Virus record (IMG/VR): IMGVR_UViG_2529292751_000001
Coordinates: 1 to 61,734 of that record
Length of the DNA: 61,734 bases
Origin: a virus
Taxonomy: Duplodnaviria; Heunggongvirae; Uroviricota; Caudoviricetes
Strand: one strand, 5' to 3'
Part shown: piece after piece, positions 1 through 61,734 of the stretch
Layout of the letters: each line of letters opens with the position of its first letter
How positions within the stretch are numbered: the stretch's first letter is position 1
Notes under the pieces: model-generated
Database searches by the model: none
What the model saw: the letters and a program-made list of their open reading frames with translations, nothing else
Told to the model about the DNA's origin: nothing
Program-made: the position numbers and the translations under genes

Positions 1-1
1 C

Positions 2-1081
2 CGTTTCCACCTTAGATTTAATAGCGTTGCTCAATACCTCCATAGAAGCTGATTGTGACTCCACTTTATTACCTAGCTCTGTCACTTCATTTTTTGTAGC
101 CATAATCTTAATGCTCTCTTCTGTCTGTTTGAGAGATGTTTCAGCTTCCCTTAATCGAGCATCATTCTTGTCTCCAACGCCAATTACCGCTGTCAACTTA
201 TCGACCTGTGTAGATAATTTAACGCCTAGATTCATAACTGGCGCACCTGTACGGTTTCCATGGAGAATGTCTACCGTATTCCACCCTGCGTTAAATCCAA
301 GAGCAACTTTAGTTCCAACAGTATTCATGTGACCATTTTCGTATATCTTAGCTCCGTTCATATAGATGGTCAAACTATCTTCATGAGTAACATTAAAATA
401 TACAGTTTTTCTATCTTTTAAATTTACATTAGTAAAATAATGGGTGATAATATTATCGCCTGTGAAGGCTACCATACTTGAAGCATCTGGGAATTCGTTT
501 ACTTCCTTTGCACTGAGACCTTTAATTAAAGCAAAAGATGGAGCTGTATTGTCAAAATCAGTTCCTGCAACTCCATACTTTGAAGCAACCCACTTATTTA
601 AGCCTAAGTCATGCTCATATGTAGTTCTATTCACCTTTTGTTCAAGCGCTCCATTAATTTCTTCAACAGATACAGTTAAAGTATCAACGTCTTTCCCTAC
701 TTTTTGAAACTCTGTTAAATCAGCCTTATCTCTTAGCTTACTTGTTACGTCTTTGTATTCTTTCTCATAGTCCTCAACGTTAACCTTACTGTCAATCTCT
801 GACTCCATATCCGCAACTTTTCCTCTTAAATCATTCCCTACTGTTGATATGGCTTCGACTTCACTATTCAAAGTATTAATTAGGTCTTGTGCGGTTTTAA
901 TGAGTTCGGCTTGTTTGATTTGCTCATTTACTACGTCAGCCATCCCACCATCAATTAATGAATTAATTGCTGTTACTACATCAGTTTTTTCCAGTGTTTT
1001 AAGTTTAGATAAGTCTCCAACGTCTTTTACTGAAGCGTACTTCCATTCATCATTTTCTTTGTAACGAATATAGCGTGGCAT
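2..1081 (-). CDS. Virion structural / minor tail protein, 3'-truncated by window edge
   Basis: Not in ORF track because no stop lies in the window. RBS AAAGGAGG precedes ATG at 1081; the frame MPRYIRYKENDEWKYASVKDVGDL... stays open to the window edge, with coiled-coil segments and a beta-rich middle. Lies downstream of the tail tube gene behind its own sigmaA-type promoter. Confidence 0.75.
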   Translation of the reverse strand, partial: MPRYIRYKENDEWKYASVKDVGDLSKLKTLEKTDVVTAINSLIDGGMADVVNEQIKQAELIKTAQDLINTLNSEVEAISTVGNDLRGKVADMESEIDSKVNVEDYEKEYKDVTSKLRDKADLTEFQKVGKDVDTLTVSVEEINGALEQKVNRTTYEHDLGLNKWVASKYGVAGTDFDNTAPSFALIKGLSAKEVNEFPDASSMVAFTGDNIITHYFTNVNLKDRKTVYFNVTHEDSLTIYMNGAKIYENGHMNTVGTKVALGFNAGWNTVDILHGNRTGAPVMNLGVKLSTQVDKLTAVIGVGDKNDARLREAETSLKQTEESIKIMATKNEVTELGNKVESQSASMEVLSNAIKSKVET

Positions 1082-1217
1082 CTTATAGCATTCCTCCTTT
1101 TCGATTTCGCGTGGACGGAAAGTCCCATATATTCATATATTTATTATAGCAGTCTAACAAAACACCTGCAATACTTTTGTTTAATAAAATTCAGATTTTA
1201 TTAGGCTGATATAATAC

Positions 1218-1255
1218 AAAAAAAATTGGGAAGACATAATGTTATGCCTTCCCAA
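1218..1255 (-). terminator. Intrinsic terminator after tail tube gene extension
   Basis: TTGGGAAG..CTTCCCAA hairpin followed by a T8 tract on the - strand; lies just after the TAG (1260-1262) of the in-frame extension. Confidence 0.75.
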
Positions 1256-1427
1256 AATTCTATTTACCTTCAACAATAGTTGACTCTTTTTCAGATACGG
1301 TTTTTACACCGCCAGAACTCTCTTCTCCGCTTGGAGTTTCAGAGCCAGATTCTACCTCTGACTCTGAAGGTTTCTCCTCCTCTGGTGGAGGGTTAGGAAT
1401 TACAGGAGGAGAGACTGGCTCATCCTC

Positions 1428-2186
1428 TCATTCACCGATGATTTTGTAAGTAGCCATATTCTTGTCTTTATCTGGGAACAAGTCAAATGTTACTTCAAGC
1501 TTTGTAGGCTCTGTAGCAGACATTGTAATTGTAAAGTTAGATTGTGGACGAGCGTTTGGATACTCAATTTGTACGAACTCATCAGTTCCAGTTTCTTTTT
1601 CACGCATTAAAGCATCAGCAACAATGCGGTAAGCTTTAGGGAACTTATCTGCAGAGATTGAAATAGTTTTAGTCTGAGCATTCTTCGTTAGGTAGTAAAC
1701 AGCGTAAGTGTCACCTACAACTGCATCTGTAGCGAAAGTAATGTCAGAACCAGTAATAGTGAACTGACCTCCTGTTGGAGATGTAGAAACCTTGTTTAAA
1801 GGCTCATCGATATGCTCGATTAAATCTCCGCCAACTTTGATAACTGTTACAGAGTCAGCTACTGGAGTGCCTGCTAATGTAACTTTCTTGTTAGAAGTAA
1901 CACGAACAACTTCGCGCTTAGCAATGTTTGCTTCACCCTTAACAATTTCTGAACCTGCTACCATAGCTAACCATTGTAGCTCGAATACTTCCATTTCAAC
2001 TTTTAACGTACCTTGACGGTCAGCGTCCCAAGCGATAGAACGTACTCCTTTTGCGTTTGCGAATACACGCTCTGCCTGCCATTCGTTAGTAGCAACGTTA
2101 GCATAGTCAGAGAATACTGCAGGTTTACCTGTTGCTAATTCAAAAAGACTTAAATTGGCGCAATCTTTAATACCGTAAATAGCCAC
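1428..2186 (-). CDS. Major tail (tube) protein
   Basis: 252 aa; MAIYGIKDCANL start and FPKAYRIVADALMR...FVQIEYPNARPQSNFTITMSA...FDLF C-terminus resemble SPbeta-type tail tube proteins; position after head-tail genes. Confidence 0.8.
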   Translation of the reverse strand: MAIYGIKDCANLSLFELATGKPAVFSDYANVATNEWQAERVFANAKGVRSIAWDADRQGTLKVEMEVFELQWLAMVAGSEIVKGEANIAKREVVRVTSNKKVTLAGTPVADSVTVIKVGGDLIEHIDEPLNKVSTSPTGGQFTITGSDITFATDAVVGDTYAVYYLTKNAQTKTISISADKFPKAYRIVADALMREKETGTDEFVQIEYPNARPQSNFTITMSATEPTKLEVTFDLFPDKDKNMATYKIIGE

Positions 2187-2273
2187 GAAACAACACCTCT
2201 TGTTTTCTTATAATTTTTACACTACTGCAAATCTTTTGCTTAAGTGTTTATATGATAAAAGACATATAGTCTT

Positions 2274-3029
2274 TTACTTTCCGATTTTCAATGTTTCTGT
2301 CCAGTGTTTGATAGTATCTTTCATATCAAACTTTTGACTTAATTTGTAGCTCATATTAATGTTGAACGAATCCAATCCTACAACACTCTTATAAGCGTTC
2401 TGCAATTGATAGTAAGTCATCATATCAATCTGTGTGAGCGGTATAAATGTCGAACCGCCAAAAGCAGTAAAGTTTATAATATCTTGAAGATATATAGCTT
2501 CTCTTTCGGCTTTTCTTCTTCTACCTTTTTGGAGCTTATCCCAAATATCCTTTTGTCTAGGAGTCATATTTTTAGGAGGCTTTTCAACCTCAATATCTTT
2601 ACGCCCTACAACACTTTGAATAGCATTTCGAACTGTATTAAACTCAGCCTCATCAATTAGATAAGAATTGTTAATAACTATCTTCATTCTATTCTCTAAT
2701 ATTTGGACATCGTCAGTCTTAAAGAAGAATTGAAGACTTTCTTTAAGTACGCCCAAAGCGCCCTTCCCATCAAAAATACCATCTAGAAATCCACCATCTT
2801 CAGTTTTAGCAAAGAATAACTGAAATACAGTAAACTTTTCTATTAACTCTTCTTCATTCTCAACGCCACTAAATATAGCATCTAGAGTCAAAGTGTAAGG
2901 CATAATATATTCACTGAAACCTCTTTCTCCAATATCAACGACATCTCGGATTAACGGTTGATGAACAAATATATTATGCTCTTCACTTACAGAGATAGGT
3001 CTTCCCATTAATAACTTTAGTTTATCCAT
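2274..3029 (-). CDS. Conserved phage tail-region protein (possible assembly chaperone)
   Basis: 251 aa ORF with RBS in the morphogenesis operon; function inferred from position only. Confidence 0.6.
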   Translation of the reverse strand: MDKLKLLMGRPISVSEEHNIFVHQPLIRDVVDIGERGFSEYIMPYTLTLDAIFSGVENEEELIEKFTVFQLFFAKTEDGGFLDGIFDGKGALGVLKESLQFFFKTDDVQILENRMKIVINNSYLIDEAEFNTVRNAIQSVVGRKDIEVEKPPKNMTPRQKDIWDKLQKGRRRKAEREAIYLQDIINFTAFGGSTFIPLTQIDMMTYYQLQNAYKSVVGLDSFNINMSYKLSQKFDMKDTIKHWTETLKIGK

Positions 3030-3037
3030 ACTGCCAC

Positions 3038-3553
3038 CTACTTAAAATCTGTAACAGTAAATGCAATGGAGTAACCGCCAAACTTATTATTATGCATCCA
3101 TAGTTCATTTACATATCGCATTTTCAGTTCGCCCATTCCTAGACCTTTTGTTCCCTCGAACATCTTAACGATTTCACCAAGCATTAAATCTTGTCTAACA
3201 CCAGTGTCTGTACGCATTAAATCATGATGAGTGAACATATAGAAATACAATTCACCACTCAGATAGTCGTCAAAGGTTTTAAACCCTTCTTGATGTCGCC
3301 TAAAACCGTTAACACCCAACGTTAAAAACGTTTTCTGTTCATCAACGGTAGCAGGGACAAATCTATAAGGAAATATGTTCGTATGCATCAATTCGTCTGG
3401 GTCTTCTAAACTGGGTTTAAATAAAGCATCTCTAGTACTATATTTTATTAGCTTTGTTAATTTATCAGATTCAAGTACGCGATTTAAGATTTCCATCTTA
3501 TACTCGCCAAGTTTTTCAACTGTTGATACTCCGTACTTTGTCAACTTTTTCAC
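3038..3553 (-). CDS. Putative tail completion/terminator protein
   Basis: 171 aa; position between head-tail joining genes and tail tube. Confidence 0.55.
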   Translation of the reverse strand: MKKLTKYGVSTVEKLGEYKMEILNRVLESDKLTKLIKYSTRDALFKPSLEDPDELMHTNIFPYRFVPATVDEQKTFLTLGVNGFRRHQEGFKTFDDYLSGELYFYMFTHHDLMRTDTGVRQDLMLGEIVKMFEGTKGLGMGELKMRYVNELWMHNNKFGGYSIAFTVTDFK

Positions 3554-3561
3554 CCTTTCTA

Positions 3562-4560
3562 CTAATATGGACTAACGATTCGAACTGTCTTAGAGCCAAC
3601 TGTACCGTCCTTAGATGTGGCAACTACGTTAATAGTTAAACCAACTTTTCTAAAGTCTTTGACAATCCTAAGCTTGATACTATTCGCTGTCTGCTCAACT
3701 ATTTCAGCAGATGAATCTATATCGGCAATTGTCCAATCGACCTCTTCATCGACTTCTGTTCCATCATGGAAAATCTTAGCCTCATATTGTACAAGAGCGC
3801 CTATTCTAGCATTGTCTGCACCACTAACAATAACTTCTTTAGCTACGTTAGAAGGCTTTTCGTCTACATCCTTATCTGGATTAATAACATCGTAATAATC
3901 TGCAATTTCAAGTTCAATATTATCTCTTTCTGGATTAACGAAGTCTTGCTCTAAAAGGTAGTTAATTAAACCTTTACGAGAGACATTGTCTTTGAACATT
4001 ACTTGGAATACCATGCCACCAATAAAGATACGTTGACCAATTTTAATAGCCATTGTCTCCCTATTATTCTGCATGTACATCATCATCTTTCCGTTTACAA
4101 TCCAAGAGTAGTAACCACTCGTACTAACCCCTAATGTATACAACGTCTGGTTCTGAATGAACGCAGGAACGCCATTACCATCGCCACAAACTTTACCATC
4201 GACCATCCATTTGATGACTTGGTTAGAAGATTTCATCTTCGCTTGCTTGTGTGAGTTAATTGTCTTGTATTCTTCTGTAAAGACCATCCAAGTCTTATCT
4301 CGCCACTCAACATAAGAACCAACCTTCATATTACTATCGTTTTCAGTGATGATATATTTATCATCCGATAGGTCTTTGTTATTGTTCTGGTTGACATCTT
4401 GGAAAACAGCAGTTTGCTCAATTCCATCAATTTTAACCATTTCTCTATTGATTGTATTATTGAAATATAGTTCAAATTCCCTCTTCTGTTGATTCAAACT
4501 TCTTTCAAATGCAGTATTACCCTTAAGGCTCATTCTCTTTCTAAAAGTAGAATAATACAT
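3562..4560 (-). CDS. Putative head closure/head-tail joining protein with C-terminal Ig-like region
   Basis: 332 aa; beta-rich N-terminus (MKVGSYVEWRDKTWMV) and Ig-like C-terminus (VDWTI...TINVVAT); synteny. Confidence 0.6.
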   Translation of the reverse strand: MYYSTFRKRMSLKGNTAFERSLNQQKREFELYFNNTINREMVKIDGIEQTAVFQDVNQNNNKDLSDDKYIITENDSNMKVGSYVEWRDKTWMVFTEEYKTINSHKQAKMKSSNQVIKWMVDGKVCGDGNGVPAFIQNQTLYTLGVSTSGYYSWIVNGKMMMYMQNNRETMAIKIGQRIFIGGMVFQVMFKDNVSRKGLINYLLEQDFVNPERDNIELEIADYYDVINPDKDVDEKPSNVAKEVIVSGADNARIGALVQYEAKIFHDGTEVDEEVDWTIADIDSSAEIVEQTANSIKLRIVKDFRKVGLTINVVATSKDGTVGSKTVRIVSPY

Positions 4561-4561
4561 A

Positions 4562-4996
4562 TTACCACCCCTCTAGTGAGAAGTTTTTATATGTGTACTC
4601 AACTGCGTATCTACGAACCTCATCTTCCATATCTTTATCGAGTTTAGATAGTTCTTTTAAATATGTAGTACCCTGTACAGCCTTAAAATCTCTGTCACCA
4701 ACTGTTTTACTCATTAAGTCGGCACTATTTTTCTTAGTAGATAACCAAGCTCTTTTCATGCCAAGTGCTAAAATAAATTGCTCTTGAGAACTTAAGTCCT
4801 CCGCAAATTCACCTATACCATTTTCTTCAACAATGTTTTCTAAGTCTTTTTTGCATTGAGGAAAATATAAGCTTCTAGCTGTATCAAGAAAACCAAAGAG
4901 AACTTCGCTTAGTTCGTCATCCCCAAGCAAGCCAAATTCATAGTCATCGATAGAAGCTAGAAACTTTTTATAAATAGAATCAAAAGATGTCGCCAC
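4562..4996 (-). CDS. Putative head-tail adaptor
   Basis: 144 aa helical protein (MATSFDSIYKKFLASIDDY) downstream of capsid genes. Confidence 0.6.
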   Translation of the reverse strand: MATSFDSIYKKFLASIDDYEFGLLGDDELSEVLFGFLDTARSLYFPQCKKDLENIVEENGIGEFAEDLSSQEQFILALGMKRAWLSTKKNSADLMSKTVGDRDFKAVQGTTYLKELSKLDKDMEDEVRRYAVEYTYKNFSLEGW

Positions 4997-5010
4997 TGCA
5001 ACACCCCCTA

Positions 5011-5646
5011 TTAAATTTCAATTTCATCATCGATTTCAGTTTCTTCTGCATCATCGAATAGGTCTTCGTTAACATATCCTTCGATTACTTTCATCTTCGT
5101 GTAATCTCCGAACTCATCAAGTTTGAATAGTTTAACAGATGTTTCAATTACTTTAGCGCGCAATTTAGGACTCATAGATTCCATGACTTCCTTAAATTTC
5201 TTCGCACTTGTTCTCTGAATGAAGTTTTTGATAGCGTCTGGGTCAGCATCTCCATTGGACAGCGCATATAACTCATCGTATATTTTAGTCAATCCAAGGT
5301 ATCCAAGGACATCTTCTAGCGTATATTCTGGGTCTAATACCTCTGTGATAATGATTGAGAAACCTTCCAAGTTTTTTCTACCAGAGTTAGCTAGTGCTCG
5401 TAAATCACCTACTGAAACTTCTGTTTCATCGCCATGTTTCTCCATGTCAATGCGTTCAGTCATTCTAGCATTCTCATAGAAGAATTGACCAAATGAATTA
5501 TTCACGACAATACACATAGTATCTCGGTCTACATTTACGCGTCTTCGAACTGGTTTCTTTTCTAGTCGTTCACGATTCTGTCTTTCATTTGATTGAAAGC
5601 GCCCTTTCGGCTTACGATTGCTGTTGCTATAATTACGTTTTTCCAT
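5011..5646 (-). CDS. Conserved phage protein downstream of major capsid gene
   Basis: Start refined to ATG 5646 after GGGAGAG RBS; SPbeta-like synteny. Confidence 0.65.
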   Translation of the reverse strand: MEKRNYSNSNRKPKGRFQSNERQNRERLEKKPVRRRVNVDRDTMCIVVNNSFGQFFYENARMTERIDMEKHGDETEVSVGDLRALANSGRKNLEGFSIIITEVLDPEYTLEDVLGYLGLTKIYDELYALSNGDADPDAIKNFIQRTSAKKFKEVMESMSPKLRAKVIETSVKLFKLDEFGDYTKMKVIEGYVNEDLFDDAEETEIDDEIEI

Positions 5647-5766
5647 AACACAACTCTCCCTCTCTTTGTGCAATACTTTTGTTTAATTATAGAGGGGCTA
5701 CATAATTTAACCCCTCTATAATAGAATATCACAAACTCCTAAAGTCTGCAATACTTTTGTTTAAAA

Positions 5767-6750
5767 CTATTGGATTTTGTACATTCCGTAAACTGCAGAA
5801 CGAACTACACCAAGACCGAATTTCTTCATTAATTGGTGTTCCATTTGTTGGTCGTTACGCGCTCCTGCTTCAGCAGTTTCAAGCATAATAGACTCACCCT
5901 CAACAACAACCTTGATTAATTTTTCCCCTTGAGGAACAACTAATAACATGTTGTCGTCTACAGCGAATTCTTCTGTACCAACTTTGTACGCTTGTGGAAG
6001 TAAGATTAAATCAGTTCCAGAGAACGTACCGATGTAACCAACTTGGTTCATCTTGTCTTTCATACCATCTGAAAGGTCTAACGCTTTAGAAATCTTACGT
6101 AGAGCTTTCTTAGTTCCCATAACAACAGCTTTCTTCCCAGACTTCGTTTCAACATGTTGAATCATGCTGAATAACTTGTCTTCATCGTAAGCTCCAGTTA
6201 CACCGAAAGTAGCATTTAGTGTAGTGTAAGACTTAGCGATACCTTCATAGATACGAGTACCCATGTCGTTAACGTAAGATTGAGCAATGCGGTCAACCAT
6301 AGCAGTCCAATCCACTAAACCAGCGATGAACATCTCAAGCTCAGAGTAGATTTTAGTACCGAACCAGTCAGTATCTACAGTGAAGTTACCGTTTAGTAAT
6401 TTCTGTCTACGGAAGTCGTTGTTTCCGCCTGCTACGCGCGAGATACGGAATAGAGACTTATCTTCAACAGTAAATACTAATTTGTCGCCAGTAGCGATAT
6501 TGCGTACTTCTGCTAAGCTATCAAATTGGTTTGTTACAATGATTCCAGTTACTACGTCTACTGCTTCTGTGATAACGCGGAATAATTTATATTTATTTTC
6601 TTGGTAGTTGTAGAAATTAAATTCTCCACCTACTGCATCAAGAATAATATTGCGAAGTGCATCTTCGCCTGTTACATTATTAAATTTAACGTTTTTGCCT
6701 TGATATACATCTAAAGCTAAACGCTGTAATTCAGTCATTTTTGCTTTCAT
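5767..6750 (-). CDS. Major capsid protein
   Basis: 327 aa; size, position after protease/scaffold and decoration genes, HK97-like sequence character (FTVDTDWFGTKIYSELEMF, GYIGTFSGTDLILLPQ), strong RBS GGAAGGTGA. Confidence 0.85.
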   Translation of the reverse strand: MKAKMTELQRLALDVYQGKNVKFNNVTGEDALRNIILDAVGGEFNFYNYQENKYKLFRVITEAVDVVTGIIVTNQFDSLAEVRNIATGDKLVFTVEDKSLFRISRVAGGNNDFRRQKLLNGNFTVDTDWFGTKIYSELEMFIAGLVDWTAMVDRIAQSYVNDMGTRIYEGIAKSYTTLNATFGVTGAYDEDKLFSMIQHVETKSGKKAVVMGTKKALRKISKALDLSDGMKDKMNQVGYIGTFSGTDLILLPQAYKVGTEEFAVDDNMLLVVPQGEKLIKVVVEGESIMLETAEAGARNDQQMEHQLMKKFGLGVVRSAVYGMYKIQ

Positions 6751-6864
6751 AAAGCGTATTCACCTTCCGTTGTTAAATATAGTTTTTATTTTTTTACAGG
6801 AGCTACCCCGAACCTACTATTCTTTCACTTCTGGAGTTACAGGAGGAGTAGGTTCATTAGTAAT

Positions 6865-7308
6865 TCACTTAGTAGAAATGCGGATAACAGCTAATTCTCC
6901 TGCATACATGTCTTTATCGATAGCGATAATTTCACCATGTAAACCTGCAGGCGTACCAACCTTAAATCCATTAGCATCAGGAACTACAAGAGCGCCTTTT
7001 GCTAGAGCGCCAGAAACGCCTTTCTTTTCAATAGAGATAATATCCCCTTCTTCAAGAACGAATCCACGACCAACTTTTCCTTTTTCAAGAACGAAGTCTA
7101 GTTCATTTTGGCGTTCCCAGTAAGTTAATGGTACAGAAGCGTGGAATACTAATTTCTTAGTTACATCTCCAGATGGAGTAACTTTTCGAGCCTCTCCGTC
7201 AGCTTCTAATGCTCCAAGAGCAACGAATTGACCATTTACTAAATCTACATCAGCGATGATAGATTCTAAGTGAGCAGTTGATTTAATCTTGTCTAAACGA
7301 ACGTACAC
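6865..7308 (-). CDS. Capsid decoration/cement protein
   Basis: 147 aa beta-rich protein (DLVNGQFVALG, GKVGRGFVLEEGDIIS) between scaffold and capsid genes; ends in TGA with an in-frame extension (see findings). Confidence 0.7.
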   Translation of the reverse strand: MYVRLDKIKSTAHLESIIADVDLVNGQFVALGALEADGEARKVTPSGDVTKKLVFHASVPLTYWERQNELDFVLEKGKVGRGFVLEEGDIISIEKKGVSGALAKGALVVPDANGFKVGTPAGLHGEIIAIDKDMYAGELAVIRISTK

Positions 7309-7336
7309 TAATATGCACCCTTTCTAATCTTCTAAA

Positions 7337-8707
7337 TTATTTTGTGAAATATGTTGATAGCGAACCATACGGTAGATTTGCATCTGTATTAGTTGCATGA
7401 ACACGATTTCGAGTCTCTTGCGTATTAGCAGAGAATTTGTCTTTCTTAAGAAGCATGAATCCAATTTCTTTCTCAATTTCTACAAGAGAGAAAGTAGCTA
7501 GGTTTGCTTCAATCGCCTCAAACTCATCCTTAGATAAAGCAGACGCATAACTAGCAAGCTTGTCTTTCTTCTCAGCCAATTCAACATTAGCTTTGAAAGT
7601 ACGAAGTTCATCAGCTTCATCTGTTAAAGTCTGATACTTAGCTTTTAAATCAGCTAATTCAGCCTCTACAGCTTCAAACTTTTTCTTCTCCTCGTCTTCT
7701 TTAGACTTGTCAGCTTTAGACTTCTTCTCGTCCTCATCTTCCTCATCATCAGAAGCAAACTTTTTCTTTTCGTCCTCTTCTTCGTCCTCAGACTCACCAG
7801 ATTTAGAAGCTTTTTTAGCCTCTTTCTCTTTTTCATCTTCGTCATCATCAGCGAACTTTTTCTTAGCCTTCTCTTTTTCTTCTTCCTCTTTTGCCTTAGC
7901 TTTCGCTTCTTCATCATCGGAAGTAGCTTCTGGAGATTTAGCTTTTGCTTTCTCAGCCTCTAATTTCTTTTTCTCTTCCTCATCCTTCTTAGCGAAGTCT
8001 GGGTTAGTATTCAGTTTTGTCAAAGTTACACCACCTTCGGAATTGTTATCTGCAGAGAAGTAACTATTAAACTCTGCAAGCATTTCTTTCATCTCAGATT
8101 TAACACTGTTAGCAACTGAGAATTTCTCAACGGTACTTGACACCATAGCAGGAGTAACTCCTTCACCTAAGATGCAAGCGCCTTCAAATTTAGCTTGTGT
8201 AAACACGAATAAGCCCTCATCGTCAAGGTAACCCTTGATACTTGAAGGGGCTAATTCCATAGACTGTGACTTGAAACCACCGTCTCTATCGAAAATCTCA
8301 GATATCTCCTTGAACTTATTCCAAAGGATTCCGTTAACTACGAGATATTCTCTTTCAATGCCATCTTCACCATACTTGGTTTCGAATCTAGCATTGTTTG
8401 CCTCTGGAATTACACCATAGGCATGACCAACATACTTGATGTTAAATTCTCCATTTTCAATTACAAGTCGCTCTTCGTGACCTGCAAAGTCAGTGCCAAT
8501 ATCTTCTGTTGGAGTTAAGTATCCAAGGATAGGCACATTGGCTAATGATGGAATCATAGATTCTAAAACCTGCTTTGAGAAAATGGAGTTGTTTCTGTTT
8601 TCACCAACATGTGCAATCCAGATTTTCACTGTCATGAATCTGTCATCTAGAACATTTTTTATCTGTTCAAATTTAATTGGTAGACTAGTATTAACTAATT
8701 TCACCAT
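7337..8707 (-). CDS. Prohead protease fused to scaffold domain
   Basis: N-terminal VKIWIAHVGENRNNS...SQSMEL...FEGACILG protease-like domain; C-terminal highly charged K/E/D repeats and coiled coil; start refined to ATG 8707 after GGGTGGTG RBS. Confidence 0.8.
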   Translation of the reverse strand: MVKLVNTSLPIKFEQIKNVLDDRFMTVKIWIAHVGENRNNSIFSKQVLESMIPSLANVPILGYLTPTEDIGTDFAGHEERLVIENGEFNIKYVGHAYGVIPEANNARFETKYGEDGIEREYLVVNGILWNKFKEISEIFDRDGGFKSQSMELAPSSIKGYLDDEGLFVFTQAKFEGACILGEGVTPAMVSSTVEKFSVANSVKSEMKEMLAEFNSYFSADNNSEGGVTLTKLNTNPDFAKKDEEEKKKLEAEKAKAKSPEATSDDEEAKAKAKEEEEKEKAKKKFADDDEDEKEKEAKKASKSGESEDEEEDEKKKFASDDEEDEDEKKSKADKSKEDEEKKKFEAVEAELADLKAKYQTLTDEADELRTFKANVELAEKKDKLASYASALSKDEFEAIEANLATFSLVEIEKEIGFMLLKKDKFSANTQETRNRVHATNTDANLPYGSLSTYFTK

Positions 8708-8721
8708 TTCACCACCCTTCA

Positions 8722-10257
8722 CTATTCAGCATCTTTAATACGAACAGTGGTATCAGTTGGTTTTTCTGATTGCGGTCTCCCCTTCTCTTTTTCTTGAGCT
8801 TCATTTCCGCTCATTGTATGAGAAGTTTGTTTCGCAATCATAAGGTCATCAATCGTTAAGATTTGCTGTTCAAAGACTAGCATTGTAGCAAATTCTAATG
8901 GAGTCATTCCGCAATAAGCTAGATACTCCATACGAGAACCACCAAACGAAAGTTGGTCTTTAGCAGTCTTAATTGCTTCATCTCTATCAAAGTGTGAAAT
9001 GTTTAAGAATTTCGCTTTCCAAATGACTGTCTTTTTACTTGCCTTTCTTAGCTCATAATTGTAATAATTGGTGAACATAGGAAGTAAGAAGCTATACAGC
9101 CATTGGCAATCTACTTGAATAGAACGTTCTAAAGCTTGAGAACTAGAATTGTCATCAGCGAATAGCTGAGGCGATACACCTGCGCCCTTATAAAGTTGCT
9201 CAGATGTTTTATCTAGCAACGAGAACTTACCATCTTTACCAGTCCCATTAAGCGTAATACCTCTCGTATCGAAAGGATTCGTAATCGCTACAGAACCTTC
9301 TGGCAAACTCTTTTTTAGAGCATTATGATATTCGTGAACTACTGGAAGCTCCATTAAAGGTCTTCCTTTGTCATCAGTTTCAATTTTAGAATGGACAATT
9401 TTGGAGTTATCAAGTTTATCTGTATCTTCCATTTTGTCTTTCGCATTCTCAATTTTGATTGCATCGATAAGAGCATTTGCAATAGGTGGTAAAGCCATAC
9501 CTCCGTTAGCTAAAACATCAGTATCGATTGTGAATGCTACACCTTTGTCCGATACTTGATACCATCGTCCGTCAATCAATTTTTCAGTTTGACCATTTTT
9601 ATAAGACGTATAAGCGTTCTGCAACTCTTTTGGGAATACCTCAAAGTTAGCATCAGAAATCTTTGTTACGTCAAATTGGAATCGATATACACCATCTTCT
9701 TCGTATCCGACACGACAGAAAGCTGTAGGAATATCTTGATAAACAACACCCTTTGAATCTTCCAATTTATACTGATATGTAACACCAGTAGTGAACAGTT
9801 TCTCTGTAAATATTGGGAGATTGTATTTAGGATTTAGCCTATCTAGAAAGATAGCTGTTTGAATAAAAGATTCCTGCGTTTTCTTAATATCGCTAGATTT
9901 AATCTTCATAGGATTCGTAAGAACTGGGTAAAGAACATGGTCGAACGTTAGTAAGCTACTCATATACTTGATGATTCGCTTATACATACCGTTGACCTGT
10001 TTCATAGAAGACGATAGCCCTGCAACTTGTACAGCGCTCTTAGCAGGGTCTTGAAGCATTGTCTTGAGACGAGATTCGCTCATACCTCTTGCTCCATTAT
10101 TACCGCCACTAGAGCCTTTAAAGTTTGCTGAGGCTGATGCGAACTTAGAATGTTCTAGCATCGAATTTGACTTCTCGCTATTATTATTCTTGCGTCTTCG
10201 CTTGTAATAGTTGTTAGTATTACGATTATTCAACGCTTCTTCACCTACCATAAGCAA
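8722..10257 (-). CDS. Portal protein
   Basis: 511 aa between terminase and protease; C-terminal KGRP motif; start uncertain (possibly later TTG). Confidence 0.8.
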   Translation of the reverse strand: MLMVGEEALNNRNTNNYYKRRRKNNNSEKSNSMLEHSKFASASANFKGSSGGNNGARGMSESRLKTMLQDPAKSAVQVAGLSSSMKQVNGMYKRIIKYMSSLLTFDHVLYPVLTNPMKIKSSDIKKTQESFIQTAIFLDRLNPKYNLPIFTEKLFTTGVTYQYKLEDSKGVVYQDIPTAFCRVGYEEDGVYRFQFDVTKISDANFEVFPKELQNAYTSYKNGQTEKLIDGRWYQVSDKGVAFTIDTDVLANGGMALPPIANALIDAIKIENAKDKMEDTDKLDNSKIVHSKIETDDKGRPLMELPVVHEYHNALKKSLPEGSVAITNPFDTRGITLNGTGKDGKFSLLDKTSEQLYKGAGVSPQLFADDNSSSQALERSIQVDCQWLYSFLLPMFTNYYNYELRKASKKTVIWKAKFLNISHFDRDEAIKTAKDQLSFGGSRMEYLAYCGMTPLEFATMLVFEQQILTIDDLMIAKQTSHTMSGNEAQEKEKGRPQSEKPTDTTVRIKDAE

Positions 10258-11996
10258 TATTGAAGTAAGTCATCGTTTCCACCAGTTTTTAAGATATCGT
10301 TCTCTAATAGAGTTGCTACATAGTTTCCATATCCAATAGAGGAGTATCTATCCTTTGTAGTTGTTCCGACTTCTTTAATTTTGATGTAACCACTTCTAAC
10401 TTCATAAACAAGGTTAACAAGCTCATTCGTTAAAGCAGTTGTCTGCAGAAACGGTCTAAGCATATGAACCTGTTCTTCTGTTGTTTTCTTCATATAACCC
10501 TTACGTTCAATTAGCTCTTCCTTCGCTTCAATATCATTGATAAGTAAGCGAATTTTTCGCTTCTCAAAGGCGATTCGTAATCCAGTAGCAACCTTATGGT
10601 TTAGCTCAGAATTACCTTTAATTGAGTAGATGATTGGAATGGCGTTAGGGTCAATTTTACGCTCATCCATTGCCTCATCATTAATTACTGTCCAAGCAGG
10701 ATATTCTTCATCTCTATCTTTGTCATAGAGTATTTTTGTACAAGAATCATAGATTGCTATACCGTTACCATTTGTATCCATGCCAACAAAGTCAGCTTCG
10801 AAATCATAGAATAGTTGTTTCAATCTAATTGCTTGGAGTTCGGCATGTTGTCCTGCCATACTCTCTAAATACACAACATCGCGCCTAAATTCTTCGCCTT
10901 GTGGCAATAATCTCATTAGCGTGAAAGCAGTTGTATCATTCTTAACCGATTTACTGCTACCCATCAAGGCAATATCCATACTTACGATACGGATTTCTCC
11001 TGCCTGCTTAGGCATGTTCGTAAGTTTCTTTCTGCTACCCTTATTCTCTACATACTCTCGGTCTGTAGGAGGATAGAAAGGTTTAGGAAGTGTTCTACAC
11101 TTCTGGATATCATCTAATTTGTAGTAAGCGTTCTCATTTTCACCAACAAAAAGCGCCTCATACTCCATGTCCCAACTCATCTGGTCAAAGTCTTCTTCTG
11201 TTCTCTGTTGCTCTACACGCTTCCTAGATAGGAGCTTGTGGAATACAGATAACTGCCAAGGCAGTACAGCAACGAAGTAATCTTTTCCTGCCATCATTTG
11301 TTTTAAATACGAATTAAAAGATTCATATATCCAATGATTCTTATACCACGCTGAAGAGATATAAATTTCCTTATTCTCTTCTTCTAAGTGTTGGTATTTA
11401 GGATTTGCTAGGTAAGGTGGAGTACGGTTTACGTTCAAGAATGGACGTAAAATAGTATCGATTGTTTCTTTTGATATCAACCTAAACTCGTCAACTATTA
11501 ATATATTAGCGCGATAACCGCGAGCCGAGTCACCGCTCGTAACCGCAGTAATCTTAGAACCGTTAAAGAAGACTACGTAACATTCATTTGCACTAGTCTT
11601 AAACTCTTTAATCTCTCGTTCTACGTTTTTAGAGTTGTTTTTCAGAGCAAATATCTTCTCTGTAATGATTAATCTCGCCTGCCCTTTTGTACCAGATGCA
11701 AGCACGATATTAGAGCCTGGAAAAAGTATAGCCCTAATTACACAGTAAACTGCGATTAGGTAAGACTTCCCTTGTCCGCGCGCCGCCAAATACATAAAGA
11801 AACCATAGTGGTTCATAGCCCACAACAAAATCTTTTGATATAGGAACAAGTGTATTCCGAGATAATCCTTTGCAAATCTCTGTGGATTTGCTCTATAGAA
11901 CGATGTCCATAATTTAAAGCCATCTCTCAGCTTATCTGTTTTCGTTTTTGATTCTTGGGATTTTTTAGTAACCTTAGACATATTAGTCTTCACCAT
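10245..11996 (-). CDS. terL: Terminase large subunit
   Basis: Walker A AARGQGKS, Walker B ILIVDEF, ISSA motif III, RNase H-like nuclease (SMDIA, MDTNGNG, KDRYSS). Confidence 0.93.
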   Translation of the reverse strand: MVKTNMSKVTKKSQESKTKTDKLRDGFKLWTSFYRANPQRFAKDYLGIHLFLYQKILLWAMNHYGFFMYLAARGQGKSYLIAVYCVIRAILFPGSNIVLASGTKGQARLIITEKIFALKNNSKNVEREIKEFKTSANECYVVFFNGSKITAVTSGDSARGYRANILIVDEFRLISKETIDTILRPFLNVNRTPPYLANPKYQHLEEENKEIYISSAWYKNHWIYESFNSYLKQMMAGKDYFVAVLPWQLSVFHKLLSRKRVEQQRTEEDFDQMSWDMEYEALFVGENENAYYKLDDIQKCRTLPKPFYPPTDREYVENKGSRKKLTNMPKQAGEIRIVSMDIALMGSSKSVKNDTTAFTLMRLLPQGEEFRRDVVYLESMAGQHAELQAIRLKQLFYDFEADFVGMDTNGNGIAIYDSCTKILYDKDRDEEYPAWTVINDEAMDERKIDPNAIPIIYSIKGNSELNHKVATGLRIAFEKRKIRLLINDIEAKEELIERKGYMKKTTEEQVHMLRPFLQTTALTNELVNLVYEVRSGYIKIKEVGTTTKDRYSSIGYGNYVATLLENDILKTGGNDDLLQYCLW

Positions 11997-12843
11997 CTAG
12001 CTTAACTATGTCTTCATCTTTAATCATTCCGAATACACGCTTAATTTGCGTTACGAACCATCGTTCAACGTATTTCTTAATACCGTCAACGTCTCTTAGG
12101 TCTTCGGATGCTTCTGGAATAGGCTCTGTTTCCTCAATTTTCTTTACCCAAGAACCCCAGTCATTTAATCCGTTGTCTTGGGCGTTACCCATGTCTTGGA
12201 CTGGTTTTAAGTTAGCATCGTTCATCTGTTTCGATAAAGTATTCATTAACTTTTCGAACTTACCAACGTCACCGTCATCTAATGCGGTATTTGCTAACCA
12301 TTGAGTACGTGCCATATTCTTATAGATGTTCTCTTGGATTGGGGTATCGCATCCATAGGCGATTGCGAGTCTATCGAACTCTTCTTGCAGGAACATATAA
12401 TCGTCCTTTTGCAAGTTTCTTCCCCATCTCTTGACAATAGTTTCGGTTACCTCGAAATCTTCATATTCGATTTCGGTCAGTTCGGCTCTATTTGTTCTTC
12501 CTGTTAAATCATCACTATCTTTGAATCTCTTCTCTTGATTCTGCTTGAGTGAATTGATATTTTTGAAGTAAGTGCCGACTGTCTCTGTACTAGCGTCATT
12601 CGCTACTTTCCATTGTGATTTAAAATACGGAATATCCATTGTCCGTAAAAAATCAACCATTGTGTCCATGTCGTCTAAATCGACATTCTCTTTCACACAT
12701 TTTTTACAGAATCCAAATCTTTCATTTATTAACGGATTCCTGTGTGAATAAAAAGAAGAAACCGCATATTCTTTACCGCATTTCAAACAAGTCTTTTTTC
12801 CCGATGGCTGTCGCGCCATACACATCACCGCCTTGTGAAACAC
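11983..12843 (-). CDS. Putative terminase small subunit-like protein with N-terminal Zn finger
   Basis: CLKC...FCKKC Zn motif; immediately upstream of and overlapping terL. Confidence 0.6.
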   Translation of the reverse strand: MFHKAVMCMARQPSGKKTCLKCGKEYAVSSFYSHRNPLINERFGFCKKCVKENVDLDDMDTMVDFLRTMDIPYFKSQWKVANDASTETVGTYFKNINSLKQNQEKRFKDSDDLTGRTNRAELTEIEYEDFEVTETIVKRWGRNLQKDDYMFLQEEFDRLAIAYGCDTPIQENIYKNMARTQWLANTALDDGDVGKFEKLMNTLSKQMNDANLKPVQDMGNAQDNGLNDWGSWVKKIEETEPIPEASEDLRDVDGIKKYVERWFVTQIKRVFGMIKDEDIVKLDGED

Positions 12844-12874
12844 GAATAAAAGGAAAGGAGATTACTCCCCTTCC

Positions 12875-13315
12875 CTAAATGTTTTCTGCAATTTTTATTA
12901 CATCTGTTAATGCGTCATAAACAGATTCTAGTTTTAATTCAATTCTAAATTTACTACCACTACCAAAGTGTTCTTTAACCTCTTGCGGTAAGTAATGCGG
13001 TAGAATCATAATGTCTGACTCATGGTCAATGTATTTCTTATGAATTCCTTTGATATCATCTGCATAGAAAGCATTGCCTTCTTCTCCAATATCAGAGGTA
13101 ATAAGAAAATATTCTTCAGCGCCTAAATCAATTCCCTTTTCATCATATAATGATAGGTCGATTACTTTTAAAAGCTCGAATGTATCATTTTTATCTAAGA
13201 CAATTGCAATATTGCGCTTTGTTTCTCCATATGGATGTCCACCAATGAAGTAAGCGATATGCTCCATCGCTATTTTATGTGAGTCTACTGGCATTTCATA
13301 TTTAACTTGGTTCAC
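12875..13315 (-). CDS. Hypothetical protein
   Basis: 146 aa ORF, co-directional, overlaps upstream ORF. Confidence 0.65.
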   Translation of the reverse strand: MNQVKYEMPVDSHKIAMEHIAYFIGGHPYGETKRNIAIVLDKNDTFELLKVIDLSLYDEKGIDLGAEEYFLITSDIGEEGNAFYADDIKGIHKKYIDHESDIMILPHYLPQEVKEHFGSGSKFRIELKLESVYDALTDVIKIAENI

Positions 13316-13505
13316 CGTTAAGCAACCTCCCTGCTTCTAAATGATAAGAAGATTCTGCAATGTTTTTCTGCATTTCAACATATCGTTGCATATCAGAGAT
13401 TTGTTTAATATCAATGTTTTCATGACTCTTAATGTCATTAATTTTCCCTTGAACGAATTCCCAGTTTGAATTTAGGGACTCTTGTTTTGTTTTAATGTCT
13501 TTCAT
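13302..13505 (-). CDS. Hypothetical protein
   Basis: 67 aa ORF with GAGAGAGGG RBS. Confidence 0.6.
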   Translation of the reverse strand: MKDIKTKQESLNSNWEFVQGKINDIKSHENIDIKQISDMQRYVEMQKNIAESSYHLEAGRLLNGEPS

Positions 13506-13532
13506 GTCTATGTTCCCTCTCTCTCAATAAGA

Positions 13533-13679
13533 CATTTCTACAGTGCGTTAGGCTGTGAAGCACGAAACTTCACAAGGTAAACACAAAGGAGTGTGCGAGA
13601 ATAACGAGTGCAACTAAAGATAAATAACTTTAATACACAAAGGATTGGTGTACTACACACCCTAACGCACTGCAGAATG
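13533..13679. ncRNA. Candidate multi-hairpin ncRNA
   Basis: Perfect 12-bp inverted repeat CAGTGCGTTAGG (13541-13552)/CCTAACGCACTG (13661-13672) enclosing several small hairpins. Confidence 0.55.
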
Positions 13680-13790
13680 CTTTGGTCTAATACGATTTAA
13701 AAGACCCAAATAATAAGACCTCTCTTGGAGGAATTCAACGCACCGCATATAGCAGTGCAACACAATATTTAATTTTAAAAGAACTTACAA

Positions 13791-13861
13791 CAGGGGCTGT
13801 AGGAATCGAACCCACACTGAAGGTTTTGGAGACCTCTGTTCTACCGTTAAACTAAGCCCCT
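13791..13861 (-). tRNA. trnW: tRNA-Trp(CCA)
   Basis: AGGGGCT acceptor, GAGGT-CT CCA AA-ACCTT anticodon arm, GGTTCGATTCC T arm; 3' CCA not encoded. Confidence 0.95.
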
Positions 13862-13865
13862 AAGA

Positions 13866-13942
13866 TGGCATCCCATACAGGATTCGAACCTGCAAATCCT
13901 CGATAGAAAGTCGAGTGTGTTAGCCAATTTCACCAATGGGAC
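13866..13942 (-). tRNA. trnE: tRNA-Glu(TTC)
   Basis: Cloverleaf, CTCGA-CT TTC TA-TCGAG, encoded CCA. Confidence 0.95.
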
Positions 13943-13943
13943 A

Positions 13944-14029
13944 TGATTCGGAACGATGGATTTGAACCACCCCTTCTGTTGACAATATGTACACTTATTC
14001 AACAGATGTTCTTCGTTAAACTATTCCGC
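13944..14029 (-). ncRNA. tRNA-like RNA with extended anticodon arm (mimic or pseudo-tRNA)
   Basis: Acceptor (G)CGGAAT/GTTCCG(A), Trp-like D arm, T arm GGTGG-TTCAAAT-CCATC; anticodon arm is an 8-bp stem with a 16-nt loop. Confidence 0.7.
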
Positions 14030-14036
14030 ATAAAAA

Positions 14037-14110
14037 TGCCGACTGTAGGAATCGAACCCACGACCTGTTGCTTACAAGGCAACCGCTCTGACCTGCTGAG
14101 CTAAGTCGGC
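14037..14110 (-). tRNA. trnT: tRNA-Thr(TGT)
   Basis: Cloverleaf, GTTGC-CT TGT AA-GCAAC; CCA not encoded. Confidence 0.95.
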
Positions 14111-14183
14111 AAGAACTGAGATATTTGCCGATATCTCAGAACGACCAATTAAATATAAAATAGGAGGACTACAAATGAATAAA

Positions 14184-14255
14184 AGGGACATGAGGGAATC
14201 GAACCCTCGTCATCTGGTTGGAAGCCAGAGATAATAGCCTCTATACGAATGCCCC
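14184..14255 (-). tRNA. trnG: tRNA-Gly(TCC)
   Basis: Cloverleaf, TCTGG-CT TCC AA-CCAGA, U73; CCA not encoded. Confidence 0.93.
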
Positions 14256-14259
14256 ATAA

Positions 14260-14336
14260 TGGAGGAGAGAGTGAGATTCAAACTCACGAATAATAGGGTT
14301 GCAACCTATCGCGTTAAGCCACTTCGCCATCTCTCC
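14260..14336 (-). tRNA. trnC: tRNA-Cys(GCA)
   Basis: ATAGG-TT GCA AC-CCTAT, U73, encoded CCA; T loop TTTGAAT is atypical. Confidence 0.9.
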
Positions 14337-14339
14337 ATG

Positions 14340-14424
14340 TGGTGGGAAAGGTAGGATTCGAACCTACGAAACATAAAGTAACTGATTTACAGTCAGCCTG
14401 CTTTAACCTCTTGCATACTCGCCC
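14340..14424 (-). tRNA. trnY: tRNA-Tyr(GTA)
   Basis: GCTGA-CT GTA AA-TCAGT, long variable arm, encoded CCA. Confidence 0.93.
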
Positions 14425-14453
14425 AAATAGCGCCTATATTAAGGCGCACATAA

Positions 14454-14723
14454 TTAGTTAATTTCAATAAAGTTATTAATCTTAGCTCTAAATTGAGCAT
14501 TCATATCTTTGCCTGCTTTTGCTCTATCTACAGAGCCTTGTAAAGCATCAATTTCATTTCGCTTTTTGGCGATTTCAGATTGTGCATCTAAGATAATTGC
14601 ATCAAACTCAGCATCAGATTTCTCGACTGTTGTAATCGCATCTGAAAATACAGTTTGTGCATTCTTAAAAATACCTTCTGCCTTTGTAATCTTTGAATCA
14701 TAATTAGTTGTTCTCTTTAGCAT
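14454..14723 (-). CDS. Small coiled-coil protein inside tRNA array
   Basis: 89 aa, GGGAGAATGAGAGAG RBS region, followed by GCGCCT/AGGCGC hairpin (14430-14447). Confidence 0.75.
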   Translation of the reverse strand: MLKRTTNYDSKITKAEGIFKNAQTVFSDAITTVEKSDAEFDAIILDAQSEIAKKRNEIDALQGSVDRAKAGKDMNAQFRAKINNFIEIN

Positions 14724-14757
14724 AACTCTCTCATTCTCCCTTGTTTGCTAATTTTAA

Positions 14758-14833
14758 TGGTGCGGATGGCAGGATTTGAACCTGCGTGACCTGCGCCCCA
14801 AACGCAGTGACTGACCAACTAGCCTACATCCAC
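14758..14833 (-). tRNA. trnP: tRNA-Pro(TGG)
   Basis: CTGCG-TT TGG GG-CGCAG, encoded CCA. Confidence 0.93.
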
Positions 14834-14896
14834 ATGAATACTTGGAGTTTCAGCTTACCGTTATATTGGGCATCACTATAGTAGCCAAGCATCGTA

Positions 14897-14983
14897 AGGA
14901 GAATACAGGATTCGAACCTGTGGGAGCATTAAATCTCCACTTCTTTAGCAAAGAAGCACAATAAGCCACTCTGACAATTCTCC
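14897..14983 (-). tRNA. trnS: tRNA-Ser(GCT)
   Basis: CTTCT-TT GCT AA-AGAAG, long variable arm; discriminator U, CCA not encoded. Confidence 0.9.
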
Positions 14984-14990
14984 ATGATTT

Positions 14991-15152
14991 GCTAGATATC
15001 TTGAACCTGTGTACTAAGATATCTGAAGTTTTAACCTACTAAACAGGACTCATCCTTGTAGGAGGAAGCTTCATATCCTCATCGCTAAATAGGAACTCCC
15101 CTTAAAGTCGCTCTAGAAACATACGATAAAAGGTGAATACTTTCTATCTAGC
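14991..15152 (-). ncRNA. Candidate structured RNA between the two tRNA-Ser genes
   Basis: Terminal complement GCTAGATA/TATCTAGC enclosing hairpins GAGGA..TCCTC and CCTAC..GTAGG. Confidence 0.45.
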
Positions 15153-15176
15153 GGTCAAGATATGAATAAGGTAATG

Positions 15177-15266
15177 TGGCGGAGAGTGAGGGACTTGAAC
15201 CCCCATCGGCTTTTACACCTACGCTAGTTTTCAAGACTAGTCTCTTACCAATTAGAGTAACTCTCC
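15177..15266 (-). tRNA. trnS: tRNA-Ser(TGA)
   Basis: CTAGT-CT TGA AA-ACTAG, long variable arm, G73, encoded CCA. Confidence 0.93.
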
Positions 15267-15271
15267 ACATT

Positions 15272-15346
15272 TGGCGAGGATAACGAGATTCGAACTCGTG
15301 CTACATGGTAGACAGCCATGTGTGTTAACCACTACACTATATCCCC
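15272..15346 (-). tRNA. trnD: tRNA-Asp(GTC)
   Basis: CATGG-CT GTC TA-CCATG, encoded CCA. Confidence 0.95.
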
Positions 15347-15448
15347 AAGGTTGTTCTAGCCACCACAGCTAGAACAGGAGGTAGGAGGTTTTAAAATGAA
15401 CCAAGATTAAGGTGATTATCGATTGGCTTAAACCAATGTCAAATCATA

Positions 15449-15545
15449 TGGAGTTCTGTAGGTGGGAATCGAACCCACATGACAATCATAGGTACTCGCT
15501 TTTAATTAAGCTCTTACTGGATATTGTCGCTGACCTTCACAGAAC
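15449..15545 (-). ncRNA. 97-nt tRNA-like RNA (acceptor stem, T arm and CCA; no D arm or anticodon arm)
   Basis: GTTCTGT(G)/(T)ACAGAAC-T-CCA, GTGGG-TTCGATT-CCCAC; middle is an irregular long helix GACAAT..ATTGTC. Confidence 0.7.
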
Positions 15546-15549
15546 ATAA

Positions 15550-15626
15550 TGGCGTGTCTAGATGGACTCGAACCATCGACCCTCCGCTTAACAGGCGGAT
15601 GCTCTAACCAACTGAGCTACAGACAC
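15550..15626 (-). tRNA. trnN: tRNA-Asn(GTT)
   Basis: TCCGC-CT GTT AA-GCGGA, encoded CCA. Confidence 0.95.
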
Positions 15627-15708
15627 GTAATGCGGATAGTACCGTTCCTATCCGCAAGACATATAACATATATAGTAGGAGGAAAATACATGTCGAGAAA
15701 AAACAAGC

Positions 15709-15754
15709 AGGTTGCAACTGGACTTGAACCAGTTATTATCCAACGAGGACAACC
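15709..15754 (-). ncRNA. Mini tRNA-like element (acceptor-like stem plus T arm only)
   Basis: GGTTGT/GCAACC stem enclosing a 14-nt linker and AACTGG-TTCAAGT-CCAGTT. Confidence 0.4.
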
Positions 15755-15757
15755 ATG

Positions 15758-15785
15758 AAAAGAAGCCACGCCAATCAGCATGACT
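15758..15785 (-). terminator. Intrinsic terminator after HU gene
   Basis: AGTCATGC-TGATTG-GCGTGGCT followed by TCTTTT. Confidence 0.65.
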
Positions 15786-15834
15786 CCTTGGGTATGTTTT
15801 GGAGAACAATGTCTCCAGTTATGTTTGTTTTAAA

Positions 15835-16104
15835 TTAGAATTTACGTAATGATTTTGCTAATTTAGCAGATGCTTTACGGTGTGCAGGAACAACGATTTC
15901 TTCACCAGTTTGAGGATTACGAGCAGTTCCTTGTGCAACTTCTTTTGATACAAATGAAGCTAAACCTTTAAGTTCTACATCTTCTCCGCGAGTTACAGCG
16001 CCAACAATTACTTCTTTAAAAGCATCGAAATGTGCCTTTGCGTCTTTCTTAGTTCCACCTGTAATTTCTGCCATTGCGTTTACTACTTCTGTTGTTTTCA
16101 TCAT
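15835..16104 (-). CDS. hup: HU-family DNA-binding protein
   Basis: ARNPQTGEEIVVPA arm motif; start refined to ATG 16104 after AAGGGGAG RBS. Confidence 0.92.
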   Translation of the reverse strand: MMKTTEVVNAMAEITGGTKKDAKAHFDAFKEVIVGAVTRGEDVELKGLASFVSKEVAQGTARNPQTGEEIVVPAHRKASAKLAKSLRKF

Positions 16105-16186
16105 AATTTGATATCTCCCTTTCTCTCTCATTCCATTATGAGATTTAATAAAATATTTGTTTTATTAGTTTTTTAATAATTTTGTT

Positions 16187-16258
16187 TGAGCCAAAGGTGG
16201 GAATCGAACCCACTCTACCACCTTGCGATGATAAGCCTTCCATTTACTTCTCTTCGGC
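16187..16258 (-). ncRNA. tRNA mimic with GCAA tetraloop replacing the anticodon loop
   Basis: GCCGAAG/CTTTGGC acceptor, AAGT/GCTT D stem with GG loop, TCATC-GCAA-GGTGG arm, GTGGG-TTCGATT-CCCAC T arm, 3' TCA. Confidence 0.75.
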
Positions 16259-16260
16259 AT

Positions 16261-16290
16261 AATAAAAAGCCCAAGCTAGGAGACTTGGGC
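16261..16290 (-). terminator. Intrinsic terminator-like hairpin directly 5' of the tRNA mimic
   Basis: GCCCAAG-TCTCCTAG-CTTGGGC followed by TTTTTATT. Confidence 0.7.
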
Positions 16291-16438
16291 AAATTTGAGA
16301 TACAACGATTTAGGAGGCAATCATTAATTGCTAAGTTTTTAAATCAGTTTAACCACTTCTGCAAATCTTTTGCTTAGTGGCTTACACTATATATAGCAGT
16401 AGCCTCCGAAATAGTTCGTATCATTTCTCATATTTTTT

Positions 16439-17497
16439 TTATTTATTTTTGATGGCAATTTTATAAAGCTCTTTAACATAGAATTCTGCTGACTTTTTAG
16501 CGATTCGTGTAATCGTTTCGGAAACAGTATTCTTCTTGATTCCTAGCAACTCTTCCAGTTCTTCTTGTGCATATCCCTGTCTGAATGAGTCAACAATACT
16601 TTGCTCACGAACAGTCAGAACCATTCTATCTAGCATTCTATTGTAGTCGTAGATGATAAGACCTAGTCCATCCTCATCCATCATATCTTCTCTATTAAGC
16701 ATTCTCAGAAGCTCTTTGTTATTTACAATATCAGAGAAATCAATGGCATCTAACTTGTTTGCCACGCCCTCATCCTTAAGCAGATTCTTAAATTCTATAG
16801 GACGCTTGATAGCCTTTTTAATAGCAATCTGGTTATCTTTCGCCTCGCGAATCCAACGAGTTACATAGCCTTTTACGTTTTTGCGAATTTTTAGGAGTCT
16901 CGCACGAGCTTCTTCATCCATTATAATAGGAAGAGATGCGTCAATTCGATTTTCAATCATCTTTACAAACGAGTCGTCTCCTGCCTTTTCGACTAGGTCT
17001 TGTAATCTACCAATCTCTACTATCTCCCTAATATCCTTAGAAAGAATGCTCATACCCTTAACTATCTTCTGATTCTTATCTTCATTAGAATAGAACATGT
17101 CGAATACTTCTACTTCTGAATTGCCCTCTCCAGTTTCGAATGCTGAAGCTACAACGTTCTCAGACTCTTTATATTGTTTGAATTCTCTCTCACTCTTCCA
17201 GAATCGGTACTCTACCTTTCTGTTAGTATCAATATCTTTTGCATTAAGAAGATATGTACCTAGCATCTCTAACGTTCGACATACAGCATCCTGCTCAGCC
17301 ATCCAACCTTGTTGTGTTGGGCTTACATCGTAATATTCACCAAAGTATGTAGAGAAGAATTCATGCACATTCCCTTCCCCATCACCAATTACTTCATTTA
17401 TTACTTCTAATCTATCACCGAATTTTTCAACAGAATAATCCTGCTGTTGGAAATCCACCAATTTTTTACCTGCAATTGAACTACTGAAGTACTTCAC
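16439..17497 (-). CDS. Phage protein with C-terminal sigma-region-4-like HTH (putative transcription factor)
   Basis: 352 aa; C-terminal LTVREQSIVDSFRQGYAQEELEELLGIKKNTVSETITRIAKK; GTG start with GGAGAG RBS. Confidence 0.7.
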   Translation of the reverse strand: MKYFSSSIAGKKLVDFQQQDYSVEKFGDRLEVINEVIGDGEGNVHEFFSTYFGEYYDVSPTQQGWMAEQDAVCRTLEMLGTYLLNAKDIDTNRKVEYRFWKSEREFKQYKESENVVASAFETGEGNSEVEVFDMFYSNEDKNQKIVKGMSILSKDIREIVEIGRLQDLVEKAGDDSFVKMIENRIDASLPIIMDEEARARLLKIRKNVKGYVTRWIREAKDNQIAIKKAIKRPIEFKNLLKDEGVANKLDAIDFSDIVNNKELLRMLNREDMMDEDGLGLIIYDYNRMLDRMVLTVREQSIVDSFRQGYAQEELEELLGIKKNTVSETITRIAKKSAEFYVKELYKIAIKNK

Positions 17498-17702
17498 GTT
17501 TCATCTCTCCTTGTGCTTTTCTGTATGTTTTCATCTTTGTAATAAATCTTGCTGTTGCTCTCATTTCTCTTTCTCGCTCAACGTCGTCATACATCTTATC
17601 TAGCTCGCCACTTAGATATAATGCATTCACTTCATCTGTTGATAGTGTCGCTAGATAATTCTCTAACGGACGGTATGAACAGAATCCTCTTATCATTTCC
17701 AT
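17481..17702 (-). CDS. Hypothetical protein
   Basis: 73 aa, RBS AAGGAG, coupled to downstream gene. Confidence 0.6.
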   Translation of the reverse strand: MEMIRGFCSYRPLENYLATLSTDEVNALYLSGELDKMYDDVEREREMRATARFITKMKTYRKAQGEMKREVLQ

Positions 17703-17841
17703 ACTTTTGTTTAGCTCCTTTGTTTAAATTCACCTTTGTTTTATTCGCCTTTGTGTGTATATCATATAACATTCATTTATTTTCTGCAATACTTTTGTTT
17801 AATGCAGAACTAGCCAGAAGCTCAAGGCTTCTATAGGCTTA

Positions 17842-18231
17842 TTACATCTTTGGTTCTTTAAGAGTTCCCATTTTTTCAAGCTCACCAATTGCTTTTAGAT
17901 ATGTCTCTCTATCCATTCTAAGCTCTTTATGGAATACTTCTTTCCCATACTCATCTCTTTTAACAGACTTATTTGTATTTCTATCTGTAGAACGGTATGC
18001 AAAAATCATTTCGTACATTCTCTCAGTTGGTGTCTGTATATATTCAATCAACTTTTGTACTAGCACTCCACTTGGTGCGCTTCTATTGCCAATACAGTTC
18101 ATATAGTAGTTATAATTAACCTCGAAAACATCCGTAAATTCTCTCTTAGATACGTTTTCTGCAGTACGTTTAATTTCTCCTAATCGAAGAATTTCTCTTC
18201 CATCCATTGTTTCTAATAAATTCATTTGCAA
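17842..18231 (-). CDS. Putative XRE-like HTH regulator
   Basis: 129 aa; SKREFTDVFEVNYNYYMNCIGNRSAPS resembles an HTH; ACGGAGG RBS and own promoter with GTGTNACAC box. Confidence 0.55.
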   Translation of the reverse strand: MQMNLLETMDGREILRLGEIKRTAENVSKREFTDVFEVNYNYYMNCIGNRSAPSGVLVQKLIEYIQTPTERMYEMIFAYRSTDRNTNKSVKRDEYGKEVFHKELRMDRETYLKAIGELEKMGTLKEPKM

Positions 18232-18284
18232 TTCCTCCGTTAACCTTATGTGTTATAGTGTTAGTGTAACACAATCACACTAGA

Positions 18285-18734
18285 TTAACAACCGCTTTTT
18301 TGAATTACTTTTCTTAATTCCTCAATTTCCTTCTCGCGGTTCTTTATCTCCTTCTCAGCCTTAACTTTAATTCCTTTTAATATAATGAATCTGAGATTCT
18401 CCATTATATATAGAAACTTCTCATCATCAAGGAAACTGGCGTATATCTCATTTGCGATGATATGACTAATCTTATGCATGATGAAATCGTCTTTACTATT
18501 ATGATAAGGAAGCTCATCATAGTCTTCTCTGGACATTGGATATACAGAATCTACGAATTTATAGAATCCGTCTTCCATATCATATACGCCTGCAAGGTCG
18601 ATAATTTCAAATACACGTTTAACTCGCGTATCTTTTAAGTCTCGATATTCATCCATGAAAGTTGCCCATAGTTCCAATATCTCATCTTTCTTCTGTTTGT
18701 ATTGCTCTGTCGTGCCATTTTTAATTACTGCCAA
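18285..18734 (-). CDS. Hypothetical protein
   Basis: 149 aa, GAGGTGG RBS. Confidence 0.7.
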   Translation of the reverse strand: MAVIKNGTTEQYKQKKDEILELWATFMDEYRDLKDTRVKRVFEIIDLAGVYDMEDGFYKFVDSVYPMSREDYDELPYHNSKDDFIMHKISHIIANEIYASFLDDEKFLYIMENLRFIILKGIKVKAEKEIKNREKEIEELRKVIQKSGC

Positions 18735-19505
18735 CTATTCCACCTCATTAATAGGATTGTTATTTCTATCTAATACTTGGATATAATGAGTTTCATTGCT
18801 ATAGCCTAGCTTATCCATAGCATCTTTTATATAGACAAAAATCGATTTCGCGCTATCCCCTACTCTCCAGTAGAAGTTATGTGTCTTAGAAATGCTTTTA
18901 TTCTTAACCTGCTTTTTGGCTGTGAATCTCATTTTTCTAAAATCGATAACATTGAGTTCATCTTTTAATATATAGATGTATTTTGATACAGTCTTGTCGC
19001 TAATACCTGTTTCTAACTGAATTGTTCCTTGAGAAATCCAAGACACCTTGCAACTTGATTCGCTCTCAAATATAGGAGATACGATACTAGCGTACACTGA
19101 GAATACTCCGAACTTCTTCTTCTTATCCAGTGTCATAAATTTCTTGATAATATCCACATCAAACATTGTGAAGTATCCACCCTTGTTAGGCTCTACCATT
19201 CTAATAAAGTATAGTGTAGAAGGCTTCATCTTAGATGCCTCTATCCTGCACATTTCCGCTTGGTCTTCGTATACTTCAATAAATTGATGAACTTCTAGAT
19301 TGGTAACGAATCCTTTCATCTTAGATTTATTCCTACTATCTGAGTGATTCATTCCCATCTGTTTGAGAAGGTTTACGATACTAACTGTAGCAGAGCCAGT
19401 TGGATTATTGGCTCGAATGACAGCGTATGTAAATTTCTCTTCTGATGTAATTTCTTCGTGCTTGATTAGGGAGTCGCTAATTTTAATAAAGTTATTATGT
19501 TTCAA
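18735..19505 (-). CDS. Two-wHTH Rep-like DNA-binding protein
   Basis: 256 aa; N-terminal EEKFTYAVIR.. and C-terminal SQGTIQLETGISDKTVSKYIYIL HTH-like segments; TTG start with AAAGGAG RBS; adjacent to palindrome array. Confidence 0.6.
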   Translation of the reverse strand: MKHNNFIKISDSLIKHEEITSEEKFTYAVIRANNPTGSATVSIVNLLKQMGMNHSDSRNKSKMKGFVTNLEVHQFIEVYEDQAEMCRIEASKMKPSTLYFIRMVEPNKGGYFTMFDVDIIKKFMTLDKKKKFGVFSVYASIVSPIFESESSCKVSWISQGTIQLETGISDKTVSKYIYILKDELNVIDFRKMRFTAKKQVKNKSISKTHNFYWRVGDSAKSIFVYIKDAMDKLGYSNETHYIQVLDRNNNPINEVE

Positions 19506-19644
19506 ATTCTATCGAATTCTCCTTTCCTGCAATATTTTTGCTTAAAGTGCAAAGTCGAAAGCGCTACTGCGCGTGACTATGCACTTATCTCTCTCTTCTT
19601 AATATGGTTCTCCTCTGCTTAAATGGTTCTCTTTTATTAGACCC

Positions 19645-19997
19645 CCAGATTTACACCAATAGGGGGTGTATATTTCCGCCCACCTATCGGAGATTTACAC
19701 CCCCTATTGGTGTAAAATTCCGTATACCCTCGGAGATATACACTAGTAAGGGGTGTAAATCTCCGTATAGGTTAACTTATGAATAAATTCTAACAGAGAA
19801 TATGATATTCTGCAATACTTTTGTTTAATGGGATGCGTTTCAGTAGTGGGAAAAGAGCGCCACCGCGCGACCCCACTACTATCTCTCTCTGCTTCGTCTG
19901 GTTCTCTTATTATTAGACCCCCACATTTACACCCTCTAGTGGTGTAAATCTCCGTATGGTATACGGAAATACGCACCCCTAGAGGGTGTAAATCTCC
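19645..19997. repeat. Five 33-bp palindromes GGAGATTTACACC-N7-GGTGTAAATCTCC (origin-like array)
   Basis: Copies at 19645-19677, 19689-19721, 19732-19764, 19921-19953 and 19965-19997; 43-44 bp period within each cluster. Confidence 0.9.
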
Positions 19998-20086
19998 GTA
20001 TCAGTGAGATGTATAGAAATTTGGGTGAGTGATTTTTGCAGTATAATAGAAGAAACTCGATTTGAATCGAATGAGCCAGAAATTTA

Positions 20087-20116
20087 TTGTCAGATTGAAG
20101 GGGATTCTGCTACAAT
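20087..20116 (+). promoter_or_regulatory. sigmaA-type promoter for rep-like gene
   Basis: TTGTCA-18 bp-TACAAT with TG extension. Confidence 0.55.
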
Positions 20117-20137
20117 GAATACAACAAACAAATCTTG

Positions 20138-20238
20138 AAAAAGCAAAAACGCCCTATCCTTTGTAAGTTTGCCGACCTGCAAGGATAAAGCGTCCGAGAT
20201 GAATCACAAAATAGCAATTCAGATTTCATTAATTTGTT
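20138..20238 (-). ncRNA. Candidate counter-transcribed antisense RNA in the rep leader
   Basis: - strand promoter TTTACC-18-TATTAT (20274-20245); hairpin ACGC..TATCCTT..AAGGATA..GCGT followed by TTTTTGCTTTTT on the - strand. Confidence 0.45.
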
Positions 20239-20327
20239 ACCTCAATAATATCACATGTGTTAGATTGAGGTAAAGTAATTTTGTGATTTTTCTCTCCTGC
20301 TTTTTCTATAAAGTGGAGGAATTAAAT

Positions 20328-21359
20328 ATGGCTAGACCAGATGGTTATGATGTCGAGGGCTACATCCATTTTATCGAAAAGAGAGTAGATGAAAACTACC
20401 CCATTGATGAGAAAGATGGAGCTAGAAAAATGCCGAATAAGGAGGCATACGAAGTCCCATTCAGCTATCTAGAAAACTTGAATTTGAACAAGGTTGGGAA
20501 CGAAATCCCTTCTAGAATTCATAGTATGTGGAATGTAGATAGGTACATGGCTTACTATTGGAAGCAAATAATGGATGCTGATTGCATATTCGTATGGCAA
20601 CACCTTTGGGAATATTGCGATAAAGATAGTGCTATTGATATATGCTATCCGAAGATGACAGAGTTGGCACAAAGATGCGGACTGTCAAAGGGAACTTTGA
20701 TTTCTAAGATTAAAAAGTTGGAAGAGAACAATTTTCTTATCCAAGTACATAGATTAAATAAGAGAAATGGTAACAGAGAAGATAGTCCTGTATTTAAACT
20801 TAGAACTACTATACCTCTTCTTTCGCAGGAACAGTATAAGCAGTTGAAACCATTTATGCAAAAGAAACACGATGAGTTTATGAAGAAGTTTGCTTCTGAT
20901 TCTCAGATGGATAGATTCAATCATCATAATGGCGAAGATACAATCAATAGCCTTATCGAAACTGTTGGAGACAAGATTATCTCTAAGAAAGATAGAAGAG
21001 AGATTGATATATTGCTTGAAAATCAGAAAGAAGAGAATTATATACTTACCAATCTACCTGACAATATGCAGGATACATTGATTTCATCTGATGAATTTAA
21101 AGATAGATTAATTGAACATGGATGTACTAAGCCTACAGCAGATGTATTCTTTACTGATGTAATATCCGTATATAACAAAGAAATACATACTGTACATATC
21201 ATTGCTCGCGATGATTCTAAAAAGGAATTTCTTGAGAATCTAGATGGAAGCATGAAAGATATACTATTTAAAACATTGGACGGGATATACGAGTCAATTG
21301 GAGACGTTAAGTATTTCACCGCTAAACAATATATAGTTTCAATCTTGAAGAGCAAATAA
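20328..21359 (+). CDS. Replication initiator-like protein (HTH_36-type wHTH)
   Basis: CYPKMTELAQRCGLSKGTLISKIKKLEENNFL wHTH; start refined to ATG 20328 after GGAGG; followed by iterons and DnaA boxes. Confidence 0.75.
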   Translation: MARPDGYDVEGYIHFIEKRVDENYPIDEKDGARKMPNKEAYEVPFSYLENLNLNKVGNEIPSRIHSMWNVDRYMAYYWKQIMDADCIFVWQHLWEYCDKDSAIDICYPKMTELAQRCGLSKGTLISKIKKLEENNFLIQVHRLNKRNGNREDSPVFKLRTTIPLLSQEQYKQLKPFMQKKHDEFMKKFASDSQMDRFNHHNGEDTINSLIETVGDKIISKKDRREIDILLENQKEENYILTNLPDNMQDTLISSDEFKDRLIEHGCTKPTADVFFTDVISVYNKEIHTVHIIARDDSKKEFLENLDGSMKDILFKTLDGIYESIGDVKYFTAKQYIVSILKSK

Positions 21360-21374
21360 TGCTCTTCTTTTTTT
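21347..21374 (+). terminator. Intrinsic terminator
   Basis: GAAGAGCA-AATAA-TGCTCTTC followed by T7. Confidence 0.8.
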
Positions 21375-21415
21375 GTCTTTTCGCGTTCACAATTTGGACA
21401 CATTTAAGATTGTTT

Positions 21416-21629
21416 TATAGTGTTCAATTTTTGAACTCTATGTTTTTTTTATAGTGTTTAATTTTTAAACTCTAGGAGTTCAATTTTTGAACACTATAGA
21501 GTTCAATTTTTAAACTCTATAAAATGTCTCACTTATCCACATTTTCTGTGGATAAAATAGTGTTCAATTTTTAAACTCTATAAAACTATAGTGTTCAATT
21601 TTTAAACACACCCAGTTCAATTTTTGAAC
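21416..21629. repeat. Seven iterons GTT(C/T)AATTTTT(G/A)AAC flanking an inverted DnaA-box pair (putative origin)
   Basis: Cores at 21422, 21456, 21478, 21501, 21562, 21593 and 21615; TTATCCACA 21533-21541 and TGTGGATAA 21547-21555; AT-rich tract follows. Confidence 0.88.
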
Positions 21630-21894
21630 ACCCTAAGTATTTATGATTCTATATATCTTTTACTTATTAATTAATATAAGATTCCATAAGAATCATAAGT
21701 ATAGAATTTTCAGAAAATAGAAACATTCTATAATACGAATCTCGAATCGATAGGTACATAGCCCCTCCAGAATACCTCTCTCATCTCCATACTGACTCAC
21801 TGATGCGTTCTACGAACGAAGTAGTCCAATTACATCTGTAAAAAATGCCCCTCCCCTATGAAGCGCTACGTATCTTAAAATTTATTATTTTTTA

Positions 21895-22031
21895 TTAAAC
21901 AAAAGTATTGCAAAATTATAAGGTTATAGTGTAGTATGAAAACAGTAATAAAACAAAGAAGGTTTTATATGAGTGAGTTACAGAAATCTATTAAACAAAA
22001 GTATTGCACGAAATGTTATGATGTGTTAGTA
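21895..22031 (+). promoter_or_regulatory. Tandem sigmaA-type promoters carrying the TTAAACAAAAGTATTGCA motif
   Basis: Motif at 21895-21912 and 21991-22008; the second is TTGCAC-17-TAGTAT. Confidence 0.7.
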
Positions 22032-22061
22032 TAACATTAACGATAACTAGGAGGAATCATT

Positions 22062-24026
22062 ATGAAATTAACAACAGAACAACAATTAGCAGTAGATACT
22101 ATTGATGGGAACGTTTGTACAATCGCAAGTGCAGGCTCTGGAAAGACTAGCGCCTTCACCACTCGTATTGCAAACATGGTAAACAATCACTATATTAATC
22201 CTACATGTATTCTAGGAATCACGTTTACGAAGAAGGCATCCGAGGAAATGCAGAAGCGACTTAGCAAACTTATTGGCAAAGACACAGCGAAGAAGGTTGT
22301 GCTTGGCACATTCCATAGTATCGCTTACCGATTATTGAAGGTTTTAGATTCTGAGTTTGATAAATTGCAGATTGCCCCAGATTGGTGGAAAATGTCGCGT
22401 CTCAACGATTTATGCAAACCTCGCGATGAGCGAAACCATTTAGGCATGAATTTAGGAATCAAGGCAGGAGAACTTGCTCAGTTTATTTCTTATCAAAAAG
22501 CGAATATGGTGAAGCCAACTGACAATCTCATTATTAATGAGCAAGTTGAATTTGTAGACGGAGTATCAGAACCGCTTCTCAGAGAGGCATACGCCACGTA
22601 TGAGCGACTTAAATCAGAATCTAGACAAGTAGACTTCGATGACATGTTACTGCGATTCTACGAGAAACTGAGAGACGACAGCGCATTCCGTTCTCGCATT
22701 GCAAAACAATATCAGTACATCATGATTGATGAGTATCAAGATACATCGACTATCGTGCTTGAAATTATTAAGCTTATCAACTCTCACAATGTATTTGTAG
22801 TTGGGGATTTCCGCCAATCCATCTATGCATTCATCAATGCGAATGTTGAGAATATCCTTAACTTCAAAGATGAATTTGAGAATGTGAAACTAATTGAATT
22901 AAACAAGAACTTCCGCTCAACTCAAAATATTGTTCACCTATCAAACAAAATTATCGAAAACAGTTCGATTGAAAAATATAAACAATTCAAGCCATCCGAG
23001 AGTGTTGGCGAAGTTGGAGATAAAGTTAAGTTTTCTCTATACCAAGACGAAGGAAAGCAGATTGTTGGAATCGCTAATCAGATTCAAGATTTAGTAGATG
23101 GCGGTATGCCATATAAGGAAGTTGCTATTCTAGTTCGTGCAAATGCGGATACAGCAATCATTGAGGAAGTACTGGCAGATAAGGATATTCCTTACGATGT
23201 TTCCAAATCTCTATCCTTCTTCGACAGAAAGGAAATCCTAGATTTACTGAGCTACGGAAGACTTGTGGTAGATAGCGAAGACGACAGCAGTTTCCGCAGA
23301 ATCATCAATTCACCGAATCGATATTTAGGGAAGCAGTTTGTCGAGGAACTGGAGCGATTTGCAGGTTCGCACGATATGAATTTAATGCAGGCGTTACGCG
23401 TAACTCCTCAAAATGCTGAATGGAAATTCAAGCGAGGAATCGATAACTTCACTAAGATTATTGGTGATTTACACTACCAGTCTAACTCTAGCACGAATGC
23501 AGGGCGATTCCTTCGCAATGTAATCAAGGCAACTCGCTACATTGAGTTCGTTAATGAAACAACTCCTAACGCATCTGCTATTGAAGAGAAATTAGAATCT
23601 ATTGAAAAGCTTTGCTCTATGGCTTCTAAATTCCCTAATATTAAGGCATTCTTGGCACACGTATCTACTATTAAGGATAAGCAAGCGAAGTCTAAAGGTA
23701 AAGATGCGGTGCAGGTTATGACTAGCCATGCCTCAAAAGGATTGGAATTTGACGCGGTATTTGTTCCGAACGCTAACGAGGGTCTTATCCCTCATAAGAT
23801 GAATCCAGACGAGGAAGAAGAGCGAAGACTTTTCTATGTATCATGTTCTCGACCTCGTAAGAAGCTTTATATCAGTTGGTTCTTCTACGATGCTGAAGCC
23901 ATGCTTCAAAATGAGAGTGTCTTCGTACAGGAATTGCTTGGAGAAGATACGATACTAGAAATGAAAAAAGACCTCTTCCGAGGCAAATCGGAGACCCATG
24001 TGTGGTATCCTTCAAAAATTAACTAA
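22062..24026 (+). CDS. pcrA: UvrD/PcrA-family SF1 helicase
   Basis: ASAGSGKT, TFTKKA, GTFHS, IDEYQD, VGDFRQSIYAF, NFRST, TSHASKGLEF and EERRLFYVSCSR motifs. Confidence 0.95.
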   Translation: MKLTTEQQLAVDTIDGNVCTIASAGSGKTSAFTTRIANMVNNHYINPTCILGITFTKKASEEMQKRLSKLIGKDTAKKVVLGTFHSIAYRLLKVLDSEFDKLQIAPDWWKMSRLNDLCKPRDERNHLGMNLGIKAGELAQFISYQKANMVKPTDNLIINEQVEFVDGVSEPLLREAYATYERLKSESRQVDFDDMLLRFYEKLRDDSAFRSRIAKQYQYIMIDEYQDTSTIVLEIIKLINSHNVFVVGDFRQSIYAFINANVENILNFKDEFENVKLIELNKNFRSTQNIVHLSNKIIENSSIEKYKQFKPSESVGEVGDKVKFSLYQDEGKQIVGIANQIQDLVDGGMPYKEVAILVRANADTAIIEEVLADKDIPYDVSKSLSFFDRKEILDLLSYGRLVVDSEDDSSFRRIINSPNRYLGKQFVEELERFAGSHDMNLMQALRVTPQNAEWKFKRGIDNFTKIIGDLHYQSNSSTNAGRFLRNVIKATRYIEFVNETTPNASAIEEKLESIEKLCSMASKFPNIKAFLAHVSTIKDKQAKSKGKDAVQVMTSHASKGLEFDAVFVPNANEGLIPHKMNPDEEEERRLFYVSCSRPRKKLYISWFFYDAEAMLQNESVFVQELLGEDTILEMKKDLFRGKSETHVWYPSKIN

Positions 24027-24059
24027 AACAAAAGTATTGCACAGAAAAGGAGAATTACT

Positions 24060-24305
24060 ATGAAAATAATCCCAGTTTTAGCGCCAAGCTACCAAGAGTT
24101 CAGATATTTTGTTAAAGAGAATCAATTACGGTTAAATCAGTTCGCCTACATTAGTAGGTACGAACAGCTTAGAGGATATGCAGGGGTTGTTATCACTCTT
24201 CCTACTTGGCAAAGAAACCCCAATTTCGACACAGAGTTCAGAAGAACGCTTATAGAAATGGAGTCTATGAAGTATATCTTTTTAGCGAGGCATGTAGAAA
24301 TCTAG
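24060..24305 (+). CDS. Hypothetical protein
   Basis: 81 aa with AAAGGAG RBS. Confidence 0.65.
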   Translation: MKIIPVLAPSYQEFRYFVKENQLRLNQFAYISRYEQLRGYAGVVITLPTWQRNPNFDTEFRRTLIEMESMKYIFLARHVEI

Positions 24306-24421
24306 GGGAGTTTCTATCCCCTGCTTCGCAATACTTTCTATCTAAAATCTCTATTTTTTTGAACAAAAGTATCGCGAAGCTCTTTATATAATTAAACTAA
24401 ACTATTGCGAGGATTGATAGA

Positions 24422-24721
24422 ATGTTAAAAAAATCAAAGTTTGATAATAATGAAAATATGCCTTCATGGCATAATATGATGATGACCGCTACATTAGTAG
24501 ATGGTAGAAATGTAGTAATACGCCCCTCTCCTACTAGCGATGAAGAAATGCTATGGAGATTCGCGAATGGATTTGATGATGAAAAGAATGCAGGGATTAC
24601 ATTTGTATATCAATGGAACAGAGCTAAAATTATGGGCAAAGCTAAGGTATTTAAGAATACTACGACCTGCTATATTGAAATTGAGGGCAATAATATTGTA
24701 CTCAATTTGCTAGAGGACTAA
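24422..24721 (+). CDS. Hypothetical protein
   Basis: 99 aa with GAGG RBS; terminator follows. Confidence 0.65.
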   Translation: MLKKSKFDNNENMPSWHNMMMTATLVDGRNVVIRPSPTSDEEMLWRFANGFDDEKNAGITFVYQWNRAKIMGKAKVFKNTTTCYIEIEGNNIVLNLLED

Positions 24722-24737
24722 ATTTTTAGTCCTTTTT
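24715..24737 (+). terminator. Intrinsic terminator
   Basis: GGACTAA-ATTT-TTAGTCC followed by TTTTT. Confidence 0.7.
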
Positions 24738-24928
24738 CTTATTGTCCAAAACTTTGGTCAAGTATTGGTGCGTAGGGGGTGAAATTGGTGTTTTTTAAGA
24801 TGTTTTATAGAATTATAATGTAATAGTTTACCCATTGGTTGCCCAAAACTTTGAACTTTCTGTTGCAATTACTATTTTGCGAGTATATAATTCGTTGTAG
24901 AGATATAAATTGAAGGAGGCGCTTATAA

Positions 24929-26044
24929 ATGGCAAGTAAAAAGAGCAAGAAAAAGTATGATAGAATCATTGGGATTGATTTAGGGAACGGACTAGTAAAA
25001 ATTAGAAGTATCACAAGAGAGGGTAGACCTTATTTCAAAACACTTCCTAGTGCATTTGCTTTCAAGAAGGACGCAGGAGAAAGTATGAACAATAAATCTC
25101 TAGATGTAGATGTTTTTGAAATAGATGATGTTGAATACGTATGGGGATTAGAGATTAGCAAAGTTGATGATATTCAAAACGTGTACGGACATGAAGGGAG
25201 ATATAAAACTGAAGCCTTCAAAATCATGGCTAAGATTGTAATGGCAAAAGTGGTTCATGACCTAGAGATTGCTCCTACAGAGAAGATTTTAATCGTAACA
25301 GGTGTACCATCTGGTGAAACTGGAACATCATGTGAAGAAGAGATTGCTGATGCTTTCTACGGTGAGGATGAAAGAGGCATCCATGAAGTTGCTGTTAATG
25401 AGGATGAACATATTTTTAAGGTTGAGCATGTAGAAGTTCAAGCGCAGGCTCTATCTACTGTAATGGGAAGATATTTAGATGAAGAAGCTTCTGTAGAAGA
25501 GGAAGGTTACGAGACTTGGAAGGTTGCTGTTATCGATGTTGGTAGTGGAACGACTGACCTAGATATAGTATCTGAGCTTAGAAGACAGAAGACGTATCAT
25601 AGTGTTAAAAAGGGGTTTAGAGACGTATACAACTCAATTAGAGAGTGTATTAGAAAGGAATTTCCTTCACATACTGTAACAGACTATGACCTTCTACATA
25701 TATTAGAGGAAGTTGAGGAAGAGGCGACCAAGAAGGGGATTACATACAAAGATAGAGAATACATATACAAGCCTTCTAAACGTGCGAAAGCAGTTAACTT
25801 TAAGAAGGCAATGGAAGATGGAATTAAAGAGGTTGTCATTGGCATCCAAGGAGCTATCATGGACAAGTGGAAAGACCAAACAGACATCGATGAGATACTA
25901 TTAGTAGGTGGTGGCGCTCACTTATTTGAAGATAAGATAAGTAACATTGTTTATGGAATTACGATTCCTGCAAATAACGGAGATAGCAATGTAGAAGGTT
26001 ATTATAGATATGGTGTATATCTGAATAATCTGGAGGCTGAGTGA
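24929..26044 (+). CDS. parM: ParM/StbA-family actin-like partition ATPase
   Basis: IGIDLGNGLVK phosphate-1, IDVGSGTTD phosphate-2, LVGGGA adenosine motif, SNVEGYYRYG C-terminus. Confidence 0.9.
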   Translation: MASKKSKKKYDRIIGIDLGNGLVKIRSITREGRPYFKTLPSAFAFKKDAGESMNNKSLDVDVFEIDDVEYVWGLEISKVDDIQNVYGHEGRYKTEAFKIMAKIVMAKVVHDLEIAPTEKILIVTGVPSGETGTSCEEEIADAFYGEDERGIHEVAVNEDEHIFKVEHVEVQAQALSTVMGRYLDEEASVEEEGYETWKVAVIDVGSGTTDLDIVSELRRQKTYHSVKKGFRDVYNSIRECIRKEFPSHTVTDYDLLHILEEVEEEATKKGITYKDREYIYKPSKRAKAVNFKKAMEDGIKEVVIGIQGAIMDKWKDQTDIDEILLVGGGAHLFEDKISNIVYGITIPANNGDSNVEGYYRYGVYLNNLEAE

Positions 26045-26346
26045 TAATGGAGGAAAATGTTAAAGACAACACCAAATTCTACAAGTTGCCTTATGATGAG
26101 GTGGCTGATAAGGACATAGATGATTGGTTAAAGTCTATCCCAAGGAATAAGAAGGCTGAAGCTGTTAGGTATGCCATCAGATTCTATAAGGCTCATTTAG
26201 GAGAAGGGGAGTTCTTTAAGCTACCGAATATGGTTGGAAGTCCTGCTCCTACGCCAGAAGCTAAGTCAGAGCCTAAGAAAAAGGTAGGAATTAAGAAACA
26301 ACCTAGCGCCTTAATACAGACTATGAAAACTCCAAAGGAGGACTAG
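26041..26346 (+). CDS. ParR-like RHH adaptor
   Basis: DKDIDDWLKSIPRNKKAEAVRYAIRFY RHH-like segment with flexible C-terminal tail; overlaps parM stop. Confidence 0.7.
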   Translation: MIMEENVKDNTKFYKLPYDEVADKDIDDWLKSIPRNKKAEAVRYAIRFYKAHLGEGEFFKLPNMVGSPAPTPEAKSEPKKKVGIKKQPSALIQTMKTPKED

Positions 26347-26347
26347 T

Positions 26348-26554
26348 ATGAGAAGAGTCTTTTACGAAATGAACGTTATGACCAAGGGTGAGACGTTTAC
26401 TAAGAAATTCTCTATAGAATACGATAGAGAAGAGTATGACGGTAATTCTGAGAATTTAGATGCTGAAATTATCTCATATAAATGGAGCGAACTAGTTAAG
26501 GAATATGGCATAGATGCATTTCTAGTTAGCTATTCAATAGAAAGAGAGCTTTAA
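26348..26554 (+). CDS. Hypothetical protein
   Basis: 68 aa with GGAGG RBS. Confidence 0.65.
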   Translation: MRRVFYEMNVMTKGETFTKKFSIEYDREEYDGNSENLDAEIISYKWSELVKEYGIDAFLVSYSIEREL

Positions 26555-26580
26555 GTCGAGTAGAGATACTCGGCTTTTGT
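26553..26580 (+). terminator. Intrinsic terminator
   Basis: AAGTCGAGTA-GAGA-TACTCGGCTT followed by TTGT. Confidence 0.7.
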
Positions 26581-28800
26581 TTATATCTGGCTAGATTGTA
26601 ATGAATAAATGTGTAAAATATGGAAAACCGAGACTATTTTGTGGTAAAATTGTAGCAAATAATGCTGTCAGAAGCCCAAATTCGTCTTATTTTTGCTAAT
26701 ATGAGTCGAAACAGGGTTAAAAAGGTATAAAAGCGTGACAAAAGTGCTAAATAACGCTTAAAAAGGCTGATTTATGGCTTATTATAGGCGTATCGATGAA
26801 TAAATGATGAAATAGTGTTAAAATGGCTTTCGAATGACCCTTAACGTACAGATACAGGTAATAGAAGGGGTTAGTTATATTTAAGTACCTATTTTATGTC
26901 GTAAATAACCCCCTCTGTGTGGTCAAATAGGGTAGGGGAAGTAAGAATGTTGACGAGACGCTTTACGAGAGGGATAAAATAGAAAAATAGTCAATGGTTG
27001 GTAAGGTTAAAGAAAGATTCGTATCGCAATCGGTAAAATATTTGTGGTGTGTGGATGAGGGTACATAGGTCAGTTGGCTAGGAAACGACCCACCAAAATG
27101 TGGTAAATAGCCCCCCCACGCCTGTCACACTATTTCCTATTAGTGCGACACGTACACGACACACATGCAGGCGCGCGCTCACATACGCACACACGCACAC
27201 GCACGAGCTCATGGAAGGAAATGGAAATCTTAGAAAGGTTCAACGAATGGTAAACGTTTCCTATACGTTGTTTATGCATTGCGTAACGCGCGTGAGGAAA
27301 ACCAAAAAATTTCCACGAACCCAACAGAGACAAGGCTTCTCGGTAAGGAATGCATGCGGTGTGGAACATGGAGCTACCATACATATTTATTCATTATTAC
27401 CACGCATCACCACACCATACAACCTCAAATATTTCCAGCAATATAACTACCACAAACACAACGGCACCAAGGTTTCACCGGAATTTCCACCAACCATACA
27501 ACTAACAATAACCACCACTGTATAAACTCTGTATATACAACAATATACATTCCGACAATTACCAAACAACATGTATCAACTATACAACCTACTTGTATAC
27601 ATAGTACCATCTCATACCTCATGAGGGTATCATCAGACCAGTCATACCAAGGGTTTAAGCATCCAAGCAACATCAACACATCATCGTCACTCATCATCAC
27701 TCATGCTCACTTGTCTGTCACCTTACATCACTACTACTCATCATCATTCATCACTAGTCACATCAACGTTCATGCATACATACATCATCACTATCACATA
27801 CACATAACATGTATAGAAGTATGCAACTATACAACCATATACCATAGCTAACACCATATGAGGGTATCCCCAGTATACGCCTCTCATATGCCCATATATG
27901 GAGACAACGCCTATATACGCCACCTTCCTAACAGTCCTAGTAATACCATAGCATTACATGACCCCTAACACGCTTAGAGAGGACGATAGACGCCTTAAAC
28001 GCTATATCTTATATAAGCGATATAGTTGAGGGTTATATGGTAATAAATACCTATAAAATATTTAGGGATTAACTATTGACAAACCTTATATATGTATGGT
28101 ATGTAACGCCATCTCATAGGGATAACCGCATATCCTACCATACATACCACCACCTGTCAATACCCTTTCTTCAATGTTACAGTAGTGTTACACAAACCCA
28201 CCTTATCGTTACAATCATGTTACAACGACCACTTATTACCAATCCTTTCCAGCTATCCAACTACTACCACTTATTACCAGTCAATCCCACACGTGTAAGC
28301 GCTATCACCATGCTCTCCCAACGGTTCAACCCTTGTTTACCCACATATCGCTCATTTACACCTTATAATATTCAGAATACTTTTTCTTTTTCTTTTTCAA
28401 AAAACCTTCAATCCCTTGGCGCTGTAAGTATCCCCTCACTTATCCACAAGTAAAATAGAATCTTTTCTGCAAATCTTTTTTATAAAGTCTTGAATCCCGC
28501 TTGGCTCTAAGGTTCGTCCCTATTTTAAGCGAATATAAAAAGTATTTTTTTCAATTTGTGAATCATTTTTTTGAAAAACGCTATAAACGTTGATATAACG
28601 CGGATTGTATCTATTTTTAGTTTGTGAATTAAAGAAGCGAAATTATTAAGATTTTTTGCCATTGTGGATAACTCAATTCGACCTTACAGCCACAAGGGAT
28701 TTACTACCCTCGATTCGTCAAAAACAGAGCAAGTTTCTCCTATTAAATATACGTGCGCGCATACACAAAGGGAATCGTCAAAAATCAATTTGAAATTTAT
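26580..28800. other. Long non-coding region with compositional strand switch (possible genome terminus/packaging region)
   Basis: No credible ORF; G/A-rich before about 27100 and C/A-rich after; DnaA boxes at 28440-28448 and 28663-28671. Confidence 0.55.
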
Positions 28801-28842
28801 TTAAACAAAAGTATTGCAAAATGTATTTACCTTATGTTACAT
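28801..28842 (+). promoter_or_regulatory. sigmaA-type promoter heading the right-arm gene array
   Basis: TTAAACAAAAGTA-TTGCAA-18 bp-TACATT with TG extension. Confidence 0.65.
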
Positions 28843-28885
28843 TATTGATGTGCCAGTGAGACACCAACTCACAAAACGCAAACAA

Positions 28886-28952
28886 GTTATCTAGAATGCC
28901 CACTGGGGCGGATAACACACGAGCGACTAGAATGCCCATTGGGGCGGTTGCT
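28886..28952 (+). repeat. Tandem RNA-like modules CTAGAATGCCCA(C/T)TGGGGCGG in a long leader
   Basis: Direct repeat with 36-bp period, each closed by a different 6-bp stem (GTTATC/GATAAC and AGCGAC/GTTGCT). Confidence 0.75.
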
Positions 28953-29210
28953 ACATCAAAAAGAAAATGAAGGGAAGTGAAGGCGCAACGCCAACATATC
29001 ACCGAATAGGTAACATGCAAGGTGGCTAAACAAATAGCATGAATCTTTGACAACTAAATGACAGGCTTTAAAGTTTTGGGCTAAATAGACTGGAATGCTC
29101 AAGGCGACTAAAGGGAACATGTCGAGAAGCTTTGCTTTAAATTGATACGCTGAAATTTTCAGCCTATGACTTTAGAACAAAAACAAACTATAAAATTATG
29201 AAGGAGTCGA

Positions 29211-30323
29211 TTGACTATGAAAGAACTAAAAGTAGCAGAACTAAAACAAGAGGTAAAAGCATTCCGCAACATCATCAACATGAACTTATCAGCAAAGGAA
29301 GAACTTGCAACGGAATTAACAGGCGCTGAAATTTCAGCTCTAAAATGTGGTTATAGCGCTATGAAAAAGGCTGAATTAGTAGAATTATATCAAATTCTTA
29401 TCGCTTTACGTGACAGACTTGATAAAGTTGTTGCTGAAATTGCTGAGGTAGAATTCAAGGCGGAACAAGCTCCGTCTTGTCCTGCTGTTGAGAATATGCT
29501 TGCAATGGCATTCAAAAAGAAACCTGTTGTAAAGAAGAAAGCAGAACCAAAATATGGCACTGTTGAAAAACGTACCAAATTAGTAAATGATAAATTGGAG
29601 CTTGCAAAGCAAAATACGAAGGATGGGGAAATGAGACTATTTTTCGGAAATGGTAATAAGAAATTAAATGGAATTTTAACTTTTTCATTACCACCAGTTG
29701 CAACATGCCCATACGCAACAGAAAATTGCATCATGAAATGTTATGCACTGAAAGATTACTATAGAAATTGGGATAACGTTTCAAAATCTCAAAATATCAA
29801 TTTCGAAATGACAAAGCGCGCTGATTTCGTAGACATGGCGACAAAAATGCTGAAAATCGAAGCTTTAAAACATGAAGTAGAAAATACTGTAAATGGTACT
29901 GACGAACCTTTAACAGTTCGAATTCATGTATCTGGTGATTTTTACTCTCAAGAATATTTTGACGCGTGGGTTCAAATTGCTGAGAATCTAAAAGGATTAC
30001 CAATCCAATTTGGATGCTACACAAAATCAATTCCATTCATCAAAACGCACTTAAAACGCGAGGGAAAAAAATTATCTGACATCAACATCAACTTCATGTT
30101 CTCTTTATGGGACGACACAAAAGAAAAATTCGTTGCAATGGCTGAAGAGATGGGAATGAACATCTTTACTGCATACAACAAAAAAACTTCTGATGTACCT
30201 GCTGATTATGTAGCATGTCCAGATGATGTAAAAAAAGGAGCATGCGGAACAACTTGTAACATGTGTTATGAGAAGTCACCACGCAGAAAAAAATTGCTAT
30301 CGCGATTCACTAAAACTTATTAA
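29211..30323 (+). CDS. GP88-family Fe-S protein
   Basis: FSLPPVATCPYATENCIMKCYA, VRIHVSGDFYSQEYFDAW, YTKS and C-terminal CP..CGTTCNMCY motifs. Confidence 0.8.
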   Translation: MTMKELKVAELKQEVKAFRNIINMNLSAKEELATELTGAEISALKCGYSAMKKAELVELYQILIALRDRLDKVVAEIAEVEFKAEQAPSCPAVENMLAMAFKKKPVVKKKAEPKYGTVEKRTKLVNDKLELAKQNTKDGEMRLFFGNGNKKLNGILTFSLPPVATCPYATENCIMKCYALKDYYRNWDNVSKSQNINFEMTKRADFVDMATKMLKIEALKHEVENTVNGTDEPLTVRIHVSGDFYSQEYFDAWVQIAENLKGLPIQFGCYTKSIPFIKTHLKREGKKLSDININFMFSLWDDTKEKFVAMAEEMGMNIFTAYNKKTSDVPADYVACPDDVKKGACGTTCNMCYEKSPRRKKLLSRFTKTY

Positions 30324-30397
30324 ACAAAAGATTTGCAGGGCGCTTGTATAAAGCAGGCGCTCAAAAAAATAATTCAACTATAGAGGAGAAATTAAAA

Positions 30398-30880
30398 ATG
30401 AAAAAATTTATCAAAATGTTATTAGTGGTTATGGTTACAGCTATTAGTGTAGGGATGTTTACAAAAGAAACGGAACAAAAAAATATTTCAATACAAGCGG
30501 AACAGATGAGCGCACAAGAAAAAGAATTGCAAGACGTAAAGAAAGAGTTAGCAGACGCGAAGGAAAAAATTTCTGAGGCACAAAAAATTACTGGAATCAA
30601 TCATTTCATTATTGACAAAGTGGATGAAAAATTTGCTTATGCACTTGCAATTGATGATTATGGAACGTTTGAAGAAAATTATGTAGTAATCGAAAAAGAA
30701 GATTATTACGGTGTAGCGTACAAACAAGGCGATATAGTAACAATTTCATTCGATGGAATGGGAGAGATTGGAGACCATGAACGCACGACACAAGGACAGC
30801 TAGAGATGTTAAACGATGGATTTGGCGGAATCATAGAGAGTTACAAGAAAGGTTTTGAGGCTGAAAAGCCTCAAGCCTAG
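30398..30880 (+). CDS. Secreted/membrane-anchored protein with coiled coil
   Basis: MKKFIKMLLVVMVTAISVGMF signal anchor; start refined after GAGGAG. Confidence 0.7.
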   Translation: MKKFIKMLLVVMVTAISVGMFTKETEQKNISIQAEQMSAQEKELQDVKKELADAKEKISEAQKITGINHFIIDKVDEKFAYALAIDDYGTFEENYVVIEKEDYYGVAYKQGDIVTISFDGMGEIGDHERTTQGQLEMLNDGFGGIIESYKKGFEAEKPQA

Positions 30881-30920
30881 TAACAAGCGAGAAAAAAATT
30901 TTTTAAAGGAGAGAGATAAA

Positions 30921-31334
30921 ATGTTAAATTACTTCAAAAATAGAATGATAGAAGAAAGTCAAAAGGTTAATTGTTTCTGGAATTTACATCTTAATGTATT
31001 TAGCTTAGAAGGTAGAACGATGGAAAACGGAACGAAAAAAAATCTTGTGTTAGCTCATGGAAATGACATCATTCTATTAAATGTAAAATTTACGGTTCGC
31101 GAGTCAGGGAGACAAAAGGTATTAAGAGAGCAAAAAAAGAATGTGCATGCATTTGTAAAAGGGAATTTCATGGGAATTGCAGGATACAATGAGAAATTGA
31201 TTTTAGGCGCAGGGATGAGAGAGGCGTATTACAACCCATACAAACAAGATAGCTTTACAGATAAAGAGACAGGAAAGAAATTAGAAGGCGCTAACATCGT
31301 GATTTTAGCGGATAAGAAAATCTATTACAAATAA
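30921..31334 (+). CDS. Conserved phage protein
   Basis: VKFTVRESGRQKVLREQKKNVHAFVKG motif; start refined after AAAGGAG. Confidence 0.7.
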   Translation: MLNYFKNRMIEESQKVNCFWNLHLNVFSLEGRTMENGTKKNLVLAHGNDIILLNVKFTVRESGRQKVLREQKKNVHAFVKGNFMGIAGYNEKLILGAGMREAYYNPYKQDSFTDKETGKKLEGANIVILADKKIYYK

Positions 31335-31683
31335 GGGTAGGTGATTATATATGAAATGGTTTAAAAGTCTATTTAAAAAGAAATTGACTATAAATGAAGA
31401 GGTTAACGCGTGGGATTCATTCAATAAGAAATATGGAGGCGTAACAAATGAAGTTAAATAGATATGTTGGGCTTGTTATAGATAATATGGTTATTACTGG
31501 AGTTGGAAAGTATTTTGACTTATCAACAGGTAGAGAAGAGAAATGCTTTATTGTAAATGATATATATGGCGTCAATTGCGAATTATTTATAAATCAATAC
31601 ATGTAATGATAGTCACTATGAATTAAGATAGATATATACATACCAAACTAAAAAGAAATTTAACTATAAAGGAGAAATTTAAA

Positions 31684-31947
31684 ATGACTGCAACGGAAAT
31701 TAAAAAACAAATTAAAAATAAAATGCATGGAGTTTCTAAAATAACTGTAACAATTGGAGAGCATGAAGGTAAGTATGATTTAAATGTAAATGTTTGGGGA
31801 TATGATAAATATTTTAATGAGGAATTTGAATGCTATACAGAGACAATCGAGGATGAAAAGAAAGCTATTACAAAAGCGAAAAGAATGGCAACTACACTTG
31901 CAAATAATGGTTATAAAGCTAATTATACAGGGTTTGAAAATTGTTAA
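31684..31947 (+). CDS. Hypothetical protein
   Basis: 87 aa, AAAGGAG RBS. Confidence 0.7.
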   Translation: MTATEIKKQIKNKMHGVSKITVTIGEHEGKYDLNVNVWGYDKYFNEEFECYTETIEDEKKAITKAKRMATTLANNGYKANYTGFENC

Positions 31948-31972
31948 TTAAAATATGAATGGAGGGATTTAA

Positions 31973-32356
31973 ATGTTAAATATTCAATGTACTGCATGTG
32001 ATGGTTTTGGGAATCAAAAATTTATTGATGGTAAATTGGTTCATGAGTGTACAGAATGCAATGGAGGGGCTATACAAGCCCCAGAGGACATGAAAGTATA
32101 TGTAAGTGTATACAAGGTTACTAGAGAGTTTGGAGGACACGAGGAAGGCGGATGGTGGTTTAATTGGTATCAATTACTTGAGACAGTCCCATGTAAAAAT
32201 AAATTTTCAGATGAAATTAAAAGTGATTTATTGGAAGAATATAAGAATGTTAAACATGGAAATATCTACTCTGTATTAGGTGGCGCGGATGTAGAAGTAT
32301 TTATCGAGCGTAGAGCAGGAGAAAATAAAACAACTGAAAAGCCTATATATGAGTAA
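31973..32356 (+). CDS. Phage protein with N-terminal Zn finger
   Basis: CTACDGFG..CTECNGG and FGGHEEGGWWF motifs. Confidence 0.7.
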   Translation: MLNIQCTACDGFGNQKFIDGKLVHECTECNGGAIQAPEDMKVYVSVYKVTREFGGHEEGGWWFNWYQLLETVPCKNKFSDEIKSDLLEEYKNVKHGNIYSVLGGADVEVFIERRAGENKTTEKPIYE

Positions 32357-32365
32357 GGAGAAAAT

Positions 32366-32593
32366 ATGATGCACTTAATAGAGAAACTCAGAAGGTTTAA
32401 GGATGACCAAAACGAATTAGAGCTTTTTGGTCAAATAACTACAAGAAAAAAATCTTGGTTCAAATTTGTCAAATATGAAAACAACGTCTACATACATGCA
32501 TATGTGGGAGGGAATAAGGTGAAAATATTCGATACATGGGAAGAAGCGGAAAAGAAATTGAAAATGTGGATTAATATGTTATTTGGTCATTGA
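32366..32593 (+). CDS. Hypothetical protein
   Basis: 75 aa, AAGGAG RBS; stop overlaps hammerhead stem II. Confidence 0.65.
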   Translation: MMHLIEKLRRFKDDQNELELFGQITTRKKSWFKFVKYENNVYIHAYVGGNKVKIFDTWEEAEKKLKMWINMLFGH

Positions 32594-32660
32594 GGCGAAA
32601 CGCGTGGGAAATCACGCGTATATGGTAGAGTGGTAATCTTCATACTGATGAGCCAAACCA
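32584..32660 (+). ncRNA. Hammerhead ribozyme, type II
   Basis: GGC-GAAA-CGCGTG(GGAAAT)CACGCG-TA-TATG..CATA-CTGATGA-GCC; full core, GUA cleavage triplet, predicted cut after 32620. Confidence 0.88.
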
Positions 32661-32688
32661 TAAATGAAAATAGGGGAGTTGTATACAG

Positions 32689-33366
32689 ATGAAAAATAAT
32701 TTAAAAGAATATAAAAGCAACGCTGATTTTATCGCGGAGGTAGTTGAAACAAAAGAATTAAATAATGAAATCAGAATGACTGACGACAAACAATATCTTG
32801 TAACGCTCCAGAACGCCCACGAGGACGTAAAGGCAGACAGAGATATATTATGTGCTGAGGGAGATTTAGAACGTTGTGTACAGGCGCTGAAGGATAGTAA
32901 AAACAATTGGGTTGAACACATGCAATGGAAAAAACTACACAAGAGCGACTATAAATATTTTTACGCAGAGAAAAAAATTGATGATGTGGATTTAGCCAAG
33001 GTTCAAAGGGTTAAAGAGAAATTCTTTAACATTGGTAAAAATGTTGTATTTATAGTTAGAGATAATGGAAGAGTAATAATAGCGTTTCGAAACAAGGTGA
33101 TTTATGAAGGATTTTTACTTGCGTCATCGCGTGGAGAAGTAAAAGGAGAAAATTGGACTCAATATGGCGCGGAAAAAATTTTATCATGGTCTGATGAAAT
33201 TGATAATTATAATGTGGTGGTTGCTGAATTCTGGACAGATGAAAAACTTGATGATGAATTGAGCGGAGATGCGGATGCGATGTATCGAGCGCATTGGGGA
33301 ATTCAAGAACCTACTGATAGACCACGCTCACCGTTTGATGTATATAGTCATAGTGAATTACTGTAG
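32689..33366 (+). CDS. Hypothetical protein
   Basis: 225 aa, GGGGAG RBS just 3' of the ribozyme. Confidence 0.7.
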   Translation: MKNNLKEYKSNADFIAEVVETKELNNEIRMTDDKQYLVTLQNAHEDVKADRDILCAEGDLERCVQALKDSKNNWVEHMQWKKLHKSDYKYFYAEKKIDDVDLAKVQRVKEKFFNIGKNVVFIVRDNGRVIIAFRNKVIYEGFLLASSRGEVKGENWTQYGAEKILSWSDEIDNYNVVVAEFWTDEKLDDELSGDADAMYRAHWGIQEPTDRPRSPFDVYSHSELL

Positions 33367-33409
33367 GTTAACAGGCGAAAAAATTTTTACAGCACAGGAG
33401 AGATTTGAA

Positions 33410-33763
33410 ATGAACGAAAAACAACGTCAACGCTTAGAGAAGATTGTAACACTGTATAAGGATAGTTATAGTAGATTTAACTTTGAAACTGGGGAGTATG
33501 AAAATATGGAATGGCAGGCATGTTTTGAGCAGGGTAAGAAATTAATCATGAAATTGATTGGAGAAATGGATAAGCAAAAACTTATAGCTGTAAATATATT
33601 CTATATGTTTGTAGAAAGAAAAAGTTGGATTCCTCATCCAGACAAGGAGATTAGAGGAGAGGACTTTGGAGAGCTGTTCCATAGCGCTTTAAATAAGTTA
33701 GGCTTGAATTATGATGTTGTAGAATATGGTTTAGGTGGCAAAGACTACAAGTTAAAAGGCTGA
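33410..33763 (+). CDS. Hypothetical protein
   Basis: Start refined to MNEKQRQ after AGGAGAG. Confidence 0.7.
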   Translation: MNEKQRQRLEKIVTLYKDSYSRFNFETGEYENMEWQACFEQGKKLIMKLIGEMDKQKLIAVNIFYMFVERKSWIPHPDKEIRGEDFGELFHSALNKLGLNYDVVEYGLGGKDYKLKG

Positions 33764-33847
33764 AAAAATTTTTTTGGCACTTGACTGTTATGGTGTGACG
33801 GTGTAACATCATATTATGAATTTAATTAATGAACTGGAGAGATAAAT

Positions 33848-34219
33848 ATGAAGCTTAGAAGATGGGTAAAAATAGCGCTAGTATTAATGGCATTTGGAGC
33901 AATTGCAGGAATGTTCAAAAGTATGGTATTTGCACAGACAACGGATGAGAAGCCAGAATACAAGGTATATCATGGAGTAATTGAAATGAATTTAAATGGG
34001 AAATCAAAAGTTGTTATGTTAGATGGTAAACTAGGCGAGGATGTCGAAGTCAAGGTAAAGGAAGAGTATAATAAAGGACAAATTATTACAGTAGTATTTG
34101 AAGGTAATAGAGTGGTCGAGGATTACATTACAGAGGGTAAAGAGTTAGATAAGATTCTAGATAAGAATCAAGCTTCTATTAAAGAGGTTAAAGGTAGTAA
34201 AGTATACTTGATGCGTTAA
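33848..34219 (+). CDS. Membrane-anchored protein
   Basis: N-terminal hydrophobic segment; own promoter TTGACT-17-TAACAT (33781-33809). Confidence 0.7.
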   Translation: MKLRRWVKIALVLMAFGAIAGMFKSMVFAQTTDEKPEYKVYHGVIEMNLNGKSKVVMLDGKLGEDVEVKVKEEYNKGQIITVVFEGNRVVEDYITEGKELDKILDKNQASIKEVKGSKVYLMR

Positions 34220-34299
34220 CTTTTTTATTTGAATCTAAAGTGTGAAGGTGTCACACGTTAACATAAAAGGCGAAAAAAATTTTTTTAACACATACGTAA

Positions 34300-34533
34300 A
34301 TGGAGGAAATTAAAATGGAAAAATTAGTAGCATGGTTAGAGCAGGGAGTAGCATTAGGAAAGATTACAGGTTATGCGGTAGCGTTTCAAGAGGTTCGCGA
34401 GCTAGGATTGAGAAAATATATGGTAGGCGTTAAACATGCAAGCATGGGAGAAATTGAGCTTAATGTAGCGATTCAAGGAACAACAGTATTAATTGGTCAT
34501 GAGAGTCGTAGAATCGAAACTATTACTTGGTAA
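34300..34533 (+). CDS. Hypothetical protein
   Basis: Likely start is the second ATG (MEKLVAW) after GGAGG. Confidence 0.6.
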   Translation: MEEIKMEKLVAWLEQGVALGKITGYAVAFQEVRELGLRKYMVGVKHASMGEIELNVAIQGTTVLIGHESRRIETITW

Positions 34534-34575
34534 TTAAATAATAAAATACGGGTTTTATTACGAGGAGAAAAAAAT

Positions 34576-34773
34576 ATGTTAGGCAAGATTAGATTCCATA
34601 AACCAAGCATTTGCATGACTCTGGAGGTTGAGACAGGGAAGCAATTATCTTTCAAGAGCAATTGTATTAAAGAAGCGTCAGAGCGTTGTATGAAGCATCT
34701 ACAGCGCTTAGGATTAGAGCGTGGAGTTTTACGTGAGACAGTTACAAAAGAAATTTTAATAACGTTCGATTAA
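34576..34773 (+). CDS. Hypothetical protein
   Basis: 65 aa, GAGGAG RBS. Confidence 0.6.
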   Translation: MLGKIRFHKPSICMTLEVETGKQLSFKSNCIKEASERCMKHLQRLGLERGVLRETVTKEILITFD

Positions 34774-34854
34774 ACAAAAGATTTGCAATGTAGTTGATTT
34801 AATGATATGATGTATCACAGACACACAAACCATAATACTGGAGGATGATTTTAA

Positions 34855-35409
34855 ATGGCAAAAACAAAACAGCAGTTAGTAGATGAGATTAAGGTTTTAG
34901 ATGAGTGCATTACAAGCATGTCATTACAATTGGCTCATGCATCTGACAAGGAGATTAAAAAAGAAGCTCGTAAAGCAACTGATAGTATTTTAGATTGGAA
35001 TGGCGTTGTAAAAAGAGTTTGTTCTACCAAGACTGGGGTTAATTCAGTTTACAAAGAAACATTAAAGAGAATCCAAGAGGACTTTAGAAGAGTCTATATG
35101 GAGCTTCTGGAGCTGAAAAAGAAAGTCCATACATATATCTCTCATGGCATTGAATTTGTTGAACATACGGAACATGTGGGAGTATCTATAGTAGATAACA
35201 ATCCAGACTGGAAAATGTTTCTTGCAAATGTAATTGTTAAATTCAAGAAAGATATTGTGTTTATGGTTCGGAAGGGCAATCTAGTGGAAGAAAAAATTAT
35301 GCGCGACAACAATCTATTCATTGAGAAAGAGCTTAAAAACTATCATCAATGCTTTATTGAATATAAGGAATCGGAAATGCTCAAGCATTGGCAGGTTCTC
35401 ATGGGCTGA
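34855..35409 (+). CDS. Hypothetical protein
   Basis: 184 aa, GGAGG RBS, motif-bearing promoter at 34770. Confidence 0.7.
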   Translation: MAKTKQQLVDEIKVLDECITSMSLQLAHASDKEIKKEARKATDSILDWNGVVKRVCSTKTGVNSVYKETLKRIQEDFRRVYMELLELKKKVHTYISHGIEFVEHTEHVGVSIVDNNPDWKMFLANVIVKFKKDIVFMVRKGNLVEEKIMRDNNLFIEKELKNYHQCFIEYKESEMLKHWQVLMG

Positions 35410-35503
35410 TTCTATGAGAACCAATTTAATCTTAATCATAATTAATCTTATTCTATTGTTGTTACTGCTGAAGAAAATTCTGTTTGCCTAGAAAGGGATT
35501 AAT

Positions 35504-35821
35504 TTGAATATTACAGAACTGACAGAACTAGTTGTAAAACATATTAAGGAATCAGATTTTAAACTCCTTAATATCAACGATGTGAGCGGATTATTAAAAG
35601 AGATACTAGGAGATTCATACGACAGCCAGACAGCGTACAGCGTAAAGCAGGCACTTATAGAGCATAGTGAAATAGATTTCTTCAAAGAAGATACATATAT
35701 TCATCACCAGAAATTCTATTATTGTATTGGTACATGGCTCTGCTACAAAGGTGTATATGAGAATCCAGTGCAGGCAAAACAAACTGCAAGAATAGTTGAC
35801 TACGAAATATTTGAAGATTAA
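35504..35821 (+). CDS. Hypothetical protein
   Basis: 105 aa, TTG start after AAAGGG. Confidence 0.55.
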   Translation: MNITELTELVVKHIKESDFKLLNINDVSGLLKEILGDSYDSQTAYSVKQALIEHSEIDFFKEDTYIHHQKFYYCIGTWLCYKGVYENPVQAKQTARIVDYEIFED

Positions 35822-35859
35822 TAACATCAGAGGAATAAATTATGAAGGAGCTGTTTTAA

Positions 35860-36363
35860 ATGTTAGCAAGAGCAGAGTGGAGCGATATTAAATTTAAGTT
35901 GGAGATGACTGCTATTAAATTCTTGAAAGAGAATTATGATATGAAGTTAGGAATTCCAATCATTTTAAATGGCAAATTAAAAAGAACTTTTGGGAGATTT
36001 AGACATGCTCCTCATAATCAAGAGAGATTCTCTCATAGTATCGAACTTTCAAAGACTTTCATAGAGTATCAGCCTTGGGAGAACGTCTTATCAACTCTTA
36101 AACATGAATTAATACATTATGCACTATATGAGCTAGGTAAGCCATACAGGGACGGAGAAAAGCTATTTGAGAGTGAATTAGCAAAACATGGCTCTCACAG
36201 TTCTGGAACAGTCAGATTTAGAGGCGAAGTTAATGTATATAAGTGCATAGGTGGATGTGGAACAGAATATAGAAGGGTCAAAAAGTATCCTAATAATGCT
36301 GAAGGTTATGAGTGTGGTGCATGTGGTAGTCCTATTTATTACGATGGTAAAATATCTATTTAA
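35860..36363 (+). CDS. SprT-like Zn metalloprotease
   Basis: TLKHELIHY HExxH motif plus C-terminal CIGGC..CGAC Zn ribbon. Confidence 0.85.
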   Translation: MLARAEWSDIKFKLEMTAIKFLKENYDMKLGIPIILNGKLKRTFGRFRHAPHNQERFSHSIELSKTFIEYQPWENVLSTLKHELIHYALYELGKPYRDGEKLFESELAKHGSHSSGTVRFRGEVNVYKCIGGCGTEYRRVKKYPNNAEGYECGACGSPIYYDGKISI

Positions 36364-36721
36364 ATTCCCATTTGACTTTTAGTGTGATGGTATTACATGC
36401 ATACACAAATAAAAAAATAAATGAAGGAGAGATTCCGCAATGTACAAGAGAGCAGAACCTATTTTAATCAACGAAAATACTTGGGTGGAGGCTAACGAGG
36501 GTCACCTAATTCTCTTCCAGAGAAGTAGTGTAGATGGGCAGATTCGATATATATTGATAGATGATGCAGGCAAAGAAAAGTTGCGTGAGATTATAAAATA
36601 AAACTTTATACAAAAGATTTGCAGATGGTGTTGACTTCTGGAGAAACATCCTTTATACTTTTAATCAACAAGTGATACGGTAACACAGCGACACATTGAA
36701 ACGTGAGGGAGAGATTTTAAA

Positions 36722-37519
36722 ATGGCAGAAATTAATTTAATCAAAGAAGATGACTTACGAGTTGTAGCGGAGTTCAGAGAAGGATATGTAAACTTTATTA
36801 AAGAAGAAGAGAGAACAAGCGTTGTAACAGTTAGCTATGAGAATTTAAAATTCATCCTATCAGAAATTAAAGAAGGAACAATTGGCGTCAAAGATATTCG
36901 CAGAGGGTTGGAAGCAGAATTCTTGAAAGATGGAGTAAATCTTATAGGGCTAACAGAACATGTAACATTAAGCAGAAAACATATAGAATTAGTTTATAAC
37001 GAAGTTAGAAAGAGTGAGGGTATGCAAGAGGAAGATAATAAGCAAGATGAACTTGAAATTACTAAGCTCCAAGCCCAGAAAGAAATATTGCAAGAGCAAA
37101 TTCGAATTATGCATGCTAAGGAAAGAGAGCTAGAAGAAAAGATTCAAGAGCATCAAAATAGTATCGAGCGCAGAAAGTATAAAGGCAAGACATTCCATGA
37201 GTATTTTGACAGTATTGCAGGACATTACGAAGAAGATGGCTTTAAAATCCAAGTAGGTTCAGCATGGGATAGAACAATCTATATAACAGGCATGAACGGA
37301 GATTTTGAGCTTAATATAAGTACTCGATACGATGATAAAAAAGGATGGAGCTTAAAGGTTTCTAAGGACACTGGAGTTAGAGATTACTACAAAGAATATT
37401 TTGGACACGAAATTCCAAAGAATCACCAAAAGGTATATGATAAAATGACTGCTATTAAAAACAAGTATGGCAAGATGATTAAGGATGGTACTCTTGAGCC
37501 AAAAGATGCTTTAAAATGA
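36722..37519 (+). CDS. Hypothetical protein with central coiled coil
   Basis: 265 aa; promoter TTGACT-17-TATACT upstream. Confidence 0.7.
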   Translation: MAEINLIKEDDLRVVAEFREGYVNFIKEEERTSVVTVSYENLKFILSEIKEGTIGVKDIRRGLEAEFLKDGVNLIGLTEHVTLSRKHIELVYNEVRKSEGMQEEDNKQDELEITKLQAQKEILQEQIRIMHAKERELEEKIQEHQNSIERRKYKGKTFHEYFDSIAGHYEEDGFKIQVGSAWDRTIYITGMNGDFELNISTRYDDKKGWSLKVSKDTGVRDYYKEYFGHEIPKNHQKVYDKMTAIKNKYGKMIKDGTLEPKDALK

Positions 37520-37710
37520 GTGAACCATGGGAAGTATTCTATAATGAGATAAGCCCTCGTATCAAAGAAGTAGAGGGCTTAGAATTTAAAATGACTTGCT
37601 ATACGCCAAGAGATTGGGATGGTGTAGGAGTTGATACTAATAAAGGCATGATACATATCTTGAGTGACGGAACTGTAATTGACGAAAATAACTTATTAGG
37701 GGAGAGATAG
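37516..37710 (+). CDS. Hypothetical protein
   Basis: 64 aa, coupled to upstream gene. Confidence 0.6.
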   Translation: MSEPWEVFYNEISPRIKEVEGLEFKMTCYTPRDWDGVGVDTNKGMIHILSDGTVIDENNLLGER

Positions 37711-37712
37711 GC

Positions 37713-37955
37713 ATGGAAGGAATTACAATTGAAGAGGCTGTTGAGCTTCTAGAGGATGGTATGGAAGTAACGCTTGAATGTGACGGTTATGATTATGAAA
37801 TCGCACCTGCTGATGGATTTGTAGGTGGAGATGGTATGGAAGGCTTTATTAGCGTAGCGCTAGGGAATGTTGTCTATGATGGGGCAGAGCATGTATTAAA
37901 TGAATCAATTAAATTCTTAAAAGATAGCGGTAAAGACGTTACGATTAAAGCATAA
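37713..37955 (+). CDS. Hypothetical acidic protein
   Basis: 80 aa, GGGGAG RBS. Confidence 0.65.
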   Translation: MEGITIEEAVELLEDGMEVTLECDGYDYEIAPADGFVGGDGMEGFISVALGNVVYDGAEHVLNESIKFLKDSGKDVTIKA

Positions 37956-37972
37956 TAGGGAGGCTCTTTTAA

Positions 37973-38272
37973 ATGAAAGAGTTATTCATTGTGGATGTTA
38001 AAAAACTAAAAGATTATAAAATAATTGGTTTTGAACAAGAAGAAGTAAGGGGAAAGGAAGCGTGTTCACATTGTGGAACAGCTATTAAAAATATATTTAT
38101 TGTATCAAATGGGGAAAATATTGTGAAATTGGGTTCTGAATGTGTAAAAAAGATTGCGGAGCAAACAAATGTAATAACATTAAAAGGAATTGAAAATGTT
38201 CCTAAAAAGTATCAAAGGTCAGTAAGGAGAAAGCTAACATTTGAAGAAATTGATGATTTGTTACCATTCTGA
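37973..38272 (+). CDS. Zn-binding hypothetical protein
   Basis: CSHCGTAIKN..LGSECVKK motif. Confidence 0.65.
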   Translation: MKELFIVDVKKLKDYKIIGFEQEEVRGKEACSHCGTAIKNIFIVSNGENIVKLGSECVKKIAEQTNVITLKGIENVPKKYQRSVRRKLTFEEIDDLLPF

Positions 38273-38338
38273 TATTTAATATTTAAAAACAGTATTTAAT
38301 ACAATTTGAATTTTGTACAGAAAGAAGGAATAAGAAAA

Positions 38339-38515
38339 ATGCATAAAGAGGATTACATTGAATGCCCGTATTGCAAACATATTCACACTTATTACCAAGA
38401 TTATTTAGAGGTCGGTGATATGGCGGGAGAATTCAATATGAAGTGCGAAAAGTGCAAGGAGTTGTTTGATGTTGAATTCTATAGCATTTTTTGGTTTGAG
38501 ACAAAAAAGAAATAG
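38339..38515 (+). CDS. Small Zn-ribbon protein
   Basis: CPYC..CEKC; start refined to ATG 38339. Confidence 0.65.
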   Translation: MHKEDYIECPYCKHIHTYYQDYLEVGDMAGEFNMKCEKCKELFDVEFYSIFWFETKKK

Positions 38516-38580
38516 TGAAACTGAATAAAAGCATTATTGTAATAGTTAATAATATCGGACTTTTATTAGGAGGTAGTAAA

Positions 38581-38718
38581 ATGGAAATCACAAAGAAGAT
38601 TTGCCCCAAATGCAATTACTATATGGATATAGACGCGAAGGTTTGCTTGGGTTGCAGAAATCGTGGAGAACTCAAGAAGATAAAGGAGTCGATGGATAAT
38701 GCAAGTAAAAATAACTAA
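38581..38718 (+). CDS. Small Zn-ribbon protein
   Basis: CPKC..CLGC; start refined after AGGAGG. Confidence 0.6.
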   Translation: MEITKKICPKCNYYMDIDAKVCLGCRNRGELKKIKESMDNASKNN

Positions 38719-38941
38719 GCCACAGGTCAAGAAGCTTCTGGAGAAAAATGGAGAGGTGACACTAGACCTATTTGAAAGAGGTAAAGACCCAAATTATTTT
38801 ATGACCGCTATATATCAAGTTACTATAAAAGATATAAATGAAATAGAGGGTAGAGTATCAGATGGTTTCAAGGACTTCTCTGGTCATAGAAACTTTAGTA
38901 TGTCTATCTGGAAAGATGAGGAGGGAACAGAAAATGAGTAA
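38699..38941 (+). CDS. Hypothetical protein
   Basis: 80 aa, AAGGAG RBS. Confidence 0.6.
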   Translation: MQVKITKPQVKKLLEKNGEVTLDLFERGKDPNYFMTAIYQVTIKDINEIEGRVSDGFKDFSGHRNFSMSIWKDEEGTENE

Positions 38942-39269
38942 TATTCACGATTCAAAAAGAAGACCAGAAGTTGGCGTTAAAGATATGGAGAAGTACGAAT
39001 TTGGTGGACTTGAGGTTGAAGAACGTCTAACAAATGGATATTTAATGTACGTTCCCTATGGGATTCATTGTGATATTTTCGAGTCAATTGAAGTTGGCAT
39101 TCGTTTGATGTCTAAAAGAATTGAAGAGTTAAACAAAACTCTTGATGAGATTACAGATGATGCAGGCGTCAACCCATCTGTAAAGAGATTGCTTAAAGAG
39201 CAGGTAGATGACATGAAGAGACATTTACATGTGTTAGAGAAGATTTCTCCAATCAAACATGAGATATAA
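38934..39269 (+). CDS. Hypothetical protein
   Basis: Start refined to MSNIHDS after GAGGAGG. Confidence 0.65.
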   Translation: MSNIHDSKRRPEVGVKDMEKYEFGGLEVEERLTNGYLMYVPYGIHCDIFESIEVGIRLMSKRIEELNKTLDEITDDAGVNPSVKRLLKEQVDDMKRHLHVLEKISPIKHEI

Positions 39270-39348
39270 ACAAATTTATTGATATATAGGCTATAAACTA
39301 TTAAACTGTATGAATGGATTAATAAATTTAACAATTTGGAGGAACAGA

Positions 39349-39660
39349 ATGAAGAAGTGGACAATTTGGGGAATTATTTTCTACATCCATTCAGCAGTAT
39401 TACTTTGCTTAGGATTTGATAGACTCGGAGGATATCAAAATTCTGAAGTGTATACAGATACTAATAAATACGCTTATGTTGGTGGAGATGCGTATAATTA
39501 CATAATCAATACCAATGTGCTTACAGGTTATTTTGTTCTTAGTGCATCATTCTTTATAGCAGGAACAATGTTAATCGCTACAGGTTCAATTCTAAGAGCC
39601 ATCAAAGGCAATCAAGAGAGCGTTAAACAGGTTTCCAGTGCTGTAAGCATAGATAAGTAA
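39349..39660 (+). CDS. Two-TM membrane protein
   Basis: Two hydrophobic helices flanking YAYVGGDAYNYIIN; start refined after GGAGG. Confidence 0.7.
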   Translation: MKKWTIWGIIFYIHSAVLLCLGFDRLGGYQNSEVYTDTNKYAYVGGDAYNYIINTNVLTGYFVLSASFFIAGTMLIATGSILRAIKGNQESVKQVSSAVSIDK

Positions 39661-39776
39661 CGAAACGTTACAATGGGCTAATAAATAGCTCGTTGTAGTT
39701 CTTAATCAAACAAAAGATTTGCATAGAAACAGAATAAGTGTTACAATAACCTCTAATAGAGAGGTGTTAGTGACTT

Positions 39777-40034
39777 ATGCACATAAACGAAGATAAGGAA
39801 AATTTTCGTAATAGCAGAAAGCAGAATTGGGATACAGCAGACTATGTTGAACATAGAGGTATGTATGATGTTATAGCAGGTATAAGAGTTATCGTAGCTC
39901 TAGCATTAATTCTAGGAATTCCATTCTTACTATTTGCGTTTATGGAATCTATTAAAGGTATGCTTATCTTGGGAGGAATATATGCTGTATTACACTTTGC
40001 GTGTTGGGCATTGAAAAGAGATTTCTTCGGTTAA
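39777..40034 (+). CDS. Small two-TM membrane protein
   Basis: Hydrophobic C-terminal half; motif promoter TTGCAT-17-TACAAT. Confidence 0.65.
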   Translation: MHINEDKENFRNSRKQNWDTADYVEHRGMYDVIAGIRVIVALALILGIPFLLFAFMESIKGMLILGGIYAVLHFACWALKRDFFG

Positions 40035-40128
40035 TAAGAAAAGGTTGACAGCCTTTTTTTATGGTGATATGATGTGTAGGTGAGTCACTGACACACTTAA
40101 TTACGTATGGCATAAAGGAGAGAACGAT

Positions 40129-40698
40129 ATGAACGATGTAAAGAAAATCATTGAAGATGCAATTGAGTATGCAGAGAATAATATGGACAATAAAGGCATA
40201 AGATTCGAAGAAGGATATAATCTTGAGGTAGGGAATTTTAAGAGACTATCTATCATAAACCCTTCTTCATCTGAGTTAGTAGAAGTTGCTGGTGCAAGAT
40301 TCAATTCTCTATTCGATAAAAAAGCAGACCTAGAAGAAGCAGGTGAAAGTGGAGATGAAGTATTGTATCTAGAGGGTAGATATGAGTTTTACAGCAAATT
40401 TATAACTCAATTTAAAAAATGGCTGAAAGAACAAGATTTAGAAACAAAAGTTAGATACGGAAAAGGAGAGCTTCTAAATATAAAAGATAACGCTGTAGCG
40501 AGAAATGTGGATGCAGAGGCGCGACTTATGTTTGCTCTAACTGAATACACCCTAGAATCGTTTAGAGAGGATGACAAGGGGAATATTATATCCGTAAGTG
40601 TTAAGAAGAGCCTTAGCGAAGATGAGACCAAATCTATGAAATTAGAAGAGTTTGATATGTTGTTCGATTTCGATTGGCTGTATTATCCCGAAGTGTAA
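40129..40698 (+). CDS. Hypothetical protein
   Basis: 189 aa, AAAGGAG RBS. Confidence 0.7.
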   Translation: MNDVKKIIEDAIEYAENNMDNKGIRFEEGYNLEVGNFKRLSIINPSSSELVEVAGARFNSLFDKKADLEEAGESGDEVLYLEGRYEFYSKFITQFKKWLKEQDLETKVRYGKGELLNIKDNAVARNVDAEARLMFALTEYTLESFREDDKGNIISVSVKKSLSEDETKSMKLEEFDMLFDFDWLYYPEV

Positions 40699-40727
40699 AT
40701 GAAGCTTGATTTATTTCAAGCTTTCTA

Positions 40728-40756
40728 TTGACCTTTTAGTGATATAGTGTTACACT
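40728..40756 (+). promoter_or_regulatory. sigmaA promoter overlapped by GTGTTACAC operator
   Basis: TTGACC-17-TACACT; GTGTTACAC at 40747-40755. Confidence 0.7.
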
Positions 40757-40781
40757 AACACACGTAGTAATCGATAAGGAG

Positions 40782-41810
40782 ATGTTCTATATGATGGCAC
40801 AAGTAGTTGAATTAAATGATTCTGAAGCGGTAAATTTACATGATTTTAAAATTTACAATATCTTTCAATCCTTTATAGGAGCGCATGCGATGAACTCAGA
40901 ACGTACAGCAGGAGAATATCGTAGCAGAATTACAGAATTCTTCTATATTGTATTAAAGAAACCTGTCCAACTAGTTAAGGAAGAAGACGTTGTAAATATT
41001 GAAAGATTAGATATTCAGAATTATATTAGCAAGTTACTGGAAAACGGAAATTCTAAAAAGACTATAAAGACTAAGCTCAATAGTGTATCTAGTTTTTATA
41101 GTGAAATGATGAAGAACAAGATATTGTTAAATCCATCGATTCTAAGAGTCAATATGAAGACGACAACAAAACATCATGATTCATTATCATTCCATGAGTT
41201 AGAAGAACTATATGAATTCATGGAAGGCGAAAAGGAATTGTCTTTGGAAAAGCGTCTCGTAACGAAGTTTTTTGCTACAACAGCAAATCGTAGGAGTGTT
41301 ACATTCAATATGACTTGGGATAACATCACACAAAAGACAGATGTTGTGACAGGTAGAAAAGTGTGGGTAGTAACAGTAATAGCAAAAGGTGTGAAAGAAT
41401 CAGAGAAGCCAATCTCAGATGAATTCTATGAGGAATTGCAACAGTTGAATAATGGACAAGATAAAGTATTTAACCTATCCTCTAGAACGTATGAGAGAGC
41501 CTTAGAGAGATTTTCTAAGCAGTTGGGCAGGAAAGTTACTATCCATGGATTAAAGGCTACAGCAGTTACTATAGGATATCAGATGACGAAGGATATTAAC
41601 CTTTGCAAGCAATTAGCCGACCATGAAGATATTTCAACAACAGGAATCTATCTAAAAGAAGAGAAGTCTTATACCAATCAGCTCAGCTATAATATGAGTA
41701 GGAAGCTAGATGACTCTATTTTGAAAGATATGAGCAAAGAAGAATTATTGAGTTTTCTAGAGAGTAATGAGGATATCAAGAATTCAATCTTAATGAGATT
41801 GGGTGTGTAG
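40782..41810 (+). CDS. Tyrosine recombinase (XerC/D-like)
   Basis: SAM-like N-terminus; R (TANRRS), K (AKG), HGLK (HxxK variant), LADH and TTGIY catalytic positions. Confidence 0.85.
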   Translation: MFYMMAQVVELNDSEAVNLHDFKIYNIFQSFIGAHAMNSERTAGEYRSRITEFFYIVLKKPVQLVKEEDVVNIERLDIQNYISKLLENGNSKKTIKTKLNSVSSFYSEMMKNKILLNPSILRVNMKTTTKHHDSLSFHELEELYEFMEGEKELSLEKRLVTKFFATTANRRSVTFNMTWDNITQKTDVVTGRKVWVVTVIAKGVKESEKPISDEFYEELQQLNNGQDKVFNLSSRTYERALERFSKQLGRKVTIHGLKATAVTIGYQMTKDINLCKQLADHEDISTTGIYLKEEKSYTNQLSYNMSRKLDDSILKDMSKEELLSFLESNEDIKNSILMRLGV

Positions 41811-41886
41811 CCTAATCTCAGGGTTGACACCATTAAGCAAAAGTATTACAATATCCTTCGTTAAGCATTTTGTTAGAGGGGATGAG

Positions 41887-42141
41887 ATGGTGTATCTATT
41901 AGAATTTCACTTTCCTTATACGAAAGAGACTGTTCCAAAGGCTCTTATTGATTCGCAGGAATTATTAAATCATCTTACTATGCTATTACGATTAGAATTA
42001 AATAAAAGTGGACTAGACAGGCATATATGTCTTGTCACATCTGATTCTGACAGTTTGTATGATATATTTACAATCAAAAAAGAAGCTGATGTAATTATGT
42101 TCATTTTCCAATTCAAGAAACAATATTGTCTTCTCAGATGA
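41887..42141 (+). CDS. Hypothetical protein
   Basis: Start refined to MVYLLEF after GAGGGG. Confidence 0.55.
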   Translation: MVYLLEFHFPYTKETVPKALIDSQELLNHLTMLLRLELNKSGLDRHICLVTSDSDSLYDIFTIKKEADVIMFIFQFKKQYCLLR

Positions 42142-42362
42142 TATATTAGACAAATCGTTTGAAAATAGTTGAATTAAAAGCTGTTTTCGTTTATAATTTA
42201 ATTTAAGCAAAAGATTTGCAGAAAATATGTGAAATCAGCATGAATTTTCTGGATTCACATATTCAATTAAACGAACTAACCAATCGTTTTAAAAAACTTA
42301 GGAGGTTTTTACATTGAATCAATCTATTACTAAGCACATAATAAGGAAGGAAGTAATCAAAA

Positions 42363-42791
42363 ATGAGAGATATTTTAAATTTACAGGCTTTAAAACATAG
42401 CAAAAATAGAAAGCACAATAAAATTTATGAAAAGGCGCATCGCATCATGTCAGAAGGATATGAGACCCCAGAGCTTACAGACGATGAGGTTATGAATATT
42501 GCAAAAGGCTTTAAAATGCTTGATGTCACAGTGTTAATTAATGGAGACATAAGAGTGATTAGTAAGAAAGATACTTGGATGATTAGAGATGAAGGCAGGT
42601 TCTATACGCTATATCATAAGGGATTCACTTTTACAAAAGAGAGAATGAAGGAATCTTATCACGTTCAAGATGTGTTCTATGACATAAACTATATTTTTGC
42701 AAGCATCGTTAGCCACGATGATTACGCTCTTGGAATAAAATGTCGAAAGCCATCTGATTTGCTAAAAATTGTCGAATCATGTCGAAATTAA
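42363..42791 (+). CDS. Hypothetical protein
   Basis: 142 aa, AAGGAAGG RBS. Confidence 0.7.
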   Translation: MRDILNLQALKHSKNRKHNKIYEKAHRIMSEGYETPELTDDEVMNIAKGFKMLDVTVLINGDIRVISKKDTWMIRDEGRFYTLYHKGFTFTKERMKESYHVQDVFYDINYIFASIVSHDDYALGIKCRKPSDLLKIVESCRN

Positions 42792-42839
42792 CATGATTTG
42801 GACAGATTATCCTGTAAGTAACTTGCAAAACTTGTCGAA
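42741..42839 (+). promoter_or_regulatory. Cluster of four perfect Spo0A boxes (TGTCGAA)
   Basis: At 42741, 42770, 42780 and 42833, upstream of promoter TTGCAA-17-TACAAT (42891-42919). Confidence 0.7.
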
Positions 42840-43005
42840 ATTAACTGGGTAAATAATCCAAAATTCTTAAAAGAAATTATTGAAAACCCCTTGCAATCCT
42901 TAAGCTAATGTATTACAATCTACCTATAAGGTTAACTAAAACGTTATATAGGAAAATAATAATATATTTAATAAATAAGATATAATAATAAAAGGGGCGT
43001 TCAAA

Positions 43006-44211
43006 ATGACTAAAATTATAATCTCAGACAAACTACGACAAGAATTGGATGGTCTACTAGATGCTATTAATCATCCTATGTTAAGGGAATCAAGAAATCA
43101 TTTCGAAAATAAATTATCTCAAAGTGTTGATTCTAATAAGATTAAGTCGATTCTAGATAAGGAAGAAACTATTGATATTTTAGATAAAGATGAGGCTATT
43201 GCTTTCTTTGAAAGTCTAAGAATACATTTTAAGAAAGATGCGTTTAGCTCAGATAATATTAAGTTTGTTGAAGATTCTTCAGATACTAAAAAGGGATTAT
43301 ATAATGAAGACTTTAAAGAGGCATATCTTGATAAATATAAAGATAACACTAGAAGAGTTAAACGAATTATCTTTGAGAAATCTAGAGCTTTAGAATTAAC
43401 ATATGGTAAAGATTTATATGATTTCAACTTTGAACAATTAGAAGAAGTTTTACGTAGTCTTAAAGCAAGTACTGTAAGGAGTTTACAAAACAGCGTTGCT
43501 ACTATTGCTCAATACACTAAATTTGCTATTAAACATAAGAAGAAAAGTGACAAGATTAATTATATTGATGGTTTCACAAAGGATAGAATTGAACAATATC
43601 TAGACAAAGAGAAGGAAGAGAATATGATTTTCCCTAAAGAGGAGATTATGTCAATCGCAAATGATGCAGACAATCCTCAAGATGGAGTTATCCTTGCTTT
43701 AATTTTTGATGGAGTGAGTAATAAAAATGAGTTTGAGGAATTAATTAATTTAACTGAAAATGATGTTGATTTTGACGACAAAGTTATCCGACTTGAAGAT
43801 AGGGAAGTTCCTATTAGTGAAGATACTTATACTTTAGTTAAAGGTGCTATTAATGAGCCTAAATATCAAAGTGTTACTGGAGGAAGAACTCGCGAATATA
43901 AATTAGCTGACAGCGAATACATCTTGCGTGGTCTAAGAGATAACAAGCAAATCAAATGGCAAAATATTAGTCAGCGCATTATCAGACTTGCTGAACAATT
44001 TGGTTGGGAGAAGACTCTGACAGCAACTAACGTTTCTTATAGTGGTCAATTGTATATGGCTGAGGAATTAATTAATGGGCAGGGTATGGATATCGATACA
44101 GCAATCTCTGTAATAATAAAAAGATTCGGAATAAACGACAACCCATCAGCACACTTTTACTTAAAAGAAAGAATCGAAAAATATCTAGATTTAAAAAATA
44201 AGAGCGAATAA
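43006..44211 (+). CDS. MrpR-like lytic-cycle repressor (recombinase fold) with N-terminal extension
   Basis: LYNEDFKEAYL..IFEKS..YGKDLYDF..LALIFDG pattern recalls SPbeta MrpR/YopR; about 75-aa extra N-terminus; recognised from memory, not by search. Confidence 0.75.
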   Translation: MTKIIISDKLRQELDGLLDAINHPMLRESRNHFENKLSQSVDSNKIKSILDKEETIDILDKDEAIAFFESLRIHFKKDAFSSDNIKFVEDSSDTKKGLYNEDFKEAYLDKYKDNTRRVKRIIFEKSRALELTYGKDLYDFNFEQLEEVLRSLKASTVRSLQNSVATIAQYTKFAIKHKKKSDKINYIDGFTKDRIEQYLDKEKEENMIFPKEEIMSIANDADNPQDGVILALIFDGVSNKNEFEELINLTENDVDFDDKVIRLEDREVPISEDTYTLVKGAINEPKYQSVTGGRTREYKLADSEYILRGLRDNKQIKWQNISQRIIRLAEQFGWEKTLTATNVSYSGQLYMAEELINGQGMDIDTAISVIIKRFGINDNPSAHFYLKERIEKYLDLKNKSE

Positions 44212-44693
44212 ATACATCATATAGAAAATAATTGTATTCACATAAAAATAGTCGTATTAAATAAAAAAGTAGCATAAATAGTAGAAGATAATAATAATTA
44301 TTAATAAATGTAATATATTTATATACAAAACACGCATGTAATATTTAACCATTTAGTTTTTTAAGAAAAGGTATTGCAAAGAATGTAATATTAATGTTAT
44401 ATTCTTTCTTGCAACCAATTTTATATTTAAACCTTTATAAAGAAAGTTTAGTCATATGAAACTTTTATTCATTTTAGTGATTCTTCAAAATCAGCTTGAG
44501 CGCCAAAATATAACACAAGGCGAGCATCAAGCTGATTATATAAGACCTCTAAAGAGAAAGTATTACAAAACTCCATATTAACTTCACATTTTCTTTATAA
44601 ATTTCATGTTTTTATATTGCGTATCACATTGATGCGAGAAAAATTATAGTTCTAACATAGCCAACATTAGACATTATAGGAGGAATAGAAAGC

Positions 44694-45176
44694 ATGCGAC
44701 TATGCCATACATCAATAACAATGGAAAGTTTATCTACGATGAAAGGGTTCAATGAATTGACTCAAGGAGAAGAGCGTATTGAAAACATGTTGTTAGATAA
44801 TTGCCTTAAGCTTCGTGGTCAAAACGTTGGATTCAAGAAGACGCGAACGGATGTTGTAACAAATGAATTTAGCAGAAATACGTTAGAAGACTTTGTGAAT
44901 ATGGCAGTAACAGATTGCCACACTAACGAATTCCTGCTCATGGGTATGAGAACGCAGGCTGAAAGAATTATTCGATACGAAGTTCCAATTAACTGGGTCG
45001 AAGACTTCGCAGAGACGGCTAAAACTGCTGTTGCCCAGTTCGGATTTGAAGAAACATGCAATGGCATAGAAAGATATTTTACATGCGGAACGTTAGGAAC
45101 GGTGAAAAGTACATATAAAGTAGCTCGAAAATACTTAGATGAGGGGGTGATTCCCGTTGAATCAAGACCAAATTAA
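44694..45176 (+). CDS. Hypothetical protein
   Basis: 160 aa, AGGAGG RBS. Confidence 0.7.
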   Translation: MRLCHTSITMESLSTMKGFNELTQGEERIENMLLDNCLKLRGQNVGFKKTRTDVVTNEFSRNTLEDFVNMAVTDCHTNEFLLMGMRTQAERIIRYEVPINWVEDFAETAKTAVAQFGFEETCNGIERYFTCGTLGTVKSTYKVARKYLDEGVIPVESRPN

Positions 45177-45426
45177 TAGTGATGACATGCAGAAGCTTGA
45201 TGAGATTCAAGATTTAATTGAGGAAAGCGAATTAAAAATCCAAGAAGTAATTTCTTTAAAGATGTTAGAGGTCGGAAGACCTGACGAAATAGACACTCTG
45301 ATGAAGAATATGGACAAAATGATTAGCATTGCCGAATCAATTGAAAGTCTCGACACCAAGACAATAGCGGAAGAAAATATTAAGTTTTATGACAACACGC
45401 TTCATGAAAAGATGAAGCAAATATAA
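45157..45426 (+). CDS. Hypothetical helical protein
   Basis: 89 aa, TTG start after GAGGGGGTG. Confidence 0.65.
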   Translation: MNQDQINSDDMQKLDEIQDLIEESELKIQEVISLKMLEVGRPDEIDTLMKNMDKMISIAESIESLDTKTIAEENIKFYDNTLHEKMKQI

Positions 45427-45443
45427 AATACGGAGGGGAAAAT

Positions 45444-46787
45444 ATGTTAGAAGTAGTGAGTATTTTAAATGAAATCGGCTCTACCACAAAAAAGAAAGAA
45501 AAAGAAGAGATTCTCTCGCGAAACAGGGGGAATCAGCTTCTGCGAGATATACTATTTTTCATTTACAACCCCTATATTAAAACAAATATAGCCCAGAAAA
45601 AACTTTCTAAAAAAGTTAAGAAAGATGCTATTACTTTTTATCCAACAAATTTAAGTGTATATGACTTCATGAAACGACTGGAAGAGGGAAGTGGCAAAGA
45701 TGATGACATCGCGTTCGCTCAGTATTTCATAGAAAATAGTCCAGAAGAATGTCGATGGTTGTTAGAAGCTATGGCTATTAAAAATCTGAAAATTGGGATA
45801 ACTGGAGTTACAATCAACAAGGCGTTTGAAGAAACATTTATCCCTCAGTTTGACATTATGCTTGCTGACAAGTGGATTGATGTGTTGAATAAGACGAACA
45901 GTAAAACTGGTGAAAAGACTACTAAGATTATCGAAAATTGGAAGCTCTTCATTGGCAAAAGAGTTATTGCAACAAGAAAGCTTGATGGCAATAGATGCGT
46001 GGTCTTTAACAAAGAAGATGGTGTGAAGATTTATTCTCGTGAAGGTCATCCTATGATTGGCTTTATTGAAATTGAAGAAGCGTTTAAGCAGTTTCCTGTA
46101 GGACAGGTATACGATGGTGAGTTACTGGCGATAAATGAAGAGGGACTCAATTCACACGACCTATATAAGAAAACATCTAAGATTGTCAAAAGAAAAGGTG
46201 AAAAAGTTGGTCTTGAGTTCCATGGATTTGATGTATTACCTATTGAAAAGTTTAATGAAGGTGGATTTGAAATCGAATGTGAAAAGAGGAAATTGGTTCT
46301 AAAAACACTTATTGAACGAGAGAAGCATCCCCTAGTAAAAAATGTGGATATTTTATACGTAGGTGAATTTGATAAGGAATTGCTAGAAGAGCTTGCTGAG
46401 AGAGAAAAGGAAAATGGAGAAGAAGGCATTATGGTTCAACTCGCTGAAGCTCCATACGAATGTAAGCGCACCAAGAAGATTCTAAAAGTAAAGGCTTTCG
46501 AATCGGCAGATATTCGATGCATTGATATTTACGAAGGCAAAGAAGCGAGTACAAAAAATAAACTTGGCGGTCTGGTTTTAGATTTCAAGGGATTCCCAGT
46601 TAATGTTGGTGGAGGATACTCACAGTTAGAACGAGAAGAATATTGGAAAAACCCAAAATTGGTATTAGGCAAAATTATCGAAATTAAGTATTTTGAAGAG
46701 TTTGTAGAAGAAGATGGAAGCCTAGATTTGCGATTTGCTACATTTAAAACAGTGCGTGAAGATAAGACAGAGCCTAGTTATTATTGA
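45444..46787 (+). CDS. ATP-dependent DNA ligase
   Basis: KLDGNR motif I, YDGEL motif III, EGIMV motif IV, ILKVK motif V, OB domain ending LRFATF. Confidence 0.93.
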   Translation: MLEVVSILNEIGSTTKKKEKEEILSRNRGNQLLRDILFFIYNPYIKTNIAQKKLSKKVKKDAITFYPTNLSVYDFMKRLEEGSGKDDDIAFAQYFIENSPEECRWLLEAMAIKNLKIGITGVTINKAFEETFIPQFDIMLADKWIDVLNKTNSKTGEKTTKIIENWKLFIGKRVIATRKLDGNRCVVFNKEDGVKIYSREGHPMIGFIEIEEAFKQFPVGQVYDGELLAINEEGLNSHDLYKKTSKIVKRKGEKVGLEFHGFDVLPIEKFNEGGFEIECEKRKLVLKTLIEREKHPLVKNVDILYVGEFDKELLEELAEREKENGEEGIMVQLAEAPYECKRTKKILKVKAFESADIRCIDIYEGKEASTKNKLGGLVLDFKGFPVNVGGGYSQLEREEYWKNPKLVLGKIIEIKYFEEFVEEDGSLDLRFATFKTVREDKTEPSYY

Positions 46788-46897
46788 GATTTAAAGATGA
46801 AATAATCTAATCTCAATTGTAATAATTCTGTAATACAAAAGTATTGCAGGGTGTGATATACTTCAATGGTAGCAAAAAATCGAAGGGATTTGGTATT

Positions 46898-47659
46898 ATG
46901 GTAAAAAATTCATCATCAAAGAGAGGTGTTAGTGGCAGGCGTATTGCGCTTGTGGGTACTTTATCAGCATTAATAGTAACAAATGGTGGACTATGGTATG
47001 AAAGTAAAATGGATTACGATAGGTTGGAAAGCACGTACAGTACTACGAAAGCTAATCTGTTAAAGCAAGAAGGTAAAGTGGCTCAACAGGAGAAGGAGAT
47101 AGAGAATCTTAACTCAAACTTGAAAACAGTAAGTAAAGAAAAAGACACTATCATTAACGAAAAAGAGTCTGTAACGCAGGAAAAAAATTCTCTAACTCAA
47201 GAAAGAGATGCTTTGATTCAAGAAAAACAAAATCTTGAAGCAGAACTTAAGGCAGAGCGAGAAAAAAATTCTGCAAAAAAGACTAAAGAGTATTCAGACG
47301 CCAAAGAGCCAGAAGTACAAAGCGCACCACAGACGAAAGCAGAAGGTGGTAGTGGAGGATATCAAGGTTGGAATAAGGTAAATGTAGAAGCGACTGGATA
47401 CTCGAATGTAGCTGATGAACTTGGCGGTGGAGATTTAACTGCTATTGGGACAGGTGTAAGATGGGGAGTAATTGCGGTAGACCCAAACGTTATTCCTTTA
47501 GGGTCTAAGGTTTACATACCTGCATTTGGACAGACGTTTATAGCTGAAGATACTGGTGGGATGATTAAGGGTAATAGAATTGATGTATTCTTTAATCATG
47601 GAGACCAAGCTAGAACGTGGGGAGGAAAGAACATTGAAGTATATGTACAGCCAAAATAA
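46898..47659 (+). CDS. 3D-domain cell-wall protein with TM anchor and coiled coil
   Basis: VEATGY..TAIG..VIAVDPNVIPLGSKVYI..AEDTGGMIKGNRIDVF; start refined to ATG 46898. Confidence 0.9.
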   Translation: MVKNSSSKRGVSGRRIALVGTLSALIVTNGGLWYESKMDYDRLESTYSTTKANLLKQEGKVAQQEKEIENLNSNLKTVSKEKDTIINEKESVTQEKNSLTQERDALIQEKQNLEAELKAEREKNSAKKTKEYSDAKEPEVQSAPQTKAEGGSGGYQGWNKVNVEATGYSNVADELGGGDLTAIGTGVRWGVIAVDPNVIPLGSKVYIPAFGQTFIAEDTGGMIKGNRIDVFFNHGDQARTWGGKNIEVYVQPK

Positions 47660-47755
47660 ATTTTTATAACCTTCCATTAAACAAAAGTATTACTAAGAAA
47701 GGGGAGATGAATCCATGGCTCTGTAAAGGGCGAAAAAATTTTTGGAGGAAATGTT

Positions 47756-48280
47756 ATGAAACTTATGATTTGCAATTATATCGCAGGAGCAGGTAAGAGT
47801 ACGGTTGCTGATTATCTGGAGCAGAAGCATGGATTTAAACAATATGCTCTTTCAGATGGAGTATATAAGGTTGCCGAAGAAGTATTTGGTATGAGTGTGA
47901 AGGATAGACCTTTATTGCAGGATATCGGAGAACTAATGAAGCAAATTGACCCTGCAGTATGGATTAAAGAAACTCTTCGCAGAATCGAAAAGGATGGTCA
48001 TAAGAAAGTTCTTATTACAGACGTTAGATTTCTGTTAGAGTACTCATATTTGAAGTATAAGGGCTTTGACGAGTTCATGTTGTATTGTGAGCCAGAGGTT
48101 GCTATAAAACGTCTTGAGGAACGAGATGGAGAGGCTCATGCCGATAACGTTGTGAACAACATGATTGAAAATCAACTGCGTCCATTAAAGGATAGTATGA
48201 AGCTTATTGATGGTACACAGGACTTTGAAGATGTGAAAAAAGAACTGGATGCGTATGTACGTGTATTAGGAAGGAAGTAA
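47756..48280 (+). CDS. P-loop nucleoside monophosphate kinase-like protein
   Basis: AGAGKST, RPLLQDIGE, VLITDVRF motifs typical of phage dNMP kinases. Confidence 0.8.
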   Translation: MKLMICNYIAGAGKSTVADYLEQKHGFKQYALSDGVYKVAEEVFGMSVKDRPLLQDIGELMKQIDPAVWIKETLRRIEKDGHKKVLITDVRFLLEYSYLKYKGFDEFMLYCEPEVAIKRLEERDGEAHADNVVNNMIENQLRPLKDSMKLIDGTQDFEDVKKELDAYVRVLGRK

Positions 48281-48681
48281 TCATGAAAAAGATAGCTAAA
48301 GTTTTTATGGCAGGATGTATAAGCATCCTCATGGTTAACTTGGTATTCTGGGGAGTAATTATCTGGATAATTAGTATTATGGTAGGTGCGCTCTGATGAC
48401 AGTATTAATTTTCTTGAAAAATATAGCACTGGCTTTTGGTTTAAAAGGCGTATTCAAATTAGCTATAAAAATGAATAAGAAGCGAGGAGGCTTCTTATGA
48501 AAGAATTTATAATGGGAGCAATTGCATGCGCTATAGGATTCTCGCTTTATGACTTATTCGAATATAGCGTGAAAAAAATTTTTAAAAAATATTAAGCAAA
48601 GGTATTGCAAAAGAACAAACGTTCTGGTAAGATGGAAACATCAACCAACGAACAAGCGTTCGCAAAAAGGAGAACACACCA

Positions 48682-48927
48682 ATGCTAATTAAAAAACACT
48701 TAAATAGACAAACAACTTACTTTACTAAATCACTATTATTCTACCGAGAGAAAAAATTAGCTTTAGCGATAGGGTTTTCTTGGTCGGTAAACGGTGCGAA
48801 ATGGCACGATGAAAATAAAGTGGCTCATACATTTGGATTATTTAAACAAGTAGCTCCATCAACGATTATGAGAGCGTTAGTACTTGGTAGATTACGATTA
48901 AATTTTGTAACAGCAAATAAAAAATAA
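48682..48927 (+). CDS. Hypothetical protein
   Basis: 81 aa, AAAGGAG RBS and motif promoter TTGCAA-17-TAAGAT. Confidence 0.65.
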   Translation: MLIKKHLNRQTTYFTKSLLFYREKKLALAIGFSWSVNGAKWHDENKVAHTFGLFKQVAPSTIMRALVLGRLRLNFVTANKK

Positions 48928-48947
48928 AAACCTTGGAGGAAACAACT

Positions 48948-49520
48948 ATGACACAAACATTACAAGCACTTTTCGGAAGATTAAAAGCAATGGATATCGA
49001 GGCGATTATTCGAAACTATGAGATTGGAGCTGAAAATAAGGTAGAGGTTAAATTACTACTATCTCAAATTATTCCACTCATGAAAGATATTGAGACATTA
49101 AGAGACGCTCAAGAAAAATTGATTACAGAGCTTCAGAAAGCAGATGAAAATATTAAGAAATTAGAATGGACTCTTGTGATGAGTAACCTAGCTAAAATTA
49201 TCGAAGAGGTTAAGAAATCGCGAAGAATTTATCCAGAGGAGAACGTGTTCGTAAGCGAGGACAAAGAACTTATTGCGGATGCTAAAAGGGTAGCTAAATT
49301 ATCTGAACTTGAAGATTCTCCACGCATGGATTACGTTAGAAAGCAGTTTCATAATGCAATTCGAAGAAGCTTTGGAATCAACAATGTAATAGCTGTAGCG
49401 ACTAATGAAGAGGGAACTGAAGCACAAGTTATTGTATTTGATGTAGAAGCTACCGAGGATAACCAATTCACTACTGGATGGGACGCAGAAAAGAAACTGC
49501 CATACATTGAATTAAACTAA
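48948..49520 (+). CDS. Hypothetical protein
   Basis: Start refined to MTQTLQ after GGAGG. Confidence 0.7.
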   Translation: MTQTLQALFGRLKAMDIEAIIRNYEIGAENKVEVKLLLSQIIPLMKDIETLRDAQEKLITELQKADENIKKLEWTLVMSNLAKIIEEVKKSRRIYPEENVFVSEDKELIADAKRVAKLSELEDSPRMDYVRKQFHNAIRRSFGINNVIAVATNEEGTEAQVIVFDVEATEDNQFTTGWDAEKKLPYIELN

Positions 49521-49746
49521 TAAAAGATGAGTTTTATTATGAAAGGGGAGATGATAAGAATGAGTAAAATAATATGTTTTATAATAGGACATTCAGATTC
49601 TATCTATTTTAAAAATACTGGCATGGCGAGAATAATAAAAGGCGAATGCAAATGTATGAGATGCGGTACTAAATATTGGATTTGATAATGTTTATGAGAA
49701 AGATTGAAATTTAAACAAACGTTTGATTAACTGGGAGGAAATTAAA

Positions 49747-50577
49747 ATGTTAGCAAAGCAAACTACTGAATATATGGAGCAAATGAATAAGAATATAGAT
49801 GATAAATTACGCATCATGGACTGGATTACTGGAGACCGAGTCTTGGATGCAGGATGTGGAGGAGGAGAGTTCTTACTTCGCCTACACCAAAGTGGATACG
49901 ATGCATATGGATTAGATTTCTCATTACTATCGTATAAGGAATTGTACAAGAAAGGCTTGAATAGATGGTTTATTCATGGAGATATCTTGAACATGAAAAC
50001 ATATCTAGAAGGAATGAATATCGATACAATCGTGTTCTCATCAGTATTGCATGAAGTATATTCATACAATGGATTTGATATCCAGAAGGTAATTGAAACT
50101 TTAAAGAACGCTTACGATGCATTACCAGTAGGTGGCAGAATCATCATTCGTGACGGAATTAAAACAAAAGATGGACATAAGAAAGTTCTTGTTAGATTCA
50201 AAGATGTGAATGATATACTATTCCTTACAGAGTATTGCAAGAGATTTAAAGGTAGAAAGGTAACCTTTGAGCCAGTAGATAAACTTACTTACAAGATGGA
50301 ATTAAATGATGCAATGGAATTCTTATACACTTACACATGGGGATGGGAATCATTTGATAGAGAAGTTCAAGAGCAATTTGGTATTGCAACGCCTAATGAC
50401 TACGTAAACTTAGTCAAATTTAACCTACCTAAAGCAAAAGTATTGCATAAAGAAAGCTATCTTCAGCATGGGTATGTAGATTACTTAACAAATAAAGCAT
50501 GGGTTTTACATGAGGATAAAAGTCTTGCAAAATATCCAGATTCAACATTCTTAATGGTCATTGAAAAAGGGGAGTAA
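49747..50577 (+). CDS. Class I SAM-dependent methyltransferase
   Basis: VLDAGCGGG, GLDFS, FSSVLHEVYSY, GGRIIIRDG motifs; start refined after GGGAGG. Confidence 0.88.
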   Translation: MLAKQTTEYMEQMNKNIDDKLRIMDWITGDRVLDAGCGGGEFLLRLHQSGYDAYGLDFSLLSYKELYKKGLNRWFIHGDILNMKTYLEGMNIDTIVFSSVLHEVYSYNGFDIQKVIETLKNAYDALPVGGRIIIRDGIKTKDGHKKVLVRFKDVNDILFLTEYCKRFKGRKVTFEPVDKLTYKMELNDAMEFLYTYTWGWESFDREVQEQFGIATPNDYVNLVKFNLPKAKVLHKESYLQHGYVDYLTNKAWVLHEDKSLAKYPDSTFLMVIEKGE

Positions 50578-50621
50578 CACTCTCTTAAATATAAAAAACA
50601 AAGCAGAGGAGATTTTCAATC

Positions 50622-51278
50622 ATGACAACAGAAATCGTAATGGCGTTACTTTCAATCATTCTAATCGACATCGTATTAAGTGGTGACAACGCGGTGGTTA
50701 TCGCACTAGCCTGTCGTAACCTACCAGAGAAATTGCGTAAGAAGGCAGTAATTATCGGATGTGCAGGGGCAATTGGATTACGAATCGCGCTTACATTCCT
50801 AGCAGTTTACTTACTAGAAATTCCGTATGTTCAATTTGTTGGCGGTCTAATGTTATTGTGGATTGCGGTTAAGCTTTTAAAAGGCGAAGAGGATAGTCAA
50901 ATTGAGGGTGGTAATACAATTTGGTCAGCAATTAAAACAATCATCGTAGCAGACTTTGTAATGAGCTTAGATAACGTTGTAGCGGTAGCAGGAGTAGCGA
51001 ATGGTCACACAGGATTATTAGTAATTGGCTTATTAGTAAGTATTCCATTAATTGTCTGGGGTAGCCAAATCTTAATCAAACTTATGGAACGATTCCCAAT
51101 CATTGTAGCGTTCGGTTCGGCTTTACTTGGATATACAGCAGGAACAATGATGATGCACGATAAGGTTATTGGTGGATGGATTACAGAAAACTTTGCTAAC
51201 ACTCAATTCTTACCAATCTTAATGGCAGTAGCGGTAGTTGTTATTGGGAAGTTAGAAAACAAGCGCTCTTCTAAATAA
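50622..51278 (+). CDS. terC: TerC-family membrane protein (YjbE-like)
   Basis: IDIVLSGDNAVVIALACRNLP and ADFVMSLDNVVAVAG signatures. Confidence 0.92.
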   Translation: MTTEIVMALLSIILIDIVLSGDNAVVIALACRNLPEKLRKKAVIIGCAGAIGLRIALTFLAVYLLEIPYVQFVGGLMLLWIAVKLLKGEEDSQIEGGNTIWSAIKTIIVADFVMSLDNVVAVAGVANGHTGLLVIGLLVSIPLIVWGSQILIKLMERFPIIVAFGSALLGYTAGTMMMHDKVIGGWITENFANTQFLPILMAVAVVVIGKLENKRSSK

Positions 51279-51309
51279 GAGCCTTGCGAACACTTAGGAG
51301 GGGTTAATT

Positions 51310-51501
51310 ATGGCGCAGATAAAAATCGATATCCAAAACTGTGAGCAATGCCCACATTCACAAACGTCTAGAGTATGGACTCCAGATTCATGGGAAACAG
51401 TGAGGAAGGTTCATTGCAAACTATTAAACAAGGATGTTCATTCTTATCTAGATTGGTATGACAAGTCACCAGTCCCAGATGAATGTCCTGCGAAAGCATA
51501 G
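51310..51501 (+). CDS. Small Cys-rich protein
   Basis: CEQCPH..HC..ECP; GGAGGG RBS. Confidence 0.65.
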   Translation: MAQIKIDIQNCEQCPHSQTSRVWTPDSWETVRKVHCKLLNKDVHSYLDWYDKSPVPDECPAKA

Positions 51502-51513
51502 GAGGAGTTAACA

Positions 51514-51726
51514 ATGTCGTTAGTTGCAGGGTTCTTTCAAGCGCATAGCGTGACGAAAAGAGAGATGAATAAACAGTTTGAAAACAAAGGATATAACAGC
51601 CTCAAGGTAAAGAGATTTATATTTGGAAGAGTCTTAGGATACGCTCCAAACATCAAGGACATGACTATTAGCGAGATGGAGCAGGTTATTCATTATCTAA
51701 AAAATACACAATTAGGAGATTCTTAA
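51514..51726 (+). CDS. Hypothetical protein
   Basis: 70 aa, AGGAGG RBS. Confidence 0.65.
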   Translation: MSLVAGFFQAHSVTKREMNKQFENKGYNSLKVKRFIFGRVLGYAPNIKDMTISEMEQVIHYLKNTQLGDS

Positions 51727-51727
51727 T

Positions 51728-51970
51728 ATGATGAAATGCACAGATGGAACTAGATTCAACGGAGTACTAAAAGAAGGTCAAGTTTGGGTGAAAGGAAGAA
51801 CTGTCCGAGTTATAGTTCGATTCGATGAAGACGTTATGGTTTATAAGTCAAATAAGGATTTTAAAGATGGTACGGTCACCACAGTTCGTAGAAGTGTATT
51901 TCGAAGATGGTTAAAGAGTGGAGAAAGAGCGATGTTACAAGTGGGAGGCAATATATATGGACTTTGTTGA
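51728..51970 (+). CDS. Hypothetical protein
   Basis: 80 aa, AGGAG RBS. Confidence 0.6.
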   Translation: MMKCTDGTRFNGVLKEGQVWVKGRTVRVIVRFDEDVMVYKSNKDFKDGTVTTVRRSVFRRWLKSGERAMLQVGGNIYGLC

Positions 51971-52613
51971 TTTAAGGAAGCTAGATTACGTTGCGAAGAG
52001 ATTAGAGAATGAAAAGGAAAATCTTATATCTCTCCTGCCTTCAAGGTTCTCTAGTCGATTAAGAGAAGAATTGTTTGTCAGTGGAGGATGTATATATAGC
52101 TTGTACAACAATCAAGAGCCAAAAAATATTGACACATTTATTAAAAGCAGAGAGCTAGTCAATGAAATTGTAGACTTCTTTTCTAAGCAGAGATTATTTA
52201 TGGGGAGAAGTATTGGAGTCAAAAAAGGCTTCTATCATGGTTTAAATCTTATAATGACTGATAATGCAGTGTCACTTGGTAAATATCAAATTATTACTAG
52301 ATTCACAGGGACACCAGAAGAAGTTATTTCTCAGTTTGATTTTAAGCACAATATGTTTTATGTCAAAGATGGTTCAATTAGCACATTAAGCAATTTCTCT
52401 TATCTATGCGACAACAAGCTTGTCTACAACGATGAAAGAGCAAGGGACATTTGTGGGACTATAATTCGTGTTGCGAAATTTGTAAAACGTGGAATGGATA
52501 TTACCAATGAAGAAATGTCTAAAATGCTATTGAAACTTAATGAGGTAGGATTCAATGAGAGAGAATTAGAGATATTAAGTAATCATCAATCTAATAAAAG
52601 CTTTGGTTCATAA
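51957..52613 (+). CDS. Nucleotidyltransferase-fold protein (polyA-polymerase head-like)
   Basis: VSGGCIYS..KNIDTF, QFDF, RVAKFVKRG; start refined to MDFVDL after GGGAGG. Confidence 0.6.
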   Translation: MDFVDLRKLDYVAKRLENEKENLISLLPSRFSSRLREELFVSGGCIYSLYNNQEPKNIDTFIKSRELVNEIVDFFSKQRLFMGRSIGVKKGFYHGLNLIMTDNAVSLGKYQIITRFTGTPEEVISQFDFKHNMFYVKDGSISTLSNFSYLCDNKLVYNDERARDICGTIIRVAKFVKRGMDITNEEMSKMLLKLNEVGFNERELEILSNHQSNKSFGS

Positions 52614-52624
52614 CATTTCATAAT

Positions 52625-52873
52625 ATGGAGGTAAGTAAGTTGATTAAATCAATAGCTGTAGGAGATAAGATTAAACCAAATTGCAGGTCAAGTTACATGG
52701 AGATTTACAACATCTTTAAATATAAAGGAAGAAAGTATGTTGCTTATATATGGCACAACGAAGATGGTAGTCAGTCAGTATCTATACCAAACTCCAATTA
52801 TTTCTCAAGTCATGTTGCTGAGTTAGAAGATTACTTATCGACAATTGGAGAAGGAAGACATCACAAGATTTAG
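52625..52873 (+). CDS. Hypothetical protein
   Basis: Likely TTG start (LIKSIAV) after GGAGG. Confidence 0.55.
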   Translation: MEVSKLIKSIAVGDKIKPNCRSSYMEIYNIFKYKGRKYVAYIWHNEDGSQSVSIPNSNYFSSHVAELEDYLSTIGEGRHHKI

Positions 52874-53021
52874 AGTGGGAAATTAATAGATTTCTTTCAC
52901 TAAATAGAAAAGAGGGAAATAGTATGCCAGAATCGGATACAGTAAAAATTTTAACCGGAATCGTATGCTTTATAGCAGGGGTTATTGTTAGTAAAATTAC
53001 GAAACAATAGGAGGAGAAATC

Positions 53022-53213
53022 ATGAAAAATAGACAGCAGATTGAAGCTAAGATTGAGGAATTGCGAGATAGCATTACTCAAATGGAGATGCAAAAACAGT
53101 CCTTGTCTGGAGAACGTGATTTTGATGAACAGCTAGATTATTTTGAAATGGAACAGAATTCCCTGCAGGAACAAGTTGACTTATTAAAATGGGTGTTAAA
53201 TGAAGAGGAATAA
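53022..53213 (+). CDS. Small coiled-coil protein
   Basis: 63 aa, AGGAGG RBS. Confidence 0.65.
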   Translation: MKNRQQIEAKIEELRDSITQMEMQKQSLSGERDFDEQLDYFEMEQNSLQEQVDLLKWVLNEEE

Positions 53214-53215
53214 TC

Positions 53216-53425
53216 ATGGCGAGAAAGATTAAGAAAGAAGTATTTTTAACAACGGATGGTACACAAGTATATGTAGATGAATTTAGTGTTAAGAGATTGA
53301 TGCAGATGGTTACAAGAGCGGATATCGTGAATATGTCTACAAATGTAACTAAAGAGGGAGTATGGTTTACGTATTCAACTAGCTACAGTCATGGCTCTAT
53401 GTTTTTAAGCAATCTAGGTAAATAG
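53216..53425 (+). CDS. Hypothetical protein
   Basis: 69 aa, GAGG RBS. Confidence 0.65.
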   Translation: MARKIKKEVFLTTDGTQVYVDEFSVKRLMQMVTRADIVNMSTNVTKEGVWFTYSTSYSHGSMFLSNLGK

Positions 53426-53439
53426 GAGGAAATATATAG

Positions 53440-53691
53440 ATGTACTACGATGGTTACGAATCCAACAAGGCTACATTAGAACGATGTACATTGGTAGAAG
53501 GTGTGAGAAGAGCGTTTGTTCTTGAGAATGGAACAGTGGTTCAGATTGGCAATTTATTATTAGAATTTGAGGACAATGTTCTTCACGAAGTTAAGCCAGA
53601 GTCACCAGATAATATCTTTAATCCAGTCTACAATCGCACAGGAAGACGTTTTACACCAGAACAAATTAATGAAATAACACTTAAACAGTAG
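53440..53691 (+). CDS. Hypothetical protein
   Basis: 83 aa, AGGAGG RBS. Confidence 0.65.
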   Translation: MYYDGYESNKATLERCTLVEGVRRAFVLENGTVVQIGNLLLEFEDNVLHEVKPESPDNIFNPVYNRTGRRFTPEQINEITLKQ

Positions 53692-53706
53692 GGGGGGGGA
53701 ATTACT

Positions 53707-53904
53707 ATGAACAAAAAAGAAAAGGTCGAAGCGTTTCTTGAAGAGTTAAATACATTATCTGAAAAGTATGGATTTGAAATCACATCAGAAGGCAATTCTC
53801 CTTTGCTATACGATATTGAGAAGCAGGAATATCTAGGCGAATTTTGGATGTCGATGTTTACAGGTAAGTATGCAATAGGCGGAAATGAAATATCTTGTGA
53901 TTAA
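53707..53904 (+). CDS. Hypothetical protein
   Basis: 65 aa, G-run RBS. Confidence 0.6.
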   Translation: MNKKEKVEAFLEELNTLSEKYGFEITSEGNSPLLYDIEKQEYLGEFWMSMFTGKYAIGGNEISCD

Positions 53905-53926
53905 ATCACATTTATGAGGTGATAAT

Positions 53927-54145
53927 ATGGCATTTGAAAAGAAATTTGCATGCAAAGGCGATGGAAATGAAAGCGATGTTCTCATAGTTGAGCAACAGAA
54001 ATATCCAAATCGTAGCTTGATATGGCTTGAAGCAAGGACTAAGGAAGAAGATGGAAAAGTAAATGAAACTTGCGTAGCTATAACAAGAAGAGAGTTTATG
54101 GAAATATACAATTCTATTGATTGGGAAGGCGTAGAATACGATTAA
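53927..54145 (+). CDS. Hypothetical protein
   Basis: 72 aa, GAGGTG RBS. Confidence 0.65.
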   Translation: MAFEKKFACKGDGNESDVLIVEQQKYPNRSLIWLEARTKEEDGKVNETCVAITRREFMEIYNSIDWEGVEYD

Positions 54146-54173
54146 TAAAAACTACATTTTATGAGGTTAGAAT

Positions 54174-54389
54174 ATGAACGAGTACAAGATATTGTTCTCT
54201 ATGTTTCTCATAGTTGGTGAGAATAAAATAAGCACAAAGAATCATTTCTCTAATTGTCATGCCACAATCAAAGGTGAAAGTTATGAGGAAGCTTTAAAGC
54301 CTTTCAAGGAAGAGAAGCGAAAAGAAGGATGGTATGTAGTTACATTAGAGGGAATTTATAGACAACATGATTATATTATGAAGAGGTGA
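54174..54389 (+). CDS. Hypothetical protein
   Basis: 71 aa, GAGG RBS. Confidence 0.6.
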   Translation: MNEYKILFSMFLIVGENKISTKNHFSNCHATIKGESYEEALKPFKEEKRKEGWYVVTLEGIYRQHDYIMKR

Positions 54390-54979
54390 ATGAAGTGCCA
54401 GTACACGAAGGTAAGTATCAATGTTTAAAGTGTGAAGATGTATTTGAAGCAAAAAGTGGCAGTTATACAAAGTGTAAATGTGGAGAATCTGAAATCGAAC
54501 CAAATTATTTTGGATACCGTTATAGAAATGGCAATAGAGTCGAAACCATCGAAAGTAAAACTTATTATCTTGAAGATGAGTTTGTGAAATTGCCAAATGA
54601 CATTCAAGAGATTTATAAAGAAATTAAAGAAATAAAAGAGCAGACAGGGTATAAATACCATATATTTGAAATGCACGAAACAGGTAAAGAAGGGGAAAGG
54701 TATCTGTCTCAAATTAACTTAGAGCATAATGTATCTGTATCACTTTATACGAGCGAAAGAAACACGATTAGCCTAACTCTACAATTAAGTAAGAGAGATT
54801 ATCGTGGAGATGAAATTACAAAATCAAGACTAGAAAAGTTCTTAAATTATATGAAGTTAATAGAATCAAACGAATTAGATGCTTCGAGTAGGCGAAAGCT
54901 ACTTGACATTGCTAAAAAGGATGATTTGGAATACAGAGAAGAACCAACAGGAGATGTTAATTACACTTTCTATCTATAA
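54386..54979 (+). CDS. Phage protein with N-terminal Zn ribbon
   Basis: CLKCED..CKCG; 197 aa. Confidence 0.65.
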   Translation: MNEVPVHEGKYQCLKCEDVFEAKSGSYTKCKCGESEIEPNYFGYRYRNGNRVETIESKTYYLEDEFVKLPNDIQEIYKEIKEIKEQTGYKYHIFEMHETGKEGERYLSQINLEHNVSVSLYTSERNTISLTLQLSKRDYRGDEITKSRLEKFLNYMKLIESNELDASSRRKLLDIAKKDDLEYREEPTGDVNYTFYL

Positions 54980-55010
54980 ATAAATTATATTTTACAAAGG
55001 AGATATATTA

Positions 55011-55724
55011 GTGAGCAAATTAATCGATTTAAATAAGAAAGCACAGATTGTATTAGAAAAGAAAGCTATTTTTGGTGAGAAGGCACAGGTTGTATTTATT
55101 ACCGATATTTCAGTTTCTATGGGAAGCCTTTATAGAAATGGAACAATGCAAGAACTAACTGATAGAGCACTTGGGATTGGCATGAGCTTGGATATTGATA
55201 AAAGTATTGATATGTTCGCATTCGGAAGATATGCACACGAGATTGGCTCTGTAACAGAAGGTAATCATCAAGGGTTCGTAGACAATGTCTTGTTACAAAA
55301 AACATCATTAGAAAGCTCAACTTATTACGCAGAAGTAATGGATATGGTTGTAAGGAGATATGGACAACCTGTTAAAAAGGGATTGCTATCACGAATAATG
55401 GGGAGTAAAAATACTGAAAAGCCTACTATACCTACGTTAGTTTTCTTCATTACAGATGGTGATAACTTCGATAAAAAAGAGGCGGAAGATATTATTCGTA
55501 AATCATCTATCCATCCAATCTTCTGGCAATTTGTCGGTATCGGTGGGGCGAATTTTGAGTTCTTAAGAAAGCTTGATGATATGTCTGGTAGATTCATAGA
55601 CAATGCCGACTTCTTTAATATTAATGACCTGCGAGGAATCAGTGATGAAGAGTTTATGGACAGGGTTTTAAATGAGTTCCCACAGTGGATTAAGAAAGCA
55701 AGAGCGAAAGGAGTATTAGCATGA
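55011..55724 (+). CDS. vWA domain protein (vWA-TerF-like)
   Basis: DISVSM MIDAS motif, FFITDGDN, PIFWQFVGIG, LDDMSGRFIDNADFF. Confidence 0.88.
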   Translation: MSKLIDLNKKAQIVLEKKAIFGEKAQVVFITDISVSMGSLYRNGTMQELTDRALGIGMSLDIDKSIDMFAFGRYAHEIGSVTEGNHQGFVDNVLLQKTSLESSTYYAEVMDMVVRRYGQPVKKGLLSRIMGSKNTEKPTIPTLVFFITDGDNFDKKEAEDIIRKSSIHPIFWQFVGIGGANFEFLRKLDDMSGRFIDNADFFNINDLRGISDEEFMDRVLNEFPQWIKKARAKGVLA

Positions 55725-56431
55725 GCGAAAAACAAAAAGAATTAAGACCAGTAAGAGTTAACTATACTTGCGATGAGTGCAAGGATACAGAGCTGAAATT
55801 TACAGGGATGATAAAGCCAATAAGCCCTCCTCTATACGTCCATAAATGCACTAAATGTAAGAAGATATTTAATTTAAACAAGCAATATCCATCAGTAGAA
55901 TATAAGGAGATTAATACTGTTGAAAAAGCACTATTTAAAGTTCCTATAGGAGATTGGTCAAACGATGGACATAATCAGTCAGAAGATTATTATGTATACT
56001 GCAATTACCCTGTAGAAGCGATGAGGCAAGCATACAAGGATACGTGTAAAAAGATTGGGTTACAAATGAATCACAATGAAAATTATACAGGGATTGAAGG
56101 CTTGGGATATCGTACATGGAGATACTTATTAACGGAATATGAAGAATCAAACATTAGTGTAGATGCGGTTGAAATCCTACTAAACCATGGGTTCAAGTTT
56201 AGCGAAGATGAATTGCCTAGTGATGAATTTGAGTATCATGATGGAAGATTTATAGCTGTTAGTTCAGTTAGCGCATCGACAGAAACAGTATTTAAACTAT
56301 TTATGTGGTTCATTTCTTACAGTATGCCGAAGGATTTTGAGTGGGAAGAACTAAACCTTGAAGCAGAACCAATTGTTGGGTATTGGAACAAGGGGTTAAA
56401 TCAACAAATTGGATATGGAGTATTTTCTTAA
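55721..56431 (+). CDS. Phage protein: N-terminal Zn ribbon fused to conserved domain
   Basis: CDEC..CTKC, then GDWSNDGHNQ..IGYGVF. Confidence 0.7.
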   Translation: MSEKQKELRPVRVNYTCDECKDTELKFTGMIKPISPPLYVHKCTKCKKIFNLNKQYPSVEYKEINTVEKALFKVPIGDWSNDGHNQSEDYYVYCNYPVEAMRQAYKDTCKKIGLQMNHNENYTGIEGLGYRTWRYLLTEYEESNISVDAVEILLNHGFKFSEDELPSDEFEYHDGRFIAVSSVSASTETVFKLFMWFISYSMPKDFEWEELNLEAEPIVGYWNKGLNQQIGYGVFS

Positions 56432-56463
56432 TACAAAATAAACAATTAATTTGGAGGGCTTTT

Positions 56464-56838
56464 ATGGTCAAAGTTATTGTAGCAGGTAGCAGGAAGTTCA
56501 ATGATTACAAGAAATTAGCTACGAATCTTGTAGCCTACTTTATGAGAAAAGGATATTATCCTAAAGATGTTGAGATTATTAGCGGTACAGCAGGTGGTGC
56601 AGATAAACTTGGCGAGAAATTTGCGAAAAAGGCAGGTTGTAAGCTTACTAGAATGCCCGCAGATTGGGATGGGCTAGGCAAGAAGGCAGGGTTTATTAGA
56701 AACTGGGATATGGCAAAATATGCAGGCTCAGACGGTGTTTGCTTCTGCTTCTGGGATGGGAATAGTAAGGGTACTAAGCACATGATTGACCTAGCTCGCA
56801 AAGAAGGATTAGAGGTACATGTTATTATTTTTTCTTAA
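56464..56838 (+). CDS. SLOG-family (DUF2493-like) protein
   Basis: VIVAGSRKF, IISGTAGGAD, AGFIRNWDM, FWDGNSKGTKHMI; start refined. Confidence 0.85.
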   Translation: MVKVIVAGSRKFNDYKKLATNLVAYFMRKGYYPKDVEIISGTAGGADKLGEKFAKKAGCKLTRMPADWDGLGKKAGFIRNWDMAKYAGSDGVCFCFWDGNSKGTKHMIDLARKEGLEVHVIIFS

Positions 56839-56902
56839 AAATATTTAAACAAAAGTATTGCACAAAATAAAAAACGGATATATAATTAGGAGGAAGTTAA
56901 GG

Positions 56903-58090
56903 ATGATTGAAGTTCAAGGAAAGTTTAATGAAGCAAAGGTATTTACGAACAATGTAGACGAGGCATCTATCGCTCAGATTATCGAGCTATGCAATCAAGA
57001 GTTTACTAAAGGCAGTAAGATTCGAATGATGCCAGATGTTCATGCAGGAGCAGGATGTACAATTGGTACTACAATGACGATTCAAGACAAAGTCGTAGCA
57101 AATCTCGTAGGTGTTGACATAGGTTGTGGGATGGCTGTAGCAAAGATTAGAATCTCTAAAGAAGATATTAACTTTGACCAGTTAGACCAAGTGATTAGAA
57201 AGTATGTACCAAGTGGAAATGAGATTCGTGAGACACCTCATGTACTATCTTATGGTACAGGTATTGATAGTCTTATAACACCATTAAACGTTGATAGAGC
57301 AATGAAAAGTATTGGCAGTTTAGGTGGAGGGAATCATTTTTGTGAGCTAAATGAAGGCTCAGATGGCTCTATATATCTTGTAATCCACAGTGGTTCACGA
57401 TATTTAGGGAAAATGGTAGCCGAATATCATCAAAAGGTTGCATATAGTAGAATTATGGATATGCGAGATGCTAAACAGGAAATCATTGATAACCTAAAGG
57501 CTCAAGGAAGAGAACGCGAAATTCATCAAGCGCTAAGAGGCATTAAGAAACCAAAGTTCAAGAAGGAATTAGCTTGGCTCGAAGGTCAAGATTTTAAGAA
57601 CTATATGCATGATATGAAGATTGCACAGCACTATGCGTTATCGAATCGTAAAGCGATGATAGAGACAATAGTAAATCATATGGGATGGAATGTAGTTAGC
57701 ATGTTCGACACAATTCATAACTATATTGATATTGAGAATATGATTCTTCGTAAAGGTGCGATATCTGCACAGAAAGATGAGAAGGTTATTATTCCAATGA
57801 ATATGCGTGACGGTAGCTTAATAGCATACGGGAAAGGGAATCCAGACTGGAACTTCTCAGCTCCTCATGGTGCAGGTCGTATTATGTCTCGCTCAAAAGC
57901 TAAACAAAATGTGTCACTAGAAGAATTCCAAGATACGATGAAAGGCATATGGACTTCATCTGTTGGTGAAAGCACGATTGACGAAGCTCCAATGGCATAC
58001 AAGCCTATGGAAGATATAATTAATAACGTAGGAGATGCTGTCGATATTTCCGACATTATAAAACCGCTATACAACTTTAAAGCAAACTAA
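56903..58090 (+). CDS. rtcB: RtcB-family RNA ligase
   Basis: MPDVHAG, GVDIGCG, SLGGGNHF, HSGSR, HNY, SAPHGAGR and IDEAPMAYK motifs; start refined to ATG 56903. Confidence 0.95.
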   Translation: MIEVQGKFNEAKVFTNNVDEASIAQIIELCNQEFTKGSKIRMMPDVHAGAGCTIGTTMTIQDKVVANLVGVDIGCGMAVAKIRISKEDINFDQLDQVIRKYVPSGNEIRETPHVLSYGTGIDSLITPLNVDRAMKSIGSLGGGNHFCELNEGSDGSIYLVIHSGSRYLGKMVAEYHQKVAYSRIMDMRDAKQEIIDNLKAQGREREIHQALRGIKKPKFKKELAWLEGQDFKNYMHDMKIAQHYALSNRKAMIETIVNHMGWNVVSMFDTIHNYIDIENMILRKGAISAQKDEKVIIPMNMRDGSLIAYGKGNPDWNFSAPHGAGRIMSRSKAKQNVSLEEFQDTMKGIWTSSVGESTIDEAPMAYKPMEDIINNVGDAVDISDIIKPLYNFKAN

Positions 58091-58102
58091 GGGGTGTTGC
58101 TA

Positions 58103-58282
58103 ATGCAATATGCACTGGAAGTATTGCAAGAAAGAAGAGATGTCATTGAAAAAATGGTTAAATTATCTAAGGCAGAAGATAACTGGTACGAATTCGATGG
58201 TATTGAAGAAAAGCTTCGAGACCTCGATGAAGCAGTCTACTGCATTAAAATGGGAGGATGTAAGTATGGGAAGCATGATTAG
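58103..58282 (+). CDS. Hypothetical protein
   Basis: Short ORF after GGGGTG RBS. Confidence 0.55.
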   Translation: MQYALEVLQERRDVIEKMVKLSKAEDNWYEFDGIEEKLRDLDEAVYCIKMGGCKYGKHD

Positions 58283-58631
58283 TATTGGTGGAGTAACTTA
58301 TACTGGAAGAAATATTACTGTTAACAACGGTCAAGTCATTGTCGATGGGGTTATCCAAGGGCAGAAATTAGAAGAGAAAAATATCATTATTAATGCCGAT
58401 AATTTTCAAGGCACTTTGAAATGTGGTTACAGCACAGTTGTTAATGGCAACATCAGTGGTGATGTTGAGTCTAATGGCTCAGTAACATGTGATGGGATTG
58501 GCGGTTCAGTGAGCGCAGGAGGCTCTGTTAGATGTGATGATGTTAAAGGGAATGTATCAACAGGTGGAAGCGTTAACTGTGGTAATATTGGCGGTTCTGT
58601 AATGGCAGGTGGTTCAATTAAACATCGATAA
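58266..58631 (+). CDS. Beta-helix repeat protein (bactofilin/polymer-forming-like)
   Basis: Repeated G(N/S/D)VxxGGSVxC units; start refined to MGSMISIGG after GGGAGG. Confidence 0.7.
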   Translation: MGSMISIGGVTYTGRNITVNNGQVIVDGVIQGQKLEEKNIIINADNFQGTLKCGYSTVVNGNISGDVESNGSVTCDGIGGSVSAGGSVRCDDVKGNVSTGGSVNCGNIGGSVMAGGSIKHR

Positions 58632-58875
58632 AACATTAAACGAAAGTATTGCATAAAAACGAAAAGTAATGTAAACTAAGATGAGTGAGGTAAGAGAAAG
58701 TGTTTGATGAATCTCAAGAAGCATTAAATCGGATTAAAAAACAAAGGATGCAAAATATTGTTGATGTCGTATGCGATGGTGATAGAGACCATATCGGCTC
58801 TCAACTATCAATCGATATCAGAGGAATATATACAATTGAAGACATGCAGGAGATGCATGAGGAAGGCGGTTTTTA

Positions 58876-59472
58876 ATGAAAGGCGTAGTAAGATTAACAG
58901 TAGTAATTGATTACGAAAAAATGTTAAAAGCAGAAAATCTTAAAGCAATTCAAGACTTTACTGGTGCAGAAACAGAAGAGGAAATGATGAAGCTACATAT
59001 GAGTCAACTAAGCGAAAGCATTGTAAGCATAGTTCAGAAGCCTCTTATGGAATATGAATTAGATGGCAAGTTTATAGACGACAATCATGTTCAACAGCAA
59101 GCCCCTACAGAATGGACTCCTTCAGAGGAGGATTATAAATCTGTAGAACATGAGGTTGAAAATGTTCAAGAGATAGCTGAGCCAGATGTGGAATTTCTTG
59201 AAAAGAATTTATCTCTTGTGAAAGAATTTGAGGATGATATCGAGCGTGTATCTACCGAGCTAGGCATTCCTAAATCGATTCGTATCAATGGGGATATGCT
59301 ACAGGCGATTCAATCTGATATAGACTATCTAACAAAATCTCAAACAGAGAATGGTGTGCTGACAAGATATAATGGCTTCCCTGTTGAGGTTCAAGGCATG
59401 GAGGAAAAGTACCAAATCTTATATCAAGAGTATAATAGCCAAACAATTGGAGTCTACACTCATAATAAATAA
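58876..59472 (+). CDS. Hypothetical acidic protein
   Basis: 198 aa, GGAAGGCGG RBS. Confidence 0.7.
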   Translation: MKGVVRLTVVIDYEKMLKAENLKAIQDFTGAETEEEMMKLHMSQLSESIVSIVQKPLMEYELDGKFIDDNHVQQQAPTEWTPSEEDYKSVEHEVENVQEIAEPDVEFLEKNLSLVKEFEDDIERVSTELGIPKSIRINGDMLQAIQSDIDYLTKSQTENGVLTRYNGFPVEVQGMEEKYQILYQEYNSQTIGVYTHNK

Positions 59473-59538
59473 CATTTTAAATCGGCTATCTTAAACAAAA
59501 GTATTACAGATAGCCGATAATAAAGAAGGGAAGCTAAA

Positions 59539-59820
59539 ATGGGAATTGGAATGATTTTGCAAGTAGCAGGAACAGCATTGCTACTAGGTGGTTATATGCC
59601 ACAAATTATTAAACTTCGTAAGACAAAGAATCCAACTGGAATTAGTACTTTATTCTGGGTGTTAATCGCAGTAGGAGCAACAAGTATTTTAGTTAATATG
59701 CAACTTGGAGGGACTCCTATAGAAGTTCGCATAACTCAAGTATTCAATGCAGGATTCGCTTGGTATACTCTGTTTCTAGTAATAGCATGTAAGAAAAACT
59801 GGAAAGGGGATAGTGAGTGA
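59539..59820 (+). CDS. PQ-loop/SemiSWEET-type transporter subunit 1
   Basis: GYMPQIIKLRKTKNPTGIS; three TM helices. Confidence 0.85.
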   Translation: MGIGMILQVAGTALLLGGYMPQIIKLRKTKNPTGISTLFWVLIAVGATSILVNMQLGGTPIEVRITQVFNAGFAWYTLFLVIACKKNWKGDSE

Positions 59821-60110
59821 TGACAGCACAAGAAATTGGTTATATCTTTCAAACTATCGGAACGATTTGCTTGTTAGGAGCTTACGTACCGCAAATTATT
59901 CATCTATTAAAGGTAAAAGAGGCTGAAGGCGTAAGTCGTGGGCTATGGGTCGTATTGGGAAGCGGACTATTCTTAATCTTAATTAATATGATTATCGGTG
60001 AAACCCCAATTGATGTAGTAGTTACTGAAGCAATTAATGTACTATTAATCTTTTATCTATACTGCTTAACGGTTTATTATCAAAATAAAAAACTTAAAAA
60101 TAAGCGTTGA
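59817..60110 (+). CDS. PQ-loop/SemiSWEET-type transporter subunit 2
   Basis: AYVPQIIHLLKVKEAEGVS; three TM helices; overlaps subunit 1. Confidence 0.85.
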   Translation: MMTAQEIGYIFQTIGTICLLGAYVPQIIHLLKVKEAEGVSRGLWVVLGSGLFLILINMIIGETPIDVVVTEAINVLLIFYLYCLTVYYQNKKLKNKR

Positions 60111-60291
60111 CTTCATTAAACAAAAGTATTACAATTGAATATGTGACGAGAGATTTTATTCTCTCTCACATATAAAAGTGGCAAAGTAATTAAGCTAATA
60201 TCTTAAACGAAAGATTTGCAGATGTTAGTTTAACGAGGGTGACCACTTCTGGGAAGAAGATAAAATAAATTAACGAAAGAGGTAATCAAGT

Positions 60292-61455
60292 ATGACAGAA
60301 TTAAAAAAGCGCATTTCAAGTATCACAGTGGTAGGGAAAGCTAAGATTAATGACAAAACATTTAGCGGTGAAACAACTAGTCCGACTACTGGGTTCAAAT
60401 ACTGCAATATTAACTTAGGTATTGAAACTTCGGAAGGAAACGTAATTTACGGTAAAATGATGGGTGGATATTCTCCTAAGAAGCCAGTATTGTACGGAAT
60501 GGATAAAGATAACAATCAAATGCTAATCAACTGGAATGACCGATTCAATGAGAAAATTATCGAATCAAGTGCAGATTTCAAGCTACATAAGATTGGCGTA
60601 GAGAAAGATGACAATGATAAAACCATTGTAAAACAATTCTTATCTCCATTAGATGTACACAATTATCTGCAAGAACATTTAAAAGAAGGCATGATGATTT
60701 GTGTTAAAGGCGAATATGAATTCAGCGAATACAACGGTAATGATAAGCGTGAATTCAAGATTAAAGATATCTACTTAAGTAATCAAGAAGAAGGGTTTGC
60801 TAACTTCCGACAAACAATCTTGTTAGATGAGTATGCTATCAGCAAAGAAGCATTACAAGCTTCAAAGGAAAGCGGAGAAGTTGTTGTCCAAGCTAAAGTT
60901 GCTCAATATGTAAGCAAGCGAGATGGTAAAGAGTTCAAGAAGACAATACCATTCACAATGCCAGTAGTTGTTAAGGTAAATCAAGAAAAACCAGAGATGA
61001 CTCAAAAAGTTCTTAATGCATTATTCAAGGTTAAGAAAGGTAAGATTCGCGAATTAACAATTGAAGGTCAAATCATTGAAGGGTTCGAGAAACAAGAAAT
61101 CTCTACTAAAGACATTAAGATTTCTCCAGAGGTTCAAGAGTTAATCGATATGGGATTATACGATGAAGAAGAAGCTCTTAAAAAGATGACTGTTCAGGGG
61201 AATAAGACACGCAAGCTAGTATTCGCTAAGCCATTCTTAAAGAAAGATGCTAACGATGAAACTAAGCTTGTAATAGACCTAGACGATACGAAGTATACTC
61301 CTGCAGACTTAGTCGTTCCAGAGTCAGAGGAGATAGAAGAGAAGAAAGACGAAATCGACTTGAGCAAAATCGCTGAAGAAAGCGCGAACGAAAAGGCTAA
61401 TGACATCCAGAATGACGATATGGGTTGGATGACTGCGATGGGTCTAGGGAGCTAA
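60292..61455 (+). CDS. Putative OB-fold ssDNA-binding/replication protein
   Basis: 387 aa beta-rich protein with acidic C-terminal tail, upstream of an AAA recombinase-like gene. Confidence 0.55.
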   Translation: MTELKKRISSITVVGKAKINDKTFSGETTSPTTGFKYCNINLGIETSEGNVIYGKMMGGYSPKKPVLYGMDKDNNQMLINWNDRFNEKIIESSADFKLHKIGVEKDDNDKTIVKQFLSPLDVHNYLQEHLKEGMMICVKGEYEFSEYNGNDKREFKIKDIYLSNQEEGFANFRQTILLDEYAISKEALQASKESGEVVVQAKVAQYVSKRDGKEFKKTIPFTMPVVVKVNQEKPEMTQKVLNALFKVKKGKIRELTIEGQIIEGFEKQEISTKDIKISPEVQELIDMGLYDEEEALKKMTVQGNKTRKLVFAKPFLKKDANDETKLVIDLDDTKYTPADLVVPESEEIEEKKDEIDLSKIAEESANEKANDIQNDDMGWMTAMGLGS

Positions 61456-61467
61456 GGTAATTAAATT

Positions 61468-61490
61468 AAGGGAGTAGTTTAATCTACTCC
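61468..61490 (+). terminator. Hairpin after ssDNA-binding-like gene
   Basis: GGAGTAG-TTTAAT-CTACTCC; weak U tract. Confidence 0.45.
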
Positions 61491-61552
61491 ATTAAACAAA
61501 AGATTTGCATAAAATAAAAAACTATAAAATAAACGAAAGAGGTAACTATATT

Positions 61553-61734
61553 ATGTCATTATTCCGTAAACCATCTACTAAGAAAATTGGATTAAAAGCT
61601 CTTGTCATGGGAGAAACAGGCTCTGGTAAATCTGTATTCGCGTTATCATTCCCAAAAGTATACGCATTAGATGCTGAAACTGGTATGTCTTGGTATGAAA
61701 ACGATAAGAAGTGGGGTTCTAACTTACTAGGTGT
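61553..61734 (+). CDS. AAA_24/Sak4-like ATPase, 3'-truncated by window edge
   Basis: MSLFRKP..ALVMGETGSGKSVFALSFPKVYALDAETG; AAAGAGG RBS. Confidence 0.8.
   Translation, partial: MSLFRKPSTKKIGLKALVMGETGSGKSVFALSFPKVYALDAETGMSWYENDKKWGSNLLG

Follow-up and report, generated by a model that had tools for sequence, protein, structure and literature searches.

Conserved, strand-biased CCUCCU motifs in the tRNA array of an SPbeta-like Bacillus phage may encode generic anti-Shine-Dalgarno RNAs

The spacers of the tRNA array in an SPbeta-like phage of the Bacillus cereus group contain a repeated element, and sequence comparison supports CCUCCU on the tRNA strand, predicted to be unpaired and located upstream of a hairpin, as its conserved and strand-biased feature. 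We tentatively predict that these elements give rise to generic anti-Shine-Dalgarno (anti-SD) RNAs, with a confidence that falls a little short of even. A role as antisense regulators of specific mRNAs is not supported. Phage tRNA arrays are usually read as codon supply or as a counter-measure to tRNA-targeting defences. The window, that is the whole analyzed stretch of 61,734 nucleotides, is part of the 126-kb phage genome. Its array is transcribed in the order Asn, Asp, Ser, Ser, Pro, Tyr, Cys, Gly, Thr, Glu, Trp, is interrupted by an 89-aa gene (14454-14723) and is accompanied by tRNA-like elements for which ARAGORN gave no call (Table 1). An Rfam E-value search of positions 13000-17500 returned only tRNAs above threshold, the rest being sub-threshold hits, and Pfam detected nothing in the small genes neighbouring the array. 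Eight diverged lineages with a homologous tRNA array were used for comparison, together with a 93%-identical close relative that is cited for some sites. The array is a mosaic in which lineages swap tRNA content, hairpins and spacers.

Table 1. Features of the tRNA array and its surroundings (window coordinates)
Feature	Position	Strand	Basis or remark
CAU-N7-CCUCCUA (complement of a translation-initiation region), spacer upstream of tRNA-Asn	15676..15692	-	sequence
Hairpin 4 nt upstream of tRNA-Asn 5' end	15631..15656	-	fold z-score -4.4
CAU-N7-CCUCCUACCUCCU, double motif upstream of tRNA-Asp	15376..15398	-	comparison with relatives
Hairpin abutting the double motif, 5 nt upstream of tRNA-Asp	15352..15376	-	fold
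CCUCCUA, 193-nt spacer between two tRNA-Ser genes	15059..15065	-	followed by hairpin 14994-15024
CAU-N7-CCUCCUA, tRNA-Gly/tRNA-Thr spacer	14161..14177	-	sequence
Hairpin 4 nt upstream of tRNA-Thr	14116..14139	-	fold
Candidate leader small-RNA unit, ~125 nt	16259..16387	-	directly upstream of tRNA-like element
Predicted extended -10 promoter (TGCTATATA) of candidate leader small RNA	16390..16398	-	read from sequence
Intrinsic terminator hairpin, then UUUUUAUUAU tail	16269..16290	-	terminator scan, fold
tRNA array, 11 genes	13790..15626	-	ARAGORN, Rfam tRNA hits, ORF list
tRNA-like element, 3' end bounds Asp spacer	15449..15545	-	T-arm sequence visible
Similar tRNA-like elements	16187-16258, 13944-14029; degenerate one ~15700-15790	-	T-arm sequences
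Multi-hairpin region 3' of last tRNA, with UCCUUU and CCUCC	13533..13760	-	repeats

On the + strand, opposite the tRNAs, TAGGAGG is present at 14161, 15059, 15382, 15676 and 16311, where ~0.1 copies are expected; the count given in the sequence-only reading was thus reproduced. Shuffled sequences contained 4.6 ± 2.3 copies on both strands of 61.7 kb, equivalent to ~0.1 per 2.2 kb on one strand. The whole window holds 16 copies, every one on the + strand, a number reached in 0 of 100 shuffles. At three of the sites an ATG follows at exactly 7 nt (14175, 15396 and 15690), and the resulting ORFs are trivial, both as noted before. They are MNQD*, one ORF of 22 codons and, antisense to tRNA-Gly, one of 19. 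TAGGAGG-N7-ATG was found seven times in the 126-kb genome, three times in the array and four times at real + strand genes. The hairpins at 14116-14139, 15352-15376, 15631-15656 and 16269-16290 fold as claimed in the tRNA-sense RNA, and the fifth site, 15059, also precedes a hairpin, although only four of five had been credited with one.

The motif and its orientation are shared with the relatives. In spacer DNA of the eight diverged lineages, CCTCC was counted 56 times on the tRNA strand versus three times for GGAGG, with an expectation of ~0.4 per locus for each. The related lineage L023 has zero CCTCC in its array, which counts against the anti-SD reading. CAU lies 6-9 nt from CCUCC at 16 of 44 sites compared with 2.5 expected; tested against an expected rate of about 7%, this gives p = 2e-8, and CAT is the sole outlier trinucleotide. 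The motifs (n = 62) were predicted to be more unpaired than the remainder of the same spacers (0.72 vs 0.47, p = 2e-7). No motif enrichment was detected in host tRNA operon spacers or in two unrelated Bacillus phage arrays. A host-derived motif was rejected, as neither the promoter-proximal 15-mer nor CCTCC was enriched in host DNA or tRNA operons.

Individual spacers differ in what is retained. Upstream of tRNA-Asn, the motif at 15676 is unchanged in the 93%-identical relative despite altered flanks, and in other lineages motifs fill the equivalent spacer. In the close relative, a C-G pair of the hairpin at 15631-15656 is replaced by A-U, a compensatory exchange, and some Asn-spacer hairpins contain sense-only G-U pairs. 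In three lineages an extra ACCUCCU(U) follows the hairpin ahead of the tRNA-Asn 5' end, with no start codon downstream of it on the opposite strand. Upstream of tRNA-Asp, the 13-mer CCTCCTACCTCCT, which contains a 7-nt repeat, is invariant in all lineages having tRNA-Asp, whereas its flanks, the hairpin and the tRNA itself vary; the relatives' pre-tRNA-Asp hairpins have other sequences, several with a UUUUA tail. When IMG/VR was scanned for the 13-mer together with a T loop, the hits were one relative already known (L013) and two unrelated contigs of high GC; no new lineage emerged. The Gly/Thr spacer of the close relative has diverged yet retains CCCUCCUUA and a hairpin. The 15059 site is lineage-specific: the close relative has tRNA-Gln there, and an IMG/VR scan for this spacer found no other copy. 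At the position equivalent to the multi-hairpin region behind the last tRNA, relatives have paired CCUCC motifs. The array spacers are more strongly constrained than some tRNAs.

The site at 16311 had been taken for part of a spacer released by RNase P/Z; instead, it is predicted to sit in a small-RNA unit running from promoter to terminator. The unit comprises a 5' hairpin, CCUCCUA (16311-16317) unpaired in the loop of a hairpin at 16303-16326, and the terminator. It is conserved in nine lineages with covariation in the arms of the 5' hairpin, and its fold z-score is -4.6. In per-sequence folds, the C-rich motifs have a predicted P(unpaired) of at least 0.85 in all lineages; RNAalifold on a MAFFT alignment of the unit, which was poor, predicted no pairs. 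The putative -10 element is kept in all lineages and its TG in five of nine. The terminator loop carries UCUCCUA, and relatives have equivalent terminators. A weak hit at 16261-16319 (- strand) was obtained with Rfam RF02278, a toxic small RNA of Betaproteobacteria whose two hairpins show CCUCC-type motifs in pyrimidine-rich anti-SD loops. Membership of the leader element in this family was rejected, because the score of 23.8 bits is below the gathering score of 50 and the family belongs to a different phylum.

The sites at 14161, 15059, 15382 and 15676 lie between same-strand tRNAs or tRNA-like elements, and no conserved promoter was found at any of them. Hairpins before tRNA-Asp and tRNA-Asn are followed by U tails in L012, L013, L015, L016 and L049 and qualify there as intrinsic terminators; the window hairpins at 15352, 15631 and 14116 are without a good U tract. 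UUAU leaders precede the tRNAs and, like the 3' hairpins, are consistent with spacer RNAs being released.

The array had been proposed to be a cassette of antisense RNAs that pair with the ribosome binding site and start codon of specific host or phage mRNAs. The part of this proposal that stands is a layout able to yield small SD-complementary RNAs. Regulation of specific mRNAs was not borne out, since searches of the phage, a host genome and 41 Bacillus genomes yielded no translation-initiation region (TIR) whose complementarity extends further than SD plus AUG. This is an outcome that the sequence-only reading had itself named as refuting. When five spacer seeds were run in RNAduplex against 2317 candidate TIRs of the phage genome, no outlier appeared, and in a Hamming search of the same genome the best non-self match was 17-18/23, equal to control TIRs. 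Partial similarity to the starts of the genes at 12875..13315 and 17842..18231 was rejected, as there was no covariation in relatives. The HU TIR was likewise rejected as a partner of the leader small RNA, cognate pairs being no better than non-cognate ones. The search of the 41 Bacillus genomes with three 19-mers gave scattered hits with up to 2 mismatches. The single recurrent hit, in the TIR of a 73-aa gene that we take from its peptide to be yneF-like, was at chance level and not mirrored in relatives. Bacillus gaemokensis KCTC 13318 carries the homologous element on a 120-kb contig, and in B. gaemokensis the 13-mer complement was present inside the prophage and nowhere else.

The reading we favour treats the tRNA (-) strand as the functional one, with the non-coding parts of the array encoding short RNA modules. 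Each module would present a single-stranded, SD-complementary pyrimidine motif, (CCU)2-4, followed by a stable hairpin and often a U tail. In about one-third of modules, CAU 6-9 nt upstream would complement a start codon at canonical spacing. The 16259-16387 module would be transcribed independently as a small RNA, from its own promoter to its own terminator. The remaining modules may be freed by termination and/or by maturation of the tRNAs on either side through RNase P and 3' processing; because they lie between tRNAs or tRNA-like elements, such events would leave each module with a protective hairpin at its 3' end. Once free, the RNAs would cover (U)AGGAGG-type ribosome binding sites in the + strand block and in many host genes. 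The late block, which contains the array and has mostly GGUG-type SD sequences, would be less affected. We infer transcription, processing, stability, pairing in trans and an effect on translation for the spacer RNAs from these features. Processed tRNA spacers are normally degraded, which counts against stable spacer RNAs.

Two SD dialects are present in the phage genome. GGAGG-type SD sequences precede 46 of 130 genes in the + block versus 4 of 42 in the late block (p = 0.0009), and the GGTG register is found at 11 of 130 and 18 of 42 genes, respectively. TIRs of the + block form the better duplexes with CCUCCUA (p = 0.002); the energy gap between the blocks is small and is gone with the full 13-mer. 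The array motif shares the UAGGAGG flavour of the phage + strand genes. A bolder version, which we regard as rather improbable, would make the array a late-expressed battery of generic anti-TIR RNAs that drives a translational switch, masking (U)AGGAGG-N7-AUG while late genes of the GGUG register keep translating.

The anti-SD reading is favoured on account of the 56:3 strand bias, the invariant 13-mer, the unpaired motifs and the non-conserved micro-ORFs. Signals specific to one strand point the same way, namely the U tails, the leader -10 and terminator and the sense-only G-U pairs, as do the ACCUCCU(U) before tRNA-Asn without an opposite-strand start codon, the enrichment missing from host operons and unrelated arrays, and the skew of GGAGG-type SD sequences to the + block.

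The invariance of the 13-mer exceeds what generic SD pairing needs, and a protein site could account for it instead. The (CCU)n tract would then be bound by an RNA-binding protein of the phage or the host, such as an antiterminator or a factor for processing or stability, which would govern the adjacent terminator-like hairpin and thereby read-through into tRNA-Asp, tRNA-Asn and the downstream late genes. We consider such control in cis unlikely but the most serious competitor. An invariant sequence with a 7-nt repeat fits specific recognition better than generic pairing, the motif is 0-5 nt from the hairpin upstream of tRNA-Asp in most lineages, several hairpins directly before a tRNA are U-tailed like intrinsic terminators, and the RNA target search was negative. 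In the spacers before tRNA-Asn and tRNA-Thr and in the Ser spacer, however, the distance between motif and hairpin ranges from 0 to ~60 nt, with some motifs after the hairpin, and Pfam yielded no candidate binding protein among the neighbouring small genes. The enrichment of CAU at 6-9 nt is also left unexplained.

Ribosome geometry on the other strand is the more natural explanation for that spacing. CAU adds little pairing energy to an anti-SD RNA, since it would form a 3-bp helix across a 7x7 internal loop. The sites may also be regarded as real TIRs on RNAs antisense to the tRNA array, where ribosomes on tiny ORFs would stabilize the antisense transcript or act in a minigene-like manner, e.g. 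silencing or modulating the tRNA and late transcripts. The 16 of 44 sites with ATG 6-9 nt from GGAGG (p = 2e-8), the SD and start at functional spacing in three of five window sites and the UAGGAGG flavour of phage + strand genes argue for this. A hairpin after the HU gene also has a + strand U tract and lies downstream of the 22-codon ORF, and a weak sigma-70-like + strand promoter is found within antisense tRNA-Asp. Against it, 28 of 44 sites without ATG at this spacing still retain CCUCC, and the + strand micro-ORFs have 1-34 codons and are unrelated between lineages; a 1-nt indel frameshifts the 22-codon ORF to 8 codons in the 93%-identical relative. Motifs in tandem or in threes would be poor TIRs, as would those squeezed in between a hairpin and the 5' end of a tRNA. 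A conserved + strand promoter was not found, and the leader promoter, 5' hairpin and terminator face the opposite way. We regard a functional + strand as rather improbable. Two promoter assignments were also discarded: a sigma-70 sequence upstream of the Asp spacer (TTGACA-16-GATAAT) is not conserved even in the closest relative and was taken as chance, and AGGAGG as an SPO1-type phage promoter had no consistent -10 partner in the sequence.

It is very unlikely that the motifs have no present function and are relics or hitch-hikers, such as inverted intergenic TIR cassettes or recombination microhomologies from the shuffling of tRNA modules. The swapping of tRNAs, hairpins and spacers between lineages and the lineage-specific 15059 spacer would fit such an origin, but the 13-mer is invariant while its flanks are randomized, the 56:3 bias extends across eight lineages and sites survive divergence of the surrounding spacer. 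We give the least credence to a 16S decoy, in which a hairpin plus (C)ACCUCCU(U), with a 3' terminus made by RNase P in some lineages, would imitate helix 45 and the anti-SD tail and titrate a factor or defence nuclease recognizing the ribosome 3' end: L011, L012 and L015 do have, directly before the tRNA-Asn 5' end, a hairpin and then GCACCUCCU(U), which matches the textbook Bacillus 16S 3' tail over 9 nt, and relatives carry CACCUCC and CCUCCUUU after the last tRNA, but the window motif CCUCCUA differs from 16S CCUCCUU and matches phage UAGGAGG sites, the feature is absent from the window's Asn spacer and there is no candidate nuclease or factor.

The generic anti-SD reading has partial parallels in known systems. 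Binding of the SD sequence by unpaired C-rich motifs (UCCC/CCCC) is established in small RNAs of Firmicutes, i.e. RsaE/RoxS, other Rsa RNAs and RNAIII hairpins (Geissmann et al. 2009, PMC2790875). By analogy, the layout of the leader unit, which also has a conserved unpaired C-rich motif, is that of an RsaE/RoxS-type small RNA. In contrast to these RNAs, the array element has no sequence or Rfam match to RsaE or another family. It is phage-encoded, is located in a tRNA array in multiple copies and reads CCUCCU(A), often with CAU at start-codon spacing; among in-silico duplexes for the putative SD binding, no target is an outlier. For E. coli, PMC8383071 describes, after Lalaouna et al. 2015, the 3' external transcribed spacer of glyW-cysT-leuZ as a regulatory RNA that belongs to a polycistronic tRNA precursor and is released at tRNA maturation. 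3'ETS-leuZ sponges the small RNAs RyhB and RybB with Hfq in this proteobacterium. Four of the array sites likewise have tRNAs or tRNA-like elements on either side and would be part of a polycistronic tRNA transcript, but their motifs are SD-complementary, repeated and phage-borne, and their release is presumed. The T4 endoribonuclease RegB selectively inactivates early messages via GGAG-type SD sequences, a motif that late genes avoid (PMC1702504). The proposed outcome would be shared, and the two SD dialects fit it. The parallel is no more than an analogy: in T4 the agent is a nuclease, and thus a protein, whereas the agent proposed here is a site-masking RNA that would act without cleavage.

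The array motif could change the choice of messages on which ribosomes initiate. If the translational switch were true, it would shut off the phage + strand (early/accessory) genes and many host genes; it would be the functional counterpart of T4 RegB in RNA form, and tRNAs together with tRNA mimics would serve as processing punctuation. Should a protein site or a + strand ribosome site apply instead, the motif would still mark a control element, so far undescribed, for expression of the tRNA array. Provided that the RNAs exist and are active, they would give a temperate Bacillus phage with a compact means of linking tRNA supply to selective translational shut-off, and would explain the coexistence of two Shine-Dalgarno dialects in one genome.

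Eleven tRNA genes, all on the - strand, were called in the array region by ARAGORN and Rfam, together with several tRNA-like elements not called by ARAGORN. Five + strand TAGGAGG motifs were recovered there by motif search, where an expectation of ~0.1 for one strand of 2.2 kb was derived from shuffles; the whole window holds 16 copies, all on the + strand, compared with 4.6 ± 2.3 in the shuffles. At three of the five array sites an ATG lies exactly 7 nt 3' of the motif. The arrangement TAGGAGG-N7-ATG occurs seven times in the 126,404-bp genome, three times in the array and four times at real + strand genes. The counts and spacing given in the sequence-only reading were reproduced, and its hairpins at four of the five sites were confirmed by folding and extended to all five, each following the motif in the predicted fold of the tRNA-sense RNA. 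The array motif is real, non-random and conserved.

Relatives were gathered by terminase-anchored searches of IMG/VR. Among those found, tRNA arrays were confined to a clade sharing terminase identity of 75% or more, made up of a 93%-identical genome plus eight other lineages. In the non-tRNA, non-ORF DNA of eleven clade loci (11 kb in total; some are near-duplicates, giving eight to nine distinct lineages), the tRNA strand holds 56 copies of CCTCC and 3 of GGAGG, with ~0.4 of each expected per locus. No such enrichment was detected in host tRNA operon spacers (1 CCTCC in 1059 nt) or in two unrelated Bacillus phage arrays, which have one CCTCC each, both in a leader hairpin loop. Directly upstream of tRNA-Asp, the 13-mer CCTCCTACCTCCT was the same in every lineage carrying this tRNA, and its flanks, the downstream hairpin and tRNA-Asp itself vary between lineages. 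The spacer 5' of tRNA-Asn holds CCUCCUCCU-type tracts in the lineages; in three of them an additional ACCUCCU(U) sits squeezed between hairpin and tRNA-Asn 5' end. The 93%-identical relative keeps the three best sites unaltered; its Thr spacer has changed but retains a CCUCC tract and a hairpin, its Asn-spacer hairpin shows a compensatory change, and tRNA-Gln stands in place of the 15059 spacer.

The tRNA-Asp of the window has the anticodon loop C-U-G-U-C-U-A, so that position 37, usually a purine in tRNAs, is occupied by a pyrimidine (U). A degenerate tRNA-like element lying upstream of the Asn spacer is ~20% different from that of the 93%-identical relative and evolves faster than its surroundings; the neighbouring CAU-N7-CCUCCUA is unchanged. 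The most distant array-bearing relative, L023, carries about six iteron-like, AT-rich direct repeats of the TTTATTTACAACAT type before tRNA-Asn, which are absent from the window.

The site at 16311 lies inside a conserved unit of ~125 nt, flanked by the sigma-like gene and a tRNA-like element. Its parts are a predicted extended -10 element, a 5' hairpin with arms that covary across lineages, an unpaired CCUCC and/or UUCCCC, and a terminator. Each of the nine lineages with an array has this unit, even L023, whose array lacks CCTCC. The promoter-proximal 14-mer of the unit, ATAGTGTAAGGGTT, also begins the leader of the tRNA array in phage Zuko, an unrelated member of the Herelleviridae. Judged from sequence and predicted folds, the unit is arranged like the Firmicutes small RNAs that carry a UCCC motif (PMC2790875). 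All lineages conserve a near-palindromic AT-rich box, ACATTTTATTAAATGT with variants; it lies just upstream of the GGGAG-type ribosome site of the HU-like gene and may be a late promoter or operator. The hairpin that follows the HU gene carries its U tract on the + strand instead of the HU strand, and compensatory changes preserve its pairing in the close relative; it looks like a terminator against antisense transcription arriving from the tRNA array side.

Features of the array region and gene blocks (window positions unless labeled; L011, L016 and L023 are related array-bearing lineages)
Feature	Position	Strand	Remark
TAGGAGG motifs	14161, 15059, 15382, 15676, 16311	+	
Leader small-RNA unit	16259-16387	-	predicted; holds site 16311
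Leader unit with promoter element	16259-16398	-	conserved, prediction; equivalents L011 2800-2922, L016 1368-1487, L023 about 4300-4420
Array hairpin	16269-16290	-	textbook intrinsic terminator (predicted, terminator scan)
AT-rich box	~16135-16175	-	
HU-like gene	15835-16131	-	
Hairpin after HU gene	15799-15818		
Degenerate tRNA-like element	15700-15790	-	
tRNA-Asp	15272-15346	-	
AT-rich direct repeats	L023 about 4900-5100		
Minus-strand gene block (whole genome)	99954-126394 plus 1-19976	-	
+ strand gene block (whole genome)	20283-99784	+	

Strand-specific features of several kinds favour the tRNA strand as the functional one. U tails follow the hairpins on this strand in many lineages, a UUAU-type leader precedes nearly every tRNA or mimic, as in the host, and the predicted unpaired probability of the motif in the sense RNA is 0.72 compared with 0.47 for background; the small-RNA layout of the leader unit points the same way. 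So do the + strand ORFs, which had been called trivial and, by the ORF list and comparison with relatives, have 1-34 codons and are unrelated across lineages; in the 93%-identical relative, an indel of 1 nt leaves 8 codons of the 22-codon ORF. The most likely reading, put forward tentatively, is a set of SD-complementary RNA modules encoded on the tRNA strand. Of these, the leader unit would be a small RNA in its own right, and the other modules would be freed from the tRNA precursor, as is the E. coli leuZ 3' spacer in the account drawn on here (PMC8383071).

The motif could instead be a protein-binding control element adjoining the terminator-like hairpins, which we consider unlikely. Real + strand initiation sites on antisense RNA appear quite unlikely, with short and unrelated ORFs, one of them frameshifted, against them, as well as the leader-unit CAU, which belongs to the conserved segment UCAUAAUGAUUG and is kept in lineages that lack CCUCC. 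However, 16 of 44 sites have an ATG at 6-9 nt from GGAGG, compared with 2.5 expected, CAT being the sole outlier trinucleotide, and because ribosome geometry explains this spacing more naturally than pairing does, + strand initiation is kept as a live rival. Motifs without present function are very unlikely, and a decoy of the 16S 3' end is most unlikely.

The spacer RNAs had been proposed to act on the TIRs of specific mRNAs, but no such target was found in the phage genome, the host genome or 41 Bacillus genomes. Duplex and Hamming searches gave no outlier in the phage genome, and where spacers seemed to resemble the HU TIR or the starts of neighbouring genes, no covariation was seen in relatives. 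In the host genome, the 13-mer complement occurred only inside the prophage. The suggested search of Bacillus genomes, run on these 41 with three spacer 19-mers, returned scattered near-matches only. A recurrent match at the TIR of a 73-aa gene, which by eye we take to be yneF-like, was at chance level and not mirrored in the relatives' spacers. In sequence, the spacers look like a consensus TIR.

For the large terminase, identity is 47% to the SPbeta and phi3T proteins and 50% to its counterpart in Lysinibacillus phage LC76P1. The phage genome, of which the window is the first half, has terminal repeats. Since a whole 120-kb contig of Bacillus gaemokensis KCTC 13318 consists of a relative, the host probably belongs to the B. 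cereus group; such a contig would fit either an extrachromosomal (plasmid-like) prophage or one that was assembled separately. The - strand genes, including those for terminase and the HU-like and sigma-like proteins, form one block, which we take to be late or structural. It spans the co-oriented tRNA array, which therefore lies inside this presumed late block.

The two blocks differ in their SD sequences, (U)AGGAGG in the + block and mostly GGUG, AGGGUG or GGGAG registers in the late block. GGAGG was found at 46 of 130 starts (35%) in the + block compared with 4 of 42 (9.5%) in the late block (p = 0.0009), and the GGTG register at 11 of 130 and 18 of 42, respectively; overall pairing to the 16S tail was similar. 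The ratio of UAGGAGG to AAGGAGG was 15:8 in the + block and 64:112 in the host, an opposite preference, and CCUCCUA is exactly complementary to the form that the phage prefers. TIRs of the + block are slightly better partners for this heptamer (p = 0.002), with no difference for the full 13-mer. As a correlation only, the SD dialects fit a model in which array-derived RNAs would mask GGAGG-type sites and late genes would escape. Such masking would be a functional analogue of T4 RegB (PMC1702504).

Follow-up and report, generated by a model that had tools for sequence, protein, structure and literature searches.

A predicted type II hammerhead ribozyme between small genes of a Bacillus cereus-group phage persists in relatives that have lost the phage rtcB gene

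Introduction

Hammerhead ribozymes cleave RNA and leave 2',3'-cyclic phosphate and 5'-OH ends. The type II class (RF02276, clan CL00010) and its setting between phage genes were described in 2011 by Perreault et al. (PMC3088659), who showed cleavage in vitro, reported hammerheads beside ardA and proposed that the ribozymes process polycistronic phage RNA. Ligated or circular products of these phage hammerheads were sought in the same study and were undetected. In vivo cleavage by type II hammerheads was later shown in Desulfovibrio vulgaris by Olzog et al. 2021 (PMC8782182), and the role of hammerheads in bacteria and phages is still an open question (PMC6765202). RNase J1 is reported to degrade 5'-OH ribozyme products rapidly in Gram-positive bacteria (PMC7967978), and RtcB-type RNA repair ligases in large phages are associated with tRNA repair (PMC7824862).

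Here we analysed a window of 61,734 nucleotides. It makes up the first half of a virus record of 126,404 bp, whose ends overlap by 95 bp and whose GC content is 36%. The element in this window resembles the type II class in its core, short open stem II, hairpin stems I and III, pseudoknot and intergenic site among small phage genes (PMC3088659). It differs in an AU-rich, weak and bulged stem I, a score under the Rfam cut-off, a strong competing fold, a GUA triplet and occurrence as a single copy, not a cluster. Like the D. vulgaris hammerheads it lies near hypothetical and phage-like genes; those hammerheads were shown to cleave in vivo, whereas this one is predicted and would act in a Gram-positive host with a 5' exonuclease (PMC8782182). 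Like the glmS ribozyme, whose product is subject to RNase J1 decay (PMC6765202, PMC7967978), it would cleave itself before a start codon and leave a 5'-OH message in a Bacillus cell; it differs in belonging to another ribozyme class, having no known ligand, lying inside an operon and giving a product predicted to start with paired bases. Viroids and retrozymes, in which hammerhead cleavage is coupled to ligase circularisation, share the end chemistry (PMC6765202, PMC7229834); they need two ribozymes or multimeric RNA, whereas one ribozyme was found in this genome and rtcB is dispensable in relatives. Phages with RtcB repair ligases (PMC7824862) are alike in being large and tRNA-encoding, with YAcAr, TerF-vWA and TerC genes nearby and a second RNA ligase elsewhere, but here rtcB is missing from most close relatives and its repair role is predicted by analogy.

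A type II hammerhead between small phage genes

The element contains the hammerhead core, CUGANGA and GAAA with an NUH triplet and the A15.1-U16.1 pair (Table 1). [quoted passage not shown] Loop I and the 3' tail can form a pseudoknot of 5 bp (GUGGU/ACCAU; criterion, at least 4 bp), which is unchanged in the five haplotypes found among relatives and hence shows no covariation. Thus an earlier note on this DNA, made from the sequence alone, was right about a complete core and three stems, as every core base, the stem order and the pseudoknot can be read directly. The extent it gave, 32584-32660, holds for the element itself, as 32594-32661, and fails for 32584-32593, which is the end of the upstream ORF and is unconserved in relatives. 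Its predicted cut after 32620 agrees with the GUA triplet, and the distance of 68 nt from the cut to the downstream ATG was confirmed. Two candidate additions were rejected. A 5' extension pairing UGGU 32584-87 with ACCA 32657-60 is absent in relatives with other upstream genes, and the tail AAACCATAA is not ribozyme-specific, since it likewise precedes the RBS at 34828, where there is no ribozyme.

Table 1. Positions of the ribozyme parts, the flanking genes and rtcB in the window
Feature	Position	Strand	Basis or remark
Type II hammerhead ribozyme including pseudoknot tail (predicted)	32594..32661	+	conservation in relatives begins at 32594
Stem II, 5' strand GGC	32594..32596	+	pairs with GCC 32652-32654; unchanged in 5 haplotypes
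Core GAAA (G12 A13 A14 A15.1)	32597..32600	+	sequence; invariant
Stem III hairpin, 8 bp, GAAA loop	32600..32619	+	32600-07 with 32612-19; pairing probability ~1.0
GUA triplet; predicted cut 32620/32621	32618..32620	+	hammerhead consensus
Stem I hairpin	32621..32644	+	UAUGG 32621-25/UCAUA 32640-44, bulged U, then AGA/UCU
Loop I pseudoknot strand GUGGU	32630-34	+	partner ACCAU 32657-61
Core CUGAUGA (C3-A9)	32645..32651	+	sequence; invariant
3' tail ACCAUA	32657..32662	+	pseudoknot with loop I, or alternative partner UAUGGU 32621-26 (inactive/product fold)
Upstream 75-aa ORF	32366..32593	+	TGA 32591-93 abuts ribozyme; other genes replace this ORF in relatives
Shine-Dalgarno-like TAGGGGAG of downstream gene	32670..32678	+	outside ribozyme fold; unpaired in product fold
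Downstream 225-aa ORF, ATG at 32689	32689..33366	+	close homologues are named B. cereus-group proteins
rtcB RNA ligase	56903..58090	+	accessory gene; promoter-like site 56847-56883

A descriptor covering the three hammerhead types returned one site in the 126,404 bp, both strands included. With a loose descriptor, 200 dinucleotide shuffles of the window gave 50 matches (0.25 per window), none of which had stems equally long. A single-family search with RF02276 aligned 32593-32658 with model positions 1-66, the full length. The score was 27.8 bits (E 8.6e-5), short of the gathering threshold of 37 bits, and cmscan against Rfam reported no hammerhead, whether given the window or a 400-nt stretch; several clear type II examples at other loci are likewise missing from the gathering-level list. 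Model R1, which was built from 57 unrelated phage hammerheads, gave the element 51.7 bits (E 3e-11), a score that is partly by construction because the training set shares the search pattern. Judged by its sequence, the element is a genuine type II hammerhead and belongs to the class already described.

Among other phages, a pattern scan of IMG/VR yielded 53 loci, nearly all of them well-formed type II hammerheads, often several per phage, and many exceed the Rfam cut-off. A pseudoknot of at least 4 bp is present in 43 of 69 distinct examples. The GUA triplet occurs in 13 of the 69, GUC being the commonest. In unrelated phages the stop of the upstream ORF lies within 5 nt of the ribozyme start in 30 of the 63 examples that have such an ORF, and the median distance from cut to start is 59 nt. 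The placement found here (0 nt from the stop, 68 nt to the start) is typical of the class. Four unrelated phages (L004, L009, L033, L043) carry 5-9 type II hammerheads in 3-7 kb, each between small genes; no RtcB is encoded in the L004, L033 and L043 records.

The genes of the window include terminase, portal, replication initiator, partition protein, a sigma factor and 11 tRNAs. The capsid protein shares 31-37% identity with its counterparts in Brevibacillus phage Sundance, SPbeta-like phages, phiCD211 and Tsamsa. Homologues of the 32689-33366 gene lie on ~124-129 kb contigs labelled B. cereus, B. mycoides and B. thuringiensis, and this identifies the source, as far as sequence can, as a B. 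cereus-group phage, probably a plasmid prophage. The flanking genes matched nothing among protein families or in the Atlas. When the ribozyme and its flanks were compared with named phages by BLASTn, the matches were short and at chance level with one exception, a 155-nt match (69%) inside the downstream gene. Searching viral contigs with the capsid protein and the two sets of flanking proteins as queries recovered a single relative, and scans of GTDB and metagenomes recovered none. The ribozyme lies within a run of small same-strand genes, and no terminator was predicted on the + strand between 29211 and 35394; the proposal that cleavage would split a probable polycistronic mRNA is supported. 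The label "early" for this operon is plausible, judged by position.

Repeats were also observed elsewhere in the genome. About 27 exact-core copies of TTAAACAAAAG(T/A)(A/T)TTGC occur genome-wide, at positions including 21897, 21993, 24026, 28803, 30322, 34772, 39708, 47679, 56847, 59493, 60118 and 61494, and many copies resemble a -35 box with a -10 box after it, a possible promoter or operator. Intergenic palindromes made of 6-7 A and then 5-7 T were found at 30892, 33378, 33763, 34273, 47733 and 48572, often after GGCG or GCG and shortly 5' of an RBS or promoter. The region 19600-20000, a non-coding gap ahead of the replication initiator gene, contains several long imperfect inverted repeats and is possibly an origin or a small-RNA region.

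Conservation of the ribozyme amid gene replacement

Close relatives have the ribozyme at the same site, as five haplotypes. No change occurs among the five in the core, stem II, pseudoknot or first 4 bp of stem I, and the outer part of stem I is weak and variable. Stem III is the variable part, with mostly pair-preserving changes; two pairs are altered on both sides, both in L085. Across the haplotypes 94.8% of cells are paired. The double changes come from one haplotype and 24 of 500 shuffles scored as high, so statistical support for covariation is weak. L084 has a C-A mismatch adjoining the core. Compared with three relatives, identity is 0.99, 0.93 and 0.90 in the ribozyme, 0.81, 0.70 and 0.59 in the adjacent spacer (the next 26 nt), and 0.94, 0.89 and 0.89 in the downstream CDS. 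Four different upstream genes occur among the relatives, with the stop always 0-7 nt before GGC. The RBS 3' of the ribozyme is kept in all relatives, and in L085 the ribozyme and RBS stand ahead of a different gene.

More distant relatives (60-66% protein identity) have no hammerhead at this site; theirs is a different one, also of type II, 1.3-1.5 kb farther along the cluster (L087:6073-6140, L088:5961-6029, L089 and L090:5582-5650, L091:5478-5546). It has an extra U after the core (CUGAUGA-U-GGC) and a GCC/GGC stem II, and sits just before the homologue of the window gene 33848-34219. Because the ribozyme is conserved while the spacer drifts, flanking genes are swapped and distant relatives have a different hammerhead in the cluster, the comparison favours a selected, modular unit of ribozyme plus RBS. 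As side observations, the L091 hammerhead is directly 3' of a sigma-A-like promoter, the counterpart site in the window has a promoter-like sequence (33781-33809) without a ribozyme, and an ardA gene (L089 and L090:954-1742) lies in the hammerhead-bearing cluster.

The ribozyme and the phage rtcB gene

The RtcB gene proposed at 56903-58090 is real: the protein matches PF01139 at 215 bits against a cut-off of 27, with intact DVHAG, GNHF, HSGSR, HGAGR and EAPMAYK motifs. Its promoter-like site is a copy of the genome-wide repeat followed by TATAAT, 24 kb from the ribozyme. The closest complete relative, G001 (88.6% identity over 89% of the genome), has an identical ribozyme and no rtcB. The deletion corresponds to window 56895-58077 against G001 93543-93546, where a short scar joins what is left, the RBS and the last few codons. 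The identical scar was observed at 8/8 further relative loci (L093-L100) at which the syntenic site was examined, nine loci with G001, and three of the eight are on contigs that bear the ribozyme variants L081, L084 and L085. The rtcB-positive lineage is the minority. As the scar is common to all these loci, rtcB was probably lost once, and the ribozyme afterwards persisted and varied without it; the pattern implies, on comparative grounds, that the ancestor of the phage group carried both. No RtcB of 70%-100% identity was present among the scored candidates.

RtcB was found in 0/37 hammerhead-bearing virus records (0/14 near-complete ones). Given a base rate of 1.3% (658 of 50,697 named phage records match RtcB), this tally means that RtcB is not required for a hammerhead and does not demonstrate depletion. 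Conversely, model R1 found a type II hammerhead in 0/5 RtcB-encoding Bacillus phages. B. cereus-group chromosomes often encode their own RtcB, and ligation of the ribozyme products by the host enzyme is possible. The phage rtcB more likely serves tRNA repair, by analogy, because there are 11 tRNA genes, a second, ATP-dependent RNA ligase (PF09414, at about 68951-69847 of G000, L075:7952-8848; missing in G001) and YAcAr, TerF-vWA and TerC neighbours. These comparisons place rtcB outside the ribozyme system and indicate that the ribozyme is independent of it.

The TerC, TerF-vWA and YAcAr (SLOG) genes lie in an accessory island at 50622-56838. At this island the relatives L093-L100 have an anti-Pycsar Apyc1 gene, and one has a DUF4326/NADAR-like gene; no Apyc1 match was found among the window proteins scanned. 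In Bacillus phage BCP8-2 (L103, record 56068-58191) RtcB is a protein of ~707 aa whose match is split in two, and this points to an intein or another kind of insertion.

Weak stem I and a competing fold

Stem I is predicted at -2.7 kcal/mol, weaker than in all 69 comparison hammerheads (median -10.9). Equilibrium folding favours an inactive fold by 4-5.6 kcal/mol with the pseudoknot term left out. On the same terms, the active fold is the predicted minimum only for 32594-32656, and adding the tail shifts it to the inactive fold. Shortly before the tail is transcribed, stems I and II are populated; with the tail present, the inactive 6-bp helix UAUGGU/ACCAUA has a probability of 0.89-0.98. At one transcript length, stem II rose from 0.07 to 0.84 when the upstream CDS was blocked. 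In 5/5 haplotypes the lowest-energy prediction is the inactive fold. ViennaRNA scores neither the pseudoknot nor tertiary contacts of the core, and a comparable gap between active and inactive folds occurs in 14/69 other hammerheads; a perfect complement of at least 6 nt to the product 5' end occurs in 1/69. The very weak stem I and the competing fold may, in these models, limit cleavage. In the 3' product of cleavage the first three bases are predicted to be paired (p 0.87-0.99), as are the 5' bases in 58/69 other hammerheads, and its 5' hairpin is predicted at -10.5 kcal/mol, weaker than the class median of -19.0.

Discussion

We consider that the stand-alone hammerhead could well serve to process a polycistronic mRNA of the phage independently of its RtcB, and we put the chances of this at about even. 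During transcription stem III would fold first, then stem I and then stem II. The RNA would be cut after A32620, and the pieces would part because the 3-bp stem II alone joins them. The upstream genes would keep a 3' stem III hairpin with a cyclic phosphate. The downstream gene would gain a leader of constant length, 68 nt, with its first bases paired in stem I or in the UAUGGU/ACCAUA helix, and this paired end would slow entry of 5' exonucleases. Expression of the downstream gene would thus be uncoupled from whatever stands upstream. We counted for this reading the full consensus with pseudoknot, conservation of ribozyme and RBS amid upstream swaps, class-typical placement and persistence after rtcB loss, and against it the competing fold, covariation from one haplotype, the L084 mismatch and RNase J1 decay.

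If RNase J1 did degrade the 5'-OH product, as after glmS cleavage, the effect on the downstream gene would be reversed and cleavage would lower its expression. This step-down is rather unlikely. The Bacillus host and the weak product hairpin fit it, as does the decay of glmS and hammerhead 3' products by RNase J1, as given in PMC7967978, citing Collins 2007; the predicted pairing of the first three product bases, retention of the RBS after the ribozyme in all relatives and the frequency of the same design in phages of many kinds argue against it. It is unlikely, too, that the element is a two-state, self-limiting hammerhead, in which ACCAUA pairs with loop I in the active state and with UAUGGU 32621-26 in the inactive one, so that cleavage occurs in a brief transcriptional window or depends on ribosomes at the abutting stop and leaves cut and uncut mRNA in proportions that are fixed or tunable. 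The weakest stem I among 70 examples, the inactive helix that takes over from stems I and II once the tail is made, the response of stem II to blocking the upstream CDS, the rarity of such a complement and the inactive minimum in every haplotype all point to it. Against this, the program is blind to pseudoknot and tertiary contacts, similar gaps occur in other hammerheads, the bases involved are almost invariant and so give no covariation for the alternative helix, L085 shortens that helix, and a weak stem I may merely reflect a genome of 36% GC. A fuller version is quite doubtful. In it the duplicated UGGU would let the tail either complete the pseudoknot or lock the inactive fold, the speed of transcription or ribosomes at the stop would determine cleavage, and the helix of the inactive fold would afterwards cap the downstream message at its 5' end; if true, this phage mRNA would contain a hammerhead that is tuned by nature and works without a ligase.

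That the ribozyme arrived with a gene cassette and no longer matters, as a decaying or neutral relic, is very improbable. Its score under the Rfam cut-off, weak and variable outer stem I and L084 mismatch beside the core would suit a relic, and the relatives are only ~10% diverged, but core, stem II, inner stem I and pseudoknot stayed unchanged while identity in the adjacent spacer fell to 59-81%, and the remodelling of stem III preserved its pairing. Least probable is religation by the phage RtcB, which the earlier note had proposed as a reversible mRNA switch or a source of RNA circles or chimeras. It had the cleavage ends right, the chemistry being established for hammerheads, and these suit RtcB (PMC8782182). 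The intact gene encodes RtcB-type motifs, the shared scar implies an ancestor with both, and the host may provide RtcB. However, the coupling is unsupported because close relatives, G001 with its identical ribozyme and the three ribozyme-bearing contigs among the eight further scar loci, keep the ribozyme with rtcB deleted. Circles or chimeras bounded by ribozymes lack support since no second ribozyme was found in the whole genome by descriptor, RF02276, model R1 or Rfam. The want of a 70%-100% identical RtcB among scored candidates, the tallies of 0/37 and 0/5, the undetected ligated or circular products of other phage hammerheads (PMC3088659), and the tRNA genes and second ligase that indicate tRNA repair (PMC7824862) weigh in the same direction. 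Religation would moreover rebuild a ribozyme able to cut again.

Processing of the phage mRNA would place this element within what is described for type II hammerheads. No new system is revealed, and the comparative data count against a switch made of ribozyme and RtcB. The example is a handy test case, with a single copy, cultivable hosts, natural variants, and sister phages with rtcB and with rtcB deleted.
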